Origin: Microbacterium sp. NPDC077663
GTDB lineage: Bacteria; Actinomycetota; Actinomycetes; Actinomycetales; Microbacteriaceae
Direction: 5' to 3'
DNA length: 64,000 nucleotides
NCBI RefSeq assembly: GCF_044542795.1
Contig: NZ_JBITVE010000002.1
Span: forward strand, 250,058-314,057
Under the pieces are notes generated by a model. It was not told the origin of the DNA. It saw only the letters and a program-made list of their open reading frames with translations, and did not search any database. Positions within the stretch are counted from its first letter, which is position 1. Each line of letters starts with the position of its first letter. Both the position numbers and the translations under genes were made by a program. Of the stretch, positions 1-64,000 are shown one piece after another.

Positions 1-122
1 ATGTGCATGCGCTTGACGCGCGCGCTCTCCGCCTCGGGGAGAGTCCCGATTGACTGGTTGTTTACAATCTGCATGTCTTATGTCTACCCAAGATTCGTTT
101 CCGATGTGTGACGCGGTGGTCA

Positions 123-1154
123 CTACTCGGTCTCGTTCGGCACGAACGAGGCGATATGCGCCTCGTCGTGACCGATCTCGTCGCGCTCGATCCGGCCGAT
201 GAGCTCCAGCAGCGTACGGAGCGCGGGCACCTCGAGGCCGTGACGCTCGGCTGCGGCAATCACGGGCAGGAAGTGCGACGGCACTTCGGTGGCGCGACGA
301 CGCACGGCGATGTCGCGCCAGACGCCCGAGCGGGTCTTCGGTTGCGTCTGCAGCCACGCGACGACGTCGTCGAAGACGGCGTCCTGCTCGGCGCGCGTGC
401 CCGTCGGCGCGAACGCCATCGCCCGGTAGGCGTCGAAGTCCTCGAGACGGATGCCCTCGGCGAGCGCGACAGCGCTCACTTCGCCTGCCAGCAGGCGCAT
501 GGTGTCGCGGTAGCGGTCGACGAGGTCCCACATCTCGGCGTCGGCGAGCGCCGTCACCGACGACCATGAACCGAAGGCGAGCTTCGCCCACAGGTATCCC
601 TGCACGTTGTCGGAGATGACCGGCTCGCCGATCCCCCTCAGCGCGTGGGCGAGGTCGCGCACGCGGGGGCTGCCAGGCACGCCGGTGTACTCCCCGAGCG
701 ACATCGCACCGGGGCCGCCTTCCTTCACGACGCCCGGCTCCACCACGTCGGCGAACAGATCGACGAAGGCCGCAACGGTGCGCTCGGCGCCTATGGCCTC
801 GGCGATCTCGCCCTCGTTGAGACCGTTCTGCATCGACACGACGAAGCCGTCCTCAGCCAGCCGCGGCGCAATCCACGCCATCGCCGCGCCGGTCGCCTGC
901 CCCTTGACGGCGAGCAGTACCGCACCGAACTCGGCCGGCGCATCGTCGAGCCCGAACGCGGGCACCCATCCGACGCGGTCGCCCGCGGCCCCGGTGACGC
1001 GCAAGCCGCGCTCGCGGATCGCGGTGACGTGCGCAGCATCCGCGTCGATGATCTGCACCGGACGGCCCGCCTCGAGCAGGGCGACCGCGAGGCTGCCGCC
1101 GATCGCGCCACCGCCGACGACGGTGAACGGGCGGGTCGTGCGGATGGTGCTCAT
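123..1154 (-). CDS. 2-dehydropantoate 2-reductase family protein (ketopantoate reductase PanE/ApbA-like)
   Basis: Internal Met of the longer ORF (MSTIRTT...) gives an N-terminal Rossmann motif VVGGGAIGG and a ketopantoate-reductase-like C-terminus. The ATG at 1154 overlaps the upstream stop (ATGA). Confidence 0.7.
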   Translation of the reverse strand: MSTIRTTRPFTVVGGGAIGGSLAVALLEAGRPVQIIDADAAHVTAIRERGLRVTGAAGDRVGWVPAFGLDDAPAEFGAVLLAVKGQATGAAMAWIAPRLAEDGFVVSMQNGLNEGEIAEAIGAERTVAAFVDLFADVVEPGVVKEGGPGAMSLGEYTGVPGSPRVRDLAHALRGIGEPVISDNVQGYLWAKLAFGSWSSVTALADAEMWDLVDRYRDTMRLLAGEVSAVALAEGIRLEDFDAYRAMAFAPTGTRAEQDAVFDDVVAWLQTQPKTRSGVWRDIAVRRRATEVPSHFLPVIAAAERHGLEVPALRTLLELIGRIERDEIGHDEAHIASFVPNETE

Positions 1155-2371
1155 CGGGTCTCCAGAGAGGTGTTCGGGTCGGTTGCCGCGCGCGGGCGCT
1201 CGACGGCACGGCGCAAGCGCTCGATCGCCCAGCGAGTCTCGAGCTCGATCGCGTCGCCGAGGACGGCGTCGTCGAAGCGGGCGGTCGCGGCGTGGTTGGC
1301 TGCGGGGTCGGCCACGCCGTCGGGACGGGCACCGAGGAAGGCGAACCACGAGGGCATGAGCGCCGCGATACGGGAGAAGTCCTCGGTCATCGCGGCGGGT
1401 CGGGGTGCGTCGCCGACGAGATCCGCGCCGAAGACATCCGCGGCGACGGCGCTCGCGAACCGGTGCTCGGCGGCATCCACGATCACCGATGGGTAGCCCT
1501 GCGTGATCGCGATGTCTACGGCTGCGCCGTGTGCCGCCGCAAGGCCCTCGCAGACGCGCTCGATGATCGCGACCGCACGCTCGCGCACTGTGGGGTCGAA
1601 CGTGCGCAGGGTCGCGTCGAACTCGGCGCTCTCGGGGATGACGTTGCGGCGCGTGCCGGCGTGGACGTACCCAGGCGTGAAGACGACGGCCTCGTGCGCG
1701 TCGATGCCACGACTGAGCGCCACCGGGATGTGGCCGAGCGCACCCACCAGCGCAGGGATCGGGTCGACGGCGAGGTGCGGCGTGGCGCCGTGTCCTCCGA
1801 CGCCGCGGAACACCGCGTGCACGGACGTGCCACTGCCGGTGACGGCACCGGCCCGCGAGCGGATCTCACCTCGGGGACGGTCCGAGAGCACGTGCAGGGC
1901 GAAGCCGGCGACCCACTCGGCACCGACGAGGTCGAGCAGCCCCTCCTCGACGAGCAGGCGGGCACCGTCGAGGGCTTCTTCGCCGGCCTGGAACAGCAGT
2001 GCGACATCGCCCGCGAGGTCAGCGCGGCGGGCGGCGAGCGCATGGGCGGCGCCGACCAGGGCTGCGGTGTGGAGATCGTGGCCGCAGGCGTGCATCGCCT
2101 CGGTCGCGCTGGCGAAAGCTTCACCGGACGCCTCGACGACGGGCAGCGCGTCCATGTCGGCGCGCAGCAGCACGGCACGGCGAGCGCCCTCGGAGGTGGT
2201 GGCGCCGCGGATGACCGCGATGAAGGAGCTGGTCTCGCGCGAGTCGAGGATCTCGAGCCTGAGGGGCGCCAGCGCCGTGCGCACGCGGCGGACGGTGCGC
2301 GGGAGGCGCAGTCCGATCTCGGGGTCGGCGTGCAGGTCGCGGCGGAGCGCGACGGCGTCGAAGGTGGTCAT
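1151..2371 (-). CDS. M20 family amidohydrolase (hippurate hydrolase / N-acyl-L-amino acid amidohydrolase-like)
   Basis: 406 aa ORF with M20D-like metal-binding motifs (ACGHDLH). Its stop overlaps the downstream start and its start overlaps the upstream dipeptidase stop by 4 bp. Confidence 0.8.
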   Translation of the reverse strand: MTTFDAVALRRDLHADPEIGLRLPRTVRRVRTALAPLRLEILDSRETSSFIAVIRGATTSEGARRAVLLRADMDALPVVEASGEAFASATEAMHACGHDLHTAALVGAAHALAARRADLAGDVALLFQAGEEALDGARLLVEEGLLDLVGAEWVAGFALHVLSDRPRGEIRSRAGAVTGSGTSVHAVFRGVGGHGATPHLAVDPIPALVGALGHIPVALSRGIDAHEAVVFTPGYVHAGTRRNVIPESAEFDATLRTFDPTVRERAVAIIERVCEGLAAAHGAAVDIAITQGYPSVIVDAAEHRFASAVAADVFGADLVGDAPRPAAMTEDFSRIAALMPSWFAFLGARPDGVADPAANHAATARFDDAVLGDAIELETRWAIERLRRAVERPRAATDPNTSLETR

Positions 2372-3474
2372 GCGGCACGCTCCGGGAGGACGGCGGTGAG
2401 CAGGCGGCGGGCATTACCGCCGAGCACGGCGGCGATGTCGACGTCGGCCCAGCCTCGGGTGATGAGCGCACGGCAGACCTGCACGGGCAGCTCTGACGGA
2501 TTGTCGGCGCCCGCGACCGGCTCGAGATCGAACGGCACGGCACCGGCGGGCGGCTCGCTGCCGCGCGAGTCGAGGGCACGGTACAGCCCGACGTGGTCGC
2601 CGTAGAACGTGTCGCCGCCGAGGGCGACCGCGCCGACGCCGAACGACTCGGCGCAGTACTCGATGTGGCGCACGACATCGTGGACGGTGTGGCCCGCGGC
2701 ATCCGCGTCGGTCCGGGTCGAACCGGGCGCCGCCTCGATGCCGATGACCCCGCCCCGCTCGGCGGCGGCGCGGATCACCCGGTCCGGGACCATCCGGGTC
2801 GACCCCCACAGCGACTGCGCGCCGGCGTGGTTGATCGCGACCGGGGCGGTGGACGCCTCGATCGCCTCGAGCGAGGTGCGGTCACCGGCGTGCGACACGT
2901 CGACGACCATGCCGAGGGCGTTCATGCGGGCGATCGCCTCGTGCCCGAAGTTGGTGAGTCCGGTGTCGTGCTGAGCCAGCCCGCAGCCGAGCGGCGAGCC
3001 GTGGTTGTAGGCGACGCCCGCCATGACGATCCCGAGGCGCTGCAATTCGTCGAGGTCGCCGAGCGTTCGGACCGTGCCGAGGTCTTCGAGCCCGAGCGCG
3101 ACGCCGACTCCGGGGCCGTCGAGGTCGGTCCAGGTGCGCACCGGGCGGAGGCCGGACTGCGCGGCGATCTGCCCAGACATCGATGCGGCCCACGAGGCGA
3201 CGAATGCCGGGTCGGGCTGCGAGAAGCAGGTCGCGACGACGAGGTCGAGGACGGATGCCGCGAGCTCGTCGCCCGCGAGCACGTCGACCGCACCCCGCAT
3301 GTGGGCCGCCCACGTGTCCGCGGTGAGCGGCTCGGGCAGGCGGACGGGGTGCTCATGCAGCGACGCGACGGGACCGGCGAGGAGCGCGCGTGCGCGCGCC
3401 TCACCGGCGGCGTCGAGCGGGACTGTGGGGGCGGTCGCCGCGTCGCCTCCCGTCGCGTAGCCGAGCTCAGGCAT
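2368..3474 (-). CDS. membrane dipeptidase (peptidase M19 family)
   Basis: Start placed at the internal Met (MPELGYATGG...) by family length. M19 renal-dipeptidase-like similarity throughout; 8 bp overlap with the upstream SDR gene. Confidence 0.75.
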   Translation of the reverse strand: MPELGYATGGDAATAPTVPLDAAGEARARALLAGPVASLHEHPVRLPEPLTADTWAAHMRGAVDVLAGDELAASVLDLVVATCFSQPDPAFVASWAASMSGQIAAQSGLRPVRTWTDLDGPGVGVALGLEDLGTVRTLGDLDELQRLGIVMAGVAYNHGSPLGCGLAQHDTGLTNFGHEAIARMNALGMVVDVSHAGDRTSLEAIEASTAPVAINHAGAQSLWGSTRMVPDRVIRAAAERGGVIGIEAAPGSTRTDADAAGHTVHDVVRHIEYCAESFGVGAVALGGDTFYGDHVGLYRALDSRGSEPPAGAVPFDLEPVAGADNPSELPVQVCRALITRGWADVDIAAVLGGNARRLLTAVLPERAA

Positions 3475-4294
3475 CCGTCGTGGAGACCTCTCCGTGGATA
3501 CCGAGCGACATGACCGGCCACGAGCGGGGCAGGCCGGCGTTGCCGGTGCTGGAGCCACCGTCCACGCGGATGATCGTCCCGGTCACCCAGTTGGCCGCGT
3601 CGGAGGCGACCCAGAGCACGGCTTCGCCGATGTCTTCAGGCGTGCCGTCGCGGCCGAGCGGGTTCTGGTCGGCGCCCTGACGGTACTTCTCCTCGTACGG
3701 GTTCACCGGGCTTTGCACCGCAACGAAGCCGGGCGAGACCGCGTTGACGCGGATGCCGAGGGGGCCGAGCTCGAGCGCCGACGCCTTCGTCCACATCTCG
3801 AGGGCGGCCTTCGAGGTGGAGTACGGCGCCGCCGCCGTACGGGCACGGAGCGCGGCACCGGAGGTGATGTTCACGACGCTGCCGATGCGACCTTCGGCCT
3901 TCGCGCGCTTCGCGAACGCGACGGTCGTGAGGACGGCGGAGCGGACGTTGACGTCTTGGATCGCGTCCCACACCTTCGCGGTGAGCTCGAGCAGCGGCGT
4001 GGAGGGGTAGATGCCCGCTCCGTTGACGACGAGGTCGACCGGGCCGGTGCGCTCCCACGCGGTGTCGATCGCGGCACCGGGGTCGGTCTCGCTCGTGAGG
4101 TCGGCGACGATGTTGCCGACGGTGGCGCCTGCGACGGATGCCGCGATCTGCCCGGCCGCGTCGCGCAGTGCGTCCGCGCGGTAGTCGACGAGCGTGACGG
4201 CCGCGCCGGCCCGGGCGAGCACGGTCGCGATGCCGATGCCGATGCCGCCGGCACCGCCGGTGACGACGGCGTGGGTGATGGTGGTGTCAGACAT
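3467..4294 (-). CDS. SDR family oxidoreductase
   Basis: N-terminal TGGAGGIG Rossmann motif and a YxxxK active-site region (YSTSK); 275 aa. Confidence 0.8.
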   Translation of the reverse strand: MSDTTITHAVVTGGAGGIGIGIATVLARAGAAVTLVDYRADALRDAAGQIAASVAGATVGNIVADLTSETDPGAAIDTAWERTGPVDLVVNGAGIYPSTPLLELTAKVWDAIQDVNVRSAVLTTVAFAKRAKAEGRIGSVVNITSGAALRARTAAAPYSTSKAALEMWTKASALELGPLGIRVNAVSPGFVAVQSPVNPYEEKYRQGADQNPLGRDGTPEDIGEAVLWVASDAANWVTGTIIRVDGGSSTGNAGLPRSWPVMSLGIHGEVSTTDA

Positions 4295-5198
4295 GCGTGT
4301 GGATCTCTCCTCGGTCGAGCCAGCCGGAGAACATGCCCTCCGTGTTGTAGGTCAGGTGGATGCCGCCACGCGCGTCGACGGCGATGAGCCCGCCGCGGCC
4401 GTCGGCGTCACCGAGATCAGCCATGGCAGCGTGGACGGCGTCACCGAGCGTCGCGTCGGTGTGTTTCAGGTGGGCGTGCACGGAGTGCGCGAGCGCCTGG
4501 CGCATGAACTCCTCACCGACGCCGGTGCATGAGATCGCGACCGTGTCGTTCGCGGCCCAGGTGCCGGCGCCGATGATCGGGCTGTCCCCGACCCGTCCGG
4601 GCAGCTGGTTGGCTGTGCCGCCGGTCGAGGTCGCCGCAGCGAGCGCCCCGGACGCATCACGGGCGACAGCGCCGACCGTGCCGTGACGCGGACCGGTGAG
4701 CTCCTTCGCACGCAGCTTCTCGAGCTGGGCGACGCGGGCGGGGGTGATGAAGTACTCGGGCGGGACAAGGTCGAGCCCCCACGCCTCGACCATCGACAGC
4801 GAAGGGTCGACGAGCAGCACGTGCGAGGTCTGCTCCATCACCGCACGCGCCGCCAGCACGGGGTTGCGAACGGCCCGCACGCCGGCGACGCCACCGGCGT
4901 CGCCGGCACCCACCATGACAGCCGCGTCGAGCTCGGCGTATCCGTCGGCGTTCAACGCGGCGCCGTGCGCCGCGTTGAACAGGGGCGAGTCCTCGAGGAC
5001 GAGCACGGCCGCGCAGACGGCGTCGAGGGCAGGGCCACCGGCGTCCAGCACGACTTTGCCTGCTCGCACCGCCTTCGCGAGCGCGGCGTGGTACTCGGCC
5101 TTTTCATCATCGACGAGCAGGGAGGGTCGGGCTCCAGCGCCGCCGTGGATAGCGAGGGCGGGACCGTCACTGACGTCCGCGCGCAGGGTCGTGAGCAT
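4287..5198 (-). CDS. isoaspartyl peptidase / L-asparaginase (Ntn-hydrolase, plant-type asparaginase family)
   Basis: Start placed at the internal Met (MLTTLRADV...) because the upstream extension is Arg/Gly-rich junk. Conserved AIHGGAG, GTVGAVA and a threonine nucleophile region (ISCTGVGE). Confidence 0.75.
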   Translation of the reverse strand: MLTTLRADVSDGPALAIHGGAGARPSLLVDDEKAEYHAALAKAVRAGKVVLDAGGPALDAVCAAVLVLEDSPLFNAAHGAALNADGYAELDAAVMVGAGDAGGVAGVRAVRNPVLAARAVMEQTSHVLLVDPSLSMVEAWGLDLVPPEYFITPARVAQLEKLRAKELTGPRHGTVGAVARDASGALAAATSTGGTANQLPGRVGDSPIIGAGTWAANDTVAISCTGVGEEFMRQALAHSVHAHLKHTDATLGDAVHAAMADLGDADGRGGLIAVDARGGIHLTYNTEGMFSGWLDRGEIHTHV

Positions 5199-5265
5199 AG
5201 GGAGGAACTCTCGGATCGGGGGAGCGACGGGTTCGGGGCCGCCACATCCAAGCTGACACGAACGA

Positions 5266-5314
5266 TTCACATGTCCAACCCGAGGCGCAATCTGTAACAT
5301 GCATTTCACATCTC
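5266..5314. promoter_or_regulatory. direct repeat TTCACATGTC / TTCACATCTC in the lower-GC divergent promoter region
   Basis: Two near-identical 10-mers 39 bp apart, in the only AT-richer stretch between the divergent asparaginase operon and the RpiR gene. Seen directly; function inferred. Confidence 0.25.
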
Positions 5315-5342
5315 GCCTATCGATGCACGCTACGTTCGGGGT

Positions 5343-6209
5343 GTGCCCGAACCTTCCGCCGTGCCCGCACCCTCCGATGAGCAGGTCTCCGTGGTCGAGT
5401 TGATCCACGACGCGATGCCGCGCATGTCGACCACCGACCGTCGCATCGCGCACATCCTCCTGGCCGACCTCCCTCGCGGTGCACTCGGAACCGCGAGCGA
5501 GCTGGCGGCGCGTGCCGAAGTGTCAGCAGCCAGCGTCGTGCGGTTCTGCCGACGCATCGGGTTCGCCGGCTTCACGGACCTCGGCGAACGCGTCCGCACC
5601 GAGGTATCGCGCACCGCGAACAGTCCCGTCGCCCGCGCTCGCACCCTCCGGCCCGACACTGCGCTCGACCGCGAACTCGAGCATCGCGCGGAACTCGTCC
5701 GGACCGTCATGTCGTCGGTGCCCGCGAACGAAATCGATCGCGTCCTCACCCTCCTGTCCGACACGGCGCGCACCGTCATGACGGCAGGTGGCACGCTCTC
5801 CCAGCTCGCGGCGAGATACCTGCAGCTGCAGCTGCGGCACGTGCGCCCCCGGGTTCTCCACCTCGCCGATCCCGACCAGTCCGATGTCGGGACCGTCCTC
5901 GACCTCCGGCGTCGTGACATCGTCGTGCTGTTCGACTTCCGCCGCTACGAGCCCCGCTCAATGCGCCTGGCTGAGCGGGCGCGCGAGCGCGGAGCGTCCG
6001 TCATCCTCGTGACCGATGCGTGGCTCTCACCGGTCGCCCGGATCGCCGACATCGTGCTCCCTCTCGACGTCGAGGCGAGTTTCCTCGACAGCCTCACGCC
6101 CGCGTTCGCGCTCGTCGAATCACTTGTACCGGCTCTTGCCGCCCGCCTCGGCGAGAAGTCGTTGCACCAGATGGACCGCATCGAGAGCCTGCGTCAACGA
6201 GCCGACTGA
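5343..6209 (+). CDS. MurR/RpiR family transcriptional regulator (HTH plus SIS domain)
   Basis: 288 aa. N-terminal HTH (TASELAARAEVSAASVVRFCRRIGFAGF) and C-terminal SIS-like phosphosugar-binding region. GTG start; divergent from the amidohydrolase operon. Confidence 0.8.
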   Translation: MPEPSAVPAPSDEQVSVVELIHDAMPRMSTTDRRIAHILLADLPRGALGTASELAARAEVSAASVVRFCRRIGFAGFTDLGERVRTEVSRTANSPVARARTLRPDTALDRELEHRAELVRTVMSSVPANEIDRVLTLLSDTARTVMTAGGTLSQLAARYLQLQLRHVRPRVLHLADPDQSDVGTVLDLRRRDIVVLFDFRRYEPRSMRLAERARERGASVILVTDAWLSPVARIADIVLPLDVEASFLDSLTPAFALVESLVPALAARLGEKSLHQMDRIESLRQRAD

Positions 6210-6267
6210 CTCGCCCTGCTGTCGATGGCGGCCTGGGCGGATGCCGAGCGGCTCTAGACTCGTCGCC

Positions 6268-7161
6268 ATGACGGAAGGGGCTCCGCAGCGACGTGGCACG
6301 GTCGCCCACAAGGTGCTCAACAACAACGTCGTCATCTCGCTCGACGAGCACGGTGGCGAGCGGGTGCTCATGGGACGCGGCCTCGGATTCCAGCTCAAGC
6401 CCACCGACACGATCGACCCGGCGAAGGTCGAGAAGACCTTCATCCTCGACACGGGCGAGGATGGCGAGCGCGAGCGGCGCATGCTGGCCGACACCCCCTA
6501 TGCCATCGTCGAGGCCGTCTCACGCGCCGTCGATCAGGCGGAGCGCTCGCTCGGTCACCACCTCGGTCGCCGCCTCACGATGGCCGTCATCGATCACGTC
6601 CAGTTCGTACTGGAGCGGCTCGAGAAGGGGATCCGGATCCCAGGAGCGAGCATGCCCGAGCTGCGGGTTCTGCACCCGGCGGAGTTCGCCGCCGCCAAGG
6701 CGATGGCCGAATCGATCTCCACCGCGCTCGAAACCGAGCTCCCCGCGGAGGAGGCCGTGTTCCTCACGATGCACGTCCTGAACGCCACGCGCGACGAACC
6801 GAACGGCACCGCCGCCCTGCTGTTCCGCCGTGTGCAGCACGTCGTCCTGACCGTCGAGAACGGGCTCGGGGTGAAGCTCGACGTCGAGAGCCCGGACTAC
6901 GCCCGCTTCGTCCTTCACATCCAGTTCCTCCTGCAGCGCCTCGTGTCGAGGTCGATGCTGCGCAGCGCCGACAGCTCGTTCTTCGAGTTCGCCAAGCACA
7001 GCTACCCGCGCTCGTTCGCGATCGCTCAGGAGGTCAAGGCCTACGTCAAGGCCGCGACCGAGTCCGCGCTCACCGACGAGGAGCTCCTCTACGTCATCGT
7101 GCACGTCGAACGGCTGGCGTCGCAGGTCGCGGCACCGCCGGCATCCCGCCCCGAGGAGTGA
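6268..7161 (+). CDS. licT: BglG/LicT family transcription antiterminator (CAT RNA-binding domain plus two PRDs)
   Basis: Start at the internal ATG (MTEGAPQRRGTVAHKVLNNNVVISLDE...), typical of the CAT domain; PRD regions follow. A RAT element lies immediately downstream. Confidence 0.85.
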   Translation: MTEGAPQRRGTVAHKVLNNNVVISLDEHGGERVLMGRGLGFQLKPTDTIDPAKVEKTFILDTGEDGERERRMLADTPYAIVEAVSRAVDQAERSLGHHLGRRLTMAVIDHVQFVLERLEKGIRIPGASMPELRVLHPAEFAAAKAMAESISTALETELPAEEAVFLTMHVLNATRDEPNGTAALLFRRVQHVVLTVENGLGVKLDVESPDYARFVLHIQFLLQRLVSRSMLRSADSSFFEFAKHSYPRSFAIAQEVKAYVKAATESALTDEELLYVIVHVERLASQVAAPPASRPEE

Positions 7162-7229
7162 CACTGGCGTCCTATTCGGATGCATGCTAATGTCTCGGAT
7201 CGCGGGCCGATGCAGACCTGCGACGCGAC

Positions 7230-7259
7230 GGATTGTTACTGCTGCAGCAGGCAAAACCT
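7230..7259 (+). promoter_or_regulatory. RAT (ribonucleic antiterminator) element, LicT/BglG target
   Basis: GGATTGTTACTGCTGCAGCAGGCAAAACCTG closely matches the Bacillus RAT consensus GGATTGTTACTG..GCAGGCAAAACC. A candidate extended -10 (TGcTAATGT) lies at 7185-7193. Confidence 0.8.
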
Positions 7260-7304
7260 GAACTCACATCGCTTTCGAGCGATGAACGAGTTCAGGTTTT
7301 TTTG
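7257..7304 (+). terminator. intrinsic terminator overlapping the RAT (conditional terminator of the bgl operon)
   Basis: Stem cctgaactcacatcgc / gcgatgaacgagttcagg followed by TTTTTTTG; the 5' arm overlaps the 3' end of the RAT, as in licT/bglG-controlled operons. Confidence 0.8.
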
Positions 7305-7378
7305 TTGCCCGGAAACGGCTCCGACGCGTGTTCCACCCGAGAATGCCGCGCCGATGCGGCAAGAAAGAGCGTGTCCCG

Positions 7379-9238
7379 ATGGACTACTCGAAGACCGCGG
7401 CCGGCGTCCTGAAGGGCGTCGGCGGAGAAGAGAACGTCAGTTCGCTCGTGCACTGCGCCACCCGCCTGCGCTTCGTGCTGAAGGACGAGTCGAAGGCCGA
7501 CACCGCCGCCGTCAAGGCGACCCCGGGTGTCGTGACCGTGGCCCAGGCAGGCGGGCAGTACCAGGTGGTCATCGGCAACGACGTCCCCGACGTCTTCGCC
7601 GAGATCGGCAAGATCTCGAAGCTCGGCGCCGCGTCCGCCGACGGCGCCGCAACGGATGCGCCGAAGGGCAACCTGTTCAACCGCTTCATCTCGATGATCT
7701 CGTCGATCTTCACCCCCGTGCTGTGGGCCCTCGCCGGTACCGGTCTGCTGAAGGCCTTCCTCGCCGCCGCCGTCACCTTCGGCTGGATCGCCACCGACAC
7801 CTCGACCTACGCCGTGCTGAACGCTCTGTCGGATGCGTTCATCAACTTCCTGCCGATCGCGCTGTCGATCACGGCCGCGCGCTACTTCAAGGCGAACGAG
7901 TGGACGTCGCTCGCGATCGCCGGCGCCCTCGTCTACCCGACGATGGCGGGCCTCGTCGGCCAGCCGGGCCTCACGTTCTTCGGCATCCCGTTCACGATGG
8001 TCAGCTATGTGTCGAGCGTCATCCCGATCATCGTGATCGTGTGGCTGCAGAGCCACGCCGAGAAGGTCCTGTACCGCGTGCTCCCCGGCGCCGTGAAGCG
8101 CTTCATGACTCCGATGATCGTCGTGCTCATCGCCGTTCCGCTCGTCTTCGTCGTGATCGGTCCGATCTCCGACCTCCTCGGCGGCGGCCTCGGCACGGGC
8201 ATCGGCTGGGTGTTCGATACGCTGCCGTGGCTCGGCGGCGCCATCATGGGCGGTCTCTGGCAGGTGTTCGTCATCTTCGGCCTGCACTGGGGACTCGTCC
8301 CGCTGTTCACCCTCGAGTTCCAGACCACGGGCCAGATTCTCCTCGTCGGCCCCGTGTTCGCCGCCGTCCTCGCACAGGCCGCGGCCGTCGCCGGCGTCTG
8401 GGTGCGGGCGCGCAACAAGAACCTCAAGTCGCTCGCCGCTCCGGCGACCCTCTCGGGCTTCCTCGCCGGCATCACCGAGCCCGCCATCTACGGCATCAAC
8501 CTGCCGCTCAAGCGACCGTTCGCCTTCGGTATTGTCGGCGGTGCGATCGGTGGTGCGATCATCGCCCTTGGCGGCGTGTTCGCGAAGGCGTTCGTCGTGC
8601 CCTCAGGCCTCGCCCTCCCTGCGCTCCTGGGCAACGGGAACATGGTGTTCCTCGGCGTCGGCCTCCTCGTCGCGATCGTCGTACCGTTCCTGCTGACGAT
8701 CATCGTCGGCTTCAACGAGCCGACCGAGGATGCCGCTCCCGCGCCGGCCTCGGCCGAGAACGACCTCGCGGTCCTCAGCCCGCTCGACGGCACGGTCGTG
8801 CCGCTGTCCGAGACCCCGGACGCCGCGTTCGCCGAGGGCGCCCTCGGTGACGGTGTCGCGATCCTCCCCCGCAGCGGTGCCCTGTACGCGCCGTTCGACG
8901 CGACGATCGCAGCGGCCTTCCCCACCGGTCACGCGATCGGCCTGCGTCACGCCGACGGCGCCGAGGTGCTCATCCACATCGGCATCGACACGGTCAAGCT
9001 CGGCGGCACCCACTTCGACGTGAAGGTCACGACGGGTCAGCAGGTGAAGGCCGGCGACCTGCTCGTCGAGTTCGACGGCGACGCGATCGAGCGTGCAGGC
9101 TACGACCTCACCACGCCGATCGTCGTCACGAACGGCGAGCTCTACCCGGCGATCACCGACCGGGCATCCGGGCCGATCGCCCACGGCGAGCCGCTGTTCA
9201 CGGCCGTCTCGGTCGAGTCCGCGGCCGTCACGGCCTGA
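7379..9238 (+). CDS. bglF: PTS beta-glucoside-specific transporter subunit EIIBCA
   Basis: Start at the internal ATG (MDYSKTAAGVLKG...) preceded by AAGAAAGAG. EIIB Cys motif (CATRLRF), a multi-TM EIIC core, and a C-terminal EIIA-Glc domain with a conserved His region (HAIGLRHADGAEVLIHIGIDTV). Confidence 0.85.
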   Translation: MDYSKTAAGVLKGVGGEENVSSLVHCATRLRFVLKDESKADTAAVKATPGVVTVAQAGGQYQVVIGNDVPDVFAEIGKISKLGAASADGAATDAPKGNLFNRFISMISSIFTPVLWALAGTGLLKAFLAAAVTFGWIATDTSTYAVLNALSDAFINFLPIALSITAARYFKANEWTSLAIAGALVYPTMAGLVGQPGLTFFGIPFTMVSYVSSVIPIIVIVWLQSHAEKVLYRVLPGAVKRFMTPMIVVLIAVPLVFVVIGPISDLLGGGLGTGIGWVFDTLPWLGGAIMGGLWQVFVIFGLHWGLVPLFTLEFQTTGQILLVGPVFAAVLAQAAAVAGVWVRARNKNLKSLAAPATLSGFLAGITEPAIYGINLPLKRPFAFGIVGGAIGGAIIALGGVFAKAFVVPSGLALPALLGNGNMVFLGVGLLVAIVVPFLLTIIVGFNEPTEDAAPAPASAENDLAVLSPLDGTVVPLSETPDAAFAEGALGDGVAILPRSGALYAPFDATIAAAFPTGHAIGLRHADGAEVLIHIGIDTVKLGGTHFDVKVTTGQQVKAGDLLVEFDGDAIERAGYDLTTPIVVTNGELYPAITDRASGPIAHGEPLFTAVSVESAAVTA

Positions 9239-10744
<1,506 letters not shown>

Positions 10745-10754
10745 CCCGACCGGT

Positions 10755-10784
10755 GCGGCCGCGGTGACCCGAACCCGCGGCCGC
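10755..10784. terminator. bidirectional hairpin between convergent bglA and mmuM
   Basis: 10 bp perfect stem GCGGCCGCGG / CCGCGGCCGC with a 10 nt loop in the 65 bp convergent spacer. Confidence 0.5.
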
Positions 10785-10809
10785 GCCACCCACGGCTCGC
10801 CCTCGGCGC

Positions 10810-11688
10810 TCAGCCCTTGAGCCGCCGCCCGAGGCCGGCGATGTCCGCGGGCGTCGTGCGGCAGCATCCGCCGATCAGCCGGGCACCGGCATCCAGCCAC
10901 GCGTCGAGGTCCGCGAAGGTCGCCGTCGCGTCGCCGTGCCACGAACGCGACACGGCATCCCAGGCCTCGCCGCTGTTCGGGTAGACGACGGCCGGTGTGG
11001 ACTCCGGCATCGCCGCCAGGAGGCGGGCGATGTCGCGCGGCGGACAGCAGTTGGCGCCGACGGCGACCACCTCGGCGGGCGATGCAGCGGCCGCGAGCGC
11101 GGCCGCGAGTGCGCCGCCGTCGGCGAACGCCGTACTCGCTCCCGAGAGCGAGATCCACGCCGGGATCCCCACCCCCTCGAGCGCGATCGCCACCGCCTCG
11201 GCCTCGGCGGGCGAGGCGATCGTCTCGACCGCGAGCAGATCCGACCCGGCCTCGGCCAGCACGTGCAGCCGTCGCCGGTGCCACTCGGCCAGCTCGGCGA
11301 CCGACATGCCGTACGCACCGGTGTACTCGCTCCCGTCCGCGCGCACCGCGCCGAACGGACCGACGGATGCCGCGACCCAGGCACGACCGTCCGCCGCCTC
11401 GCGGGCGAGGCGAACGGAGGTCTCGAGCAGGGCGTCGACCTCGGCGGCATCCTTCCCGGCCCCCGCCAGGTTGTCGTAGCCGAGCTGATACGACGCCGTC
11501 GTCACGATGTCGGCGCCGACGTCGACGAAGGCGGCGTGCACGTCACGCACCTCGTCCGGGCCGTCGATCAGCACACCGGCCGACCACAGCGCCCCGCTGA
11601 GATCGTGCCCGCGCTTCTCGAGCATCGTGCCGAGTCCACCGTCGAGCACGAGCGGACGGGCGGCGATCGCGGTACGCACATCGGGCAT
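10810..11688 (-). CDS. mmuM: homocysteine S-methyltransferase
   Basis: 292 aa with the Hcy-binding pterin-MT fold signature (LDGGLGT ... GGCC). Confidence 0.85.
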   Translation of the reverse strand: MPDVRTAIAARPLVLDGGLGTMLEKRGHDLSGALWSAGVLIDGPDEVRDVHAAFVDVGADIVTTASYQLGYDNLAGAGKDAAEVDALLETSVRLAREAADGRAWVAASVGPFGAVRADGSEYTGAYGMSVAELAEWHRRRLHVLAEAGSDLLAVETIASPAEAEAVAIALEGVGIPAWISLSGASTAFADGGALAAALAAAASPAEVVAVGANCCPPRDIARLLAAMPESTPAVVYPNSGEAWDAVSRSWHGDATATFADLDAWLDAGARLIGGCCRTTPADIAGLGRRLKG

Positions 11689-11743
11689 GCGGTCACTCTA
11701 GGCGCGGGGCGGCCGCCCCCCGCGCGCGGATTACGCTGAACGA

Positions 11744-12211
11744 ATGAGCACCGCCCGCATCCGACCCATCTCCATCGACGACGCGGGCGAGGTGCTCACC
11801 CTGCAGCGAGCGGCCTTCGTTCAAGAGGCCCTCATCTACGACGCGGTCGACATGCCTCCGCTCACGCAGACCCTCGACGAGGTGCGCGGCGAGCTCGAGG
11901 AGAACCTCGGATGCGTCGCCCTCGACGGCGAGCGCATGGTCGGCTGCGTGCGCGCCCGCGTCGACGGCGATCTGCTGCTCATCGGTCGCATCGCGATCGC
12001 CCCCGACCAGCAGGGCTCCGGCCTCGGGACCGAGCTGCTGTCGGCGGTCGAGGAGCGCGGCCGCGAGGCGGGCGCCACGCGCGCGGAGCTCTTCACCGGG
12101 TCGCTGAGCGAGGCGAACCTGCGTCTCTACGAGCGCGAGGGATACGAGGAGAGCGAGCGGGTCCCGGGCGACGACGGTACCGAGCAGGTCTTCCTCCGCA
12201 AGCGGCTCTGA
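11744..12211 (+). CDS. GNAT family N-acetyltransferase
   Basis: 155 aa with acetyl-CoA-binding motif A-like (QGSGLGTELL). Confidence 0.75.
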   Translation: MSTARIRPISIDDAGEVLTLQRAAFVQEALIYDAVDMPPLTQTLDEVRGELEENLGCVALDGERMVGCVRARVDGDLLLIGRIAIAPDQQGSGLGTELLSAVEERGREAGATRAELFTGSLSEANLRLYEREGYEESERVPGDDGTEQVFLRKRL

Positions 12212-12257
12212 CCCGCCCGTGGACCGCGCGTTCATCCGCATCCGGGAGAATGGACGG

Positions 12258-13106
12258 ATGACGCGCATCGCTTTCCTGGACGTGGACGGAACCATCCTCG
12301 AGCATGGGACGGCCATCGCCGACTCGACGATCACCGCGATCCGGACGGCACGCGAGAACGGTCACCTCGTCTACCTGTGCACCGGTCGCGCGGCCGGCGA
12401 CATCCACCCGAAGGTCCGCGAGATCGGCTACGACGGCGCGATCACCAACGGCGGCGCCTACGCCGTGCGTGGAGACGAACTGCTGTTCGCCGACCCGATG
12501 CCGCGCGAGGACACCGACCGCCTGATCGCCTACTTCGAGGCGGAGGACATCGACTACTTCCTGCAGTCCGACAAGGCTGTCTACGCCAGCGAGGGCGTCG
12601 GCGCGATGCTCGACGAGTACTTCGCCGAGCGTCGCAAGCGTCACCTCGAGGACGCCCGTCGCCTCGGCCAGACCGACGTCGTCGAGCCGAAGCCGATCGT
12701 GACCTACCGCCCGGTCCACGAGGCGGACCTCGATGCGATCGCGAAGACGACGTTCATCAGCAAGCGCTCCGACAGCGTCGACAAGGCCCAGGCCGACCTC
12801 GGCGAGCGGTTCCACGTGATCCCCGGCAGCATCCCCCTGCCTGGCGGCTCCAACGGCGAGATCGGCCTGGCGGGAACGAACAAGGGCTCCGCGATCGTGC
12901 GGGTGCTCGACATCCTCGGGCTCGACGCGGCCGACGCCATCGGCATCGGCGACAGCTGGAACGACGCCGAGATGTTCGACGTCGTCGGCTCCCCCGTCGC
13001 CATGGGCAACGCCGACCCCGCCCTCAAGGAGCGCGCGGGCGACGTCACGACCGACGTCCTCGACGACGGTGTGTGGAACGCCTTCGTGAAGCTCGGACTG
13101 GTCTGA
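12258..13106 (+). CDS. Cof-type HAD-IIB family hydrolase
   Basis: Start at the internal ATG (MTRIAFLDVDGTIL) carrying HAD motif I (DxDGT), with a C-terminal GDSWND motif; preceded by GGGAGAA. Confidence 0.8.
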   Translation: MTRIAFLDVDGTILEHGTAIADSTITAIRTARENGHLVYLCTGRAAGDIHPKVREIGYDGAITNGGAYAVRGDELLFADPMPREDTDRLIAYFEAEDIDYFLQSDKAVYASEGVGAMLDEYFAERRKRHLEDARRLGQTDVVEPKPIVTYRPVHEADLDAIAKTTFISKRSDSVDKAQADLGERFHVIPGSIPLPGGSNGEIGLAGTNKGSAIVRVLDILGLDAADAIGIGDSWNDAEMFDVVGSPVAMGNADPALKERAGDVTTDVLDDGVWNAFVKLGLV

Positions 13107-13120
13107 CGCGCGCCGCGGCG

Positions 13121-13209
13121 CGTGTGCGGATGCAACAGATCGTGCGCGGCACCCCGGCATCCGCTCGTAAACGACGGCGTGTCGGCCCGGATCTATTGCA
13201 TCCGTGAAC
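13121..13209. repeat. copy C of a roughly 90 bp intergenic repeat element with terminal inverted repeats (MITE/REP-like)
   Basis: GGATGCAACAGATC at the left end is the exact reverse complement of GATCT(A/G)TTGCATCC at the right end. The centre and right end match the copies at 35155-35290 and 52738-52826. It lies between convergent genes. Confidence 0.6.
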
Positions 13210-13211
13210 GG

Positions 13212-14042
13212 TCAGTCGAGGAAGATGTCGGGGAACAGCTCGCTGTCGGGCGTGCCCGGCGTCGCGGCGTAGCCCGAGAAGTCCGTGACGCCGGCCTCGC
13301 GCAGGACGTCCTCGACGATGAGCGCCTGACCGGTGTACTCGCGCGCCGGCTTGCAGAGCACCTCGTACGCGGCATCGGCGTAGACCTCGGGAGTGCGACT
13401 GACCTTCATCATCCGGTCGCCGCCGAGGGCGAACTGCACGGCGGCGGTCGCGATCGTGGTCTGCGGCCAGAGGGTGTTGGCTGCGACGCCGTCCTTCGCA
13501 AACTCCGCGGCCATGCCGAGGGTCGCCATCGTCATGCCGTACTTCGCCAGGGTGTACCCGGTGTGGGCACCGAGCCACTTCGGCGAGAGGTTGAGGGGCG
13601 GCGACAGAGAGAGGATGTGGGGGTTCGCGGCATCCTTCAGCATCGGCAACGCCGCGCGCGACAGCATGAACGTCCCCCGCACGTTGACGTCCTGCATCAG
13701 GTCGTACTTCTTGGCCGCGAGATCGAGCGAGCCCGACAGGTCGATCACCGACGCGTTGTTGACGACGATGTCGATACCGCCGAACTCGCCCTGGGTCTTC
13801 AGCACGGCCTCGGTGATGTCGCCGTCGTCGCGGACGTCGCCGACGATCGGCAGCGCCCGCCCCCCGACCGCGCGGATCTGCTCGGCCGCGGAGTGCACGG
13901 TGCCCTCGAGCTTGGGATGCGGGGTGTCGGTCTTCGCGAGCAGCGCGATGTTCGCGCCGTCCCGCGCGGCGCGCAGGGCGATCGCGAGGCCGATGCCGCG
14001 GCTGCCGCCCGACATGAGGATGGTCTTTCCGGCGAGGGTCAT
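13212..14042 (-). CDS. SDR family NAD(P)-dependent oxidoreductase (HSDL2-like)
   Basis: 276 aa with Rossmann motif SGGSRGIG and the catalytic Tyr/Lys region (YTLAKYG). Confidence 0.8.
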   Translation of the reverse strand: MTLAGKTILMSGGSRGIGLAIALRAARDGANIALLAKTDTPHPKLEGTVHSAAEQIRAVGGRALPIVGDVRDDGDITEAVLKTQGEFGGIDIVVNNASVIDLSGSLDLAAKKYDLMQDVNVRGTFMLSRAALPMLKDAANPHILSLSPPLNLSPKWLGAHTGYTLAKYGMTMATLGMAAEFAKDGVAANTLWPQTTIATAAVQFALGGDRMMKVSRTPEVYADAAYEVLCKPAREYTGQALIVEDVLREAGVTDFSGYAATPGTPDSELFPDIFLD

Positions 14043-14056
14043 GGGGTCTCCAGGGA

Positions 14057-14827
14057 TCAGGATCGACGCGAACGGGATGCCGCGGCGAACGCGGCGACGC
14101 GGGTCTTCGAGTCGTCGGTGTCGAACGCCGCGCCGATCGTGCGGGCCTCGTCGTCGAGGTTCTCGGTGAGGGGCCGGTGGGCACCGGTGCGGACGAGGCG
14201 CTTGGCCTGTCCGAACGCGCCGGTGGCGCCGTCGAGCCAGGCCCGGGCGATCTGCTCGGCCCGGTCGCCGGGCTCATCGACCACCTCGGCCACGAGCCCC
14301 CACTCGAGCGCGGTCGGCGCGTCGATCGTGGTGTCGGTGAGCAGCAACTGCAGCGCGCGTCGCTGACCGACGGCGGCGGGCAGCAGGGTCGAGACACCGA
14401 GGTCGGGCGTCAGCCCGATGTTCGCGTACTTGCTGACGAACACCGCTCGCGGCGACGCCACGACGTAGTCCGCCGTCAGCATCAGGCCGAGCCCGCCACC
14501 GGCGACCGCACCCTGTACCGCCGCGACCATCGGGATGGACGACTCCACGAACGTCCGGATCCCGTCGTGGATCACCCCGGCCATCTCGGTGATCGTGGCG
14601 CCGTTGCCACCGGAGGAAGCCATCTGCACGACGTCGCCGCCGGCGCAGAAGGCCGGGCCCGCGGCATCCAGTACGATCGCGCCGACCGTGCTGTCGCTGG
14701 TCACCTCGTGCGCGAGGTCGCGCCAGCGGGTGCCCATCTCGAAGTCCATCGCGTTGAGGGATGCCGGGCGGTTGAAGGTCAGCCGCGCGAGCGCGCCGTC
14801 GCGCTGCAGCAGGATCGTGTCGCTCAT
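14057..14827 (-). CDS. enoyl-CoA hydratase/isomerase family protein
   Basis: 256 aa crotonase fold with oxyanion-hole region (AFCAGGD, GGGLGL). Confidence 0.8.
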   Translation of the reverse strand: MSDTILLQRDGALARLTFNRPASLNAMDFEMGTRWRDLAHEVTSDSTVGAIVLDAAGPAFCAGGDVVQMASSGGNGATITEMAGVIHDGIRTFVESSIPMVAAVQGAVAGGGLGLMLTADYVVASPRAVFVSKYANIGLTPDLGVSTLLPAAVGQRRALQLLLTDTTIDAPTALEWGLVAEVVDEPGDRAEQIARAWLDGATGAFGQAKRLVRTGAHRPLTENLDDEARTIGAAFDTDDSKTRVAAFAAASRSRRS

Positions 14828-14840
14828 CGGTTCTCCTGGG

Positions 14841-15602
14841 TCATTTGGGGGCCATGCGGATCGAGCCGTCGAGGCGGATCGTCTCGCCGTTGAGGTACCC
14901 GTTCTCGACGATGTGCTGCACCAGGGCGGCGTACTCGTCGGGCCGGCCGAGCCGCGCCGGGTACGGGACCTGCTGACCGAGCGACTCCTGCGCCGCTTCG
15001 GGGAGTCCCGCGAGCATCGGCGTCTCCATGATGCCGGGCGCGATCGTGCAGACCCGGATCGCCGAACGAGCGAGCTCCCGCGCGATCGGCAGGGTCATGG
15101 CGTGCACGCCGCCTTTGCTCGCCGAGTACGCGGGCTGCCCGATCTGGCCGTCGAAGGCCGCGACCGAGGCGGTGTTGACGATGACGCCGCGGTCACCGGA
15201 TGCCGTGGGCTCGGTCGCGGCCATCGCCGCCGCCGCGTGCGCGATGACGGTATAGGTGCCGATGAGGTTGATGCGGACGATGCGCTCAAAGTCGGCGACG
15301 GGGTTCGGCGACCCGTCGCGGGAGAGCACCTTGGCGGGTGGGGCGATGCCGGCGCAGTTGACGGCGACGCGCAATGGTGCGACCGCGGATGCCGCAGCCA
15401 CGGCAGCCTCGACCTGTGCGGCATCCGTCACATCGGCGGCGGCGAACGTGCCGTCGAGCTCGGCAGCGACGTCGGATCCCGCCGAGGTGGGCAGGTCGAC
15501 GACGACGACGTGCGCTCCCTGGGCGGCAAGACGGCGGGCGGTCGCGAGGCCGAGTCCGCTCGCGCCGCCGGTGACGAGGGCCGATGCTCCGGCGATGTCC
15601 AT
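14841..15602 (-). CDS. 3-hydroxyacyl-CoA dehydrogenase type-2-like SDR oxidoreductase
   Basis: Start at the internal ATG ([18 protein letters not shown]) with a strong GAAGGAGAG RBS; YSASK active site. Forms an operon with the two downstream genes. Confidence 0.8.
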
Positions 15603-15711
15603 GCGCTCTCCTTCGAACGGGATCGGGTTCCACCTTATGCGCGACTCGGTGCCACGAGGATGGGGTGCCTCCAGGGTAGCCGTCCGCGGCATCCGACGAC
15701 AGGATGGAGGG

Positions 15712-16437
15712 ATGTCCATCCCCCTGCCAGACGCACCGGTGCCGCCGATCGTGCGTCGCCTCGCGCGTGGCGCGGCACTCGTGCCGGTGTGGGCGAACAA
15801 GCTCGGCGGACAGACGTTCCGCACCGACGACGACAGATTCATCAAGGTCGGTCCGGTGCACCTCGAGACCTCGATGGCGGATGAAGCGGAGCGGATGGCA
15901 TGGGCCGCTCCCTACCTGCGTGTGCCGACGGTGGTCGAACAGGGCGACGACGGCGAGACGGAGTGGCTCGTGACCCGGACGATCGCGGGGCGTTCCGCCG
16001 TCGACCCAGAGTGGGTTGCGCGTCCCGAGACGGCCGTCCGGGCTGTCGGCGAGGGCCTGCGAGCCCTGCACGAGAGCCTGCCGGTGACATCCTGCCCCTT
16101 CGACTGGACGGTGCCGTCGCGGGTCGCGAACGCCGCCGCGCGGGGGGTGATCGTGCCCGACCCGCTGCGCGAGCCGCCCCCGATCGACCGCCTCGTGGTG
16201 TGCCACGGCGACGCGTGCGCCCCGAACACCCTCATCGGCGACGACGGCCGCTGGAGCGGACACGTCGACCTCGGCCAACTGGGCCTCGGCGACCGCTGGG
16301 CGGACATCGCCGTCGCCGCGATGAGCACCGGCTGGAACTACGGGCCCGGCTGGGACGGTCCGCTGCTCGAGGCCTACGGTGTCGAGCCCGACGGGGAGCG
16401 CCTGGCGTACTACCGCGACCTCTGGAACGCGACCTGA
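15712..16437 (+). CDS. aph: APH(3') family aminoglycoside O-phosphotransferase
   Basis: Start at the internal ATG after AGGATGGAGGG. Catalytic loop VVCHGDACAPN and DLGQLGLGDRWADIA closely resemble APH(3')-II (HGDACLPN ... GRLGVADRYQDIA). Confidence 0.8.
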   Translation: MSIPLPDAPVPPIVRRLARGAALVPVWANKLGGQTFRTDDDRFIKVGPVHLETSMADEAERMAWAAPYLRVPTVVEQGDDGETEWLVTRTIAGRSAVDPEWVARPETAVRAVGEGLRALHESLPVTSCPFDWTVPSRVANAAARGVIVPDPLREPPPIDRLVVCHGDACAPNTLIGDDGRWSGHVDLGQLGLGDRWADIAVAAMSTGWNYGPGWDGPLLEAYGVEPDGERLAYYRDLWNAT

Positions 16438-16441
16438 CCGC

Positions 16442-16786
16442 TCAGCGCATCGCGCCGTCGAAGAGCGCCGCCGCCGCCAGGTAGCCGGCGATCACCAGAG
16501 CGGTCGAGACCAGGGGTACCCACGTGAGGTCGCGCCCGGTGCGCCAGGCGACGAGGGCGGCCGCCGACGTGACGGCGACGCTCGCGAGGATCGACGCGCC
16601 GAACAGCATGCCCGCGGCATCCGCTGCCATCCCATCGCAGCCGGGCGTGCAGGCGCCGCCGGCGAAGACGGTGTGAAAGAACCACAGCGCCCCGGTGACC
16701 ACGACGGCGACCACCTGCAGGACGGCGACGGCGAGAACGGCCCCGGCACCGCTCCACCGCAGGCGCCGAGGGACGGTCGTCGTCAT
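16442..16786 (-). CDS. hypothetical small membrane protein
   Basis: 114 aa with 3-4 predicted TM helices. Preferred over the Arg-rich antisense ORF on the plus strand. Confidence 0.45.
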   Translation of the reverse strand: MTTTVPRRLRWSGAGAVLAVAVLQVVAVVVTGALWFFHTVFAGGACTPGCDGMAADAAGMLFGASILASVAVTSAAALVAWRTGRDLTWVPLVSTALVIAGYLAAAALFDGAMR

Positions 16787-16833
16787 GTCGCGGACGCTAG
16801 CAGGAGGATGCCCACGAGGGCCAGGATGGATCC

Positions 16834-17238
16834 GTGGCCGAGCACCCGCTGATGTTCCGCGAGGGCGACCCGTTGCTCGCCTTCGTCCGGCGTCACGCCC
16901 TCGCCCTCCCCGAGGCGAGGGAGAAGGTCAGTCACGGCCGGCCGGCGTTCTTCACCACGAAAGTCTTCGCCTACTTCGGCGGCTCGGTACGCCGTGGTCC
17001 CGGCGTCTTCGAGCGCCATGACGCGGCGGTCATGGTCCTGCCGGATCGAGACGACGAGCCGGCCCTGCGCCAGGACGCGCGGTTCTGGTCGCCGGCCTAC
17101 CTGGGCCCGTCGGGGTGGCTCGGGATCGATCTCGACGAGACCGATGAGACCGAGCTCGCCGAACTGCTCGACGCCTCGTACCGACGGACCGCGCCGGCAC
17201 GCCTCGTGCGCCGCCTCGACGGAGTCGAGGACGCATAG
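16834..17238 (+). CDS. MmcQ/YjbR family DNA-binding protein
   Basis: 134 aa with YjbR-like similarity. GTG start; an alternative ATG lies at 16852. Confidence 0.65.
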   Translation: MAEHPLMFREGDPLLAFVRRHALALPEAREKVSHGRPAFFTTKVFAYFGGSVRRGPGVFERHDAAVMVLPDRDDEPALRQDARFWSPAYLGPSGWLGIDLDETDETELAELLDASYRRTAPARLVRRLDGVEDA

Positions 17239-17247
17239 GCTCGTCCG

Positions 17248-17751
17248 GTGAGCGAACGGACGAGCACCGGGTCCCGCATCCTCGAGGTCGCCTGGGACGA
17301 CCCTCGCGCCGCGGCTCTGCGCGAAGAATTGGATGCCGACCTCGGCGCGCGGTACGACGGGTTCCACGGCGACGAACCCGCCGAGCGCAAGGTGGCGCGC
17401 TCCCGGGCGCTCGCCATGCACCCGGAGGAGATCGTCGCGACCCTCATCACGGCGGACGAGGACGGCACCCCGACAGGTCATGTCATCCTGCGCCGCCTCG
17501 GCACCGAATGGGAGATCAAGCGCCTCGTCGTCACCGCAGCAGCCCGAGGTCGCGGATTGGCGCGGGCGTTGATGACTGCGGCGCTGGACCGGGCGCGCGG
17601 GGGCGGCGCCGATCGGGTCATCCTGCAGACCGGCATCCCGCAGCCGGAGTCCATCGCGCTGTACGAGTCGCTCGGGTTCACCCGCATCCCGGTCTACGAG
17701 CCCTACATCGAGACGATGCCGCGCTCGGTGTGCTTCGCCTACCGGTTCTGA
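17248..17751 (+). CDS. GNAT family N-acetyltransferase
   Basis: 167 aa with acetyl-CoA motif (RGRGLARALMTAAL); GTG start. Confidence 0.75.
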   Translation: MSERTSTGSRILEVAWDDPRAAALREELDADLGARYDGFHGDEPAERKVARSRALAMHPEEIVATLITADEDGTPTGHVILRRLGTEWEIKRLVVTAAARGRGLARALMTAALDRARGGGADRVILQTGIPQPESIALYESLGFTRIPVYEPYIETMPRSVCFAYRF

Positions 17752-17852
17752 CCCCCGCGACGGATGCACGACCGGCGGTGCAGGAGTCGAGTCCCGGCCC
17801 GCCGCACCGCTCAGTAGCCCCCGCGATCGTGCAGACGTCGCGCCAGACCAAC

Positions 17853-17944
17853 GATCAGGCCGGGCCGGCGATCAGGCCAGGCCGGCGATCAGGCCAGGCC
17901 GGCGATCAGGCCAGGCCGGCGATCAGGCCAGGCCGGCGATCAGG
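17853..17944. repeat. 17 bp tandem repeat (GATCAGGCCAGGCCGGC) of about 5.5 units
   Basis: Head-to-tail copies counted directly; the first unit carries one substitution (ccGggccggc). The period is not a multiple of 3. The repeat abuts and includes the ecfT stop codon in the convergent spacer with the GNAT gene. Confidence 0.85.
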
Positions 17945-18728
17945 ACGGGCCAAGGATGAAGTTCCAGGTGCCGGCGGCGACGGCGGCGACCACCGCCACC
18001 GCAGCGATGCCCGCGCCGATCGCGATCAGGGCCCACTCGCGGCCCCCGAACGTCGACGTGCGCGCCCAGGTGCGGCGGCCCGGCGCTCCGAAGCCGCGGG
18101 CCTCCATCGCCGTCGCGAGCTTCGATCCCCGCCGGATCGACAGCACCAGGAGCGCGAAGGCCATCCCCGCGAACCGCCGCAGGCGCCCCCGATCCGCGAC
18201 TCCGCGCGCGCGACGGGCAAGCTCCAGCGATCGCCAATCGTCGATGAACAGGCCGATCATCCGCAGGCCGGCGAGCGCTCCCAGCACGAACCGCGCCGGC
18301 AGCCGGACGATCTGCGCCAGGCCGTCCGCGAGATCGGTCGGATCGACCGTGATGAACAGGACGACCGACGGCAGAGCGACGGCGAGCACGCGGAGCAGCG
18401 TCGCCGCGGCGAGTTCGAGGGAGCCTTCGCTGACGCGGATGAGCAGCCACTCGACGTACACGCGGCCGCCGGCTTCGCCGTACAGCGCGATCGTGACCGC
18501 TGTCAGCGGCGCCGCGATCCACACCGGCCAGGTGCGACGCCAGAACTCCGCCCAGCGGAGGCCTGCGAAGGGGATCAGGAGGCACTCGAGGAGGAGCGCC
18601 ACCGCCGCCGAGACCCAGTCCAGGGTGAACACCAGCGGGATCGCGACGAGACCACTGGCCGCCAGCTTCGCGACCGGGTTGATGCGGGCGACGACGCCGG
18701 TCCGAGCCGGACCGTCCAGGAGCGTCAC
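17940..18728 (-). CDS. ecfT: energy-coupling factor transporter transmembrane protein EcfT (CbiQ family)
   Basis: GTG start at 18728 overlapping the ATPase stop (GTGA). Multi-TM protein with a CbiQ-like C-terminal region. Confidence 0.75.
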   Translation of the reverse strand: MTLLDGPARTGVVARINPVAKLAASGLVAIPLVFTLDWVSAAVALLLECLLIPFAGLRWAEFWRRTWPVWIAAPLTAVTIALYGEAGGRVYVEWLLIRVSEGSLELAAATLLRVLAVALPSVVLFITVDPTDLADGLAQIVRLPARFVLGALAGLRMIGLFIDDWRSLELARRARGVADRGRLRRFAGMAFALLVLSIRRGSKLATAMEARGFGAPGRRTWARTSTFGGREWALIAIGAGIAAVAVVAAVAAGTWNFILGPS

Positions 18729-20179
18729 GATCCGACCCCCAGACGCACCTCGCGGGCGTGGAGCGCGCGGACCGCCTCGAGATCGTGGGTGATGACGACG
18801 ACCGCCGACCCCGCGTCGCGGAGCTCGGCGAGGAGCGCGATCAGCTGGGACCACGTCGTCGCGTCCTGCCCGAAGGTCGGTTCATCCAGCACGAGCACCC
18901 GGGGCGCCGTCGCCAGCATCGAGGCGACCGTGAGGCGCCGCTTCTCGCCTCCCGACAGCGTGTAGGGGTTCGCCGCGGCGAGGCGGGTCAGCCGCATCCG
19001 TTCCAGCAACCCGTCGACGGTGGCTGCGATCTCCGGCTCCGCGAGCCCGAGCGCCGTTGGGCCGATCATCAGTTCGGCGCGCACCGTCCGCGCGAGGAAC
19101 TGGTGCTCGGGGTCCTGGAAGACCGTCCCGATGCGTGTCAGGAGCTCTCGGGACGACCAGCGGATCGGATGCGGCCCGATGCCGCCCTGCAGAGCGCTCG
19201 TCGCCACGACCTCCCCCGCCGCCGGCGGCAGGAGCCCGGCCAGGGTCAGTCCGAGCGTCGACTTCCCGGCACCGTTCGGCCCGGTCACGGCGAGGACCTC
19301 ACCCGCCCGCACGTCGAGGTCGATGTCGGTGGCGACGGGATGGCCGGCGACGCGCTGCACCGCGAGGGCGCGCGCGGTCAGCAGCGTCTCGCCCGGTGCG
19401 GCGACGGGCGGGGCGGGTGCGACGGGCGGATGCCCCGGCACCCACACCCCTGCCTGCGCGAGAGTCGCACCGAGCGCCCCCAGCACCTGCTCCGGGGTGC
19501 CGTCGGCGACCACCCCGGGCGCGTCGGCACCACCGAGCACGATGACCCGGTCCACCAGGGGCAGCCACACGTCCACGCGATGCTCGACCACGACGAGGGT
19601 CGCGGGGTGGGCCCGCAGCATCGCCGCGACCGCGTCGCGCACCTCGGCGACCCCGTCCGGGTCGAGGTTCGCGGTCGGCTCGTCGAGCAGCACCAGCCCC
19701 GGCCGCATCGCGACCACGCCCGCGAGGGCGAGTCGCTGCTTCTGGCCACCCGAGAGCGCCTTCGTCGGTCGGTCCCGCGGGACGTCGAGACCCACCGCGG
19801 CCAGGGCCGCCTCCACCCGCGGCCAGATCTGCTCCCGCGGCACACCCAGGTTCTCGCACCCGAACGCGACGTCGTCACCGACGCGGGCGAGGATCACCTG
19901 CGAGTCCGGGTCCTGCAGGACGAGGCCGGCACGCCCGCGCTGCTCGGCGGCGCGGACGCCGTCGAGGAGGATGTCCCCCTCCATCTCCCCCTCGTCGGCT
20001 CCGCCGAGGACCCCCGCGAGGCCGTGGAGCAGCGTGGACTTGCCGGCGCCGGACGCGCCGAGCAGCAGGACGCGCTCCCCGGGTGCGATCGTGACGTCGA
20101 CCCCGCGCACGGCCCAGGCGTTGCGCGACGCGTGGCGCCACCCCCACCCTCGGACCTCGACGCGTGCGGGATGCGTCAT
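18725..20179 (-). CDS. ecfA: ECF transporter ATP-binding protein, fused duplicated ABC ATPase (EcfA1-EcfA2, YkoD-like)
   Basis: Two Walker A motifs (GASGAGKST, GPNGAGKST) and two ABC signature motifs (LSGGQKQR, LSGGEKRR) in 484 aa. Confidence 0.85.
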   Translation of the reverse strand: MTHPARVEVRGWGWRHASRNAWAVRGVDVTIAPGERVLLLGASGAGKSTLLHGLAGVLGGADEGEMEGDILLDGVRAAEQRGRAGLVLQDPDSQVILARVGDDVAFGCENLGVPREQIWPRVEAALAAVGLDVPRDRPTKALSGGQKQRLALAGVVAMRPGLVLLDEPTANLDPDGVAEVRDAVAAMLRAHPATLVVVEHRVDVWLPLVDRVIVLGGADAPGVVADGTPEQVLGALGATLAQAGVWVPGHPPVAPAPPVAAPGETLLTARALAVQRVAGHPVATDIDLDVRAGEVLAVTGPNGAGKSTLGLTLAGLLPPAAGEVVATSALQGGIGPHPIRWSSRELLTRIGTVFQDPEHQFLARTVRAELMIGPTALGLAEPEIAATVDGLLERMRLTRLAAANPYTLSGGEKRRLTVASMLATAPRVLVLDEPTFGQDATTWSQLIALLAELRDAGSAVVVITHDLEAVRALHAREVRLGVGS

Positions 20180-20182
20180 GCG

Positions 20183-20815
20183 TCAGACACGACTGCGCGC
20201 TTCGCGTCCGATGGCGAATCGGTCGAGCGCACCGGTGGCGGCGAGTCCGCGAGCCAGGAACCATGAGAGGGCGCCCGCGATGACCGCGCCCGACAGGACG
20301 GTGGAGACGAGGTAGACACCCGTGAACGCGGCGTCCGCCCCCGCGTACCAGAGGACGAGGTTGTTGATGCCGCCGGCGAGCGCAGCGCCTGCGCCGGCGA
20401 GGATCGCGACCGGAAGGGTGAACCGACGGTACAGGAAGAGGAGCACGATCAGCTCGGCGCCGAGGCCCTGGACGAGTCCCGCCTCGATGGTGAGGAAGCC
20501 GCCCCAGCTGTTGCCCACGAGCGCCGACACGACGGCCGCGAGGGTCTCGGTGTACATCGCGGCGCCGGGCTTGCGGATGATCAGGGCACCGAGCACCCCG
20601 GCGAACAGCCAGGGTCCGTCCAGGAGCCCCTGCAGGCCGGGCAGCAACGGCTCGAGCAGCGTCTTCGGGCCGAGGTAGCCGATGTTCCAGAGCAGGAAGA
20701 TGAGGCCGGACGCGACACCGAGCACGGAGGCCACGACGATGTCGATGACCCGCCAGCGGAAGCGGTTCGGCGATGAGGTGGTCCGGGTCTCGGACGTGGA
20801 CGCGACAGCGTGCAT
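20183..20815 (-). CDS. ykoE: ECF transporter S component (YkoE-like, HMP/thiamine-related)
   Basis: 210 aa multi-TM protein with an IIRKPG-like motif. It sits first in the S-A-T gene order directly downstream of a TPP riboswitch. Confidence 0.7.
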   Translation of the reverse strand: MHAVASTSETRTTSSPNRFRWRVIDIVVASVLGVASGLIFLLWNIGYLGPKTLLEPLLPGLQGLLDGPWLFAGVLGALIIRKPGAAMYTETLAAVVSALVGNSWGGFLTIEAGLVQGLGAELIVLLFLYRRFTLPVAILAGAGAALAGGINNLVLWYAGADAAFTGVYLVSTVLSGAVIAGALSWFLARGLAATGALDRFAIGREARSRV

Positions 20816-20821
20816 TTCGTT

Positions 20822-20912
20822 CTCCTCCCTGCGCCGGCATGATCCGGATCAGGTTCGACGGTCGAAGCGTGGATCGCTTCCTCTCAGCCCGGCTCACCGG
20901 ACTCCCGTGGTT
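20822..20912 (-). promoter_or_regulatory. TPP (THI-box) riboswitch
   Basis: The minus-strand sequence CACGGGAGUCCGGUGAGCCGGGCUGAGAGG...CGAACCUGAUCCGGAUCAUGCCGGCGCAGGGAGGAGAAC matches the THI element core (GCUGAGA ... ACCUGAUCYGGAUAAUGCCAGCGNAGGGA). The RBS GGGAGGAG is embedded at its 3' end. Confidence 0.8.
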
Positions 20913-20956
20913 GTGCGTCGAGTATAGCCACAGGCAGACCGCGCTACCGTGGTCCG

Positions 20957-22342
20957 GTGACCGTGGACGACGCTGATCCCCGTATGCGCCGGCGCCGGCG
21001 CGATGCGAAGCCTGCCTCCCCCTCCCCCGACCACACGGCGCTCGGCTGGGTGGATGACGAGGGGCGCCCGGTGAGCGCCGCACAGCCGCGCCCGGCCACC
21101 TTCGACCTGCTGCCTCCCCCGCGTCGACGCCGCGGCATCCCCCTGGCGGTCCTCGGTGTCCCGGCCCTCGCCGTGCTCGCGATCGCCACGGCCTACACCA
21201 CCGCCATGCTGCTCTGGCCGCTGAACAACGTGTCGCCCACGACGACCACGACCGATGCCGCTGCGCTGACCGGCGCGCCGTCCGCGATCGCGTGGCCGGC
21301 GGACGGTGAGTCCGCCGTCGGCATCGCCGGATTCGCTCCGGCGGCCTCGTCCACGACGCCCGCGCAGATGGCCAGCACGGCCAAGCTGGTCACGGCGCTC
21401 GTGATCCTCGACCAGGCGCCTCTCGCCGCGGGCGAGCAGGGTCCCGCCTACGAGTTCACCTACGCCGATCGTCAGGAGTACTGGCGCTACGTCGCGCAGA
21501 ACCAGTCCGCCCTCAACGTGCCCGACGACGGGTCCCTGACGGAGTACCAGATGCTCCAGGGGATGCTCATCGCCTCGGCCAGCAACTACGCCGACCGCCT
21601 CGCCACCGACGCCTTCGGATCCGTCGAGGACTACGTCACCGCCGCGAACGCCTGGCTCGCCGAGAACGGACTCGACGGGATCACGGTGACGGATGCCTCC
21701 GGCTACGACCGTGGCAACGTCGCGACGCCGGCGGCCATGGTCGCGCTGGCGGAGAAGGCCATGGCCGACCCCGTCGTCGCGGAGATCGTCGCGACGGAGT
21801 CCGCGGAGCTGCCCGGCGCCGGCGAGTTCGAGAACACGAATGCCCTCCTCGGCACCGACGGTGTCGTGGGCCTGAAGACCGGAAGCTACGCCGGCTCGTA
21901 CAACCTCGTCGCCGCCCGGACGGTCGATCTGGGCGGCGGCGCCACGACGCTGTTCGCGTCGGTCGCCGAGGCGCCCACCGATGGCGCCCGCGTCGACGAG
22001 ACCGAGGCCCTGCTCGACGCGGTCGCCCAGGAGGCATCCGTCACCACGACCCTGCCAGCCGGGACCGTCGTCGGAGAGGTCACCACCGCCTGGGGGGCGA
22101 CCACCACGGTCGTCACCGACGAGGACGCCGCGTTGCACCTGTGGAACGGCGCGACGGCCACGACCGAGGCATCCTTCGACATCGATGCCGACGCCGCGGC
22201 CGGAGCGGATGCCGGCACGGTCACACTCTCGGGCCCGGCCGACGAGGTCGACGTGCCGGTGAGTGTGACGACGGCGATCTCCGGCCCCGACCCGTGGTGG
22301 CGTCTCACCCACCCGATGGAGCTCGTGGGCGCGAACGGCTGA
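20957..22342 (+). CDS. D-alanyl-D-alanine carboxypeptidase (peptidase S11, PBP5-like)
   Basis: SxxK (STAK), SxN (SASN) and KTG (GLKTGS) motifs; N-terminal signal/TM region. GTG start; an alternative ATG lies at about 20984. Confidence 0.8.
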   Translation: MTVDDADPRMRRRRRDAKPASPSPDHTALGWVDDEGRPVSAAQPRPATFDLLPPPRRRRGIPLAVLGVPALAVLAIATAYTTAMLLWPLNNVSPTTTTTDAAALTGAPSAIAWPADGESAVGIAGFAPAASSTTPAQMASTAKLVTALVILDQAPLAAGEQGPAYEFTYADRQEYWRYVAQNQSALNVPDDGSLTEYQMLQGMLIASASNYADRLATDAFGSVEDYVTAANAWLAENGLDGITVTDASGYDRGNVATPAAMVALAEKAMADPVVAEIVATESAELPGAGEFENTNALLGTDGVVGLKTGSYAGSYNLVAARTVDLGGGATTLFASVAEAPTDGARVDETEALLDAVAQEASVTTTLPAGTVVGEVTTAWGATTTVVTDEDAALHLWNGATATTEASFDIDADAAAGADAGTVTLSGPADEVDVPVSVTTAISGPDPWWRLTHPMELVGANG

Positions 22343-22345
22343 CCC

Positions 22346-23278
22346 TCAGGCGAAGCGGACCGTCTGCTGCAGCCGCGTCCGCACGTCGAACAGCTCGTTT
22401 CCCCCGATGTCGCGGGCGCCGCTGACACCGCGGCGCAGGACGGTCGCGAGCACACTCCGGGCGACGACGGCTACGGGCAGACCCTTCACCTTTCCGAGCT
22501 CCTCGACCGCCGTGGCGACGTCGTCGTCGGGCAGCACGACGAGAGCCGCACTGAAGCGCACCTTCGCCGCGCGGCCGAGCGCGCGCGCCGCGAGCACGAG
22601 CTGTGCGACCGGCGCCCCCACGACGGCGTCGCCCTCCAGCTCGCCGCGTCGGGTGCGCACCGGGGCACCGAAGTCCTCGGACAGCACAGCGTAGAGTCCG
22701 CTCGGCCCGAGCACGATGTGATCGAGCTTCACGTCGGGATCCCTCCGGTCGGCGGCGACGTCGTGCCACACCGTGTACCCCATGCCGAGTTCGGCGACGA
22801 TGCGTGCCGTCGCCTCCTCGGCGAGCGCGTCGGCCAGCAGCCGGCGGACCTCGTGCGGCGCGCTGCGGACGAGAGCGGGGTCGTAGGGGTCGGCGAGGTC
22901 CACACCGCGCCCGGCCCACTCGCGGATGAGATCCAGGTAGCGCTCGCGGCGCCATCCGCCGGGCTGTCCGAACGACCGGGCGCGCGGGCGGGTGTCGGCC
23001 TGGCGCGCGTGCGGGCGCCACATCGGGGCCTCCGCATCCGGACCGTACGAGACGGTCTGCCCGAAGCCGTGCCCGCGGTCGTACGCGGCGCGCGCGCCCG
23101 CGGTCCCGACCAGTTCCCAGGCACGCTGCACCTGCACGAACTGCGCCGCGTCGCCACCGGTGTCGGGGTGCGTCTGACGCAGACGCAGGCGATACGCCTT
23201 GCGGAGGTCGTCCTCGCTCGCGTCCGCGGCCACGCCGAGGACCTCGTAGGCGGAGGCCGAAAGAGGACTGTCGAACAC
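22346..23278 (-). CDS. J-domain (DnaJ-like) protein with C-terminal NERD-like domain
   Basis: N-terminal J domain with an HPD motif (YEVLGV...LRQTHPDTGGD) and a C-terminal region resembling NERD (KLDHIVLGPSGLYAVLSEDFG). GTG start inferred 1 nt after the upstream stop, with a GGAG RBS. Confidence 0.6.
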   Translation of the reverse strand: MFDSPLSASAYEVLGVAADASEDDLRKAYRLRLRQTHPDTGGDAAQFVQVQRAWELVGTAGARAAYDRGHGFGQTVSYGPDAEAPMWRPHARQADTRPRARSFGQPGGWRRERYLDLIREWAGRGVDLADPYDPALVRSAPHEVRRLLADALAEEATARIVAELGMGYTVWHDVAADRRDPDVKLDHIVLGPSGLYAVLSEDFGAPVRTRRGELEGDAVVGAPVAQLVLAARALGRAAKVRFSAALVVLPDDDVATAVEELGKVKGLPVAVVARSVLATVLRRGVSGARDIGGNELFDVRTRLQQTVRFA

Positions 23279-23279
23279 G

Positions 23280-24341
23280 TCAGCTCCAGAGGGGGACGCT
23301 CGGACGGAACGCGAGCGCCCTGTCGGCGGTGTCGGCCGGCACCTCCTCGAGGCGAGCGGGCCGCCACCGCGGCATGCGGTCCTTGTCGACGAGCTGTGCA
23401 CGGATGCCCTCGACGAGATCGGGCTGCGTCCGCCCGAACCACTCGACGAGCGCGTACTCCTGCGCCAGCGCGGAGCGCAGGCCCGGCAGGGTCCGCGCCG
23501 AACGCACGGCGGCGAGCGTGACGGTGAGTGCGGTCGGTGCCTGGGTCTCGAGCAGGTCCGCGGTGGCCGCGGCATCCGGTTCCGGCCTGTCGCGCAGACG
23601 GGCGATGATGCTCGCGACGGTGTCGGCAGCGAACGCGTCGTCGACCCACTCCCGCGACGCCTCGAGGCGCGAGGGCTCGGGGGTCTCGTCGAACAGCATC
23701 GCGATCTCGGTGGGTGTGTCGGGGTCGGCCCGGGTCACGAGCGCGTGGCGCACGTCGTCGAGGCGGTCGGCGGGCACGAGATGGTCGGCGAACCCCGCAT
23801 AGACCGCGTCGGCGGCATCCATCGTCCCGCCGGTGAGCGCGAGGTATTCGCCGACGCGTCCGGGGGCGTGCGCGAGCAGCCACGAACCGCCGACGTCGGG
23901 GGTGAACCCGATGCGGGTCTCGGGCATCGCCAGTCGTGATCGTTCGGTGACGATCCGCACCGAGGCGTGACCGGCCAGCCCGATACCGCCGCCCATCGTG
24001 ACGCCGTCCGCGAAAGCGACAATCTGCTTCGGGTACTCCGCGATCCTCGCGTTCAGCGCGTACTCGTCGCGGAAGAAGCCCATCGCAGCCTCGGCGTCGC
24101 CGGCGAGGATCTGCTCCCGCAGCGTCCGCACGTCGCCACCCGCGCAGAACCCACGGTCGCCGGCGCCGTCGAGCAGGACGAGACGGATGTCGGGGTGATG
24201 CTCCCACGCGTCGAGCGCCTCGGCGATGCCCTGGATCATGCCGTGGTCGACGGCGTTGATCGCCTCGGGCCGGTCGAGCGTGATGCGTCCGACGCTCCCC
24301 TCCGCGCGGACGAGCAGACGGGATGCCGCGGGTTCACTCAC
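23280..24341 (-). CDS. 3-hydroxyisobutyryl-CoA hydrolase-like enoyl-CoA hydratase/isomerase family protein
   Basis: 353 aa crotonase fold (FCAGGD, GVTMGGG) with an HIBCH-like extended C-terminus. Confidence 0.8.
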   Translation of the reverse strand: MSEPAASRLLVRAEGSVGRITLDRPEAINAVDHGMIQGIAEALDAWEHHPDIRLVLLDGAGDRGFCAGGDVRTLREQILAGDAEAAMGFFRDEYALNARIAEYPKQIVAFADGVTMGGGIGLAGHASVRIVTERSRLAMPETRIGFTPDVGGSWLLAHAPGRVGEYLALTGGTMDAADAVYAGFADHLVPADRLDDVRHALVTRADPDTPTEIAMLFDETPEPSRLEASREWVDDAFAADTVASIIARLRDRPEPDAAATADLLETQAPTALTVTLAAVRSARTLPGLRSALAQEYALVEWFGRTQPDLVEGIRAQLVDKDRMPRWRPARLEEVPADTADRALAFRPSVPLWS

Positions 24342-24386
24342 CCGGGCAACGTTACCGGCCCGATCCTCGGCGCGAGCCGTGCGGGA

Positions 24387-24863
24387 TCAGGCCCGGGCAG
24401 GGCGCGGAGCCCGACGGCGCGGCGCCCGCGCGGGCGCGGCCGTCTCGACATCCGGCCGCTGCACGGGGATCTCGGTCGTCACGAGCTCGACGACGTCGAC
24501 CGGCTCGTCGTCCGCCTCGAGACGCAGCGCCTGGACAAGGGCCAGTCCGTGACGCGTCGTGATGACGAGCCGCTGGAACTCGGGGTCGCCCTCGAGGTCG
24601 ATCACGACCGACGGACGACGTCGCCGGATGAGGACGAAATCGTCGCCGCCGGCAGAGCGCCACCGCCCCATGGCCACCGCCCGTGGGATGACGGTCCCGG
24701 GGGTCGGGACACCCCGCAGCCACGTCCACGGGTCGTCGACGAGCTGCACCTTCGCGATGTGCGTCCGCTCGACGCGGACGGCCTCCTTGCGGAACGACAG
24801 CGCACGCTCGGTGGCCGAGAGAGCGACCTCCAGTCGCGACGAGTCGAGCAGCAGCGTCACCAT
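24387..24863 (-). CDS. hypothetical protein (possible bacterial PH-like domain)
   Basis: 158 aa ORF with consistent codon usage and no recognisable catalytic motif. Confidence 0.5.
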   Translation of the reverse strand: MVTLLLDSSRLEVALSATERALSFRKEAVRVERTHIAKVQLVDDPWTWLRGVPTPGTVIPRAVAMGRWRSAGGDDFVLIRRRRPSVVIDLEGDPEFQRLVITTRHGLALVQALRLEADDEPVDVVELVTTEIPVQRPDVETAAPARAPRRRAPRPARA

Positions 24864-24935
24864 GGAATCAGTCTGCCAAACAGGTCCGGTGAGACGGATG
24901 CCGCCTGGGCAACGATCCGATCTCGACCACGGACA

Positions 24936-25763
24936 TCACCCCTGGATGCGGGGAAAAGAACCGGTCGGAGGGGCGAACTCGTCGATCGCGTGCGGTAGCG
25001 GGAACTGGGCCACCGCGGCGATCAGCCCCGCGACGGTCTGCTCCTTCGCGATGACGCTGACACCGAGCCCCGCACGACGGGCATCCTTGGCCGTGCGCGG
25101 GCCGATGGCGGCGATGACGGTGCCGGACGGGATGTCGGGGAACTGCTCGTGGACCTGCTCGGCGACCGACCCGCTGGTGACGAGGATCGCGTTGATGCGT
25201 CCCGAGCGGACGTCGGTGGCCACCTTCTCGGTCACGGGCACGCCGACGGTGCGGTAGGCGACCACGCTGCGGACATCGTGCCCCGCCTCGACCAGCAGCC
25301 GCGTCAGTACCGGCTTGGCGAGTTCGCTGCGGAGGGTGAGCACGCGCATCGGTTGCGGCTCGAGTGCGATGAGCTGCGCGGCCATGCCGGCGGCGGAGTT
25401 GTCGTCGTCGGGGACGAGATCGACGCGGTAGCCGACCGCCCCCAGGGCTGCGGCGGTCGTCTCACCGACGGCGGCGACGCGTGTGGTGTGCGGGATGACG
25501 GCGCGGTACGCGTGCAGGACGTCGACGGTCGTCGAACTGGTGAGGGTCACCCAGTCGAATTCGCCGGCCGCCAGGTCCCGCAGCGCCGACTCGAGGTCAG
25601 TGGGGTCTTCGGACGGTGCGAAATTGATGAGCGGTGCGATGACCGGCGTCGCCCCCTGTGCGCGCAAGGCGGCAGCGACGCTGTCTCCCCACGGACCACC
25701 GCGAGGCACGAGCACCCGCCACCCCTTGAGGGGTTTCGGTGCTGCCGCAGCAGGTGTGTTCAT
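24936..25763 (-). CDS. hemD: uroporphyrinogen-III synthase
   Basis: 275 aa with HemD-like two-lobe similarity (WRVLVPRG ... ILVTSGS ... IGPRTA). Confidence 0.8.
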   Translation of the reverse strand: MNTPAAAAPKPLKGWRVLVPRGGPWGDSVAAALRAQGATPVIAPLINFAPSEDPTDLESALRDLAAGEFDWVTLTSSTTVDVLHAYRAVIPHTTRVAAVGETTAAALGAVGYRVDLVPDDDNSAAGMAAQLIALEPQPMRVLTLRSELAKPVLTRLLVEAGHDVRSVVAYRTVGVPVTEKVATDVRSGRINAILVTSGSVAEQVHEQFPDIPSGTVIAAIGPRTAKDARRAGLGVSVIAKEQTVAGLIAAVAQFPLPHAIDEFAPPTGSFPRIQG

Positions 25764-25946
25764 GGTTCGACTCTCGTATAGGCGGTGGCCGCCCCAGAGC
25801 GAGACGGCCGACGCTCAGCGGAACGATGCACGACGTGCGACGTTCGGGACCCTGTCGTCGGCAGCATCTGCGCCATCGCCGCTGCCTGTTCCGAGCATAC
25901 CCCGGGTCGTCAGCGGCGATGCGGAGACGGAATCCCGTCGCCGCGG

Positions 25947-26213
25947 TCAGCGGGTGTACAGCCGGACGGCACCCCAGACGACGAGCCCGATCGCGGCGGC
26001 GGCGCCGACGGCGGCGATCACGGCGCCCGTCGGGTTGCGGTCCGCGAACTCGCGAGCCGAGACCTGCGCCCGGCGGGTGGCCCGCGCGGCACGCTTGGGG
26101 ACGTTCGCCTTCTCTTCGATCGCGGCGAGCGCCGCCTTCAACTCCGCGCGTGCCCGCTCGACGGGATCCGAGATGCCGAGGGGGACGGCGGTACGGGGGA
26201 GATCAGAACTCAT
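25947..26213 (-). CDS. DUF3618 domain-containing small membrane protein
   Basis: 88 aa with a coiled N-terminus and a C-terminal TM helix; overlaps the upstream gene by 11 bp. Confidence 0.6.
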   Translation of the reverse strand: MSSDLPRTAVPLGISDPVERARAELKAALAAIEEKANVPKRAARATRRAQVSAREFADRNPTGAVIAAVGAAAAIGLVVWGAVRLYTR

Positions 26214-26613
26214 CGGCCACTTCCTTCACGATTCGGGCGTCGGTCGACAGGGCCTTCGCTGGGTTCTCACGGTTCTTCATCCGCTTGATGCGCAGCATGC
26301 CCAGCAGAGCGAAGACGACGACGAGCAGCAGACCGAGCACGACAAGGATGAGGGCTGCCAGCCACGGCGCCATCCACGAGGACAGGCCGATGACGGTGAA
26401 CGCGCCGATCGCGGGCAGCGTCCAGAAAAGCACGAACAGGGCCAGGACGAACCAGATGCCGACGACGCCGGCATCCTTTCCGGTCCGGGTCGCCCACGCC
26501 TTGGCAGCGTTGATCTCCGCGACGATGAGGTTCTTGACGAGCTCGGGGAGCTCGCCCACCAGACCGAGGAGGCTGTCGTCACCCCGATCGCGGAATCCGC
26601 GGGGCGTGCTCAT
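26203..26613 (-). CDS. phage holin family protein (holin superfamily III-like small membrane protein)
   Basis: Internal Met (MSTPRGFRDRG) chosen; 136 aa with two TM helices; ATGA overlap with the upstream gene. Confidence 0.6.
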   Translation of the reverse strand: MSTPRGFRDRGDDSLLGLVGELPELVKNLIVAEINAAKAWATRTGKDAGVVGIWFVLALFVLFWTLPAIGAFTVIGLSSWMAPWLAALILVVLGLLLVVVFALLGMLRIKRMKNRENPAKALSTDARIVKEVADEF

Positions 26614-27026
26614 GAGGCGGACGAGCTCTTCTTGGTGGAGGTCGAACGCTTCGTGGTGCCCGACCCGGTCGAGCGCTTCGACGTTCCCGAGCCCGACACG
26701 GCGTCGGCGGTCGTCTCGGCGGCATCCTTCACGTCGTCGGCGGCGTCCTTCGAGGCGTCGAGGGCGGCGTCGAGCTTGTCGCCGGGGGTGCCCTTCGTGG
26801 TCGCGGCGCGGGTGATCTTCACCGCGCTGCTCCACAGGACGCTCGGCAGGGCGAAGGCCGCCGACTTGCCGAACTCGCCGACCTTGTCGACCTGCTTCTG
26901 CACGGCCGGGGTGTTGTAAACCCGGAGGTAGGCGTCTTTGATCTGCTCGTAGCGCTGGCGGCCCGCGCGGGCCCCGAGGACGTAGCCGGCGGTGAGTCCG
27001 ACGACGATTCCGATCTTGCCCTTCAT
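26610..27026 (-). CDS. hypothetical protein (N-terminal hydrophobic helix, Ser/Thr/Lys-rich tail)
   Basis: 138 aa; first gene of a three-gene small-protein cluster. Confidence 0.5.
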   Translation of the reverse strand: MKGKIGIVVGLTAGYVLGARAGRQRYEQIKDAYLRVYNTPAVQKQVDKVGEFGKSAAFALPSVLWSSAVKITRAATTKGTPGDKLDAALDASKDAADDVKDAAETTADAVSGSGTSKRSTGSGTTKRSTSTKKSSSAS

Positions 27027-27114
27027 GGCGATTCCTCACGTTCGTAGCGATGTGATGCCGAGAACCCAGAGTAACGGCGCATTCCATTCGCGGCATCCAC
27101 CCTTGACAGCCGGG

Positions 27115-28521
27115 TCAGGTCGATGCAGCGCGACCGTCGGCGTACCAGAGGAGGCCCGATCTGATGCGCTCCGCCTCGTCTTTCGCGTCGGCCACGACCC
27201 GAGTGATCCCCGTCCCGTCGATCCACGCGCCCACGACCCCGAGTCGCTCGTCGCGGCGAGCGACTCGGCGGACCTCGTCCCGCTCGGGCGACAGCGCCGA
27301 GGAGGGCAGTGACCGGGGCCAGCGAGCACGATGCGTCCCCCGCACAGTGCCGAGATCGACGCCGAGAAGCTGCGCGGCGGCCGCGGTCGACACCGCGATC
27401 GCGTCACCGTCGGCGAGATCAGTCGCCGGCGTCGTGACCCGCACGACGTGCGGCTCCCGCTCGCCGCGCGGCCAGGTCGCCGTCGCGTGGACGACCGCGA
27501 TCGCGGCGGCGGTGCCGGGCGCCGCGTAGACGGCGTGACCGCGCGGTCGGGCATCGAGAGCGGGCGCGTCGAGAGCCAGGGTGACGACGTCGACGTCATC
27601 GGGCGAGAGCGCGGTCCCGTCGAGACCGGGAAGGTGCGGCGCGAGCAGTCGACGTGCGGCTCGCTCCGGCGTGGCGACGATGACCGCGTCGACCTGCACA
27701 CCGTCACCGGCGGCGGTGGTCAGCGTCCACTCCTTCGCTGCGCGCGAGATGCCCGTCACCTCCGTCGCGGTGCGGACGTCCACCTCGAGGTCGGCGAGGC
27801 GCTGCGCGAGCGCGTCGACGAACACGGACATGCCTCCGGCCACGGTCGCCCGAGTCGGACCGGCATCCGCACCCGGCAACTGCTGCGCGACCGCGCCGGA
27901 CAACGACCCGGTCCGGGTCAGGGCGGCGTTCAGCCCTCGGGCGGCGCGGTCGACGTCGACCTGCTCGGGCGGAACACCGTGGATGCCGAAGGTGAGCGGC
28001 GCGACCATCCGCTCGAGCACCCGCGAGCCCATCCGGCTCTCGACCAGGGCGGCGAGGTTGCGCTCCGCGCCGATCGTGAGCGGCGGGCGCAGCCGGTCGA
28101 CATAGGCGCGCCACGCGCCGGACCAGCCGATGATGCGCCGCACCCTCGTGTCGAAGGGGTTGGCGGGGATGCCGAGGATCGAGGCATCCGGCAGCGGCGC
28201 CACCCCGTGGACGCCCGCCACCCAGGTCTCGGCCTCGCGGGCCGTGACGATCGCGTCGCGCAGTCCGAGCTCGTCGAAGAGGTCGCTCAGAGCGCCCGGC
28301 GCCACCCGGAACCCGTCGGCGGCGACGTCGACGCGGCGACCGCCCAGTTCGGCGGAGGCGACGATCCCGCCCAGCTGTTCCGCCGCCTCGAAAAGGGTCA
28401 CGCGGATGCCGAGCTTCGCGCACTCGAGCGCGGCGACGAGACCGGCGACGCCCCCGCCGACCACGGCGACGCGCGCGCGGCGCGCCTGGGAGACGAGATC
28501 GGGTGCGGCCGAGGGATCCAT
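27115..28521 (-). CDS. hemY: protoporphyrinogen/coproporphyrinogen III oxidase (HemY/CgoX family FAD oxidase)
   Basis: FAD-binding motif VAVVGGGVAGL. Start at the ATG (MDPSAAPD) with a GGAGG RBS at suitable spacing; an alternative ATG lies at 28530. Confidence 0.75.
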   Translation of the reverse strand: MDPSAAPDLVSQARRARVAVVGGGVAGLVAALECAKLGIRVTLFEAAEQLGGIVASAELGGRRVDVAADGFRVAPGALSDLFDELGLRDAIVTAREAETWVAGVHGVAPLPDASILGIPANPFDTRVRRIIGWSGAWRAYVDRLRPPLTIGAERNLAALVESRMGSRVLERMVAPLTFGIHGVPPEQVDVDRAARGLNAALTRTGSLSGAVAQQLPGADAGPTRATVAGGMSVFVDALAQRLADLEVDVRTATEVTGISRAAKEWTLTTAAGDGVQVDAVIVATPERAARRLLAPHLPGLDGTALSPDDVDVVTLALDAPALDARPRGHAVYAAPGTAAAIAVVHATATWPRGEREPHVVRVTTPATDLADGDAIAVSTAAAAQLLGVDLGTVRGTHRARWPRSLPSSALSPERDEVRRVARRDERLGVVGAWIDGTGITRVVADAKDEAERIRSGLLWYADGRAAST

Positions 28522-28572
28522 GCCGTCCATCCTCCCCCACCCCGATGCGGCGGAGAGTGCGAACATAGGCCT

Positions 28573-29148
28573 ATGGCCCTCCACATCACCGGCGACGAGG
28601 CAGCCGACGCGCTCCTCACCGACGAACCCCTCGCCCTCCTCATCGGGATGCTGCTGGATCAGCAGATCGCCATGGAGACCGCCTTCGCCGGGCCCCTGAA
28701 GATCCGGGAGCGCACCGGTGGACTCGATGCCGCGGGCATCGCCGCCGCCGACCCGGAGGAGTTCGCGGCCGCGTTCGGTCAGACCCCCGCCGTGCACCGG
28801 TTCCCCGGGTCGATGGCGGGCCGGGTGCAGGCGTTGTGCCAGACGCTCGTCGACGAGTGGGGCGGTGACGCCTCGGCGCTGTGGACCGAGGGCGATCCCG
28901 ACGGCGCGACGGTGCTGAAGCGCCTCAAGGCCCTGCCGGGGTTCGGCGATCAGAAGGCGCGGATCTTCCTCGCCCTCCTCGGCAAGCAGTACGGCTTCAC
29001 GGGAGCCGGATGGCGCGAGGCCGCCGGCGCGTACGGCGAAGAGGGCTCGTTCCGCTCGGTCGCCGACATCGTCTCTCCCGAGTCGCTCGCAAAGGTCCGC
29101 GAGCACAAGCGCGCCGCGAAGGCGGCGGCGAAGGCCGCGAAGGGCTGA
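28573..29148 (+). CDS. HhH-GPD family base-excision DNA repair protein
   Basis: Internal ATG (MALHITGDEAADALL...) begins a 191 aa HhH-GPD-like protein; the upstream part of the long ORF is antisense to hemY. Confidence 0.7.
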   Translation: MALHITGDEAADALLTDEPLALLIGMLLDQQIAMETAFAGPLKIRERTGGLDAAGIAAADPEEFAAAFGQTPAVHRFPGSMAGRVQALCQTLVDEWGGDASALWTEGDPDGATVLKRLKALPGFGDQKARIFLALLGKQYGFTGAGWREAAGAYGEEGSFRSVADIVSPESLAKVREHKRAAKAAAKAAKG

Positions 29149-29197
29149 CCCGACGCAGTCGGTCGCCCGCATCACCGCGCTGGTGTGACGAGGCTTT

Positions 29198-29260
29198 CAG
29201 GGACGGACGTCGTCGCGAGCGCTGCCCGCGAGCGACGTTTCGCGTCCCCGGAACGCGGGT
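29198..29260. repeat. GC-rich hairpin repeat element, family 2, copy 1
   Basis: cagGGACGgacGTCGTCGCgagcgctgcccgcgaGCGACgtttcgcGTCCCCGGAACgcGGG aligns collinearly with 41033-41100 (shared GGGACG, GTCGTCGC, GCGAC, TCCCCGGAAC, CGGG blocks). It lies in a convergent spacer. Confidence 0.4.
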
Positions 29261-29277
29261 CAGCGCCTGCGCGTGGG

Positions 29278-30666
29278 TCAGGCGCCGCGCAGGCGCGGAG
29301 CGAGGTACGCGTGCAGGTCGGCGAGCGCGATCCGCTCCTGCGCCATCGAGTCGCGGTCGCGGACGGTCACGGCGTCGTCGTCCAGCGAGTCGAAGTCGAC
29401 CGTGACGCAGAACGGCGTGCCGATCTCGTCCTGGCGACGGTACCGGCGACCGATCGCACCGGCGTCGTCGAAGTCGACGTTCCAGCCCTCCGCCCGCAGG
29501 TCGTCGGCCACCTTCCGGGCCAGCGGCGACAGCCGCTCGTTGCGGCTCAGCGGCAGCACGGCCACCTTGACCGGGGCCAGGCGCGGGTCGAGGCCGAGCA
29601 CGGTGCGGGTGTCGGTCCCGCCCTTGGCGTTCGGCACCTCCTCCTCGCGGTAGGCGTCGACGAGGAAGGCCATCATCGCGCGCGTCAGACCGAAGGACGG
29701 CTCGATCACGTAGGGCACGTAGGTCTCGCCCGAGGCCTGATCGAAGTACGTGAGCTTCTGCCCCGACGCCTCGATGTGGCTCGAGAGGTCGTAGTCGGTG
29801 CGGTTGGCGACGCCCATGAGCTCGCCCCACTCCTTGCCGGCGAAGCCGAAGCGGTATTCGACGTCGATCGTGCCGGCGGAGTAGTGCGCGCGGTCCTCTT
29901 CGGGCACGTCGAACTGCCGCATGTTCTCGGGGTCGATGCCGAGGTCGATGAACCAGTCCCAGCACGCCTTCACCCAGTGGTCGAACCACTCCTCGGCTTC
30001 GGCGGGCGGGGTGAAGAACTCGATCTCCATCTGCTCGAACTCGCGCGTGCGGAAGATGAAGTTGCCGGGGGTGATCTCGTTGCGGAACGCCTTGCCGACC
30101 TGGCCGATGCCGAACGGCGGCTTCTTGCGGCTCGCGGTGAGTACGTTCGAGAAGTTCACGAAGATGCCCTGCGCCGTCTCGGGACGCAGGAAGTACAAGC
30201 CGCTCTCGTCGTCGACGACGCCGAGGTAGGTCTTGACGAGACCTGAGAACGACTTGGGCTCGGTGTACTGCCCCTTCGTGCCGCAGTTGGGGCAGGGCAC
30301 GTCGCCCAGCCCGTTCTCGGCCTTGCGCCCCTTACGCGCCTCGAAGTCCTCGATCAAGGTGTCCTCGCGGAAGCGCTTGTGGCACTGCAGGCACTCCACC
30401 AGCGGGTCCGTGAACGTCGCGACGTGACCGGAGGCCTCCCACACCCGCTTGGGCAGGATGATCGACGAGTCGAGCCCGACCATGTCGCCGCGACCGCGGA
30501 CGAAGGTCTGCCACCACTGCTGACGGATGTTCTCCTTCAGCTCGGTGCCGAGGGGGCCGTAGTCCCACGCCGACCGCGACCCGCCGTAGATCTCGCCGGC
30601 CTGGAAGACGAACCCGCGGTGACGGGCGAGGGCGATGACTTTGTCGAGACGGGACTGCTCGGCCAC
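29278..30666 (-). CDS. glyQS: glycine--tRNA ligase (class II, dimeric GlyQS type)
   Basis: GTG start ([29 protein letters not shown]...) with a GGAG RBS. Conserved class II motifs ([17 protein letters not shown]) and an anticodon-binding C-terminus. Confidence 0.85.
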
Positions 30667-30767
30667 GGTGGCTCCAATGGTCGTTGTGAGGGGGTGCGCG
30701 AGAGCGCGGAGGCCGCGACACGCGGCATCCTCCAGTCTATCCGCGCCCGTTCCGGCCGACGACGGGG

Positions 30768-31145
30768 TCAGGAGACGAAGCGGATGCTGAGGGGCGGCGT
30801 GTACCACTGCCCCTGGCTGGCCTTCACGGCGGCCACGATCTCGATCACCAGGGCGAAGATGCCCGCCACGAGCAGCAGGAGGAAGCCGATTCCGATGAAC
30901 GCCAGCGGGATGGAGACGAGGGCGACGATGAGGATCGTCAGCTGGAAGTTGAGGGCCCCGGCGCTGTGAGCACGGATGAACGGACCCCGGTCGCGCATCA
31001 CCAGGTACACGACGAGCGGTCCGAGGAAGGCGAACAGGATGCCGCTGACATGGGTCAACGACGCCCACGTCTTCTCGTCCTCGGGACGCATCGGAGGTGC
31101 GTACGGGGAGGGCGGGACGGGCGGCTGCGGCGGCGGGGTCGTCAT
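30768..31145 (-). CDS. DUF4870 domain-containing membrane protein
   Basis: 125 aa with a Pro-rich N-terminus and two TM helices. Confidence 0.6.
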
Positions 31146-31273
31146 GGCGTCAGCGTAGGGGCAGGCCTTCTGCCTCCGCGAACCTCGTCACGCGGATGGA
31201 GTAACCGATACGTTCGTGGTGGGCACCTTCTCGGTGCCGCGCCAAGACATCGAGACTCAGGGGGAACTCACGC

Positions 31274-32728
31274 ATGGACGCACTCATCGCCGGAGGGGCG
31301 GTCGTGATCGGCGGCATCGTCGTCGTCGCCGTCATCGTCTTCATCATCATCTTCATGGTGGTCCTGCGCGCCTGGTACAAGGTCGCCAAGGCCGACCAGG
31401 CGCTCGTCATCGTCGGACGCAACCAGAAGAACGCCTCGGGCGACTCCTCGCGGATCTCCGTCATCACCGGCGGCGGTGCTCTCGTCAACCCGCTCACCCA
31501 GCGCGCCGAGATGATCTCGCTGCGTGCCCGCCAGATCAAGATGGAGCCCACCGCGCAGTCGTCCACCGGTGTCACGGTCAACGTGAGCGGTGTGGCGCTC
31601 GTGAAGATCGGATCCGACCCGGAACTCGTCCGCCGCGCAGCCGAGCGATTCCTGTCGCAGGACGGCGCGATCGAGCAGTTCACGACCGAGCAGCTCGAAG
31701 GCGCGCTCCGCGGCGTCGTGGCGACGCTGACCGTCGAGCAGCTGATGAACGACCGTCAGAAGCTGAGCGACCAGATCGCCGACGGCATCAAGAGCGACCT
31801 GCTCTCGCAGGGCCTCATCCTCGACTCGTTCCAGATCCAGGGCGTCACCGACAAGAACGGCTACATCGACGCCCTCGGCGCGACCGAGGTCGAGCGCGTC
31901 CGCCGCGAGGCCGAGGTCGCCCGCATCAACGCGGCCCGCGAGGTGAAGGCCCGTCAGATCGCGACGGACGAAGCCAACCTGATCGAGCAGACCGCGTACG
32001 ACAAGAACTCCGCCGCCGCCGCGGCCGAGGTCGGGCGCGCCCGCGCCGAGGCCGAGCAGGCCGAAGCCCTCGCCCGCGCCGAGCGCGAGCAGGCCGTCCT
32101 CCTGCAGCAGGCCGAGAACCGTCAGGCCCAGCTCGACGCAGACGTCAAGAAGGTCGCCGACGCCTCGCTCTACGAGCGCCAGCGCTCCGCCGACGGTGAC
32201 GCCTACACCCAGGTCAAGGCCGCCGAGGCGCGCGCGCAGATCGCCGCCCAGGAAGCAGAGGCGACGCGCCTGCGCGCCGAGGCCGACGCCGCTGCCGTGC
32301 GCCTCGAGGGTGAGGCCCGCGCTGCGGCCCTCACCGCCGAGGCTCTCGCCCTCGCCGAGAACCAGCAGGCGCTGCTCGCCCAGCGGGCGATCGAGGCGCT
32401 GGTGCCGCTCATGACCGAGTTCGCGCGCGGGTTCGACAAGGTCGGCTCGATCACCGTCCTCGGCGGCGAGGGCGCGTCGAGCCACATCGCGGGCGAGAGC
32501 GCGTCGAGCATGCGTGCCACGTTCGACGCCGTCCAGGCGGCGACCGGCATCGACCTCCGCGGCATCATCCAGGGCCAGGCCACCGGCCGCGGCATCGCCC
32601 AGGGCCTGCAGCACGAGCAGGGCCTGCAGCACGAGCAGGACTCCGCCCCGCTGCGTCGCCGGGCGACGGCTGCTGCGGAACCTGCCGCGACGGAGGCGAC
32701 CGACGCACCGTCACCGGACGCCGTCTGA
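31274..32728 (+). CDS. flotillin family protein (SPFH/band 7 domain)
   Basis: 484 aa with an N-terminal TM helix, an SPFH domain, and a long Ala/Glu-rich coiled-coil of EA repeats. Confidence 0.8.
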   Translation: MDALIAGGAVVIGGIVVVAVIVFIIIFMVVLRAWYKVAKADQALVIVGRNQKNASGDSSRISVITGGGALVNPLTQRAEMISLRARQIKMEPTAQSSTGVTVNVSGVALVKIGSDPELVRRAAERFLSQDGAIEQFTTEQLEGALRGVVATLTVEQLMNDRQKLSDQIADGIKSDLLSQGLILDSFQIQGVTDKNGYIDALGATEVERVRREAEVARINAAREVKARQIATDEANLIEQTAYDKNSAAAAAEVGRARAEAEQAEALARAEREQAVLLQQAENRQAQLDADVKKVADASLYERQRSADGDAYTQVKAAEARAQIAAQEAEATRLRAEADAAAVRLEGEARAAALTAEALALAENQQALLAQRAIEALVPLMTEFARGFDKVGSITVLGGEGASSHIAGESASSMRATFDAVQAATGIDLRGIIQGQATGRGIAQGLQHEQGLQHEQDSAPLRRRATAAAEPAATEATDAPSPDAV

Positions 32729-32741
32729 GACACACCGCACG

Positions 32742-32784
32742 GAACCGGCCGCCCATCGTCGATGGGTGGCCGGTTCGCGTTCTG
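32742..32784 (+). terminator. intrinsic terminator after the flotillin gene
   Basis: 17 bp stem GAACCGGCCGCCCATCG / CGATGGGTGGCCGGTTC (one G-U pair) 14 nt after the stop, followed by GCGTTCTG. Confidence 0.55.
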
Positions 32785-32871
32785 CCGCACGCGGGATCCG
32801 AAGGGGTAGGACGGGCGCGCAAGACTGTCAACCCCGCGCACGGTCCGCGCGGCGGTCCGTAGCGTCGCAGA

Positions 32872-33672
32872 ATGACCTTCACTCCTCGCCGCGCCATCGT
32901 GACCGCTTCCGACTCCGGCATCGGACGTGCCACGGCTCTCGCGCTGGCCGATGCCGGGATGGATGTCGGGGTCACCTGGCACTCCGACGAGGAGGGCGCG
33001 AACGAGACGGCCGCCGAGGTGCGACGCCGCGGCCGGAAGGCCGTCGTCGCACAGTTCGACGCCACCGAGCTGGAGGCGGTGCCCGGCATCGTGCGGGCTC
33101 TCGCAGAGGAGCTCGGCGGTCTCGACGTCTTCGTCAACAACGCCGGCGGCGGGACGGGCGGACCGTTCCTCGACATGGACGTCGCGGGCTGGCGCACCGT
33201 CGTCGGCCTCAACCTCGACGGCGCGTTCGTCGGGATGCACACGGCCGCGAAGCTCATGGCGGAGGCCGGTCAGGAGGGCCGGATCATCGCGGTGACGAGC
33301 GTCCATGGTTCGCAGCCGCGGGTCGGCTCGGCGGCCTACGTCGCCTCGAAGCACGGCCTCGAAGGCCTCGTGAAGACGATGGCGCAGGAGCTCGGCGCGA
33401 GGGGCATCACGGTCAATTCCGTCGCCCCCGGCGAGATCGCGACACCCATCAACGACATGGAGGGCGAGGATGCGGAGACCACCCACCGCCCCGGCATCCC
33501 CATCCCCCGCCCCGGCAAGCCCGAGGAGATCGCCGACGTCATCGCCTTCCTCGCCTCCCCCGCGTCCTCCTACGTGACCGGCGCGACGTGGGTCGTCGAC
33601 GGCGGGATGCTGCAGATGGGCCCGCAGGCGGGCTCCCACATGGAGTCGGACACCTGGCGCGACGCCGGCTGA
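32872..33672 (+). CDS. SDR family oxidoreductase
   Basis: 266 aa with TASDSGIGRA Rossmann motif and YVASKHG active site. Confidence 0.8.
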   Translation: MTFTPRRAIVTASDSGIGRATALALADAGMDVGVTWHSDEEGANETAAEVRRRGRKAVVAQFDATELEAVPGIVRALAEELGGLDVFVNNAGGGTGGPFLDMDVAGWRTVVGLNLDGAFVGMHTAAKLMAEAGQEGRIIAVTSVHGSQPRVGSAAYVASKHGLEGLVKTMAQELGARGITVNSVAPGEIATPINDMEGEDAETTHRPGIPIPRPGKPEEIADVIAFLASPASSYVTGATWVVDGGMLQMGPQAGSHMESDTWRDAG

Positions 33673-33710
33673 CGACGACCGACGTCGCCGGCCGGGGATA
33701 GCCTGGAGGG

Positions 33711-35144
33711 ATGGCTCCGGACGACAGACGCAGACTCACCCGGATGCCACGACAGGGCGCGATCGTCGCGGTTCTGGCGATCGCGGGGCTCGCGTCGTCG
33801 TTCATGTTCACTCTCGTGGTGCCGATCCAGTCGAAGCTGCCCGAGCTGCTGAACGCGAGCCGCGAGGACACCGCCTGGGTCGTGACGGCGACGCTGCTCG
33901 CTGCGGCCGTCTTCACCCCGATCGCGGGCCGGCTGGGCGACATGTACGGCAAGCGCCGCATCGTCCTCGTGCTCCTGGGGCTGCTGATCCTCGGGTCGGT
34001 GATTGCAGCGCTGTCGCCGGGAATCGGCGGCGTCATCGTCGGGCGCGCCCTGCAGGGAGCCGTGACCGGTGTCGTGCCGCTCGGGATCTCGATCATGCGC
34101 GACGTCCTCCACGAGGACCGGGTGGATGCCGCGATCGCCTTCATGTCGGCGACGCTGGGGGTCGGCGGTGCCGTCGGCATGCCCGTGAGCGCGATCATCA
34201 CCGAGACGAGCGACTGGCACGTCCTGTTCTGGATGGCTGCCGGCCTCGGCGCTGTCGTGTTCGTCCTCGTCGTCCTCGTGGTGCCGCCGAGCGTGCTGCG
34301 CACGGCGGGTCGCTTCGACTTCGCCGGCGCGGCAGGGCTCGCCATCGGCCTCACCGGCGTGCTGCTCGCCGTCTCACGCGGCAACGAGTGGGGCTGGACC
34401 TCGCCCGCGACCCTCGCGCTCGGCATCGGCGGGCTCGTCGTGCTGCTCGCGTGGGGATGGTTCGAGCTCCGCATCCGCGAACCGCTGCTCGACCTGCGCG
34501 TCGCGGCGCGGCCCGCCGTGCTGTTGACCAACCTCGCCTCGGTCGCGATGGGCTTCTCGCTGTTCGGCTCGAACGTGTCGTACCCGCAGATGCTCGAGTT
34601 GCCGGCATCCGTCGGCGGGTTCGGACTCACCCTCTTCCAGGCCAGCCTGATCGTCATGCCCGCCGGCCTCGTGATGATGGTGCTCTCGCCGTTCTCGGGG
34701 CGCCTCGCCCGGACGATCGGACCGCGGGTGCTGCTGATCATGGGCGCGAGCGCCCTCATCGTCGCGTACGGGTATTCACTGCTGTGGGCGTCGGAGGTGT
34801 GGCACATCCTCGTCGCCAACCTCCTCATCGGCGTGGGGATCGGCTTCGGCTACGCCGGGATGCCGATGCTCATCATGCGCTCGGTGCCGCAGAGCGAGAC
34901 GGGCGCCTCGAACGGGCTCAACGCCCTGTTCCGCTCGCTCGGCACCTCGATCGCCGCGGCGGTCGTGGGTGCGGTGCTCGCCGCACTCTCGACGACGCAG
35001 GGCGGCGTCGCGGTGCCGACGCCGGCGGCGTTCCAGGTCTCGTTCGCCCTCGGCCTCGGGGCCGCCGTCATCGCGCTCGGGGTCGCTTTGTTCATCCCGC
35101 AGCAACGCGACCCGCACGAGGCGCATCCGTCGCTCCCGCGCTGA
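33711..35144 (+). CDS. MFS transporter (DHA2/EmrB-like, about 14 TM)
   Basis: 477 aa with MFS motif A (GRLGDMYGKRR). An alternative start lies at 33744 (MPRQGAIVAV). Confidence 0.75.
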   Translation: MAPDDRRRLTRMPRQGAIVAVLAIAGLASSFMFTLVVPIQSKLPELLNASREDTAWVVTATLLAAAVFTPIAGRLGDMYGKRRIVLVLLGLLILGSVIAALSPGIGGVIVGRALQGAVTGVVPLGISIMRDVLHEDRVDAAIAFMSATLGVGGAVGMPVSAIITETSDWHVLFWMAAGLGAVVFVLVVLVVPPSVLRTAGRFDFAGAAGLAIGLTGVLLAVSRGNEWGWTSPATLALGIGGLVVLLAWGWFELRIREPLLDLRVAARPAVLLTNLASVAMGFSLFGSNVSYPQMLELPASVGGFGLTLFQASLIVMPAGLVMMVLSPFSGRLARTIGPRVLLIMGASALIVAYGYSLLWASEVWHILVANLLIGVGIGFGYAGMPMLIMRSVPQSETGASNGLNALFRSLGTSIAAAVVGAVLAALSTTQGGVAVPTPAAFQVSFALGLGAAVIALGVALFIPQQRDPHEAHPSLPR

Positions 35145-35154
35145 CGCGGGTCGG

Positions 35155-35290
35155 GTGTCGCGGCCCGGGCGGCACGCGATGGGCGGGCGTCCCGGGCCGG
35201 GCGTCACGCGATGCAATGGATGCCGGGCGACACGCCGCGGCATCCGCTCTCGCGCCGGGGTGTCGCGGCGGATCTGTTGCATCCGTTGAC
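35155..35290. repeat. copy A of the roughly 90 bp MITE/REP-like repeat, with a partial 5' duplication
   Basis: GTCACGCGATGCAATGGATGCCGGGCG...GGCATCCGCTC...GTGTCGCGGCGGATCTGTTGCATCCGT is nearly identical to 52738-52826. It is preceded by a partial duplicate (GGCACGCGATGGGCGGGCG) and lies between two convergent MFS genes. Confidence 0.6.
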
Positions 35291-35303
35291 GCGGGGGCGC
35301 GGG

Positions 35304-36509
35304 TCAGCGGCGGCGGGCCCCGGCGAGCAGGGCGGCGACCACCAGGGCGAGGGCGATGAGCACGGCGCCGGCCGAGAGTGCGGTGGCGCCCGTCGGGTGC
35401 GCGGCGCCGCCGACGAGGTCGCCGAGCCAGGGACCCGCGGCGATGCCGACGTTGAAGGTGACGACCACTCCGGCGCTGGCGAGCGTGCGGGTGCGGTCGG
35501 TCGCGATGCGCATGAGCATCGATTGCTGCAGCGGGAAGTACGCACCGATCGTGAGGCCCCACACCGCGAGCGCGACGTACATGAGCGGGGTGTCGGCCGC
35601 GAAGCTCAGGATGCCGAAGGCCACCACCAGGCTCGCGAGGGCGGTGATGAGCGATCCGCGCGGCCACCGATCGGCCAGGGGCCCGGCTGCCACGACACCG
35701 ACGAGGCCCGCCGCCCCGTAGGCGAACAGCAGCACGGGGACCTGAGCCTCCGGCGCGCCCGCCGAGACCTCGAGCAGGGGACGCACGTAGGTGAAGGTCG
35801 CGAACTGCGCGAGCGCGAAGACCAGGGCCGCTGCCGCGAAGAGCACGATCGGCACGAGCGAGGCATCCGTCCCCGTTGGCTGCTCCGCTCGCGGCAGCGC
35901 GGGCTCGGGCGTCCGGCGCGGCAGCCGGACCGCGATGGCTGCGGCGAGCGCGAAGGCGACGATCGCGAGGACGCCGAACGACCAGCGCCACGACAGCAGC
36001 TGCGCGATGAGGGCGCCGGCCGGCAGACCCGCGAGGGTCGCCACGGTGCCGCCGGCCGTCACGAGCGCGAGTCCGCGCCCGAGGTGCGAGGGAGCGAGCA
36101 GCGAGGTCGCGTACACGATGACGATCGCCCAGAAGAGGCCGTGCGCGACTCCGGCCGCGATACGGGTCGCGACGGCGACCTCGTAGGTCGGGGCGAGGGC
36201 GGTCGCGGCGTTGGCGACCGCGAAGGCCGCGAGGGCGCCGGCGGCCACGAGACGGCGGTCGAAACGAGCGGTCAGGCGGGCGAGCGGGATGCTCGTGACG
36301 ATGACCGTCAGTGCCCACACCGAGATGAGCAGTCCCACCCCGAGCGGGTCGGTCTGCAGCCCCTCGACCATCTCGGGCAGCAGACCCGCCGGCAGTGACT
36401 CGGCCGTGACGGTCACGAAGACGGCGAGGCTGAGCAGCAGGAGGGCTCCGAGCGGGAACCGCGGCGCAGAGGTCGCCGTGGTGGGGACGGAGGCGGTGGA
36501 CGTGCTCAT
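35304..36509 (-). CDS. MFS transporter (12 TM, sugar/drug efflux-like)
   Basis: Start at the internal ATG (MSTSTASVPTT...); 401 aa; divergent from a MerR regulator. Confidence 0.75.
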   Translation of the reverse strand: MSTSTASVPTTATSAPRFPLGALLLLSLAVFVTVTAESLPAGLLPEMVEGLQTDPLGVGLLISVWALTVIVTSIPLARLTARFDRRLVAAGALAAFAVANAATALAPTYEVAVATRIAAGVAHGLFWAIVIVYATSLLAPSHLGRGLALVTAGGTVATLAGLPAGALIAQLLSWRWSFGVLAIVAFALAAAIAVRLPRRTPEPALPRAEQPTGTDASLVPIVLFAAAALVFALAQFATFTYVRPLLEVSAGAPEAQVPVLLFAYGAAGLVGVVAAGPLADRWPRGSLITALASLVVAFGILSFAADTPLMYVALAVWGLTIGAYFPLQQSMLMRIATDRTRTLASAGVVVTFNVGIAAGPWLGDLVGGAAHPTGATALSAGAVLIALALVVAALLAGARRR

Positions 36510-36518
36510 GCCTCGAGC

Positions 36519-36547
36519 GTAGAGTCTCACATCAATGTGAAGGTCAA
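36519..36547 (-). promoter_or_regulatory. MerR-type promoter: TTGACC -35 box followed by a 12 bp perfect palindrome in the spacer
   Basis: The minus strand reads TTGACCttCACATTGATGTGagacTCTACG immediately upstream of the MFS start. CACATCAATGTG is a perfect palindrome at 36528-36539. Confidence 0.4.
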
Positions 36548-36565
36548 GCGGCGAGCGGAGACGCG

Positions 36566-36940
36566 ATGAGGATCGGCGAGGTCACGGCGCGCACCGGCAT
36601 CCCGCAACGGATGCTGCGCTACTACGAGGAGCAGGGACTGCTCGCCTCGGACCGCGCCGGCAACGGCTACCGCGAGTACGACGACGACGCGGTCGAGCGC
36701 GCGCAGCGCGTGCGCGGGCTGATCCAGGCGGGGTTGTCCACCCGCATGGTCAAGGTCGTCCTCGACCTCGAGGCGGACTGCCGGATGACGCAGCCGCCCT
36801 CGTGCACGCGGGCTCTCGCGGAGGAGCTCGCCGCGGAGCTGCAGGCCCTCGACGATCGGCTCGCCTGCCTGACGAAGAGTCGTGACGCGGTCGCGATGTA
36901 CCTCGGGCGCTCTGCCCACGCCGACCTCCTGGCGCACTAG
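36566..36940 (+). CDS. MerR family transcriptional regulator
   Basis: N-terminal HTH (MRIGEVTARTGIPQRMLRYYEEQGLL) and a coiled-coil dimerisation region; 124 aa. Confidence 0.8.
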   Translation: MRIGEVTARTGIPQRMLRYYEEQGLLASDRAGNGYREYDDDAVERAQRVRGLIQAGLSTRMVKVVLDLEADCRMTQPPSCTRALAEELAAELQALDDRLACLTKSRDAVAMYLGRSAHADLLAH

Positions 36941-37002
36941 CACGTCGCACGATTCGGGACAGCCCCATCGCGGCGTCCCGCGCCGCGCGCGAGGATGGGA
37001 TC

Positions 37003-37272
37003 ATGTCCTACGCCACCGAACGCCGCTCGAACCCGACCGCCTGGGCCGCCTTCTGGGTCGGTCTGCTCGGTCTCATCCTCATGCCGATCCCGCTGTTCAT
37101 CGGCTTCTTCCTCGGCGGCGGGCTCTCGATCGTCGCCGCGATCCTCGTCGTGATCGCTCTGCTGAAGGGCCTCGCGCGCAGCGGCAGAGGCATCGCCCCC
37201 GTCGTCTTCGCGGCGATCTTCGTGCTGCTGACCTGGGGCGGGATCTCCATCGGCGGCGGCACCGTCTGGTGA
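37003..37272 (+). CDS. hypothetical small membrane protein (2 TM)
   Basis: 89 aa hydrophobic ORF. Confidence 0.45.
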   Translation: MSYATERRSNPTAWAAFWVGLLGLILMPIPLFIGFFLGGGLSIVAAILVVIALLKGLARSGRGIAPVVFAAIFVLLTWGGISIGGGTVW

Positions 37273-37289
37273 CGCCCGCCTGAGCGCGC

Positions 37290-38423
37290 TCAGCGCCGCA
37301 GCGTCTCGCGCGCGACGGTGAACCGCTCCAGCAGCGCCTCGTCGACCTCGACCCCGAGCCCCGGCCCGGTCGGGACGCGGACGTGCCCGTCCTCGAGGAC
37401 GGCGGGCTCGGTCACGATGTCGTCGCGGTAGAACCGGGCGGATGCCGAGACGTCGCCCGGCAGCGTGAACGCGGGGTGCGCGGCGAGCGCCGCATTCGCC
37501 GCGCGTCCGATGCCGGTCTCGAGCATGCCGCCGCACCACACCGGGATTCCCGCCGCCTCGCAGAGGTCGGCGATGCGCAGCGCCTCGAGGTAGCCGCCCA
37601 CCCGACCGGCCTTGACGTTGATGACCGTCGTCGCGCCGAGGGCCAGCGCGTCGCGCGCGGCCTTGGCCGAGGTGATTGACTCGTCGAGGCAGATCGGGGT
37701 CTTGAGGTGCTGAGCGAGCGCAGCATGGTCGACGATGTCGTCCTCCTGCAGCGGCTGCTCGATGAGCAGGAGCCCGAAGCGGTCGAGCTGCGCGAGCAGG
37801 TCAGCGTCGGCGAGCGTGTAGGCGGAGTTCGCGTCGACCTGCAGGGGGACGTCCGGGAACGCGAAGCGCACGGCATCCGTCTCGGCGATGTCGCGACCGG
37901 GCTTGATCTTGATCTTGATCCGCACGTACCCCTCGTCGACGTAGCCGCGGACGGTCTCGACCAGCGCGGCGGGGTCGGATTGGATGCCGACGCTCACCCC
38001 CGACGGAATGGTCGCCGCCGTCGCACCGAGGTACGACGCGAACGAGCGCCCCTCGGCCCGCAGCGCCGCGTCGAGGATCGCGAGTTCGAGCCCCGCCTTC
38101 GCCATGCGATGGCCGACGAACGGCTCGAGCGTCGGGGCGACCTCCTCGGGAGCGAGGTCGCGGCGGTCGAGCAGGGCGGGAACGAGCCAGCGCGTCGCGA
38201 CGTCCCACGCGCCGTGCGTGTACTCGCTCGAATAGAGCGGCGCGTTCTGCGTGACGATCTCGCCCCACCCCTCGCCCGCCTCGGTGCGCGCGCGGACGAC
38301 GATGACCTCGCGAACGGTCTCGGTCCCGAAGGACGTGGTGAACGGGGCGACGAGCGGCAGGTGCAGCACCCGCAGCTCGATCTCGTCGAGGCGGACGGAT
38401 GCGGCGGACTGGGCGAGCGGCAT
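37290..38423 (-). CDS. o-succinylbenzoate synthase / N-succinylamino acid racemase (enolase superfamily, MLE subgroup)
   Basis: 377 aa with metal-ligand and catalytic Lys regions (IKIKIKPG ... DANSAY ... IEQP ... CLDES ... NVK). It lies next to a GNAT gene. Confidence 0.75.
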   Translation of the reverse strand: MPLAQSAASVRLDEIELRVLHLPLVAPFTTSFGTETVREVIVVRARTEAGEGWGEIVTQNAPLYSSEYTHGAWDVATRWLVPALLDRRDLAPEEVAPTLEPFVGHRMAKAGLELAILDAALRAEGRSFASYLGATAATIPSGVSVGIQSDPAALVETVRGYVDEGYVRIKIKIKPGRDIAETDAVRFAFPDVPLQVDANSAYTLADADLLAQLDRFGLLLIEQPLQEDDIVDHAALAQHLKTPICLDESITSAKAARDALALGATTVINVKAGRVGGYLEALRIADLCEAAGIPVWCGGMLETGIGRAANAALAAHPAFTLPGDVSASARFYRDDIVTEPAVLEDGHVRVPTGPGLGVEVDEALLERFTVARETLRR

Positions 38424-38427
38424 GGGG

Positions 38428-39129
38428 TCAGGCTACGCGGGGGACGAAGAGGTAGCCCTCGCCGGTGCGGAACCCGCCGACCACGAGCCCCGCGTCGAGC
38501 TGCGCCCGGAACGCGGCGCGCACCTCGTGACGTGCGCGCGCAGCGCCATCCGGATCCGTTCGACGGAGGCCTTCGATGTCGGTCGGGATCGCGACGGTGG
38601 CGACGACCTCCTCGGGCGCGGGCGTCGGCACGGGCGAGGCGAGGTGCCACGCGACGTGCAACCGGTCGCTCTCGTCGCCGCGGTTGATCGCGTCGCCCAT
38701 GTCGCCGTAGTGGTCGACGAGGTAGTCGGTGACCCGGGCACCGAGGACCTCGAGGTTGAAGTGGGCGTTGCGGGCGATGAGCGGGTCGAACGTCCAGGTG
38801 ATGGTGCCCACGTCGCGGATGAATGCCCACTCCCGCTGGTGCGCCTTCAGCGCGCGTCCGATGCCCTGCGCCTGCGCGTCGGGGAGCACACCCGTCACGT
38901 GGGAGTGCATGCTGCGGGATGCCGGGGGGCCGAAGAACGCCGCCGAGGCGCCGACCATGCGGTCACCGTCATAGACCCCGACGACGTAGTTGCCGGAGTG
39001 TTCGAGCGCGCGCAGGAGGTTGGGCGGCATCCCACCGTCCGGCGAGCCCCAGACCGCCTCGAACACGGCGCTCGCGGCGACCATGTCGTGGATCGTGTGC
39101 AGTTCGCGGATGTCGAGCCCGTCAGCCAT
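38428..39129 (-). CDS. GNAT family acyltransferase
   Basis: 233 aa with an acyl-CoA-binding motif (AQGIGRALK); 4 bp from the downstream NSAR/OSBS gene. Confidence 0.7.
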   Translation of the reverse strand: MADGLDIRELHTIHDMVAASAVFEAVWGSPDGGMPPNLLRALEHSGNYVVGVYDGDRMVGASAAFFGPPASRSMHSHVTGVLPDAQAQGIGRALKAHQREWAFIRDVGTITWTFDPLIARNAHFNLEVLGARVTDYLVDHYGDMGDAINRGDESDRLHVAWHLASPVPTPAPEEVVATVAIPTDIEGLRRTDPDGAARARHEVRAAFRAQLDAGLVVGGFRTGEGYLFVPRVA

Positions 39130-39147
39130 GCCGCCACGCTACGCCCG

Positions 39148-40035
39148 TCAGCGGCGCCAGCGCTCGAACGTCGGCCGCAGCCGCTCGACGGCGCCGAGGA
39201 CGAACTGCGGATGCCGGCGGTACCACTCGAGATGCGCCTCGCGGACCTCGGCGGGGTCGACCGAGCGCCCGTCGACCGACCAGGAAGGGTCGGGGTCGTC
39301 GTCCAGCCCCCACGCATCGATCACCCAGTCCTCCCGCGGCGCATGGACCGAGTTCAGGAGCGGTCGCCCCGGATCGATCGGCTCGCCGTCGCGCCCCAGC
39401 GCGCGGAGCACCCGGGCGCCGATGGCGAGGATCACCTCGTTGCCCGGATGGTTCACGGTGCGTACGAGCTCGAAATGCGGCCGGGCGAACACGTCCGAGA
39501 CGCCGACGTCGAGCGGCTCCTCCCGGCGCCGCAGTTCCGCGAGCGACGCGGCGGCCTCCGCCTGCACCGCGTCGCGGTCCAGCCGTGTGCGTACTGGGGC
39601 ACCGGCGGCCTCGGCGAGCGTGCGGACGTCGTGGTAGGCGACGATCGGCGGCGTCTCCTCGACCCCGGGCACGTGAAGGGCCGCCTGGAACGGGTACAGG
39701 CCGGCGTAGCGGACGACGGGGAAGGTGACCGTCCGACCCGAGGGGGGAAGGGATGCCGCGAGCTGGCGCGTCCCGAGCGGGAGGTCGTGGTAGTCGTCCT
39801 TCACCGGCTGAGCGATGAGAATCGAGGCGCCGGAGACGAGTTCGTGCAGGCGGGCGGCGCCGGCGGCATCCAATTCGAACACCGGCGGGACGCGCACGAG
39901 CCTCAGCTCGTCGGAATTGAGGACGAGCCGCACCGACTCGGCCTGGCAGTTGCCGACCACGACGCCGTACTCGCCGTTCGGCGGCGCAGCCCAGGAGCCC
40001 GCCTCGTGGCCTTCATGCGATGGTGTCGTCGTCAT
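39148..40035 (-). CDS. hypothetical protein (tentatively WcbI-like polysaccharide-biosynthesis family)
   Basis: Only the C-terminal 296 aa of the 620 aa ORF, from MTTTPSHEG, fits here because the rest overlaps purU. Family assignment is from memory of a VVVGNCQAES-type N-terminus and is tentative. Confidence 0.5.
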   Translation of the reverse strand: MTTTPSHEGHEAGSWAAPPNGEYGVVVGNCQAESVRLVLNSDELRLVRVPPVFELDAAGAARLHELVSGASILIAQPVKDDYHDLPLGTRQLAASLPPSGRTVTFPVVRYAGLYPFQAALHVPGVEETPPIVAYHDVRTLAEAAGAPVRTRLDRDAVQAEAAASLAELRRREEPLDVGVSDVFARPHFELVRTVNHPGNEVILAIGARVLRALGRDGEPIDPGRPLLNSVHAPREDWVIDAWGLDDDPDPSWSVDGRSVDPAEVREAHLEWYRRHPQFVLGAVERLRPTFERWRR

Positions 40036-40146
40036 CGGACGAGCGTGGCACCTCGAGCCCGCCATGGCCACGGGGTTGCGGCGACGGCGGACGGACCGCG
40101 CGTCTCGCGGTCGGCGGCATCCGCCGTCACAGGGCAGAATCGAGGG

Positions 40147-41025
<879 letters not shown>

Positions 41026-41032
41026 CGCGCGC

Positions 41033-41100
41033 GGCCGCGTTCCGGGGACGCGAGTCGTCGCCTGCGCGGGGCGGGTGCGACACGTCGGTTCCCCGGAACA
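41033..41100. repeat. GC-rich hairpin repeat element, family 2, copy 2
   Basis: ccgcGTTCCGGGGACgcgaGTCGTCGCctgcgcggggcgggtGCGACacgtcgGTTCCCCGGAACaccGGGcg is collinear with 29198-29260. It has a GTTCCGGGGAC / GTTCCCCGGAAC inverted repeat and lies between convergent purU and an SDR gene. Confidence 0.4.
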
Positions 41101-41107
41101 CCGGGCG

Positions 41108-41887
41108 TCACAGCATCCCGGTCAGCACCCCACCGTCCGCCCGGAGCGCCGCGCCGTTGATCGCCGACGCACGAGGGCTCGCCAGGAACGCGACGAGCGC
41201 TGCGATCTCGTCCGGTCGGATGAATCGCTGCAGCAGCGTGGTCGTGTTCTGACCGATGACGGATGCCGCGACAGCATCCGCCGGCACGCCTTGGGCCGCC
41301 GCGATCGACCCGACGACCGATGCGACGCCGTCCGAGTAGGTCGGGCCGCCGAGCACGGTGTTGACGGTGACCTCCGTGCCGCGCGTGAGCTTCGCGAGGC
41401 CGTTGCCGAGCGCGATCGTCGCGGCCTTCGAGACGCCGTACGGGATCATGTCGGCCGGGACGTTCACCCCCGACTCGCTCGCGATGAACAGGATGCGGCC
41501 CCACCCCCGCTCCCGCATGCCGGGCAGGACGCGGCGTGACAGCCGGGCTCCCGCCAAGAGGTTCACGTCCAGGTATCGCTGCCACTCGGCGTCATCCGTG
41601 TCGGCGAAGTCGCTCAACCCGAACGCGCCGGCGTTGTTGACGAGGATGTCGATCTCCGGGAGATCCGGGAGCGCGGTCGGGTCGGTGACATCGCCGGGGG
41701 CGACCTCGATGTCGGCCCCGGGGACGAGCGTGCGCAGTCGGTCGGCTGCGGCACGGGTCCGGTCGGTATGCCGTCCGTTGAGGATCACGGTCGCCCGTTC
41801 GGCCGCGAGGGCCTCGGCGATCGCGAACCCGATGCCCTGAGTCGAGCCGGTGACGAACGCGCGCTTGTCGCGCAGCTGAAGATCCAT
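41108..41887 (-). CDS. SDR family oxidoreductase
   Basis: 259 aa with TGSTQGIG Rossmann motif and YGVSKAA active site. Confidence 0.8.
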   Translation of the reverse strand: MDLQLRDKRAFVTGSTQGIGFAIAEALAAERATVILNGRHTDRTRAAADRLRTLVPGADIEVAPGDVTDPTALPDLPEIDILVNNAGAFGLSDFADTDDAEWQRYLDVNLLAGARLSRRVLPGMRERGWGRILFIASESGVNVPADMIPYGVSKAATIALGNGLAKLTRGTEVTVNTVLGGPTYSDGVASVVGSIAAAQGVPADAVAASVIGQNTTTLLQRFIRPDEIAALVAFLASPRASAINGAALRADGGVLTGML

Positions 41888-41898
41888 GGGTGCCCTTC

Positions 41899-41946
41899 AC
41901 TTGACTGAGCAAGTGACGGTATCCCGAATGACTTGACTGAGCAAGT
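41899..41946. promoter_or_regulatory. duplicated 16 bp operator-like site ACTTGACTGAGCAAGT (x2) in the SDR/MarR divergent region
   Basis: Identical 16-mers at 41899-41914 and 41931-41946, each with inverted ends ACTTG/CAAGT, 32 bp centre to centre, directly upstream of the marR-like gene. Confidence 0.5.
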
Positions 41947-41965
41947 CATCACCTAGGATCGGAGA

Positions 41966-42448
41966 GTGCCCGAGCCCGACGACTTCTTCCCCGACGACCT
42001 CGAGACCTGGTCGAAACTGGCGACGCTGCTCGAGTGGCTTCCGGCGGCGCTCGACGCCCAGTTGCAGCGGGATGCCGGGCTCACCCACTTCGAGTACGGC
42101 ATCCTCTACGCGCTCTCCCGCGCCGACGACGGCCGCCTGCGGATGAGCACCCTCGCCGGGTACGCGCACAGCTCGCTGTCGCGCCTGTCACGCGCGGCGA
42201 CCCGCCTGGAATCTCGCGGCTACCTGCGCCGTGAGACCGACCCCGCGGACGGTCGCTACACCCTCGCGATCCTCACCGGGGCCGGGGCCGAAGCCCGCCG
42301 TGCGGCGGGCCCCGGCCATGTCGACCTGGTGCGCAGGGTCGTGCTCGACCGGCTCACGCCCGCGCAGCAGAAGCAGCTCGGAGCGATCACCGTCCGCATC
42401 CTGACGGGCCTCGGCGACGAGCCGGGCTGGAGACCCGCCAAGGCCTGA
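41966..42448 (+). CDS. MarR family transcriptional regulator
   Basis: 160 aa with a winged-HTH region (SRLSRAATRLESRGYLRRETDPADGR); GTG start. Confidence 0.8.
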   Translation: MPEPDDFFPDDLETWSKLATLLEWLPAALDAQLQRDAGLTHFEYGILYALSRADDGRLRMSTLAGYAHSSLSRLSRAATRLESRGYLRRETDPADGRYTLAILTGAGAEARRAAGPGHVDLVRRVVLDRLTPAQQKQLGAITVRILTGLGDEPGWRPAKA

Positions 42449-42458
42449 TCGGCCGGAC

Positions 42459-43262
42459 TTAGGCGACCGGCTGCTGCAGGTCCACGATCCACCGTGCGCC
42501 CGGACCGTCGTAGGGAGTCTGCTCGTAGATCTCCCGCGAAGGGCCGTCAGGCCGCAGACCTCGACGCTCGATCTCGCCCACGAGCCCCTGCCAGGCTGAC
42601 TGGATCCCGGAGAGGTCCGGTGCTTGGAGCCGCGTCGAGACGGCCCGCGGATGCGGCGGCACCACCGCTGCCTCGAGCCCGTCAGGCACCGGCGCGTCGC
42701 CGATCTGCTCGGCGGCCGCAGCGATCATGCCGTCGTCGATCGTGGTGTAGACAGCCACCCCCGGACCGACGTGCGACGCTCCCGCGGCGGCGATCAACTC
42801 GCCGACCCGCTGGAACATGCCGCCGATCTCCTGCTCGATCTGCGCCATCTCATCGACCTTTGTCGACAGCTGGACGACGCGGAGCTCGGCCAGTGGACCT
42901 TCGGTGTATTCGGACATGGGATTCTCCTTCTCGATCGATCGGAGCCTCGCCTCGACCTCGCGCAGCCGCTGCAGGTCCGCATCGATCTGAGCCGCGAGAG
43001 CCTCTCGCCGCGTCCGCAGAAGATCGGCCACCTCGCCCGACGACATCCCGTCGTCGAGCATGCGGCCGACCTGCTCCAGCGTGAAGCCGAGGTCCTTCAG
43101 TGCGACCAGTCGATTGGCGCGGTCCAGCTGCGACGCGGCGTACGAGCGGTACCCCGAGAAGGGGTCGACCCGCTGCGGGCGCAGCAGACCGAGCTGGTCG
43201 TAGTGACGCAGCATCCGCACCGACACACCGGCGAAGCGGGCGAACTCTCCGATACTCAACAT
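42459..43262 (-). CDS. MerR family transcriptional regulator with C-terminal GyrI-like effector-binding domain
   Basis: N-terminal MerR HTH (MLSIGEFARFAGVSVRMLRHYDQLGLL) and a coiled-coil, then a roughly 120 aa GyrI-like-looking C-terminal half. Confidence 0.75.
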   Translation of the reverse strand: MLSIGEFARFAGVSVRMLRHYDQLGLLRPQRVDPFSGYRSYAASQLDRANRLVALKDLGFTLEQVGRMLDDGMSSGEVADLLRTRREALAAQIDADLQRLREVEARLRSIEKENPMSEYTEGPLAELRVVQLSTKVDEMAQIEQEIGGMFQRVGELIAAAGASHVGPGVAVYTTIDDGMIAAAAEQIGDAPVPDGLEAAVVPPHPRAVSTRLQAPDLSGIQSAWQGLVGEIERRGLRPDGPSREIYEQTPYDGPGARWIVDLQQPVA

Positions 43263-43281
43263 GGTGATCCCAGACGACAGT

Positions 43282-43302
43282 CTGACACCGTGTCAGGGTC
43301 AA
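43282..43302 (-). promoter_or_regulatory. MerR-type promoter: TTGACC followed by the inverted repeat CTGACAC-N-GTGTCAG
   Basis: The minus strand reads TTGACCctgacacggtgtcagactgTCGTCT about 20 nt upstream of the merR start, the same architecture as 36519-36547. It overlaps the 3' end of the LigT gene. Confidence 0.4.
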
Positions 43303-43829
43303 GCCCCGGTCGCGAACTCCCCGAGCTCGGTGACGGTGGCGGATGCCGCATCCCACCGCCGGAGCCCGCGGGCGGTACCAACGATCGGCTCGCCCAGGAG
43401 GGGCAGCGCGCGCTCGAGGTCCGAGACCTTGAGCCGCCGCGCGAGGGTGACGTGCGGCATCCATTCCCCCGGCGCGGTGTGCGGAGCGTCGTCACCGGGG
43501 CCGGCGACCTCGTGCACAGCGGCGTGCAGCGCGAGCAACTCCGCCGACGGCACCACCGACCGCGCGAGCACCCGTCGCTCCCCCGCCCCGAACAGCACCA
43601 CGGCGCCGAGCGTCACGGCGAACGCCGCGGGCAGCGGAACCGATGCCAGCGTCACAGCCTCACGCACGAGCAGCGTCACGTGCGGCGCGTTCGACGGCGA
43701 CGTGTGCGCGGCGAGGCTCGACAGGCCGGCGTCGGCGAGCGCCTGCCACTCCGCGCGCACGGCGCGCTCGGTCGCGGCATCGAATACGAGCTCGATGCTG
43801 ACGACCGGCGCGCCGCGCACCACGGTCAC
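43299..43829 (-). CDS. 2'-5' RNA ligase / 2H phosphoesterase superfamily protein (LigT-like)
   Basis: Two H-x-T-x motifs (HVTLL, HVTLA). No in-frame ATG; GTG start at 43829 overlaps the pepO stop (GTGA). Confidence 0.65.
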   Translation of the reverse strand: MTVVRGAPVVSIELVFDAATERAVRAEWQALADAGLSSLAAHTSPSNAPHVTLLVREAVTLASVPLPAAFAVTLGAVVLFGAGERRVLARSVVPSAELLALHAAVHEVAGPGDDAPHTAPGEWMPHVTLARRLKVSDLERALPLLGEPIVGTARGLRRWDAASATVTELGEFATGA

Positions 43830-45808
43830 CAGATCGTGACGCGCTTGTCCTCGTCGAGCCACAGCTCGTCCGACGGGGTGACGTCGAACGCGGCGTAGAA
43901 CTCGTCGATGTTGCGGACGATCTGGTTGCAGCGGAACTCGTTGGGCGAGTGCGGGTCGATCGTCAGCAGGCGGATCGTCTCGGCATCCCGCCCCTTCTGC
44001 TGCCAGATCTGACCCCAGCTCAGCAGCAGACGCTGGATGCCGGTGAGCCCGTCGATGACGGGACCGTCGGCGTCCGTGGAGCCCGACGCCTTGAGGTGCA
44101 GCCGGTACGCCTTGATCGCGATGCCGAGGCCGCCCAGGTCGCCGATGTTCTCGCCGATCGTGAGGGCGCCGTTGACCCTGTGACCCTCCGACAGCCCCTG
44201 CGGCACGAGTGCGTTGTACTGCTCGATGAGCGTCGACGTGCGCTCCGTGAAGGCCCCGCGATCCTCGTCGGTCCACCAGTCGTTCAGGGCACCGGTGCCG
44301 TCGAAGGCGCTCCCCTGGTCGTCGAAGCCGTGACCGATCTCGTGACCGATGACCGCGCCGATGCCGCCGTAGTTCGCGGCGGCATCGCGGTCCATGTCGA
44401 AGAACGGGTGCTGCAGGATCGCCGCGGGGAACACGATCTCGTTCATCAGCGGGTTGTAGTAGGCGTTGACCGTCTGCGGGGTCATGAACCACTCGTCGCG
44501 GTCGATCGGAGCGCCGAGCTTCGCGAGCTGCTGATCGTGCTGCCACGCGTTCGAGCGGCGGACGTTGCCGATGAGGTCGGATGCCTCGATCTCGAGGTCC
44601 GAGTAGTCCTTCCACTTCACCGGGTAGCCGACTTTCGGCGTGAACGCCTCGAGCTTCTCGAGGGCGCGCTCGCGCGTGGCGGGCGTCATCCACTCGAGCG
44701 ACGAGATCGACTGCCGATACGCCTCGATGAGGTTGTCGACGAGGACGTCCATCTCCTCCTTCGCGCGCGGCGGGAAGTGACGCTCGACGTAGACCTTGCC
44801 GACCGCCTCGCCGAGGGCGGCCTCGACGAGCGAGACACCGCGCTTCCATCGCTCGCGGTTGACCGGGACGCCGGTCATCTCGGTGCCGTAGAAGGCGAAG
44901 TTCGCGTCGACGAACGCCTGCGACAGGAAGGGCGCCGACGAGCGGATGACCTGCAGGCGCAGCCACGCCTTCCAGTCCTCGAGCCGGTCTTCGACGAGCA
45001 GCGTGCCGAGTCCCTCGAAGAAGCTGGGCTGATTGACGTCGACCTCCTCGATGACGCCCGCCTTGCCGGGGGCGACGGCGTCGCGCCAGGGCGCCAGGTC
45101 GACGCCGGTGAGCTGCACCGCGGCATCCCAGCTCATCAGGTTGTAGGTCGCGACGGCGTCGCGGCTGCGGACGTTGTCCCAGTGGTGCGAGGCGATCTCG
45201 GTCTCGAGCGCGAGCACCCGGTCGGCCTGCGCCTCGGCGTCGGCGACCCCGGCGAGGCCGAAGACCGTCGCGACGTACGCGCGGAAGGCTGCCCGGGTCT
45301 TCTCGAAGTTGTCGAGGCGGTAGTAGCTCTCGTCGGGCAGCGACAGACCGCCCTGCACGAGGAACATCACATACCGCTGCGGGTTGCCCGGATCCGGCTC
45401 GATGTACGTGCCGAAGATGCCCGACACGCCCTCGCGTTCGAGCGTCCCGGAGGTCTGCAGCAGGCTCGGGATGCCGGTGACCTGGTCGACGTACGCCAGC
45501 TGCGGCGCGATCGCCTCGGCGCCCTTCGCCTCGATCGCGGCGGTGTCCATGAAGCTCGCGTACAGGTCGCCGATCTTGCGGGTCTCGGTGCCGGGCTCGG
45601 CATCCGTCGACTCCTCGATGATCGTCTTGACGTCCTTCTCGGCCTGCTCGGCGATGAGGTGGAACGACCCCCAGCGCGCCTTGTCCTCGGGGATCTCGGT
45701 GCGCTCCAGCCACGCGCCGTTGACGTGGCGGAACAGGTCGTCCTGCGGCCGGATGTCGGCGCTCAGTTCGTCGAGCTGGATGCCGGAGGGAAGCGTGTTC
45801 TCGGTCAT
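43826..45808 (-). CDS. pepO: M13 family metalloendopeptidase (neprilysin/PepO-like)
   Basis: 660 aa with the zinc motif HEIGHGFD and a downstream ENIGD (ExxxD) motif. Confidence 0.85.
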   Translation of the reverse strand: MTENTLPSGIQLDELSADIRPQDDLFRHVNGAWLERTEIPEDKARWGSFHLIAEQAEKDVKTIIEESTDAEPGTETRKIGDLYASFMDTAAIEAKGAEAIAPQLAYVDQVTGIPSLLQTSGTLEREGVSGIFGTYIEPDPGNPQRYVMFLVQGGLSLPDESYYRLDNFEKTRAAFRAYVATVFGLAGVADAEAQADRVLALETEIASHHWDNVRSRDAVATYNLMSWDAAVQLTGVDLAPWRDAVAPGKAGVIEEVDVNQPSFFEGLGTLLVEDRLEDWKAWLRLQVIRSSAPFLSQAFVDANFAFYGTEMTGVPVNRERWKRGVSLVEAALGEAVGKVYVERHFPPRAKEEMDVLVDNLIEAYRQSISSLEWMTPATRERALEKLEAFTPKVGYPVKWKDYSDLEIEASDLIGNVRRSNAWQHDQQLAKLGAPIDRDEWFMTPQTVNAYYNPLMNEIVFPAAILQHPFFDMDRDAAANYGGIGAVIGHEIGHGFDDQGSAFDGTGALNDWWTDEDRGAFTERTSTLIEQYNALVPQGLSEGHRVNGALTIGENIGDLGGLGIAIKAYRLHLKASGSTDADGPVIDGLTGIQRLLLSWGQIWQQKGRDAETIRLLTIDPHSPNEFRCNQIVRNIDEFYAAFDVTPSDELWLDEDKRVTIW

Positions 45809-45842
45809 GCGTCCACCCTATGGGCGCTCTCCGACCACCGGC

Positions 45843-47633
45843 TCATTCCCGGGTGGTCGAGCATTCCTCGGGTGCGGGCTCACCCGCGAAGCGCGCGGCG
45901 GTCCAGTCGATGAGCTCCTCGAGAAGCGGCGACGGGCGCTCCACCACCGCCGCGTGCTCGTACCCGTCGTAGATCCGGTAGTCGACGACCTGACCGGCCA
46001 TGCACATCCTCTCGACGTACGCGGTCTGCGTCGTGACCGGGATGACACTGTCGGCGCCGCCATGGGCGATGAGCAGCGGGGCGTTCTGACGCAGCGGAGC
46101 CGCGTTGGCCCGCAAATGGATGCCGAGGGGTCCGGTGGCCGGCGGCGTCGAGAACAGGCGCGGGTCGCCGCTCATCCCGAGCGCCGCCGCGACCGACACG
46201 ACGATCGCCGGGTCGGACAGGCACCGCTCGGACATCTGTCGCAGCACGGTGTCGGCACCGGGCCGGACGTAGTCGTCGTACGAGACGTCGTCGTAGATCG
46301 ACGAGAACGAGGCGAAGGCGTACGACGCGAAGATGCTGCCTCCGGTCACGCTCGAGATGTTCTGCACGAGCGCGGGCGGGTCACTGGCCGGCGCGAGCGC
46401 GGCGACCCCCTGGACGTACAGCTCGGGCGCGTACTCGCGCGCCATCGCGCCGGCCCACAGCGCGGCGCCGCCGCCCTGCGAGTGCCCCCAGATGACCGTG
46501 CGGGTGCCGAGGTCGGCATCCTGCAGCTCCCGCGCGGCGCGCACCGCGTCGAGCGACGCCGTCGCGCTCGGCGGGCCGATGAGGTACGGATGCGGGCCCT
46601 CGGTGCCCAGGCCGATGTAGTCCGTCGCCACGACCGCCCACCCCTGCCGGATGATCGTCGGCAGGTTGTAGAGCGCCCCCGACCAGAGTCCGCGCGGCTG
46701 CAGCGAGGGTGCGCAGTGCTCGGAGTACCCCGTCGTGCCGTGGTTCCAGTCGATGATCGGCCACTGGCCGTCACCCTCCTTCGGCACGACGACGACGCCG
46801 CTCGCGACGCGCACCTCGCCATCGACACCCGTCGTCGTGTAGAGGATGCGCCACGCCGTCGCCGACACCGGGATGCCGTTCGTGAACGGCTCGGCGCGGA
46901 TGAGGCGCCCGGGCTCCCCCGGCATGTCTCGAGGCGCGGCGTAGAAGTCGTCGACGACGGTGGACCCCTCACGGAGTGGCACGGTCACGAGCGCGGTGCT
47001 CACGGCGAGGGCGACCGAGACGAGCGCGGTGACCGTCCGGCCCCATCGGCGCAGGCGCTGCGGCTGGTGGCGGCGCTCCCGCTCGGTGTCGCGGCGGCGG
47101 CGCACGCGCGTCCACAGGTCGGTGACACCGCTCATGATGAGCCGCGCCCCGAAGACGACCGCGACGACGAGCAGGGTGATGTCGGGCCAGAACAACGCCA
47201 GCACACCGAAGATCACGCCCGAGACCGAGAAAGCGGCATCCGCGATGCGCGCATCGACCGTGCGGCCCTTCGCGAAGACGGCGACGACCCCGAGCGCCCC
47301 CGCGACCAGCAGCAGGACGCCGACGAGGGTCGCCACGACGCGCACCGTCAGTCCGGGCGTCAGCAGGACGACGAGACCGCCGACGAGCCACGCGCCACCG
47401 GTCAGCACGCGCCAGCGCGGCCGGGGGCCCTCCGCGTCGCGACCCGTGAGCTCGGTGACCCCGGTCAGCACCATGCCGCCGCCGATCAGCCACGCGAGCA
47501 CACCCAGCGCGGTCGTCGGCCGGATGACGATGACCACGCCGAGCACCACGGCCGCCGCTGCGACCACCAGGCGCACCCATTCGGGCAGGCGCAGGTAGAA
47601 GCGTCCGAGCGCGAGGCGCTGCCGCAGCCGCAT
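45843..47633 (-). CDS. secretory lipase family alpha/beta hydrolase with N-terminal multi-TM (HdeD/DUF308-like) domain
   Basis: Start at the internal ATG (MRLRQRLALGRF...) after GGAGGAGGG. Five hydrophobic helices, then a lipase domain with GHSQGG. Confidence 0.7.
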   Translation of the reverse strand: MRLRQRLALGRFYLRLPEWVRLVVAAAAVVLGVVIVIRPTTALGVLAWLIGGGMVLTGVTELTGRDAEGPRPRWRVLTGGAWLVGGLVVLLTPGLTVRVVATLVGVLLLVAGALGVVAVFAKGRTVDARIADAAFSVSGVIFGVLALFWPDITLLVVAVVFGARLIMSGVTDLWTRVRRRRDTERERRHQPQRLRRWGRTVTALVSVALAVSTALVTVPLREGSTVVDDFYAAPRDMPGEPGRLIRAEPFTNGIPVSATAWRILYTTTGVDGEVRVASGVVVVPKEGDGQWPIIDWNHGTTGYSEHCAPSLQPRGLWSGALYNLPTIIRQGWAVVATDYIGLGTEGPHPYLIGPPSATASLDAVRAARELQDADLGTRTVIWGHSQGGGAALWAGAMAREYAPELYVQGVAALAPASDPPALVQNISSVTGGSIFASYAFASFSSIYDDVSYDDYVRPGADTVLRQMSERCLSDPAIVVSVAAALGMSGDPRLFSTPPATGPLGIHLRANAAPLRQNAPLLIAHGGADSVIPVTTQTAYVERMCMAGQVVDYRIYDGYEHAAVVERPSPLLEELIDWTAARFAGEPAPEECSTTRE

Positions 47634-47727
47634 CCGGTCCCTCCTCCGTGCATCGGCGTGGATCTTCCACGTTAACCGCGGGTGCGGGATAGAGCCGGGT
47701 GCTCGACAGCGGCCGCATCCGCATGAG

Positions 47728-48744
47728 ATGGCGCCCGCTACAGTGAGCGCCATGGGACGGGCCGGGACGATGCGCGCCGGCGTGCGCGACGTCGCCGCGC
47801 GCGCCGGGGTGTCGACGCAGACCGTCTCACGAGTCATCAACGACAGCCCTAACCTGCGACCCGAAACCCGCGCCCGCGTCGAGGCCGCCATGGCCGAGCT
47901 CGGCTACCGCGTCAACAACGCCGCCCGGGCCCTCGGCACCTCGACGACCCGGACCGTCGGGGTCGTCGCCTCCGACGCGACCCTGTGGGGGCCCGGCGCC
48001 GGCATCGCCGCCCTCGACACGGCGGCTCGTGAGGCGGACCGCTGGTTGGCGACGGCTTACGCGGATGCCGCGGACCCGGCATCCGTCACCGATGCCGCCC
48101 AGCGCCTGCTGTCGCAGGGGGTGGATGCGCTCATCGTCGTGGCGGCGCACACCGCGACCCTGCCGGCACTGCGGGAGGTCGCCGGTGACACCCCGCTCGC
48201 CGCGCTGCACACTGGCGCAGGCGCCGAGCGCCAGCGGAGGGGCGCCGCGCTCGCGATCGACCACCTCGTCGGGCTCGGACACCGCCGCATCGCGCTGCTG
48301 GCGGGGCCTGCGGACTGGCTCGAGGCGACGGCCCGCGACGAGGGCGCCGCCGCAGCGGCGGCGACCGCCGGCATCCGTCCCGCGGCGATCTGGCGGGGGG
48401 ACTGGAGCGCGGCAGCAGGCGCGGCCGTCGCACACGAGGTGGCTGCGGCCGTCCGAAGTTCAGACGGCCCGACCGCCGTCGCCGCGGCGAACGACCAGAT
48501 GGCGCTGGGGCTCATCGCGGGTCTCGTCGCCGCAGGGTTGCGCGTGCCCGAGGACGTCTCGGTGACCGGGTTCGACGACAACGCGGATGCCGCCTTCTAC
48601 ACCCCCGCGCTCACGACGGTGCGTGTCGACACGGCGGGCGAGGCGCGTCGCGTCGTCGCCGAGGCGCTCGGGCTGCCGGCGCCGGGCGAGGTCGCCGAGC
48701 CGGTGCTCATCGCACGCGCGTCGACGGGCGCGCCGCGCGGCTGA
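47728..48744 (+). CDS. araR: LacI family transcriptional regulator (arabinose repressor candidate)
   Basis: HTH (VRDVAARAGVSTQTVSRVIN) and a periplasmic-binding-fold core. A likely alternative start is at 47770 (MRAGVRDVAA...). Sits directly upstream of araDBA. Confidence 0.75.
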   Translation: MAPATVSAMGRAGTMRAGVRDVAARAGVSTQTVSRVINDSPNLRPETRARVEAAMAELGYRVNNAARALGTSTTRTVGVVASDATLWGPGAGIAALDTAAREADRWLATAYADAADPASVTDAAQRLLSQGVDALIVVAAHTATLPALREVAGDTPLAALHTGAGAERQRRGAALAIDHLVGLGHRRIALLAGPADWLEATARDEGAAAAAATAGIRPAAIWRGDWSAAAGAAVAHEVAAAVRSSDGPTAVAAANDQMALGLIAGLVAAGLRVPEDVSVTGFDDNADAAFYTPALTTVRVDTAGEARRVVAEALGLPAPGEVAEPVLIARASTGAPRG

Positions 48745-48790
48745 GTCCGGCGGGGTGCGGCGTCTAGCGGCCTACCGTGGCGAAGCCGCG

Positions 48791-48806
48791 ATGTTACCGA
48801 TAACAT
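48791..48806 (+). promoter_or_regulatory. AraR-type operator (ATGTTACCGATAACAT)
   Basis: 16 bp near-palindrome 8 bp upstream of the araD ATG. It resembles, as I recall it, the corynebacterial LacI-type AraR box ATGTTAGCGCTAACAT. Confidence 0.55.
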
Positions 48807-48813
48807 CGACGAC

Positions 48814-49509
48814 ATGACCGATCTCGATGAGGCGATCGCCGACGTCCGCGCGGACGTCGCCGCCCTGCACGCCGAACTCGTCCGCTACGGCCTCGTCATC
48901 TGGACCGGAGGCAACGTCTCGGGCCGCGTTCCCGGCGCGGACCTCTTCGTCATCAAGCCGTCGGGCGTCTCGTACGACGACCTCGCACCCGAGAATATGA
49001 TCCTCTGCGACCTCGACGGCAACGTCGTGCCCGGCAGTCCGGGCAGCGATCGCGCTCCGTCGAGCGACACCGCCGCGCACGCCTACGTCTACCGGAACAT
49101 GCCCGAGGTCGGCGGCGTCGTGCACACCCACTCCCCCTACGCCGTGGCGTGGGCCGCGCGCGGCGAGGAGATCCCCTGCGTCATCACGGGCATGGCCGAC
49201 GAGTTCGGCGGTCCGATCCCCGTCGGACCGTTCGCGATCATCGGCGACGACTCGATCGGCCGGGGCATCGTCGAGACGCTGCGCGGCCACCGCTCCCGCG
49301 CCGTGCTCATGCAGAACCACGGCCCGTTCACGATCGGCGTCAGCGCGAAGGATGCCGTCAAGGCCGCCGTCATGTGCGAGGACGCCGCTCGCACGGTGCA
49401 CTTCGCCCGCCAGGGCGGTGAGCTGATCCCCATCCCGCAGGACAAGATCGACGCCCTCTACAACCGCTACCAGAACGTGTACGGTCAGAGCACGGACGCC
49501 CGCCGATGA
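48814..49509 (+). CDS. araD: L-ribulose-5-phosphate 4-epimerase
   Basis: 231 aa class II aldolase/adducin fold with metal ligands (HTHSPYAV ... NHGPFT). Confidence 0.85.
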   Translation: MTDLDEAIADVRADVAALHAELVRYGLVIWTGGNVSGRVPGADLFVIKPSGVSYDDLAPENMILCDLDGNVVPGSPGSDRAPSSDTAAHAYVYRNMPEVGGVVHTHSPYAVAWAARGEEIPCVITGMADEFGGPIPVGPFAIIGDDSIGRGIVETLRGHRSRAVLMQNHGPFTIGVSAKDAVKAAVMCEDAARTVHFARQGGELIPIPQDKIDALYNRYQNVYGQSTDARR

Positions 49510-51173
49510 GCGCCATCGCTTCCGGCCGGACATCGCTGGGCATCGAGCTCGGATCGACCCGCATCAAGGCCTGCCTCGTCGACGCGGAGAACCCGACCAC
49601 CGTGCTCGCCGTCGGCAGCCACGAGTGGGAGAACGCGCTCGAAGACGGCGTCTGGACCTACGCCGAGGACGCCATCTGGTCGGGGCTGCAGGCGGCCTAC
49701 GCCGACCTCGTCGCCGACGTCCGTCGCCAGGGCGCAGAGCTTACCGAGCTCGCCGGCATCGGCGTCTCGGCGATGATGCACGGCTACCTCGCCTTCGACG
49801 AGGGCGGCAACCTCCTCGTTCCGTTCCGCACTTGGCGCAACACCTCCACGGGGGCCGCCGCGGCCGAGCTGACCGAGCTGCTCGGCGTCAACATCCCGCT
49901 GCGCTGGTCGATCGCCCATCTGCACCAGGCGATCCTCGACGACGAGGCGCACCTCGCCTCGCTGGCGAAGATCAACACCCTCGCCGGGTGGGTGCATGAG
50001 AAGCTCACCGGACGTTTCGCGCTGGGCGTCGGCGACGCGTCGGGCATGTTCCCCGTCGGCTCGGACGGCCAGTACGACCGCGAGCGCGTGGCCGCGTACG
50101 ACGCGCACGCCACGGGATTCCTCGCGGGCCGCAGCCTCACGGACCTGCTGCCCGAGGTGCTCCCCGCGGGAGCGGACGCCGGGACCCTCAGCGCCGAGGG
50201 CGCCGCCCTCCTCGACCCCACCGGAACGCTCCGGCCGGGTGCCGTGGCGGCCCCCGCCGAGGGCGACGCCGGCACCGGCATGGTCGCCACGAATGCGGTC
50301 TCGCCGCGCACCGGCAACGTCAGCGCCGGCACGAGCATCTTCGCGATGGTCGTCCTCGAGCGCCCGCTCGAGCGGGTGCACACCGAGATCGACCTCGTCA
50401 CCACGCCCGCGGGCGATCCGGTCGCCATGGTCCACTGCAACAACGGCGCGAGCGAGCTGGCGTCGTTCGTGTCGCTGTTCTCGCGGTTCGCCGCGGCATC
50501 CGGTCAGTCGCTGACGAACGATGCCGTCTACGAGACGCTCCTGCGCGAAGCCCTCGAGGGCGCCGCGGATGCCGGCGGCGTGCTCGCGTACAACCACTTG
50601 AGCGGCGAGCCGATCGCCGGCCTCGACGAGGGCCGCCCGCTCGTCGTGCGCACGCCGGACGCGGAGTTCTCGCTCGCGAACGTCATGCGGGCACAGGTCT
50701 ACGGCGTTTTCGCGACGCTGGCGATCGGCATGCAGACCCTCGCTGAGGAGGGTGTCGGGCTCGACCAGATGTTCGCCCACGGCGGGGTGTTCCGCACCGC
50801 GGGGGTCGCGCAGCGCTTCCTTGCCGGAGCCCTCGACGCTCCCGTCACGGTCGGCGACACGGCGGCAGAGGGCGGCGCGTGGGGCATGGCCGTGCTCGCG
50901 GCGTTCGCGGCAGCGCAGCGCGACGTTCCGGGGACGCGGGATGCCACCGGAGCGGCAACCGAGCGACAGGACGCGTCCCCGGAGCTTGCCGCCTACCTCA
51001 CCGACCACGTGTTCGCGGGGGCGGCATCCGTCACCGTGGACCCGGATCCGGCGGACGTCGCCGGGTTCGCCGACTACCTCACCCGCTACCGCGCTGGTCT
51101 CGCCGCCGAGGCCGCCGCCGTCACCGCACTGCCGCTGCGCGGCATCCGCTCATCGAACGAAGGAACAGCATGA
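49506..51173 (+). CDS. araB: ribulokinase (FGGY carbohydrate kinase)
   Basis: 555 aa with an FGGY N-terminal motif ([13 protein letters not shown]); ATGA overlap with araD and araA. Confidence 0.85.
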
Positions 51174-52672
51174 CCCTCTCCACCAGCCTCGAGCAGTACA
51201 CCGTCTGGTTCGTCACCGGCAGCCAGAACCTCTACGGCGAGGAGACGCTGCGCCAGGTCGCCGAGCAGTCGCAGGCCGTCGCCGAGGGCCTCGCCGGTCT
51301 TCCGGTGACCGTCGAGTGGAAGCCCGTCCTGAAGGACTCGGACTCGATCAAGCGACTCGCGCTCGACGCCAACGCGGACGATTCGGTCATCGGCGTCATC
51401 GCCTGGATGCACACCTTCAGCCCCGCCAAGATGTGGATCTCGGGCCTCGACGCACTCCGCAAGCCCCTGCTGCACCTGCACACGCAGGCGAACGTCGAGC
51501 TGCCCTGGAACGACATCGACTTCGACTTCATGAACCTCAACCAGGCCGCCCACGGCGACCGCGAGTTCGGGTACATCCAGACGCGCCTGGGCGTGCCGCG
51601 CAAGACGGTCGTCGGCCACGTCTCGAACCCGGTCGTCGTGCAGCAGATCGAGGATTGGGAGCGCGCCGCCGCGGGCTGGCAGGCCGTGAACACCCTCAAG
51701 CTCGCGCGCTTCGGCGACAACATGCGCTACGTCGCCGTCACCGAGGGCGACAAGACCGAGGCCGAGCTGCAGTTCGGCGTGCAGGTGAACACGTGGGGCG
51801 TGAACGAGTTGGCGGATGCCGTGGCCCAGGCATCCGAGGCGCAGATCGACGCCCTCGTCGAGGAGTACGTCGCCTCCTACGACGTGGCCGACGAGCTGCT
51901 GCCGGGAGCCGAGCGGCACCAGTCGCTGCGCGACGGCGCGGCGATCGAGATCGGGCTGCGCTCGTTCCTCGAAGCAGGCGGCTTCGGAGCGTTCACGACG
52001 TCGTTCGAGGACCTGGGTGCGCTGACGCAGCTGCCCGGTCTCGCCGTGCAGCGCCTGATGGCCGAGGGCTACGGCTTCGGCGCCGAGGGCGACTGGAAGA
52101 CCGCGATCCTCGTCCGCGTCGCGAACGTCATGGGCTCGGGGCTGCCCGGTGGAGCGAGCCTCATGGAGGACTACACGTACGACCTCGTCCCCGGTAACGA
52201 GCGGATCCTCGGCGCCCACATGCTCGAGGTCTCGCCGTCGCTGACGACGTCGAAGCCGCGCCTCGAGGTGCACGAGCTCGGCATCGGCGGCAAGGCCGAC
52301 CCCGTCCGTCTCGTCTTCACGGCGGACGCGGGTCCCGCGCTCGTGGTCGCGATGAGCGACATGCGCGACCGGTTCCGCCTCGTCGCGAACGTCGTCGAGA
52401 ACGTCGACGCCCCCGACCTGCCGAAGCTGCCGGTCGGCCGCGCCGTCTGGAAGCCGTCGCCCGACTTCGCGACCTCGGCATCCTGCTGGCTCGCGGCGGG
52501 CGCCGCACACCACACCGTCATGACGACGGCCGTGTGCATCGAGGTGTTCCGCGACTTCGCCGAGATCGCCGGCACCGAGCTGCTCGTCATCGACGAGGAC
52601 ACGACGGTGCGCGGATTCCAGAAGGAGCTCCGCTGGAACCAGGCGTACTACCGCCTCGCGCGCGGGCTGTAA
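51170..52672 (+). CDS. araA: L-arabinose isomerase
   Basis: Internal ATG after GAAGGAACAGC; 500 aa with AraA-like similarity throughout ([11 protein letters not shown] ... EGDWKTA). Confidence 0.85.
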
Positions 52673-52683
52673 GGGACGTGCGG

Positions 52684-52719
52684 AACGCCCCGGCATCCTT
52701 GCGGCGCCGGGGCGTTTCG
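52684..52719 (+). terminator. terminator hairpin after araA
   Basis: 11 bp perfect stem AACGCCCCGGC / GCCGGGGCGTT 12 nt after the araA stop, followed by TCGCGTG. Confidence 0.5.
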
Positions 52720-52737
52720 CGTGTCGAGTCGTGGCGG

Positions 52738-52826
52738 GTGTCACGCGATGCAATGGATGCCGGGCGGCGCGCCGCTGCATCCCCTCAGGCGTCGGCGTGT
52801 CGCCGCGGATCTGTTGCATCCGTGAG
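52738..52826. repeat. copy B of the roughly 90 bp MITE/REP-like repeat
   Basis: GTGTCACGCGATGCAATGGATGCCGGGCGGCGCGCCGCTGCATCC...GTGTCGCCGCGGATCTGTTGCATCCGTGAGCG is about 85% identical to 35200-35290. It lies between convergent araA and a membrane-protein gene. Confidence 0.6.
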
Positions 52827-52849
52827 CGCGATACGGAGCGGACGGGGAG

Positions 52850-53401
52850 TCAGTGCCCGCCGTGTCCGCCGTGCCCGGGCATGAAGACCTCGTTGACCTC
52901 GGCGCCGGGCGCATCGCTGCCGATGGGCGTGGCCGCGAGAGCGGGGGTCACGAGACCCGCCATCAGGAACGCCCCGACGATCAGCCCGCCGACGCTCGTG
53001 CGGGCCGCGGTGCGTGCGGCCGGACTCGACGAGCGCGAACGGTCCGCCCTGCGGAGGGCGACCGCTGAGACGACGCCGAGCGCCAGGCCCAGCCCGGCCG
53101 AGACGACGACGGGGTAGATGCTGGTCTGCGGCGGACCGACCACCAGCAGGGCGGTCACGGCGAGAAGACCCGCGAGCGAGATCACGATGCCGGCGCGCGG
53201 AGCGATGACCCGCCCCCGCATCAGGGCGAAGACCCCCCACGCGACGGTGCCGGCCCCGATGGTGGCGAGAAGGACGCCGACGCCGCGATCAGCAGCGTCG
53301 ACGCCCTTCACGATGGCGCCCGCGCCCAGTCCGAGCTGCAGCAGTCCCGCGCCCCACGCGGCGAGCGCGGGCCAGGAACGGACCAGGACGGACGGCGACA
53401 T
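52850..53401 (-). CDS. hypothetical membrane protein with C-terminal His-rich tail (GHGGHGGH)
   Basis: 183 aa with 4-5 TM helices. The HGGHGGH terminus suggests metal binding; that is inference. Confidence 0.45.
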   Translation of the reverse strand: MSPSVLVRSWPALAAWGAGLLQLGLGAGAIVKGVDAADRGVGVLLATIGAGTVAWGVFALMRGRVIAPRAGIVISLAGLLAVTALLVVGPPQTSIYPVVVSAGLGLALGVVSAVALRRADRSRSSSPAARTAARTSVGGLIVGAFLMAGLVTPALAATPIGSDAPGAEVNEVFMPGHGGHGGH

Positions 53402-53811
53402 CAGACGGCCGCGCGAGCCGAGACCTGCTTGTCAGCGGCGATGCCGACGCCGAGCAGCACGAGCGCGCTGGCCAGGTGCAGGAAGTGGTCGGCGGTGTTC
53501 AGCGCCAGGATGTTCGCGGCGGTGCCGACGAGGAAGAAGCCCACGACGCCGAGCAGCAGGTACGCGGCACCGACGACGATGTTGACGCCCTTGGCGGCGC
53601 GGACGTTGGACAGACCGCCGATGAGCAGCGCCGCTCCGATGAGAAGGTGCGCGACGTTGTGCAGCGGGTTGACCATGAAGATGCCGAGCAGCAGCTGGCC
53701 GTCCGTGGCGAGGAAGTCCACGCCACCGGTCACGGCGAAGCCGAGCAGCCCGACGAGGATGTAGACGGCGCCGAAGATGACGGCGACGAGGCGGTTGGGT
53801 GAGCTGGTCAT
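53401..53811 (-). CDS. DUF4383 domain-containing membrane protein
   Basis: Start at the internal ATG (MTSSPNRLVAVIFG...) after GGAGGG; 136 aa with 4 TM helices; 1 nt overlap with the downstream gene. Confidence 0.55.
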   Translation of the reverse strand: MTSSPNRLVAVIFGAVYILVGLLGFAVTGGVDFLATDGQLLLGIFMVNPLHNVAHLLIGAALLIGGLSNVRAAKGVNIVVGAAYLLLGVVGFFLVGTAANILALNTADHFLHLASALVLLGVGIAADKQVSARAAV

Positions 53812-54003
53812 GGGATTGTCCCTCCGTGTGATGCGGCGGATGCCGCGGGCCCTGCAGACATGTGGTGCTGCAAGACATTCGGTGCGACGCCCCGAACGGA
53901 TTGCGTCGGATGCGTCGTCGCCGACAGTAGGGAGGTGCTCACCCCGCGGCATAGCGGTTGTGGCCGCAGACCTTCGGTGCTATGAGCAGGCTGTGAACAG
54001 CGG

Positions 54004-55938
54004 TCAGTCCCGCAACAGCGTCCTCGTGCGGGTCCCGTCCGGCCAGACGACCTCAACCGCCTCGCCCTCGACACGAACGGACACCTCGAGACGCGCGTAC
54101 AACCCCGCGCCGCGCAGGTCGAGCACGACGGCGGCAACGCGCCCGACCGCCACGTCGAGGTCGACGACGGGCACCGCGATGCGCGCGCCGAGCGGCCCGG
54201 CATCCGCCCTCGTCACGACCTCCGCCGTCCCTCCCGAGTGCGAGCGGATGCCGCTGCGCAACGCACCGGCGACGGCGACCGCCTCGGCGCCGTCGATGCG
54301 AGCCTCGGGATCGTCGCCGGCTACGGCCCAGCCGCCGACCCGCAGGCGCACCTCCTCGGGGGCCACGCCGGGGGCGAGTTCCTCGACGCGGACGAGGCGG
54401 ACCTCGAGGCCGCCCCGCACGAGCGAATCCACCCGCAGGCGACCGGCACGACGGCCGACGCCCGCGAACCCCGGACCGTGGTTGCGGGTCGGCGCGTCGG
54501 TCGTGACCCAGTGGGCGTCCCAGACCGCCGCAGCCACCCCCACCTTCTCGTCCGCAATTCCGTCGATCCGAACGCCCCGCAGGCGCATCCCGGCGCGATG
54601 CGTCGCCCGCCCGTCGGGCGCCCGCAGCACGACGGACTGCTCGAGCGGTTCCGCCCAGGCCCGCGCGTCGAGCAGCGGCGCGGTCGCGGTGGAGTAGCCG
54701 ATGCGGGCGTACAGCGGCGAGTCCGTCGACACGGTGCCCGGCTGCGCGTGGTCCTTGCCGTGGTTGACGACGCGGACGATCCCGTCGTCGCGGGTGGCTG
54801 AGATGATCCAGCCCGGCGAGCGCACCGCGCGGAGCGCGTCGCCCGCCTCGACGGGCAGCGGCTCGGGGGCGGCGGTCCACACCGGGTGGTCGGCGGGAAG
54901 CATGATGCCCATGAGTCCCTTCACCGCCCAGTAGGGCGACCCCGGCCCGGAGTACGACTGCGCCATCGCGCGCCACGGGCCGTGCCAGCCCATCGTGAGG
55001 ACGCCGTCGGCGTCGGGGACACCCCGGTCGGCGAAGTGGCGGACGACGGCTTCGGCCGCATGCCGCAGTCTGCCGGGCGCGTGGGAGGGCGCCTCGGCGA
55101 TCACACCGATCCAGAAGACGGCGGCCGCGGCGAAGCGGTAGATGAGGCTGCGCCCCTGGATGAGCGGCGACCCGTCGGCACCGACCAGAGCGAGCGCATC
55201 GTCGAGGAAGCTATCCAGTCGGGCGATGTCGCCCGCCGTCCTGCCGGCGGCGAGGTCCGCCGCCCCCGACATCCGCGACCACAGGATCGGGTACGTGTGC
55301 AGCGCCCACCCGACGTAGTGGTCGTACGAGCGATCATCACCGTCGGAGAGCCAGCCGTCGTCGCGGATGAAGGAGTCGTGCCGAGCGAGGTCGGCCGCGA
55401 TGTCGTCCGCCGACCACGGCCCACCCACCGATCGCAGGAAGGTCTGCACGACGATCCGGAACCACACCCAGTTGTTGCGCGGGTAGCCGTCGTCGCCCAC
55501 CACCGACGCGAACCAGTCGATCGCCCGCTGCCGTGTGACGGCGTCGAGGGTGTCCCAGACCCACGGCCGGGTCAGGTCGAGGACGATCGCGATGGATGCC
55601 GCTTCGACCTTCGCCTGCCCGTGCTCGTCCGGGCGCACCCACCGGTCCGGTGCCTGCGGATCGACGCCGGAGGCGACACCTCTGCGGACGAACGCGAGCA
55701 GCTCGTCGACACCCTCGCCCCGCGCACTCGCGATGCGGAAGCCGGCGACCAGCAGCGTGCGGGCGAACCCCTCCAGGCCGTCGATGTCGTGGCCGTAGCC
55801 GCCTTCGGCACCCGGGAAGTGGATGCGTCCGCCGCCCGCCGTCGCGTGCCGCTGGGCGCCATCCAGCAGCCGGTCGGCGTACGCGACCCAGTCGTCGCGG
55901 GACCATTCCCGTCGTTCGGATCGCGCGTCGGCTGCCAT
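54004..55938 (-). CDS. DUF2264 domain-containing protein (putative glycoside hydrolase-like)
   Basis: Start at the internal ATG (MAADARSERREWSRDDWVAYADRLL) after GGGAGG; 644 aa. The 5' third of the 992 aa ORF is antisense/out-of-frame overlap with glxK. Confidence 0.7.
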   Translation of the reverse strand: MAADARSERREWSRDDWVAYADRLLDGAQRHATAGGGRIHFPGAEGGYGHDIDGLEGFARTLLVAGFRIASARGEGVDELLAFVRRGVASGVDPQAPDRWVRPDEHGQAKVEAASIAIVLDLTRPWVWDTLDAVTRQRAIDWFASVVGDDGYPRNNWVWFRIVVQTFLRSVGGPWSADDIAADLARHDSFIRDDGWLSDGDDRSYDHYVGWALHTYPILWSRMSGAADLAAGRTAGDIARLDSFLDDALALVGADGSPLIQGRSLIYRFAAAAVFWIGVIAEAPSHAPGRLRHAAEAVVRHFADRGVPDADGVLTMGWHGPWRAMAQSYSGPGSPYWAVKGLMGIMLPADHPVWTAAPEPLPVEAGDALRAVRSPGWIISATRDDGIVRVVNHGKDHAQPGTVSTDSPLYARIGYSTATAPLLDARAWAEPLEQSVVLRAPDGRATHRAGMRLRGVRIDGIADEKVGVAAAVWDAHWVTTDAPTRNHGPGFAGVGRRAGRLRVDSLVRGGLEVRLVRVEELAPGVAPEEVRLRVGGWAVAGDDPEARIDGAEAVAVAGALRSGIRSHSGGTAEVVTRADAGPLGARIAVPVVDLDVAVGRVAAVVLDLRGAGLYARLEVSVRVEGEAVEVVWPDGTRTRTLLRD

Positions 55939-55952
55939 GGACGACCTCCCGG

Positions 55953-57059
55953 TCAGGTTCTCCGCTGGGCCAGGCGCCGCCCGGCTTCGGTCAGCCACCG
56001 CGACGGATCGGCCATGGATGCGGCGGCGCTGCCCGCGAGCTCGGTCAGCGAGATCGCGTGCGCGAAGCCCGACGTGTCGGCATCCGGTCCGATCCGCCCG
56101 GCGACGACCGCGACGGGCACACCGTGCGCCGTGGCCAGCCCGTGGACGAAACCGGGCACCTTGCCCGCGGCGGACTGCCCGTCGAACGAGCCCTCGCCCG
56201 TGACGACGAGGGATGCCGCGGCCACCGCCCCGGCCAGATCCACGAGGTCGGCGACGCGCTGCGCGCCGGGCACCAGCTCGGCGCCCCAGGCGGCGAGGGC
56301 GAAGCCCGTGCCACCCGCCGCTCCCGCGCCCGGCAGGAGGGGGTCGGCGGCGGGGACACGTCGGGCGATGCAGGCGGCGTAGCGCTCGAGCACACCGTCG
56401 ACCACCTCGACGTCCGCGGCCGTCAGGCCCTTCTGCGGGCCGAAGACAGCGGCGGCGCCCGCCGGTCCCGTGAGCGGGTTGGTCACGTCGCTGAGCACCG
56501 TGACGCCGCCGGCCGGCGGGGCGAGCAGGTGGGAGAAGTCGATCGCCGAGACCGCGGCGAGCCCGCGCGCGCCCGCGGGGACGTCGCGCCCGTCGGCGTC
56601 GACCATGCGCGCACCGAGGGCCCGCAGCATCCCGCTCCCCCCGTCGGTCGAGGCGGACGACCCGATACCGAGGACGAGCCGGTCCACTCCTGCGTCCAGC
56701 GCTGCGGCGATCGCCTGCCCGAAGCCGGTCGTGTCGGCGTCCCAGGGCAGGCGGTCCTCCCCGAGGAGCTCGATGCCGCTCGTAGATGCGAGCTCGACGA
56801 CACCCGTCCCGTCGGGGAGCAGCAGCCAGGAGGCGTCGACCGGGGTACCGCGGGGGCCGCGCACCCGAACCGGCTGCCGGTTCGCCCCGGGGACGGCGGC
56901 GGCGAAGGCGTCGAGCGTCCCCTCGCCCCCGTCCGCCATCGGGCGCAGGACGACGTCGGCCGTCGGGTCGACCTCGCGCCATCCCGCCGCGAACGCGACG
57001 GATGCCGCGGCGGCAGGAAGCGAGCCCTTGAGACTGTCGAGGGCGACGACGAGGGTCAT
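55953..57059 (-). CDS. glxK: glycerate kinase
   Basis: Start at the internal ATG (MTLVVALDSLKGSL). Glycerate kinase family similarity throughout; ATGA overlap with the upstream LacI gene. Confidence 0.8.
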   Translation of the reverse strand: MTLVVALDSLKGSLPAAAASVAFAAGWREVDPTADVVLRPMADGGEGTLDAFAAAVPGANRQPVRVRGPRGTPVDASWLLLPDGTGVVELASTSGIELLGEDRLPWDADTTGFGQAIAAALDAGVDRLVLGIGSSASTDGGSGMLRALGARMVDADGRDVPAGARGLAAVSAIDFSHLLAPPAGGVTVLSDVTNPLTGPAGAAAVFGPQKGLTAADVEVVDGVLERYAACIARRVPAADPLLPGAGAAGGTGFALAAWGAELVPGAQRVADLVDLAGAVAAASLVVTGEGSFDGQSAAGKVPGFVHGLATAHGVPVAVVAGRIGPDADTSGFAHAISLTELAGSAAASMADPSRWLTEAGRRLAQRRT

Positions 57060-58099
57060 GCGCGCGGCGGGGTGCTCTCGCGCAGCAGCACGTCGAGCCG
57101 GAGATCGTCGGGATGCGGCTCCCACTGGGCGTCGGTCGCGGCGCGGAACGCCTGGTAGCCGACCTCTTCGAGCGGGACGTGCACGGTGGTGAGGGCGGGT
57201 GTCACGTCGCGACCGGTGGGGATGTCGTCGAAGCCCGCCAGGGCGATGTCGGCGCCGGCGGTGCGCCCGGCCGCGCGGATCGCCGTCAGCGCGCCGATCG
57301 CGACGACGTCGCTGATGCCGAACACGACCGTGCCCGCCTCGACGCCGTTCGCGAGCGCACGGGTCATCGCCTCGTAGCCGGACTCGCGGGTGAACCCGCC
57401 GCGGTAGACGCGGGGCTCTTCGCCGCCGCCGCCCGTGAAGCCGGCGCGGAAGCCGTCGAGACGGGTGTCGCTCGTCGCGGTCCCCTCCTCGGCGGCGAGG
57501 ACGATCGCCCGGCGGTAGCCGCGCTCGACGAGCGCACGTCCGAGAGCCTCGGCCCCCGCGCGGTTGTCGAGGACGAGCGAGCGCACGCTCCCCGCTCCGG
57601 GGCCGAGGGCGACGACCTGACCGCCCATCGCGGCGAGCAGGTCGAGTTCACGGGTGAGCTCGGGGGCGGGGCCGGCCGACGTGCGCGACGCGGCGAGGAT
57701 GAGTCCGCGCGGACGCTGGCCGCGCAGTGCGCGGACGAGGCGCACCTCGCGTTCCGCGTCGCGTTCGGTGATCGCCACCGTGACGACGAGGCCGGCCTCA
57801 TCCGCTCCGCGGGCGACACCCGAGGCGATGAGCCCGAAGTAGGGGTCGGCGATGTCGGCCACCAGCAGTGCGATGATCGCCGAGGTCCCGCGCGCGGTCG
57901 CCTGCGCCGAGAGGTTCGCGGTGTAACCGAGACGGGCCGCGGCCGCCTCGACGCGCTCGCGGTACGAGTCCGCGACCTTGCGGGTCGAGCCGTTGAGGGC
58001 GCGCGACGCGGTCGCGAGCGACACGCCCGCCTCGCGTGCGACGTCGTCGAGGGTCACCGCGCCCGAAGGGCCCGGTCGACGCAGGGTACGGTCCGTCAT
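57056..58099 (-). CDS. LacI family transcriptional regulator
   Basis: HTH (VTLDDVAREAGVSLATASRALNG) and a sugar-binding core; 347 aa. Confidence 0.8.
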   Translation of the reverse strand: MTDRTLRRPGPSGAVTLDDVAREAGVSLATASRALNGSTRKVADSYRERVEAAAARLGYTANLSAQATARGTSAIIALLVADIADPYFGLIASGVARGADEAGLVVTVAITERDAEREVRLVRALRGQRPRGLILAASRTSAGPAPELTRELDLLAAMGGQVVALGPGAGSVRSLVLDNRAGAEALGRALVERGYRRAIVLAAEEGTATSDTRLDGFRAGFTGGGGEEPRVYRGGFTRESGYEAMTRALANGVEAGTVVFGISDVVAIGALTAIRAAGRTAGADIALAGFDDIPTGRDVTPALTTVHVPLEEVGYQAFRAATDAQWEPHPDDLRLDVLLRESTPPRA

Positions 58100-58144
58100 G
58101 GTGCGAAGTCTACGGGCGGCCCTCGGCGTGCCCGCCGCGACCCG

Positions 58145-59017
58145 TCATCGACCGACGAGGTGCGGCGACACGGATGCCGCGAACCCCGCCACGGTCCGGC
58201 GAACCGCCTCGAGCGGCTCGGTGGCCCACACATCCGCGTTGAAGATCTCCACCTCGATGTCGCCCGTGTACCCCGTGTCGACGACGGCGCGGGTGAGGCC
58301 CGCCAGGTCGATCACGCCGTCGCCCGGATAGTGCCGGCCGAGCAGGACGTCCGCCGGGAGCGGGGTCTTCCAGTCGCAGACCTGGTACGTCGCGATCCGG
58401 CCCTCGCGGCCGGCACGCGCGATCGAGTCGAGGACGTCGGGATCCCAGAAGATGTGGAACGTGTCGACGGCGACGCCCACGACCGACGGGTCGAAGTCCG
58501 CCGCGAGGTCGAGCGCCTGCCCGAGCGTCGAGACGACGCACCGGTCGGTCGCGTACATCGGATGCAGCGGCTCGATCGCAAGCGTCACTCCGGCCTCGGC
58601 CGCGAAGGGCGCGAGTTCTCCCAACGCGTCGCGCACCCGCTCCCGGGCACCGAGCAGGTCGCGGGAGCCGTCGGGCAGTCCGCCGGCCACGAGCACGAGC
58701 ACGGCCTCCGAACCGGGGGCACCGGCCGCGGCGAGCGTGGCCGCCTCGTCGATGGCGACACGGTTGTCGTCGATCGACGCGCGACGGGCCGGGCCCTCGG
58801 GCATCGTGAAGAAGCCCGAGCGGCAGTGCGTCGAGAACCGCAGGCCCGAATCGGTCAGCATCGAGGCGGCGGTCTGCAGCCCGACCTCCTGCACCGGCTC
58901 GCGCCACAGACCGATCGACTGCACTCCCGCCGCTGCGGTCACGCGCAGCGCGGTCGCGAGGTCGGCGTGCTTGATCGTGCCTTGATTGATCGACAGGCGC
59001 GGGTCGACGGCGCTCAC
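58145..59017 (-). CDS. sugar phosphate isomerase/epimerase (xylose isomerase-like TIM barrel)
   Basis: GTG start at 59017 overlapping the upstream stop (GTGA); TIM-barrel AP-endonuclease/xylose-isomerase-like family; 290 aa. Confidence 0.75.
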   Translation of the reverse strand: MSAVDPRLSINQGTIKHADLATALRVTAAAGVQSIGLWREPVQEVGLQTAASMLTDSGLRFSTHCRSGFFTMPEGPARRASIDDNRVAIDEAATLAAAGAPGSEAVLVLVAGGLPDGSRDLLGARERVRDALGELAPFAAEAGVTLAIEPLHPMYATDRCVVSTLGQALDLAADFDPSVVGVAVDTFHIFWDPDVLDSIARAGREGRIATYQVCDWKTPLPADVLLGRHYPGDGVIDLAGLTRAVVDTGYTGDIEVEIFNADVWATEPLEAVRRTVAGFAASVSPHLVGR

Positions 59018-60216
59018 GCGTCGAGACCGTTCAGCCGCAGCATCCCGTTCCACCGCTCTGCGGCCAGCTCGGGACGCTCGAACGCCTTCGCCTCGTTCGC
59101 GAGCTCGACGATGCGCGAGAGGTGAGGCAGGCTGCGTGCGGAGTGCAGCCCGCCGACCATCTGGAACGCGGGCTGGTGCCCGTTGAGCCAGGCGAGGAAG
59201 GCCACGCCGGTCTTGTAGTAGAACGTGGGAGCGGCGAACACCTGACGTGACAGCGCCTCGGTGGGGGCGAGCACCTCGAGGTAGCGGGCCGGGTCGCCCG
59301 CGTCGAGCGCCTGGATGGCCGCCGACGCGACGGGGGTCAGCGCGGCGAACGCCCCGAGCAGTGCGTCCGAGTGCTGCCGGGCGGATGCCGGGTCGCGCGT
59401 CGGCTGCGGTGCGTCGGGCACGTCGGCGCCGCCGATGAGGCCGACGTAGTTGAAGTCGTCGCCCGTGAACATACGCACGGACTCGGGCAGGCGCTCGCGC
59501 ACCGAGACCTCGGAGGCCGCGTCGAGCAGGCTCATCTTGACACCCGCGACCTTGTCGACGTTCGCCTCGATGACCTCCAGCAGCACGGCCGACGCGGTCT
59601 GCCAGTCGGCCGCCCCGAAGTAGCCCGCCAGCTGCGGATCGAAGGCGGTGCCGAGCCAGTGCAGCACGACCGGGCCGGACGCGCGCGAGAGCACTGCGTC
59701 GTAGACCCGGCGGTAGTCATCGGCGCTCTCGGCGACGCGGGCGAGGTGGCGGGACGCCATGAGCACGGGGCCGGCACCCTGTTCCTCGGTGAAGTGGAGC
59801 TGCTCGAGGTAGGCCGAGACGACCTCGTCGAGCGTGATCCGCTCCTCCTCGACGTGGTCGGTGTTCACGCCGACGACGACGGAGCCGCCCTCTTCGCGGG
59901 CCACCTCGGCGGAGCGGGAGATCAGCTCACGGGTCGCCGCGGCATCCAGGCCCATGTTGCGCTGCGCGGTGTCCATCGCGTCGGCGACGCCCAGGCCCCA
60001 GGAGTAGACGTTGCGTCGGAACGCGAGCGTCGCCTCCCAATCGATGTCGGCCGGCTGCCCGGGGGTGTTGTCGGCGTGGGTCTTCGGCACGACGTGTGCC
60101 GCGGCGTAGGCGACGCGGCTGCGGAGTGCTCCGTCGGGGCGCGTGTAGCCGGACGTGTCGACGAGCGGGACGCGGCGGAGGACGCCGTCGCCCGACAGCA
60201 GGGTGAGATCGGTCAC
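59014..60216 (-). CDS. DUF993 / dihydrodipicolinate synthase-like family protein
   Basis: 400 aa with similarity to the DHDPS-like DUF993 proteins found in sugar-catabolic loci beside Gfo/Idh/MocA oxidoreductases. Confidence 0.65.
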   Translation of the reverse strand: MTDLTLLSGDGVLRRVPLVDTSGYTRPDGALRSRVAYAAAHVVPKTHADNTPGQPADIDWEATLAFRRNVYSWGLGVADAMDTAQRNMGLDAAATRELISRSAEVAREEGGSVVVGVNTDHVEEERITLDEVVSAYLEQLHFTEEQGAGPVLMASRHLARVAESADDYRRVYDAVLSRASGPVVLHWLGTAFDPQLAGYFGAADWQTASAVLLEVIEANVDKVAGVKMSLLDAASEVSVRERLPESVRMFTGDDFNYVGLIGGADVPDAPQPTRDPASARQHSDALLGAFAALTPVASAAIQALDAGDPARYLEVLAPTEALSRQVFAAPTFYYKTGVAFLAWLNGHQPAFQMVGGLHSARSLPHLSRIVELANEAKAFERPELAAERWNGMLRLNGLDA

Positions 60217-60219
60217 GGC

Positions 60220-61425
60220 TCAGTCCAGCGTGAGCGCGTCGAGCTCGACCTTGCGACGCTCGCGGCTCGAGCGCAGGCCCGCCTCAGCCAGCTGCACGCC
60301 GCGTGCACCCGCGAGGAGGTCGAACTCGTAGTCGGTTCCCTCGACGTACGAGACGAGGAACTCCTCCCACTGCTGGCGGAAGCCGTTCATGAAGACGTCG
60401 TTCGTCGGCACCTGCTGCCAGTCGGCGTCGTAGTCGTGCGAGTCCTCGAGGTCGGGGTTCCACACCGGCTTGGGCGTCGCGTTGCGCGGCTGGATCTTGG
60501 CGCCGAACAGGCCCACGACGGCCGAGCCGTGCGTGCCGTCGACGTGGAACTCCACGAGCTCGTCGCGGTTGACGCGGACGGTCCACGAGGAGTTGATCTG
60601 CGCGACGACGCCGCCCTCGAGCTCGAACACGCCGTAGGCGGCGTCCTCGGCGGTGGCGGTGTAGTGCTCGCCCTTCTCGTCCCAGCGGTCGGCGATGTGC
60701 ACAGCCGCCTGCGCGTAGACGGAGTCGACCTTGCCGAAGAGGTTCTCGAGCACGTAGTTCCAGTGCGGGAACATGTCGACGATGATGCCGCCACCGTCCT
60801 CGGCACGGTAGTTCCACGAGGGGCGCTGCGCGGGCTGCCAGTCGCCCTCGAAGACCCAGTAGCCGAACTCGCCGCGGACGGAGAGGATGCGGCCGAAGAA
60901 GCCCGAGTCGATCAGGCGCTTGAGCTTCTGCAGGCCGGGCAGGTAGAGCTTGTCGTGCACGACGCCGGTCTTGACGCCCGCCTCGGCGGCGAGCTTCGCG
61001 AGTTCGAGTGCCTCTTCGAGGGACTCGGCGGTCGGCTTCTCGGTGTAGATCGTCTTGCCGGCGGCGATCGCCTTGCGCAGCGCCGTGGCCCGCGCCTTCG
61101 TCACGAGGAAGTCGGCGTAGATCTCCCAGCGCGGGTCGGCGAGCGCGGCATCCAGATCGGTCGTGTAGTCCTCGATGCCGTGCTTCGCAGCGAGCTCGGC
61201 GAGCTTCGCCTCGCTGCGACCCACGAGGAGCGGCTTGACCGTGACCTTCGACCCGTCGGGCAGCTCGATGCCGCCCTGGTCGCGGATCGCGAGGATGGAG
61301 CGCACGAGGTGCTGACGGTATCCCATGCGGCCCGAGACGCCGTTCATGATGATGCCGATCTCGCGGACGGCAGGGGCGGCGGGAGCAGCCGCCGGGGCGG
61401 GAGCGGTGATGGTCGTCTCTGACAC
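60220..61425 (-). CDS. Gfo/Idh/MocA family oxidoreductase
   Basis: 401 aa with an N-terminal Rossmann fold (IGIIMNGVSGRMG) and a GFO_IDH_MocA C-terminal domain. Confidence 0.85.
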   Translation of the reverse strand: MSETTITAPAPAAAPAAPAVREIGIIMNGVSGRMGYRQHLVRSILAIRDQGGIELPDGSKVTVKPLLVGRSEAKLAELAAKHGIEDYTTDLDAALADPRWEIYADFLVTKARATALRKAIAAGKTIYTEKPTAESLEEALELAKLAAEAGVKTGVVHDKLYLPGLQKLKRLIDSGFFGRILSVRGEFGYWVFEGDWQPAQRPSWNYRAEDGGGIIVDMFPHWNYVLENLFGKVDSVYAQAAVHIADRWDEKGEHYTATAEDAAYGVFELEGGVVAQINSSWTVRVNRDELVEFHVDGTHGSAVVGLFGAKIQPRNATPKPVWNPDLEDSHDYDADWQQVPTNDVFMNGFRQQWEEFLVSYVEGTDYEFDLLAGARGVQLAEAGLRSSRERRKVELDALTLD

Positions 61426-61476
61426 GGTGTGGTCCTTCGTCTGGTTCTCCGCGCGGCGTGGGGCCCGCCCAGTGCG

Positions 61477-61490
61477 GGTAAGCGCTTTCC
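61477..61490. promoter_or_regulatory. LacI-type operator candidate GGTAAGCGCTTTCC
   Basis: Near-palindrome with the LacI-family core AAnCGnTT (AAGCGCTT), in the divergent region between the Gfo/Idh/MocA operon and the ABC transporter. Confidence 0.45.
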
Positions 61491-61603
61491 CTTCAGTGTG
61501 TCATCGCTGTCCGGAATCCGCAAGAACGATCGGATGAGGCTCCGCAACCCCGTCCGGGAGAGGATGGAGGGGGTTGTCGCAAAGACGTTACATATCCGAC
61601 ACA

Positions 61604-61617
61604 GGTAAGCGCTTGCC
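61604..61617. promoter_or_regulatory. LacI-type operator candidate GGTAAGCGCTTGCC (second copy)
   Basis: Same 14-mer with one substitution, 127 bp from the first and about 120 bp upstream of the ABC substrate-binding gene. Confidence 0.45.
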
Positions 61618-61736
61618 GCGAAACCGTCTCGGGGTTACCTTATGAGCACCCCTTGTCATGACATGCCGACAAATACCCGGTTGCCCGCTCATGACTCACC
61701 CCGCGCTCACCGAGGAGCGCACGCGAAGGAGAAGCA

Positions 61737-63011
61737 GTGAAGAGTTCCCGCACCATCCGTACCGCCACAGTCATCGCCGCAGCGGTGGGCGCTCTCGTGC
61801 TCGCCGGCTGCTCGTCGTCCAACGGCGGCGGCAGCGGCGAAGGTCAGGACGTCACCCTCGAGTTCGTCCAGTCGGGCGACGCCGCACAGGGTGGCGGCTA
61901 CGCCATGCTCGCGAAGAAGTACGAGGAGGAGACCGGCGTCAAGGTCAAGGTCGTCGAGGTCCCGAACGACGACCTCCGTACCCGTCTCCGCACCGCTTCG
62001 CAGGCCAACGACCTGCCTGCGCTCGCTGCGGCGCCCGACGCCGACCCGGCGTGGACCGACCGCATGCTCGACCTCACCGACATCGCCGAAGAGGCGAAGG
62101 TCATCCCCGCGCTGCGCGTCGAGGACCCCGAAGACGGCAAGGTCAAGGCGCTCCCGACGACCCTCACCGGCGTCGGCATGTTCCTCAACAAGACCCTCTG
62201 GGACGAGGCCGGCGTCGAGTACCCCACCACGCTGGACCAGCAGTGGACGTGGGACGAGTACGTCGAGAAGGCGTCCGAGGTCGTCGACAAGACGGATGCC
62301 GAGTTCGGCGGCGTCATCGACAGCTCGGCGCACCGCCTCCGCGCGTTCCTCTTCGAGTTCGGCAGCCAGGGCGTCACCGAGCAGAGCGACGGCACCTGGG
62401 CACTCGACTCCGAGGGTGCCACGGCGCTCGAGTACTTCAAGAAGCTGAACGATGACGGCTTCCTGCCGAAGGCCGTCTGGGCCGCTGGTGACGACCCCAG
62501 CGCGACCTTCAAGAGCGGTCGCGTCGCCGGCTACATGTCGGGCGTCTGGCAGATCGCCGACTTCCAGGCCAACATCAAGGACTTCGAGTGGATCTCGGTG
62601 CCGCTGCCGCAGCAGCCGGTCCGCTCGACGAACTACGGTGCCGCGTCCTGGATCGTCGCGTACGACGGCACAGGAGTCGAGCAGGAGACGCTCGACTTCG
62701 TGAAGTGGATGTACCAGCCGGAGAACTACACCGAGTACTGCGAGATCTCGGGCTGCCTGCCCGCGATCGAGGACGTCGACATCGAGTACAAGGACGACGC
62801 CTACGCGTTCGACCTCTACAACGGCGAGATCGCCGCGTCGCCCGAGATCGCGGCGCGTCAGACCGTCGACGGCCTCAAGAACAGCTACACCGGCCTCGCG
62901 ATCGACAGCGAGCCGCTGAAGGATGAGACCGTGAAGTACCTCAACGGCGAGCAGACGCTCGAGCAGACCGTCGAGAACATCAACACGATCTCCACCGATC
63001 AGATGAAGTGA
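61737..63011 (+). CDS. ABC transporter substrate-binding lipoprotein (carbohydrate, family 1 SBP)
   Basis: GTG start after GAAGGAGAAG; lipoprotein signal (AAAVGALVLAGCSSS); 424 aa. Confidence 0.8.
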   Translation: MKSSRTIRTATVIAAAVGALVLAGCSSSNGGGSGEGQDVTLEFVQSGDAAQGGGYAMLAKKYEEETGVKVKVVEVPNDDLRTRLRTASQANDLPALAAAPDADPAWTDRMLDLTDIAEEAKVIPALRVEDPEDGKVKALPTTLTGVGMFLNKTLWDEAGVEYPTTLDQQWTWDEYVEKASEVVDKTDAEFGGVIDSSAHRLRAFLFEFGSQGVTEQSDGTWALDSEGATALEYFKKLNDDGFLPKAVWAAGDDPSATFKSGRVAGYMSGVWQIADFQANIKDFEWISVPLPQQPVRSTNYGAASWIVAYDGTGVEQETLDFVKWMYQPENYTEYCEISGCLPAIEDVDIEYKDDAYAFDLYNGEIAASPEIAARQTVDGLKNSYTGLAIDSEPLKDETVKYLNGEQTLEQTVENINTISTDQMK

Positions 63012-63030
63012 TCTCCCTAGGGAACCCCGC

Positions 63031-63984
63031 ATGACTGCAACCATCACGCCGGACGCCTCCGCCCCCGCGGCGGGGGCGCCCGGCGCGCCCTCCCGTCCCC
63101 GCCGCAAGCGTGCTTTCGGCCGGTACCGCATGGCGCCGTTCCTTTTCACGGTCATCACGGCCGCGCTCTTCGCCCTGTTCTTCCTGTGGCCGGGCGTCCT
63201 CGGGCTCTCGTACTCGCTCACGGACTTCCGTGGGTGGGGCGACGCCAATTTCGTCGGCCTCGACAATTACGGCGCACTCCTGAGCGACCCGAGCTTCTAC
63301 GCCGCCCTCGGCCGCACGTTCGTTTTCGCCCTGTTCTCCGTGCCGCTGAGCTACGCGCTCTCGCTCGGCATGGCCGTCGCCATCAACGCGACGCACGCCC
63401 GCGGCAAGACGGCCGCGCGCATCATCTTCTTCCTGCCCTGGCTCGTCTCCCCCATCGTCACCGGTGTCATCTGGCGGTGGATGTTCGGAGAGAGCTTCGG
63501 CTTCGTGAACTTCGTCATCAGCCTCCTCGGCGGCGATCGGGTGCCGTGGTCCTCCAACGCCGACCTCTCGCTCTTCGTCGTCATCGTGGCGTCGTCGTGG
63601 GGCGGTGCGGCCTTCAACATGCTGCTGTTCGTCGCGGCGCTCAACAACGTGCCCCAGTCGTACTACGAGGCAGCCGAGCTCGACGGTGCGAACGGGTGGC
63701 AGCGCTTCGTCCACATCACTCTGCCCTCGATCGCCCCGACCTCCGTGCTCGTGGTCCTGCTGTCCACACTGGGGCACATGAAGGAATTCGCGCTGATCCA
63801 GTCGCTCAACGGCGGTGGGCCGGGCACGCAGAACCGTTTGATCGTCCAGTACATCTACGAGACCGGCTTCAAGCAGTCCGAGATCGGCTATGCCAGCGCC
63901 GCGTCGATGATCCTCCTGGTGATCCTCATGGTCATCGCGATCATCCAGCTGCGCATCAGCCGGAGGAGCAACAACTCATGGTGA
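63031..63984 (+). CDS. carbohydrate ABC transporter permease (MalF/UgpA-like)
   Basis: 317 aa with 6 TM helices and a partial EAA loop motif (EAAELDGANGWQRF). Confidence 0.85.
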   Translation: MTATITPDASAPAAGAPGAPSRPRRKRAFGRYRMAPFLFTVITAALFALFFLWPGVLGLSYSLTDFRGWGDANFVGLDNYGALLSDPSFYAALGRTFVFALFSVPLSYALSLGMAVAINATHARGKTAARIIFFLPWLVSPIVTGVIWRWMFGESFGFVNFVISLLGGDRVPWSSNADLSLFVVIVASSWGGAAFNMLLFVAALNNVPQSYYEAAELDGANGWQRFVHITLPSIAPTSVLVVLLSTLGHMKEFALIQSLNGGGPGTQNRLIVQYIYETGFKQSEIGYASAASMILLVILMVIAIIQLRISRRSNNSW

Positions 63985-64000
63985 CCACCTACGCCCTCAC
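63978..64000 (+). CDS. second ABC transporter permease, 5' fragment truncated by the window edge
   Basis: ATG at 63978 overlaps the previous stop (ATGGTGA); only 7 codons are visible. Confidence 0.35.

Follow-up and report, generated by a model that had tools for sequence, protein, structure and literature searches.

Gene organization of the locus

Toward the end of the window (the 64,000-nucleotide stretch of Microbacterium DNA analysed here), six genes on the minus strand are arranged divergently from an ABC importer operon on the plus strand. Pfam assignments across the six genes and the importer confirmed the gene content and order given in an earlier note on this DNA. The first gene of the minus-strand operon encodes a Gfo/Idh/MocA NAD(P) oxidoreductase (Gfo; 401 residues; 60220–61425; PF01408, PF02894, and PF22725) and has a GTG start codon preceded by GAAGGA. 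It is followed by the genes of a DUF993 protein (400 residues; 59014–60216; Pfam, 535 bits) and a xylose-isomerase-like TIM barrel protein (TIM; AP_endonuc_2, PF01261, 126 bits; 290 residues from GTG 59017; 58145–59017), the latter with an alternative start at 59053 (Pfam-assigned extent, 58145–59053). Downstream lie the genes of a LacI-family repressor (347 residues; 57056–58099; PF00356 with PF13377/PF00532), a GlxK/GarK-type glycerate kinase (GlxK; 368 residues; 55953–57059), and a two-domain DUF2264 protein (644 residues; 54004–55938; PF10022, 340 bits). The kinase scored 364 bits with Gly_kinase (PF02595, assigned on the reading frame 55953–57125) and 311 bits with TIGR00045, whose cut-off is 168 bits. 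A 992-codon open reading frame at 54004–56982 was rejected as a high-GC artefact, its first third being an out-of-frame reading of the glycerate kinase gene; the true start of the DUF2264 gene is ATG 55938, with the Shine-Dalgarno sequence GGGAGG 6 nt ahead.

On the plus strand, a CUT1-type sugar-binding lipoprotein (SBP_bac_1/8; 424 residues; 61737–63011; PF13416 and PF01547; lipobox LAGC), whose gene starts with GTG preceded by AAGGAG, is followed by an ABC permease (permease 1; BPD_transp_1; 317 residues; 63031–63984; PF00528). The importer operon continues past the window edge. The plural permeases of the earlier note thus reduce to one inside the window; a second was observed only in the closest relative, L001, whose permease is 95% identical to permease 1. 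The same note had described the gene boundaries as coupled by GTGA and ATGA overlaps, which holds for two of the five junctions: DUF993/TIM (GTGA, 59017–59014, provided that TIM starts at that GTG) and LacI/GlxK (ATGA, 57059–57056). The Gfo/DUF993, TIM/LacI, and GlxK/DUF2264 junctions are gaps of 3, 45, and 14 nt, respectively, the last containing the GGGAGG sequence.

Operators and the proposed LacI regulon

The divergent spacer contains two 14-mers whose starts are 127 bp apart, exactly as had been claimed. O1, GGTAAGCGCTTTCC (GGAAAGCGCTTACC when read toward Gfo), lies at 61477–61490, 52 nt upstream of the Gfo start codon, and O2, GGTAAGCGCTTGCC, lies at 61604–61617, 120 nt upstream of the start codon of the binding protein. 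They are the sole matches within the 64 kb; 0.39 matches at two or fewer mismatches were expected by chance, or 0.09 for the degenerate palindrome at one or fewer, and no shuffle reached the observed count. A tentative promoter of the Gfo operon was placed on the minus strand at 61495–61523, composed of a −35 hexamer TTGCGG (61523–61518), a 17-nt spacer, and a −10 hexamer CACACT (61500–61495); O1 begins 4 nt downstream of this −10. A scan with the sigma-70 consensus found nothing, so that the assignment is based only on conservation: relatives repeat TTGCG and a −10-like hexamer at the equivalent place relative to the operator, which lies 3–10 nt downstream of the −10-like element.

Among 80 Microbacteriaceae loci compared, operators could be scored in 67. 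The predicted operator GGAAAGCG(C/T)TTACC (the same 14-mer with at most one mismatch, within 300 nt upstream of Gfo) was found in 61 of the 67. Approximately 60 of the 80 loci have a LacI ortholog (identity 58% or higher) after the TIM gene. Both the ortholog and the site were present in 54 of the scorable loci and neither in five, while seven had the site only and one had LacI only, supporting the view that the predicted operator tracks the LacI ortholog in this family. Seventeen further copies were detected in 1.5 Mb of related loci, and 11 or 12 of them are upstream of binding-protein genes, which head ABC operons with DUF624, GH42, and GH51. The O2 variant in other loci lies 18–145 nt upstream of such genes, and O2 and its flanks are conserved in L001. 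The predominance of binding-protein genes behind the extra operators indicates that regulating the Gfo operon together with an importer operon is the conserved design. These results support the reading of the Microbacterium locus as a carbohydrate catabolic operon under LacI control, with a pair of operators in the spacer between the divergent genes.

The arrangement resembles that of LacI/GalR repressors which control divergent sugar operons through paired operators (for example, GalR and CcpA-type cre sites) in the N-terminal LacI helix-turn-helix joined to a periplasmic-binding-protein-like effector domain, in the 14-bp near-palindrome with a central CG and an AAnCGnTT core, and in the position of the sites at or just downstream of a promoter. 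It differs in the location of the regulator gene, midway along the catabolic operon. The 347-residue LacI protein lacks a C-terminal tetramerising extension, so separate dimers probably bind the two sites.

Conserved core and variable neighbours

The Gfo-DUF993-TIM trio was found in every untruncated locus among the 80, and everything outside it differs from locus to locus. In L001, for instance, a three-gene NMT1-type ABC insert separates the TIM and LacI genes. The flanks often consist of housekeeping genes. Glycerate kinase follows the trio in approximately 42 of the 80 loci, and a plasmid of Glaciihabitans and one of Paracoccus yeei also carry the string of Gfo, DUF993, TIM, and glycerate kinase. 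A kinase of the MOFRL type takes the place of GlxK, to which it is unrelated, in P. yeei, S. meliloti, Mesorhizobium, and Mameliella; roughly half of the distant loci have no glycerate kinase within 9 kb. The four genes form a module whose conservation extends from Actinomycetota to Proteobacteria. An aldehyde dehydrogenase is a recurring member of the distant DUF993 clusters. Many proteobacterial DUF993 clusters contain acyl-CoA dehydrogenase, ETF, CoA-transferase, and enoyl-CoA hydratase genes, and in proteobacterial clusters an SDR takes the place of Gfo.

The divergent importer, by contrast, is not the conserved partner of the trio: an importer orthologous to it and directly divergent from Gfo was found in just two loci, L001 and, with 50% identity, L071. 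In most relatives the ABC operon is a different one, co-directional and with GH42 and GH51 genes, and their co-regulated neighbours include GH42, GH35, GH51, GH43, araBAD, and galETK. In L001 the importer operon continues after permease 1 with permease 2, a GH38 alpha-mannosidase, and a 567-residue protein that matched no family.

The domain treated as anonymous DUF2264 can now be placed in the GH154 family, members of which were recently demonstrated to be beta-glucuronide 4,5-dehydratases (PMC12269599). The protein matched the beta-D-glucuronic acid dehydratase structures 9o4u and 9nwf in the PDB (E ~1e-25), and the ten residues mutated in BcGDH all have identical counterparts in the alignment; the active site is intact. 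The N-terminal domain is thus a candidate uronate (beta-glucuronide) 4,5-dehydratase of the GH154 type. The protein has the DUF2264 domain of the characterised enzymes (BcGDH of B. caccae PUL25 and BT_3677; PMC12269599) and the two-domain architecture of BT_3677, but it is only ~25% identical to them, is cytoplasmic (no signal peptide was found) and actinobacterial, and belongs to a LacI operon; no GH88/GH105 partner was seen near the locus, although this pairing is typical of the family. The window and L001 are the only cases in which the gene stands immediately after glycerate kinase. Thirteen of the 80 loci have paralogs (34–72% identity) no more than 10 kb from the trio, in several arrangements, with no operator ahead of the DUF2264 genes in other loci; on the Glaciihabitans plasmid the gene is directly divergent from Gfo. 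DUF2264 and the divergent importer are lineage-specific add-ons.

Relationship of the core enzymes to known systems

The closest solved structure to Gfo is 3oqb, an uncharacterised structural-genomics oxidoreductase (E 1e-146), while characterised PDB relatives matched at E 1e-14 or weaker, with LgdA, DgpA, and IolG at only 1e-9 to 1e-4. No NCBIfam equivalog cut-off was reached by Gfo. The best match was IolG (70 bits against a cut-off of 355), and the firm placement in the iol pathway that the earlier note had considered was not found. Its framing of the locus in terms of 3-keto-glycoside, levoglucosan, or C-glycoside pathways also finds no orthology: Gfo scored 62 bits with the LgdA model and 21 bits with that of disaccharide 3-dehydrogenase, both with cut-offs of 650. 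TIM matched 3ju2/3qc0 (SMc04130) and 7vpf at E ~1e-66, none of which has an assigned reaction; its matches to IolI and IolO were weak, and the PDB search returned no LgdB, LgdC, or CarB structure. The iol, levoglucosan, and C-glycoside sets contain no orthologs of these enzymes. The module shares with IolG/IolE, LgdA/LgdB/LgdC, and CarA/CarB/CarC-DgpA/B/C the adjacency of the Gfo and barrel superfamilies, a LacI regulator, and an ABC importer, whereas the third partner, DUF993, and the link to glycerate kinase are particular to it.

DUF993 is a TIM barrel of the DHDPS/N-acetylneuraminate-lyase (NAL) fold with an invariant lysine, K227, which is a candidate Schiff-base residue. Sequence profiles do not link it to DHDPS/NAL: a search of the PDB gave no match at E values up to 10, and hhalign against an approximate DapA sequence also found nothing.

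Non-phosphorylative Entner-Doudoroff-type and oxidative sugar routes employ an aldose dehydrogenase, an aldonate dehydratase, a NAL-family KDG aldolase, an aldehyde dehydrogenase, and glycerate kinase. The module resembles them in its NAD(P) oxidoreductase, NAL/DHDPS-fold enzyme, and terminal glycerate kinase, and the MOFRL-type kinase that replaces GlxK in the proteobacterial versions recalls the archaeal non-phosphorylative pathway. The three core enzymes have no orthologs there, however; a xylose-isomerase-like barrel would have to act as the dehydratase, DUF993 exceeds the NAL-family enzymes by 100 residues in length and is undetected by their profiles, and the Microbacterium operon has no aldehyde dehydrogenase. 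The glucarate and glyoxylate end-pathways of E. coli (GarL-GarR-GarK; Gcl-Hyi-GlxR-GlxK) likewise end in a GlxK/GarK-type kinase, the latter with a barrel of the Hyi fold beside it, and an aldolase-type step would similarly give a C3 unit; but GarL is a class II HpcH aldolase, not of the NAL fold, and TIM scored 24 bits against the Hyi cut-off of 353.

Discussion

We give about an even chance to a model in which a LacI-repressed regulon serves an oxidative, non-phosphorylative cleavage route to glycerate. LacI would bind the two near-palindromic 14-bp operators and, being encoded within the operon, would be autoregulated. With O1 just downstream of the likely −10 and O2 in the leader of the divergent CUT1 importer, one effector would de-repress uptake and catabolism together. 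Gfo and TIM (an isomerase or dehydratase in this scheme) would turn a sugar or uronate into a 2-keto-3-deoxy-type acid, which DUF993 would cleave to pyruvate and a C3 unit, the latter ending up as glycerate, to be passed by the kinase to lower glycolysis. That unrelated glycerate kinase families accompany DUF993 in different phyla argues for glycerate as a product. The reactions of the trio are all assigned by family analogy, none of its enzymes having a characterised close relative. In this lineage the cytoplasmic GH154-type dehydratase may have been added to the operon, and the regulator may have captured a different importer, which a GH38 alpha-mannosidase follows in the closest relative. 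No aldehyde dehydrogenase, lactonase, or GH88/GH105 hydrolase was found in the Microbacterium clusters, so the corresponding steps of the route are missing there. A simple aldolase route does not explain the CoA-type genes of the proteobacterial clusters.

A uronate-specific version, in which the trio is the downstream part of a glucuronide pathway bypassing KdgK/KdgA, appears doubtful. In this version, DUF2264 would make a 4,5-unsaturated glucuronide; TIM (in the role of KduI) would isomerise the released 5-keto-4-deoxyuronate and Gfo (in that of KduD) reduce it to 2-keto-3-deoxygluconate; and DUF993 would split the latter into pyruvate and glyceraldehyde, leading to glycerate. The intact DUF2264 active site, the paralogs near 13 of the 80 trios, and the divergent gene on the Glaciihabitans plasmid are in its favour, as are the co-regulated neighbours, which cover all arabinogalactan sugars except the uronic acid, and the SDR in place of Gfo in proteobacterial clusters, KduD being an SDR as well. 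Yet most trio loci lack DUF2264, which does not have its own operator, the neighbourhood showed no GH88/GH105 hydrolase, and distant type-A clusters adjoin monosaccharide-type ABC transporters rather than acid transporters. The model of the earlier note, in which Gfo oxidises C3 of a glycoside or anhydro-sugar (as do LgdA, CarA/DgpA, and glucoside 3-dehydrogenase) and TIM and DUF993 remove the aglycone by beta-elimination and hydration, seems unlikely. The pairing of Gfo with a xylose-isomerase-like barrel is the hallmark of such systems, a glycoside importer is co-regulated, and Gfo weakly matches LgdA (6a3f, E 4e-9) and DgpA (7xr9, E 2e-6); nevertheless, the equivalog thresholds are not approached, TIM retrieves none of the partner structures, DUF993 has no counterpart there, and the presence of two unrelated glycerate kinase families is left unexplained.

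It is quite unlikely that the functional unit is confined to Gfo, DUF993, TIM, and LacI, with glycerate kinase, DUF2264, and the importer as chance neighbours in a carbohydrate island. Such a view accommodates the variation of the non-trio genes, the insert in L001, and the frequent housekeeping flanks, but LacI and glycerate kinase are translationally coupled by the ATGA overlap, two non-homologous kinase forms recur with DUF993 in distant phyla, and O2 and its counterparts put importers in the same regulon. Very unlikely, in our judgement, is a cyclitol route in which Gfo would serve as an IolG-like dehydrogenase, TIM as an IolE-like dehydratase, and DUF993 as an IolD-like ring-opening hydrolase, acting on an inositol isomer or derivative. 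IolG is the best NCBIfam match of Gfo, scyllo-inositol dehydrogenase is among its PDB matches, and TIM weakly matches IolI and IolO; against this, the scores are far under the cut-offs (70 against 355 bits and 33 against 300), the locus has no IolB, IolC, IolD, or IolJ, and the known inositol route yields DHAP and malonate semialdehyde, not glycerate.

Of the overall interpretation in the earlier note, the LacI control through twin operators and the route through glycerate are retained, the latter supported by the recurrence of the kinase and its MOFRL-type replacement; the keto-sugar framing is not. The conserved core looks like an uncharacterised sugar-to-glycerate breakdown route, and the locus is a modestly interesting target for enzyme discovery within an ordinary regulatory design.

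Gene organization

ORF listing combined with Pfam and NCBIfam scans confirmed the gene list of the earlier note. On the minus strand, the genes for a Gfo/Idh/MocA oxidoreductase (Gfo, 60220–61425), a DUF993 protein (59014–60216), and a xylose-isomerase-like TIM barrel (TIM, 58145–59017), hereafter called the trio, are followed by those for a LacI regulator (57056–58099), a GlxK-type glycerate kinase (GlxK, 55953–57059), and a DUF2264 protein (54004–55938). The regulator gene is a member of the operon. An SBP_bac_1/8 lipoprotein with the lipobox LAGC (61737–63011) and one permease (63031–63984) are encoded on the plus strand. The boundaries of the operon had been described as coupled by GTGA and ATGA overlaps. 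Reading of the junctions showed that this is true of DUF993/TIM (GTGA) and LacI/GlxK (ATGA), whereas the other three junctions are gapped: 3 nt at Gfo/DUF993, 45 nt at TIM/LacI, and 14 nt at GlxK/DUF2264, the last of which contains the ribosome-binding site GGGAGG. A terminator scan of 53300–64000 gave a single terminator-like site, which lies outside the operon and is no more than expected by chance. The longest ORF here, with 992 codons (54004–56982, minus strand), was rejected as a gene; it is a high-GC shadow ORF (the G+C content of the window is 71%), the first ~348 codons of which are the glycerate kinase gene read out of frame as an arginine-rich string.

The window proteins were mapped onto 80 related loci of species-representative genomes, all from Microbacteriaceae; the window DUF993 protein is 96–97% identical to proteins of Microbacterium strains. 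The trio was present in every untruncated locus, followed by a LacI ortholog in about 60 and by a glycerate kinase in about 42 of the 80 loci. Only in the window and in its closest relative, L001, is DUF2264 the gene immediately after the kinase. The DUF2264 paralogs elsewhere (43–66% identity) lie several kb off in other orientations and lack the operator of the locus, none being detected upstream of these genes at ≤2 mismatches. In the window, two genes come next after the operon on its own strand (52850–53952, minus); they encode a DUF4383 membrane protein and a protein of 183 aa without a Pfam match. Their counterparts in three relatives lacking DUF2264 (L002–L004) directly follow the glycerate kinase, and thus DUF2264 looks inserted between the kinase and these genes in the window lineage.

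Several neighboring features were also observed. A three-gene NMT1/THI5-type ABC insert (permease, binding protein, and ATPase) separates TIM from LacI in L001 (12168–14893), and the same three genes are located after the glycerate kinase in L035, L039, L040, and L075. In the window, a second LacI-family regulator (47728–48744, plus strand) immediately precedes an L-arabinose operon, araD-araB-araA (class II aldolase/epimerase, FGGY kinase, and L-arabinose isomerase; region 47728–52672), and these ara genes also flank the trio in several relatives. A PTS EIIBCA permease followed by a GH1 phospho-beta-glucosidase-type enzyme (7328–10744, plus strand) constitutes an unrelated beta-glucoside system. 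The region 35304–41887 encodes an MFS transporter, an MR_MLE enolase-superfamily enzyme, GNAT and WcbI-like proteins, an ACT domain-containing formyltransferase, and an SDR, and it might constitute a further cluster related to sugar acids or polysaccharides.

Regulator, operators, and importers

The regulator possesses a LacI-type HTH (PF00356, 57 bits, residues 16–62) and a sugar-binding effector domain of the PBP type I (PF13377, PF00532, and PF13407 across residues 76–325). The two operators proposed in the earlier note were borne out. The sequence GGTAAGCGCTT(T/G)CC, in which 12 of the 14 positions are self-complementary, occurs as O1 on the Gfo side (61477–61490, GGTAAGCGCTTTCC) and as O2 on the binding-protein side (61604–61617, GGTAAGCGCTTGCC), and these are the sole matches within 64 kb. 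The chance expectation was 0.39 matches at ≤2 mismatches and 0.09 for the degenerate palindrome, and the observed count was reached by no shuffle. In the relatives, GGAAAGCG(C/T)TTACC was found with ≤1 mismatch within 300 nt upstream of Gfo in 61 of the 67 scorable loci, and 12 of the 14 positions are invariant across the Gfo leaders. The operator is conserved together with an adjacent LacI ortholog: both were present in 54 loci and both absent in 5, while the operator occurred without the ortholog in 7 loci and the ortholog without the operator in 1.

In the relatives, a −10-like hexamer ends 3–10 nt before the operator, and TTGCG precedes this hexamer at a distance of ~17 nt. The corresponding putative Gfo promoter of the window consists of the −10-like CACACT (61500–61495) and the −35-like TTGCGG (61523–61518). 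A scan of 53300–64000 for consensus sigma-70-like promoters found none, and the assignment is thus based on conservation alone. The predicted placement is that expected of a repressor blocking initiation, and the regulatory architecture is an ordinary, textbook LacI/GalR design. One clade (L005, L007, L008, L009, L012, L013, and L018) possesses a weaker second operator, GGAAAGCGCTTGCG, 41 bp upstream of the main site; it overlaps the −35-like TTGCGC, so that the promoter is bracketed by two sites. In the Gfo leaders of other clades, a weak operator-like site precedes the main site by 34 or 54 bp. A perfect 10-bp palindrome, TGTCATGACA, is located between O2 and the start codon of the binding protein (61654–61663). 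Both the palindrome and its flanks are kept in L001, and a second regulator may bind there.

Outside the Gfo leaders, 17 operator copies with ≤1 mismatch were found in 1.5 Mb of related loci, and 11 or 12 of them are located 18–145 nt upstream of a solute-binding-protein gene. In most relatives, this gene is the first of a co-directional operon, in which it is followed by two permeases, DUF624, in many cases a GH42 beta-galactosidase, and then a GH51 alpha-L-arabinofuranosidase; nearby genes include GH43, GH35, araBAD, and galETK. The extra operators point to a conserved design, in which one regulator has an operator at the catabolic operon and another at an importer/glycosidase operon. In the window and L001, the operator precedes a different, divergent importer, and this particular importer is a lineage-specific acquisition. 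It has the composition of a CUT1 importer, with the lipoprotein SBP_bac_1/8 receptor and permease 1 in the window and permease 2 in L001, and its operon contains no ATPase gene. Actinobacterial CUT1 importers usually lack an ATPase of their own and are served by a shared MsiK-type ATPase. The importer operon of L001 runs on from permease 2 to a 1017-aa GH38 alpha-mannosidase and a 567-aa protein (together 577–5330, minus strand), for the latter of which no Pfam, NCBIfam, or PDB relative was found.

Enzymes of the trio

Solved structures exist for DUF993 (4dnh) and for both partner enzymes. DUF993 has an N-acetylneuraminate lyase (NAL)-like fold, a (beta/alpha)8 barrel closest to members of the DHDPS/NAL superfamily. 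Among 14 sequences, down to 44% identity, K227 in the motif G-I/V-K-I/M-S-L-L is invariant and lies in a predicted strand (223–228), and an invariant TGDDFNY motif follows 25 residues later. This spacing from the lysine to GDD presumably equals that from K161 to G186-D187-D188 in E. coli DapA. K227 and GDD may thus mirror the Schiff-base lysine and the GDD strand of DHDPS, a resemblance that we regard as a lead and not a demonstration. A profile built from 14 diverse members of DUF993 found only 4dnh in the PDB at E values up to 10, and hhalign of DUF993 against a DapA sequence gave a probability of 0.2%. The family is abundant: at an E value of 1e-20 or lower, over 8000 database clusters were matched, and species-representative genomes yielded at least 540 relatives. 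Full-text literature searches on DUF993/PF06187 retrieved no paper on the family, and those on SMc04130-32, on 7VPF/4DNH/3OQB, and on DUF2264/PF10022 retrieved nothing useful on DUF993; SMc04132 is listed as uncharacterised in one S. meliloti transcriptome table. A paper on deoxyribonate, of interest for its glycerate kinase/CoA logic, was set aside, as these families are not involved in it.

The sole close structure of Gfo is the unannotated oxidoreductase 3oqb (E 1e-146). Gfo is remote from 1,5-anhydrofructose reductase, L-glucose/scyllo-inositol dehydrogenase, LgdA, DgpA, and IolG, and approached none of the NCBIfam equivalogs. TIM matches SMc04130 (3ju2 and 3qc0) and 7vpf at ~1e-66, and weakly matches IolI, IolO, hydroxypyruvate isomerase, and similar proteins. 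For the myo-inositol (iol) pathway, Gfo scored 70.3 bits against the IolG model TIGR04380 (cut-off 355) and 18 bits against NF052679 (cut-off 540), and TIM reached only IolI (E 1e-8) and IolO (33 bits versus 300). The region 54004–64000 encodes no ThDP enzyme, sugar kinase, or class II aldolase. For the levoglucosan pathway, the score against LgdA was 61.8 bits (NF052479, cut-off 650), with E 4e-9 for the PDB entry 6a3f. For the C-glycoside CarABC/DgpABC systems, DgpA (7xr9) was matched at only E 2e-6, no CarB or DgpC chain was matched by TIM at E 1e-3 or better, and no ORF for a small partner subunit was detected, the adjacent gene being DUF993. The core thus resembles the Gfo-plus-TIM pairs of these three systems at the superfamily level only. 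The earlier note had regarded orthology to the iol genes as grounds for abandoning its reading, and such orthology was observed neither for IolG nor for IolE/D/B/C/J. Its reading as a LacI-controlled catabolic locus stands, but the kinship that it drew to the inositol, levoglucosan, and C-glycoside sets is not supported.

DUF2264

The (alpha/alpha)6 domain of the window DUF2264 protein (PF10022, 340 bits, residues 1–344 of the trimmed protein) matched the solved GH154 beta-D-glucuronate 4,5-dehydratase of B. caccae (BcGDH, 9o4u/9nwf) at E ~1e-25 (9e-26 for 9o4u). The whole GH154 family has been argued to consist of uronate 4,5-dehydratases, which prime glucuronides for GH88/GH105 hydrolases, and mutation of ten residues (E74, R78, N176, N177, W178, F181, Y229, R285, Y289, and Y354) inactivated BcGDH (PMC12269599). 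In our alignment, all ten correspond to identical residues of the window protein; for instance, R285 and Y289 correspond to R263 and Y267, and NNW..F to N155, N156, W157, and F160. Judged from these residues, the predicted GH154 catalytic site is intact. The window protein has no signal peptide and, like the related two-domain protein BT_3677, carries a second domain. The genes scanned in the window and L001 included no unsaturated uronyl hydrolase of GH88 or GH105.

Distant contexts and glycerate kinase

A tblastn search against plasmids and look-ups of profile hits yielded 19 further loci with three recurring contexts. In type A, Gfo-DUF993-TIM-glycerate kinase is located on plasmids of Glaciihabitans (with a divergent DUF2264) and Paracoccus yeei, and Gfo-DUF993 with an aldehyde dehydrogenase on an Arthrobacter plasmid. 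The four-gene module is conserved across phyla. Type B, found in S. meliloti, Roseateles, Sagittula, Rhizobium, Mesorhizobium, and Mameliella, has the order acyl-CoA dehydrogenase-SDR-DUF993-TIM-ETF; genes for CoA-transferase, enoyl-CoA hydratase, glycerate kinase, aldo-keto reductases, GMC oxidoreductase, and aldehyde dehydrogenase accompany it. In type C, from Rhizobiaceae, LacI-Gfo-CoA-transferase-hydratase-aldehyde dehydrogenase is divergent from a lone DUF993. In a Mesorhizobium tianshanense locus (L091), the gene that comes after DUF993 (11153–12778) specifies a single product of 541 aa with a xylose-isomerase-like barrel as well as an ETF domain, either a fusion or a mis-call; acyl-CoA dehydrogenase and ETF alpha are encoded in the same cluster. 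A Streptomyces plasmid homolog (39% identity) was set aside, as it lies in what looks like a secondary-metabolite cluster.

The window kinase belongs to the GlxK/GarK class (TIGR00045, 311 bits versus a cut-off of 168), and its scores for the 2-kinase and 3-kinase equivalogs (~223 bits) were below the thresholds of 686 and 625. In Paracoccus yeei, S. meliloti, Mesorhizobium, and Mameliella, the kinase beside DUF993 is of the MOFRL type (PF13660 and PF05161), which is unrelated to the GlxK type of Actinomycetota. The association of two non-homologous glycerate kinases with the same partner is the strongest evidence for glycerate as a product of this pathway, and lends support to the route through glycerate suggested in the earlier note. 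Glycerate is the probable endpoint of the pathway.

Discussion

We propose that the repressor binds O1 and O2 and would be freed by a sugar-derived effector, so that import, a glycosidase, and catabolism would be turned on jointly. A keto-deoxy acid would be prepared by the oxidoreductase and the TIM barrel, and DUF993 may cleave this acid via a lysine Schiff base into pyruvate and a C3 fragment. The C3 fragment would be converted to glycerate, which the kinase would return to glycolysis. The non-phosphorylative Entner-Doudoroff and related oxidative routes follow the same logic, here presumably carried out by non-orthologous enzymes. Counting against this route, the Microbacterium clusters show no aldehyde dehydrogenase, lactonase, or hydrolase step; the abundance of CoA-handling enzymes in the proteobacterial clusters is not explained by it; and the missing link between DUF993 and NAL at the sequence level is a weak point.

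The substrate may be a hexose that the co-regulated glycosidases release, or the uronic acid handled by DUF2264. A pathway specific to uronate seems doubtful to us. The reading can be extended to an undescribed pathway of Gfo, DUF993, TIM, and glycerate kinase, with DUF993 as a new Schiff-base lyase branch. In Microbacterium, it would be the missing GH88-independent, kinase-sparing uronate route, leading from arabinogalactan-type or mannose/glucuronate glycans via a GH154-type dehydratase to pyruvate and glycerate; we consider this full version unlikely. The GH38 enzyme of L001, taken with the glycerate kinase, would suggest mannosylglycerate as the substrate. This GH38 scored 90 bits against the MngB cut-off of 1138, and GH38 is absent from most trio loci. 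These two observations led us to reject mannosylglycerate as a specific claim.

The locus is a tractable entry point. The defined operator and repressor can be used for finding the inducer, glycerate is a chemical endpoint that can be tested for the conserved four-gene module, and the module is linked to glycoside importers and to the newly recognised GH154 uronate dehydratases. Three structural-genomics orphans together constitute a widespread, co-regulated module, the endpoint of which is probably glycerate. Solving the locus would give a function to all three and could bring a further sugar or uronate pathway into models of how plant glycans are turned over by rhizobia and by soil and plant-associated Actinomycetota.
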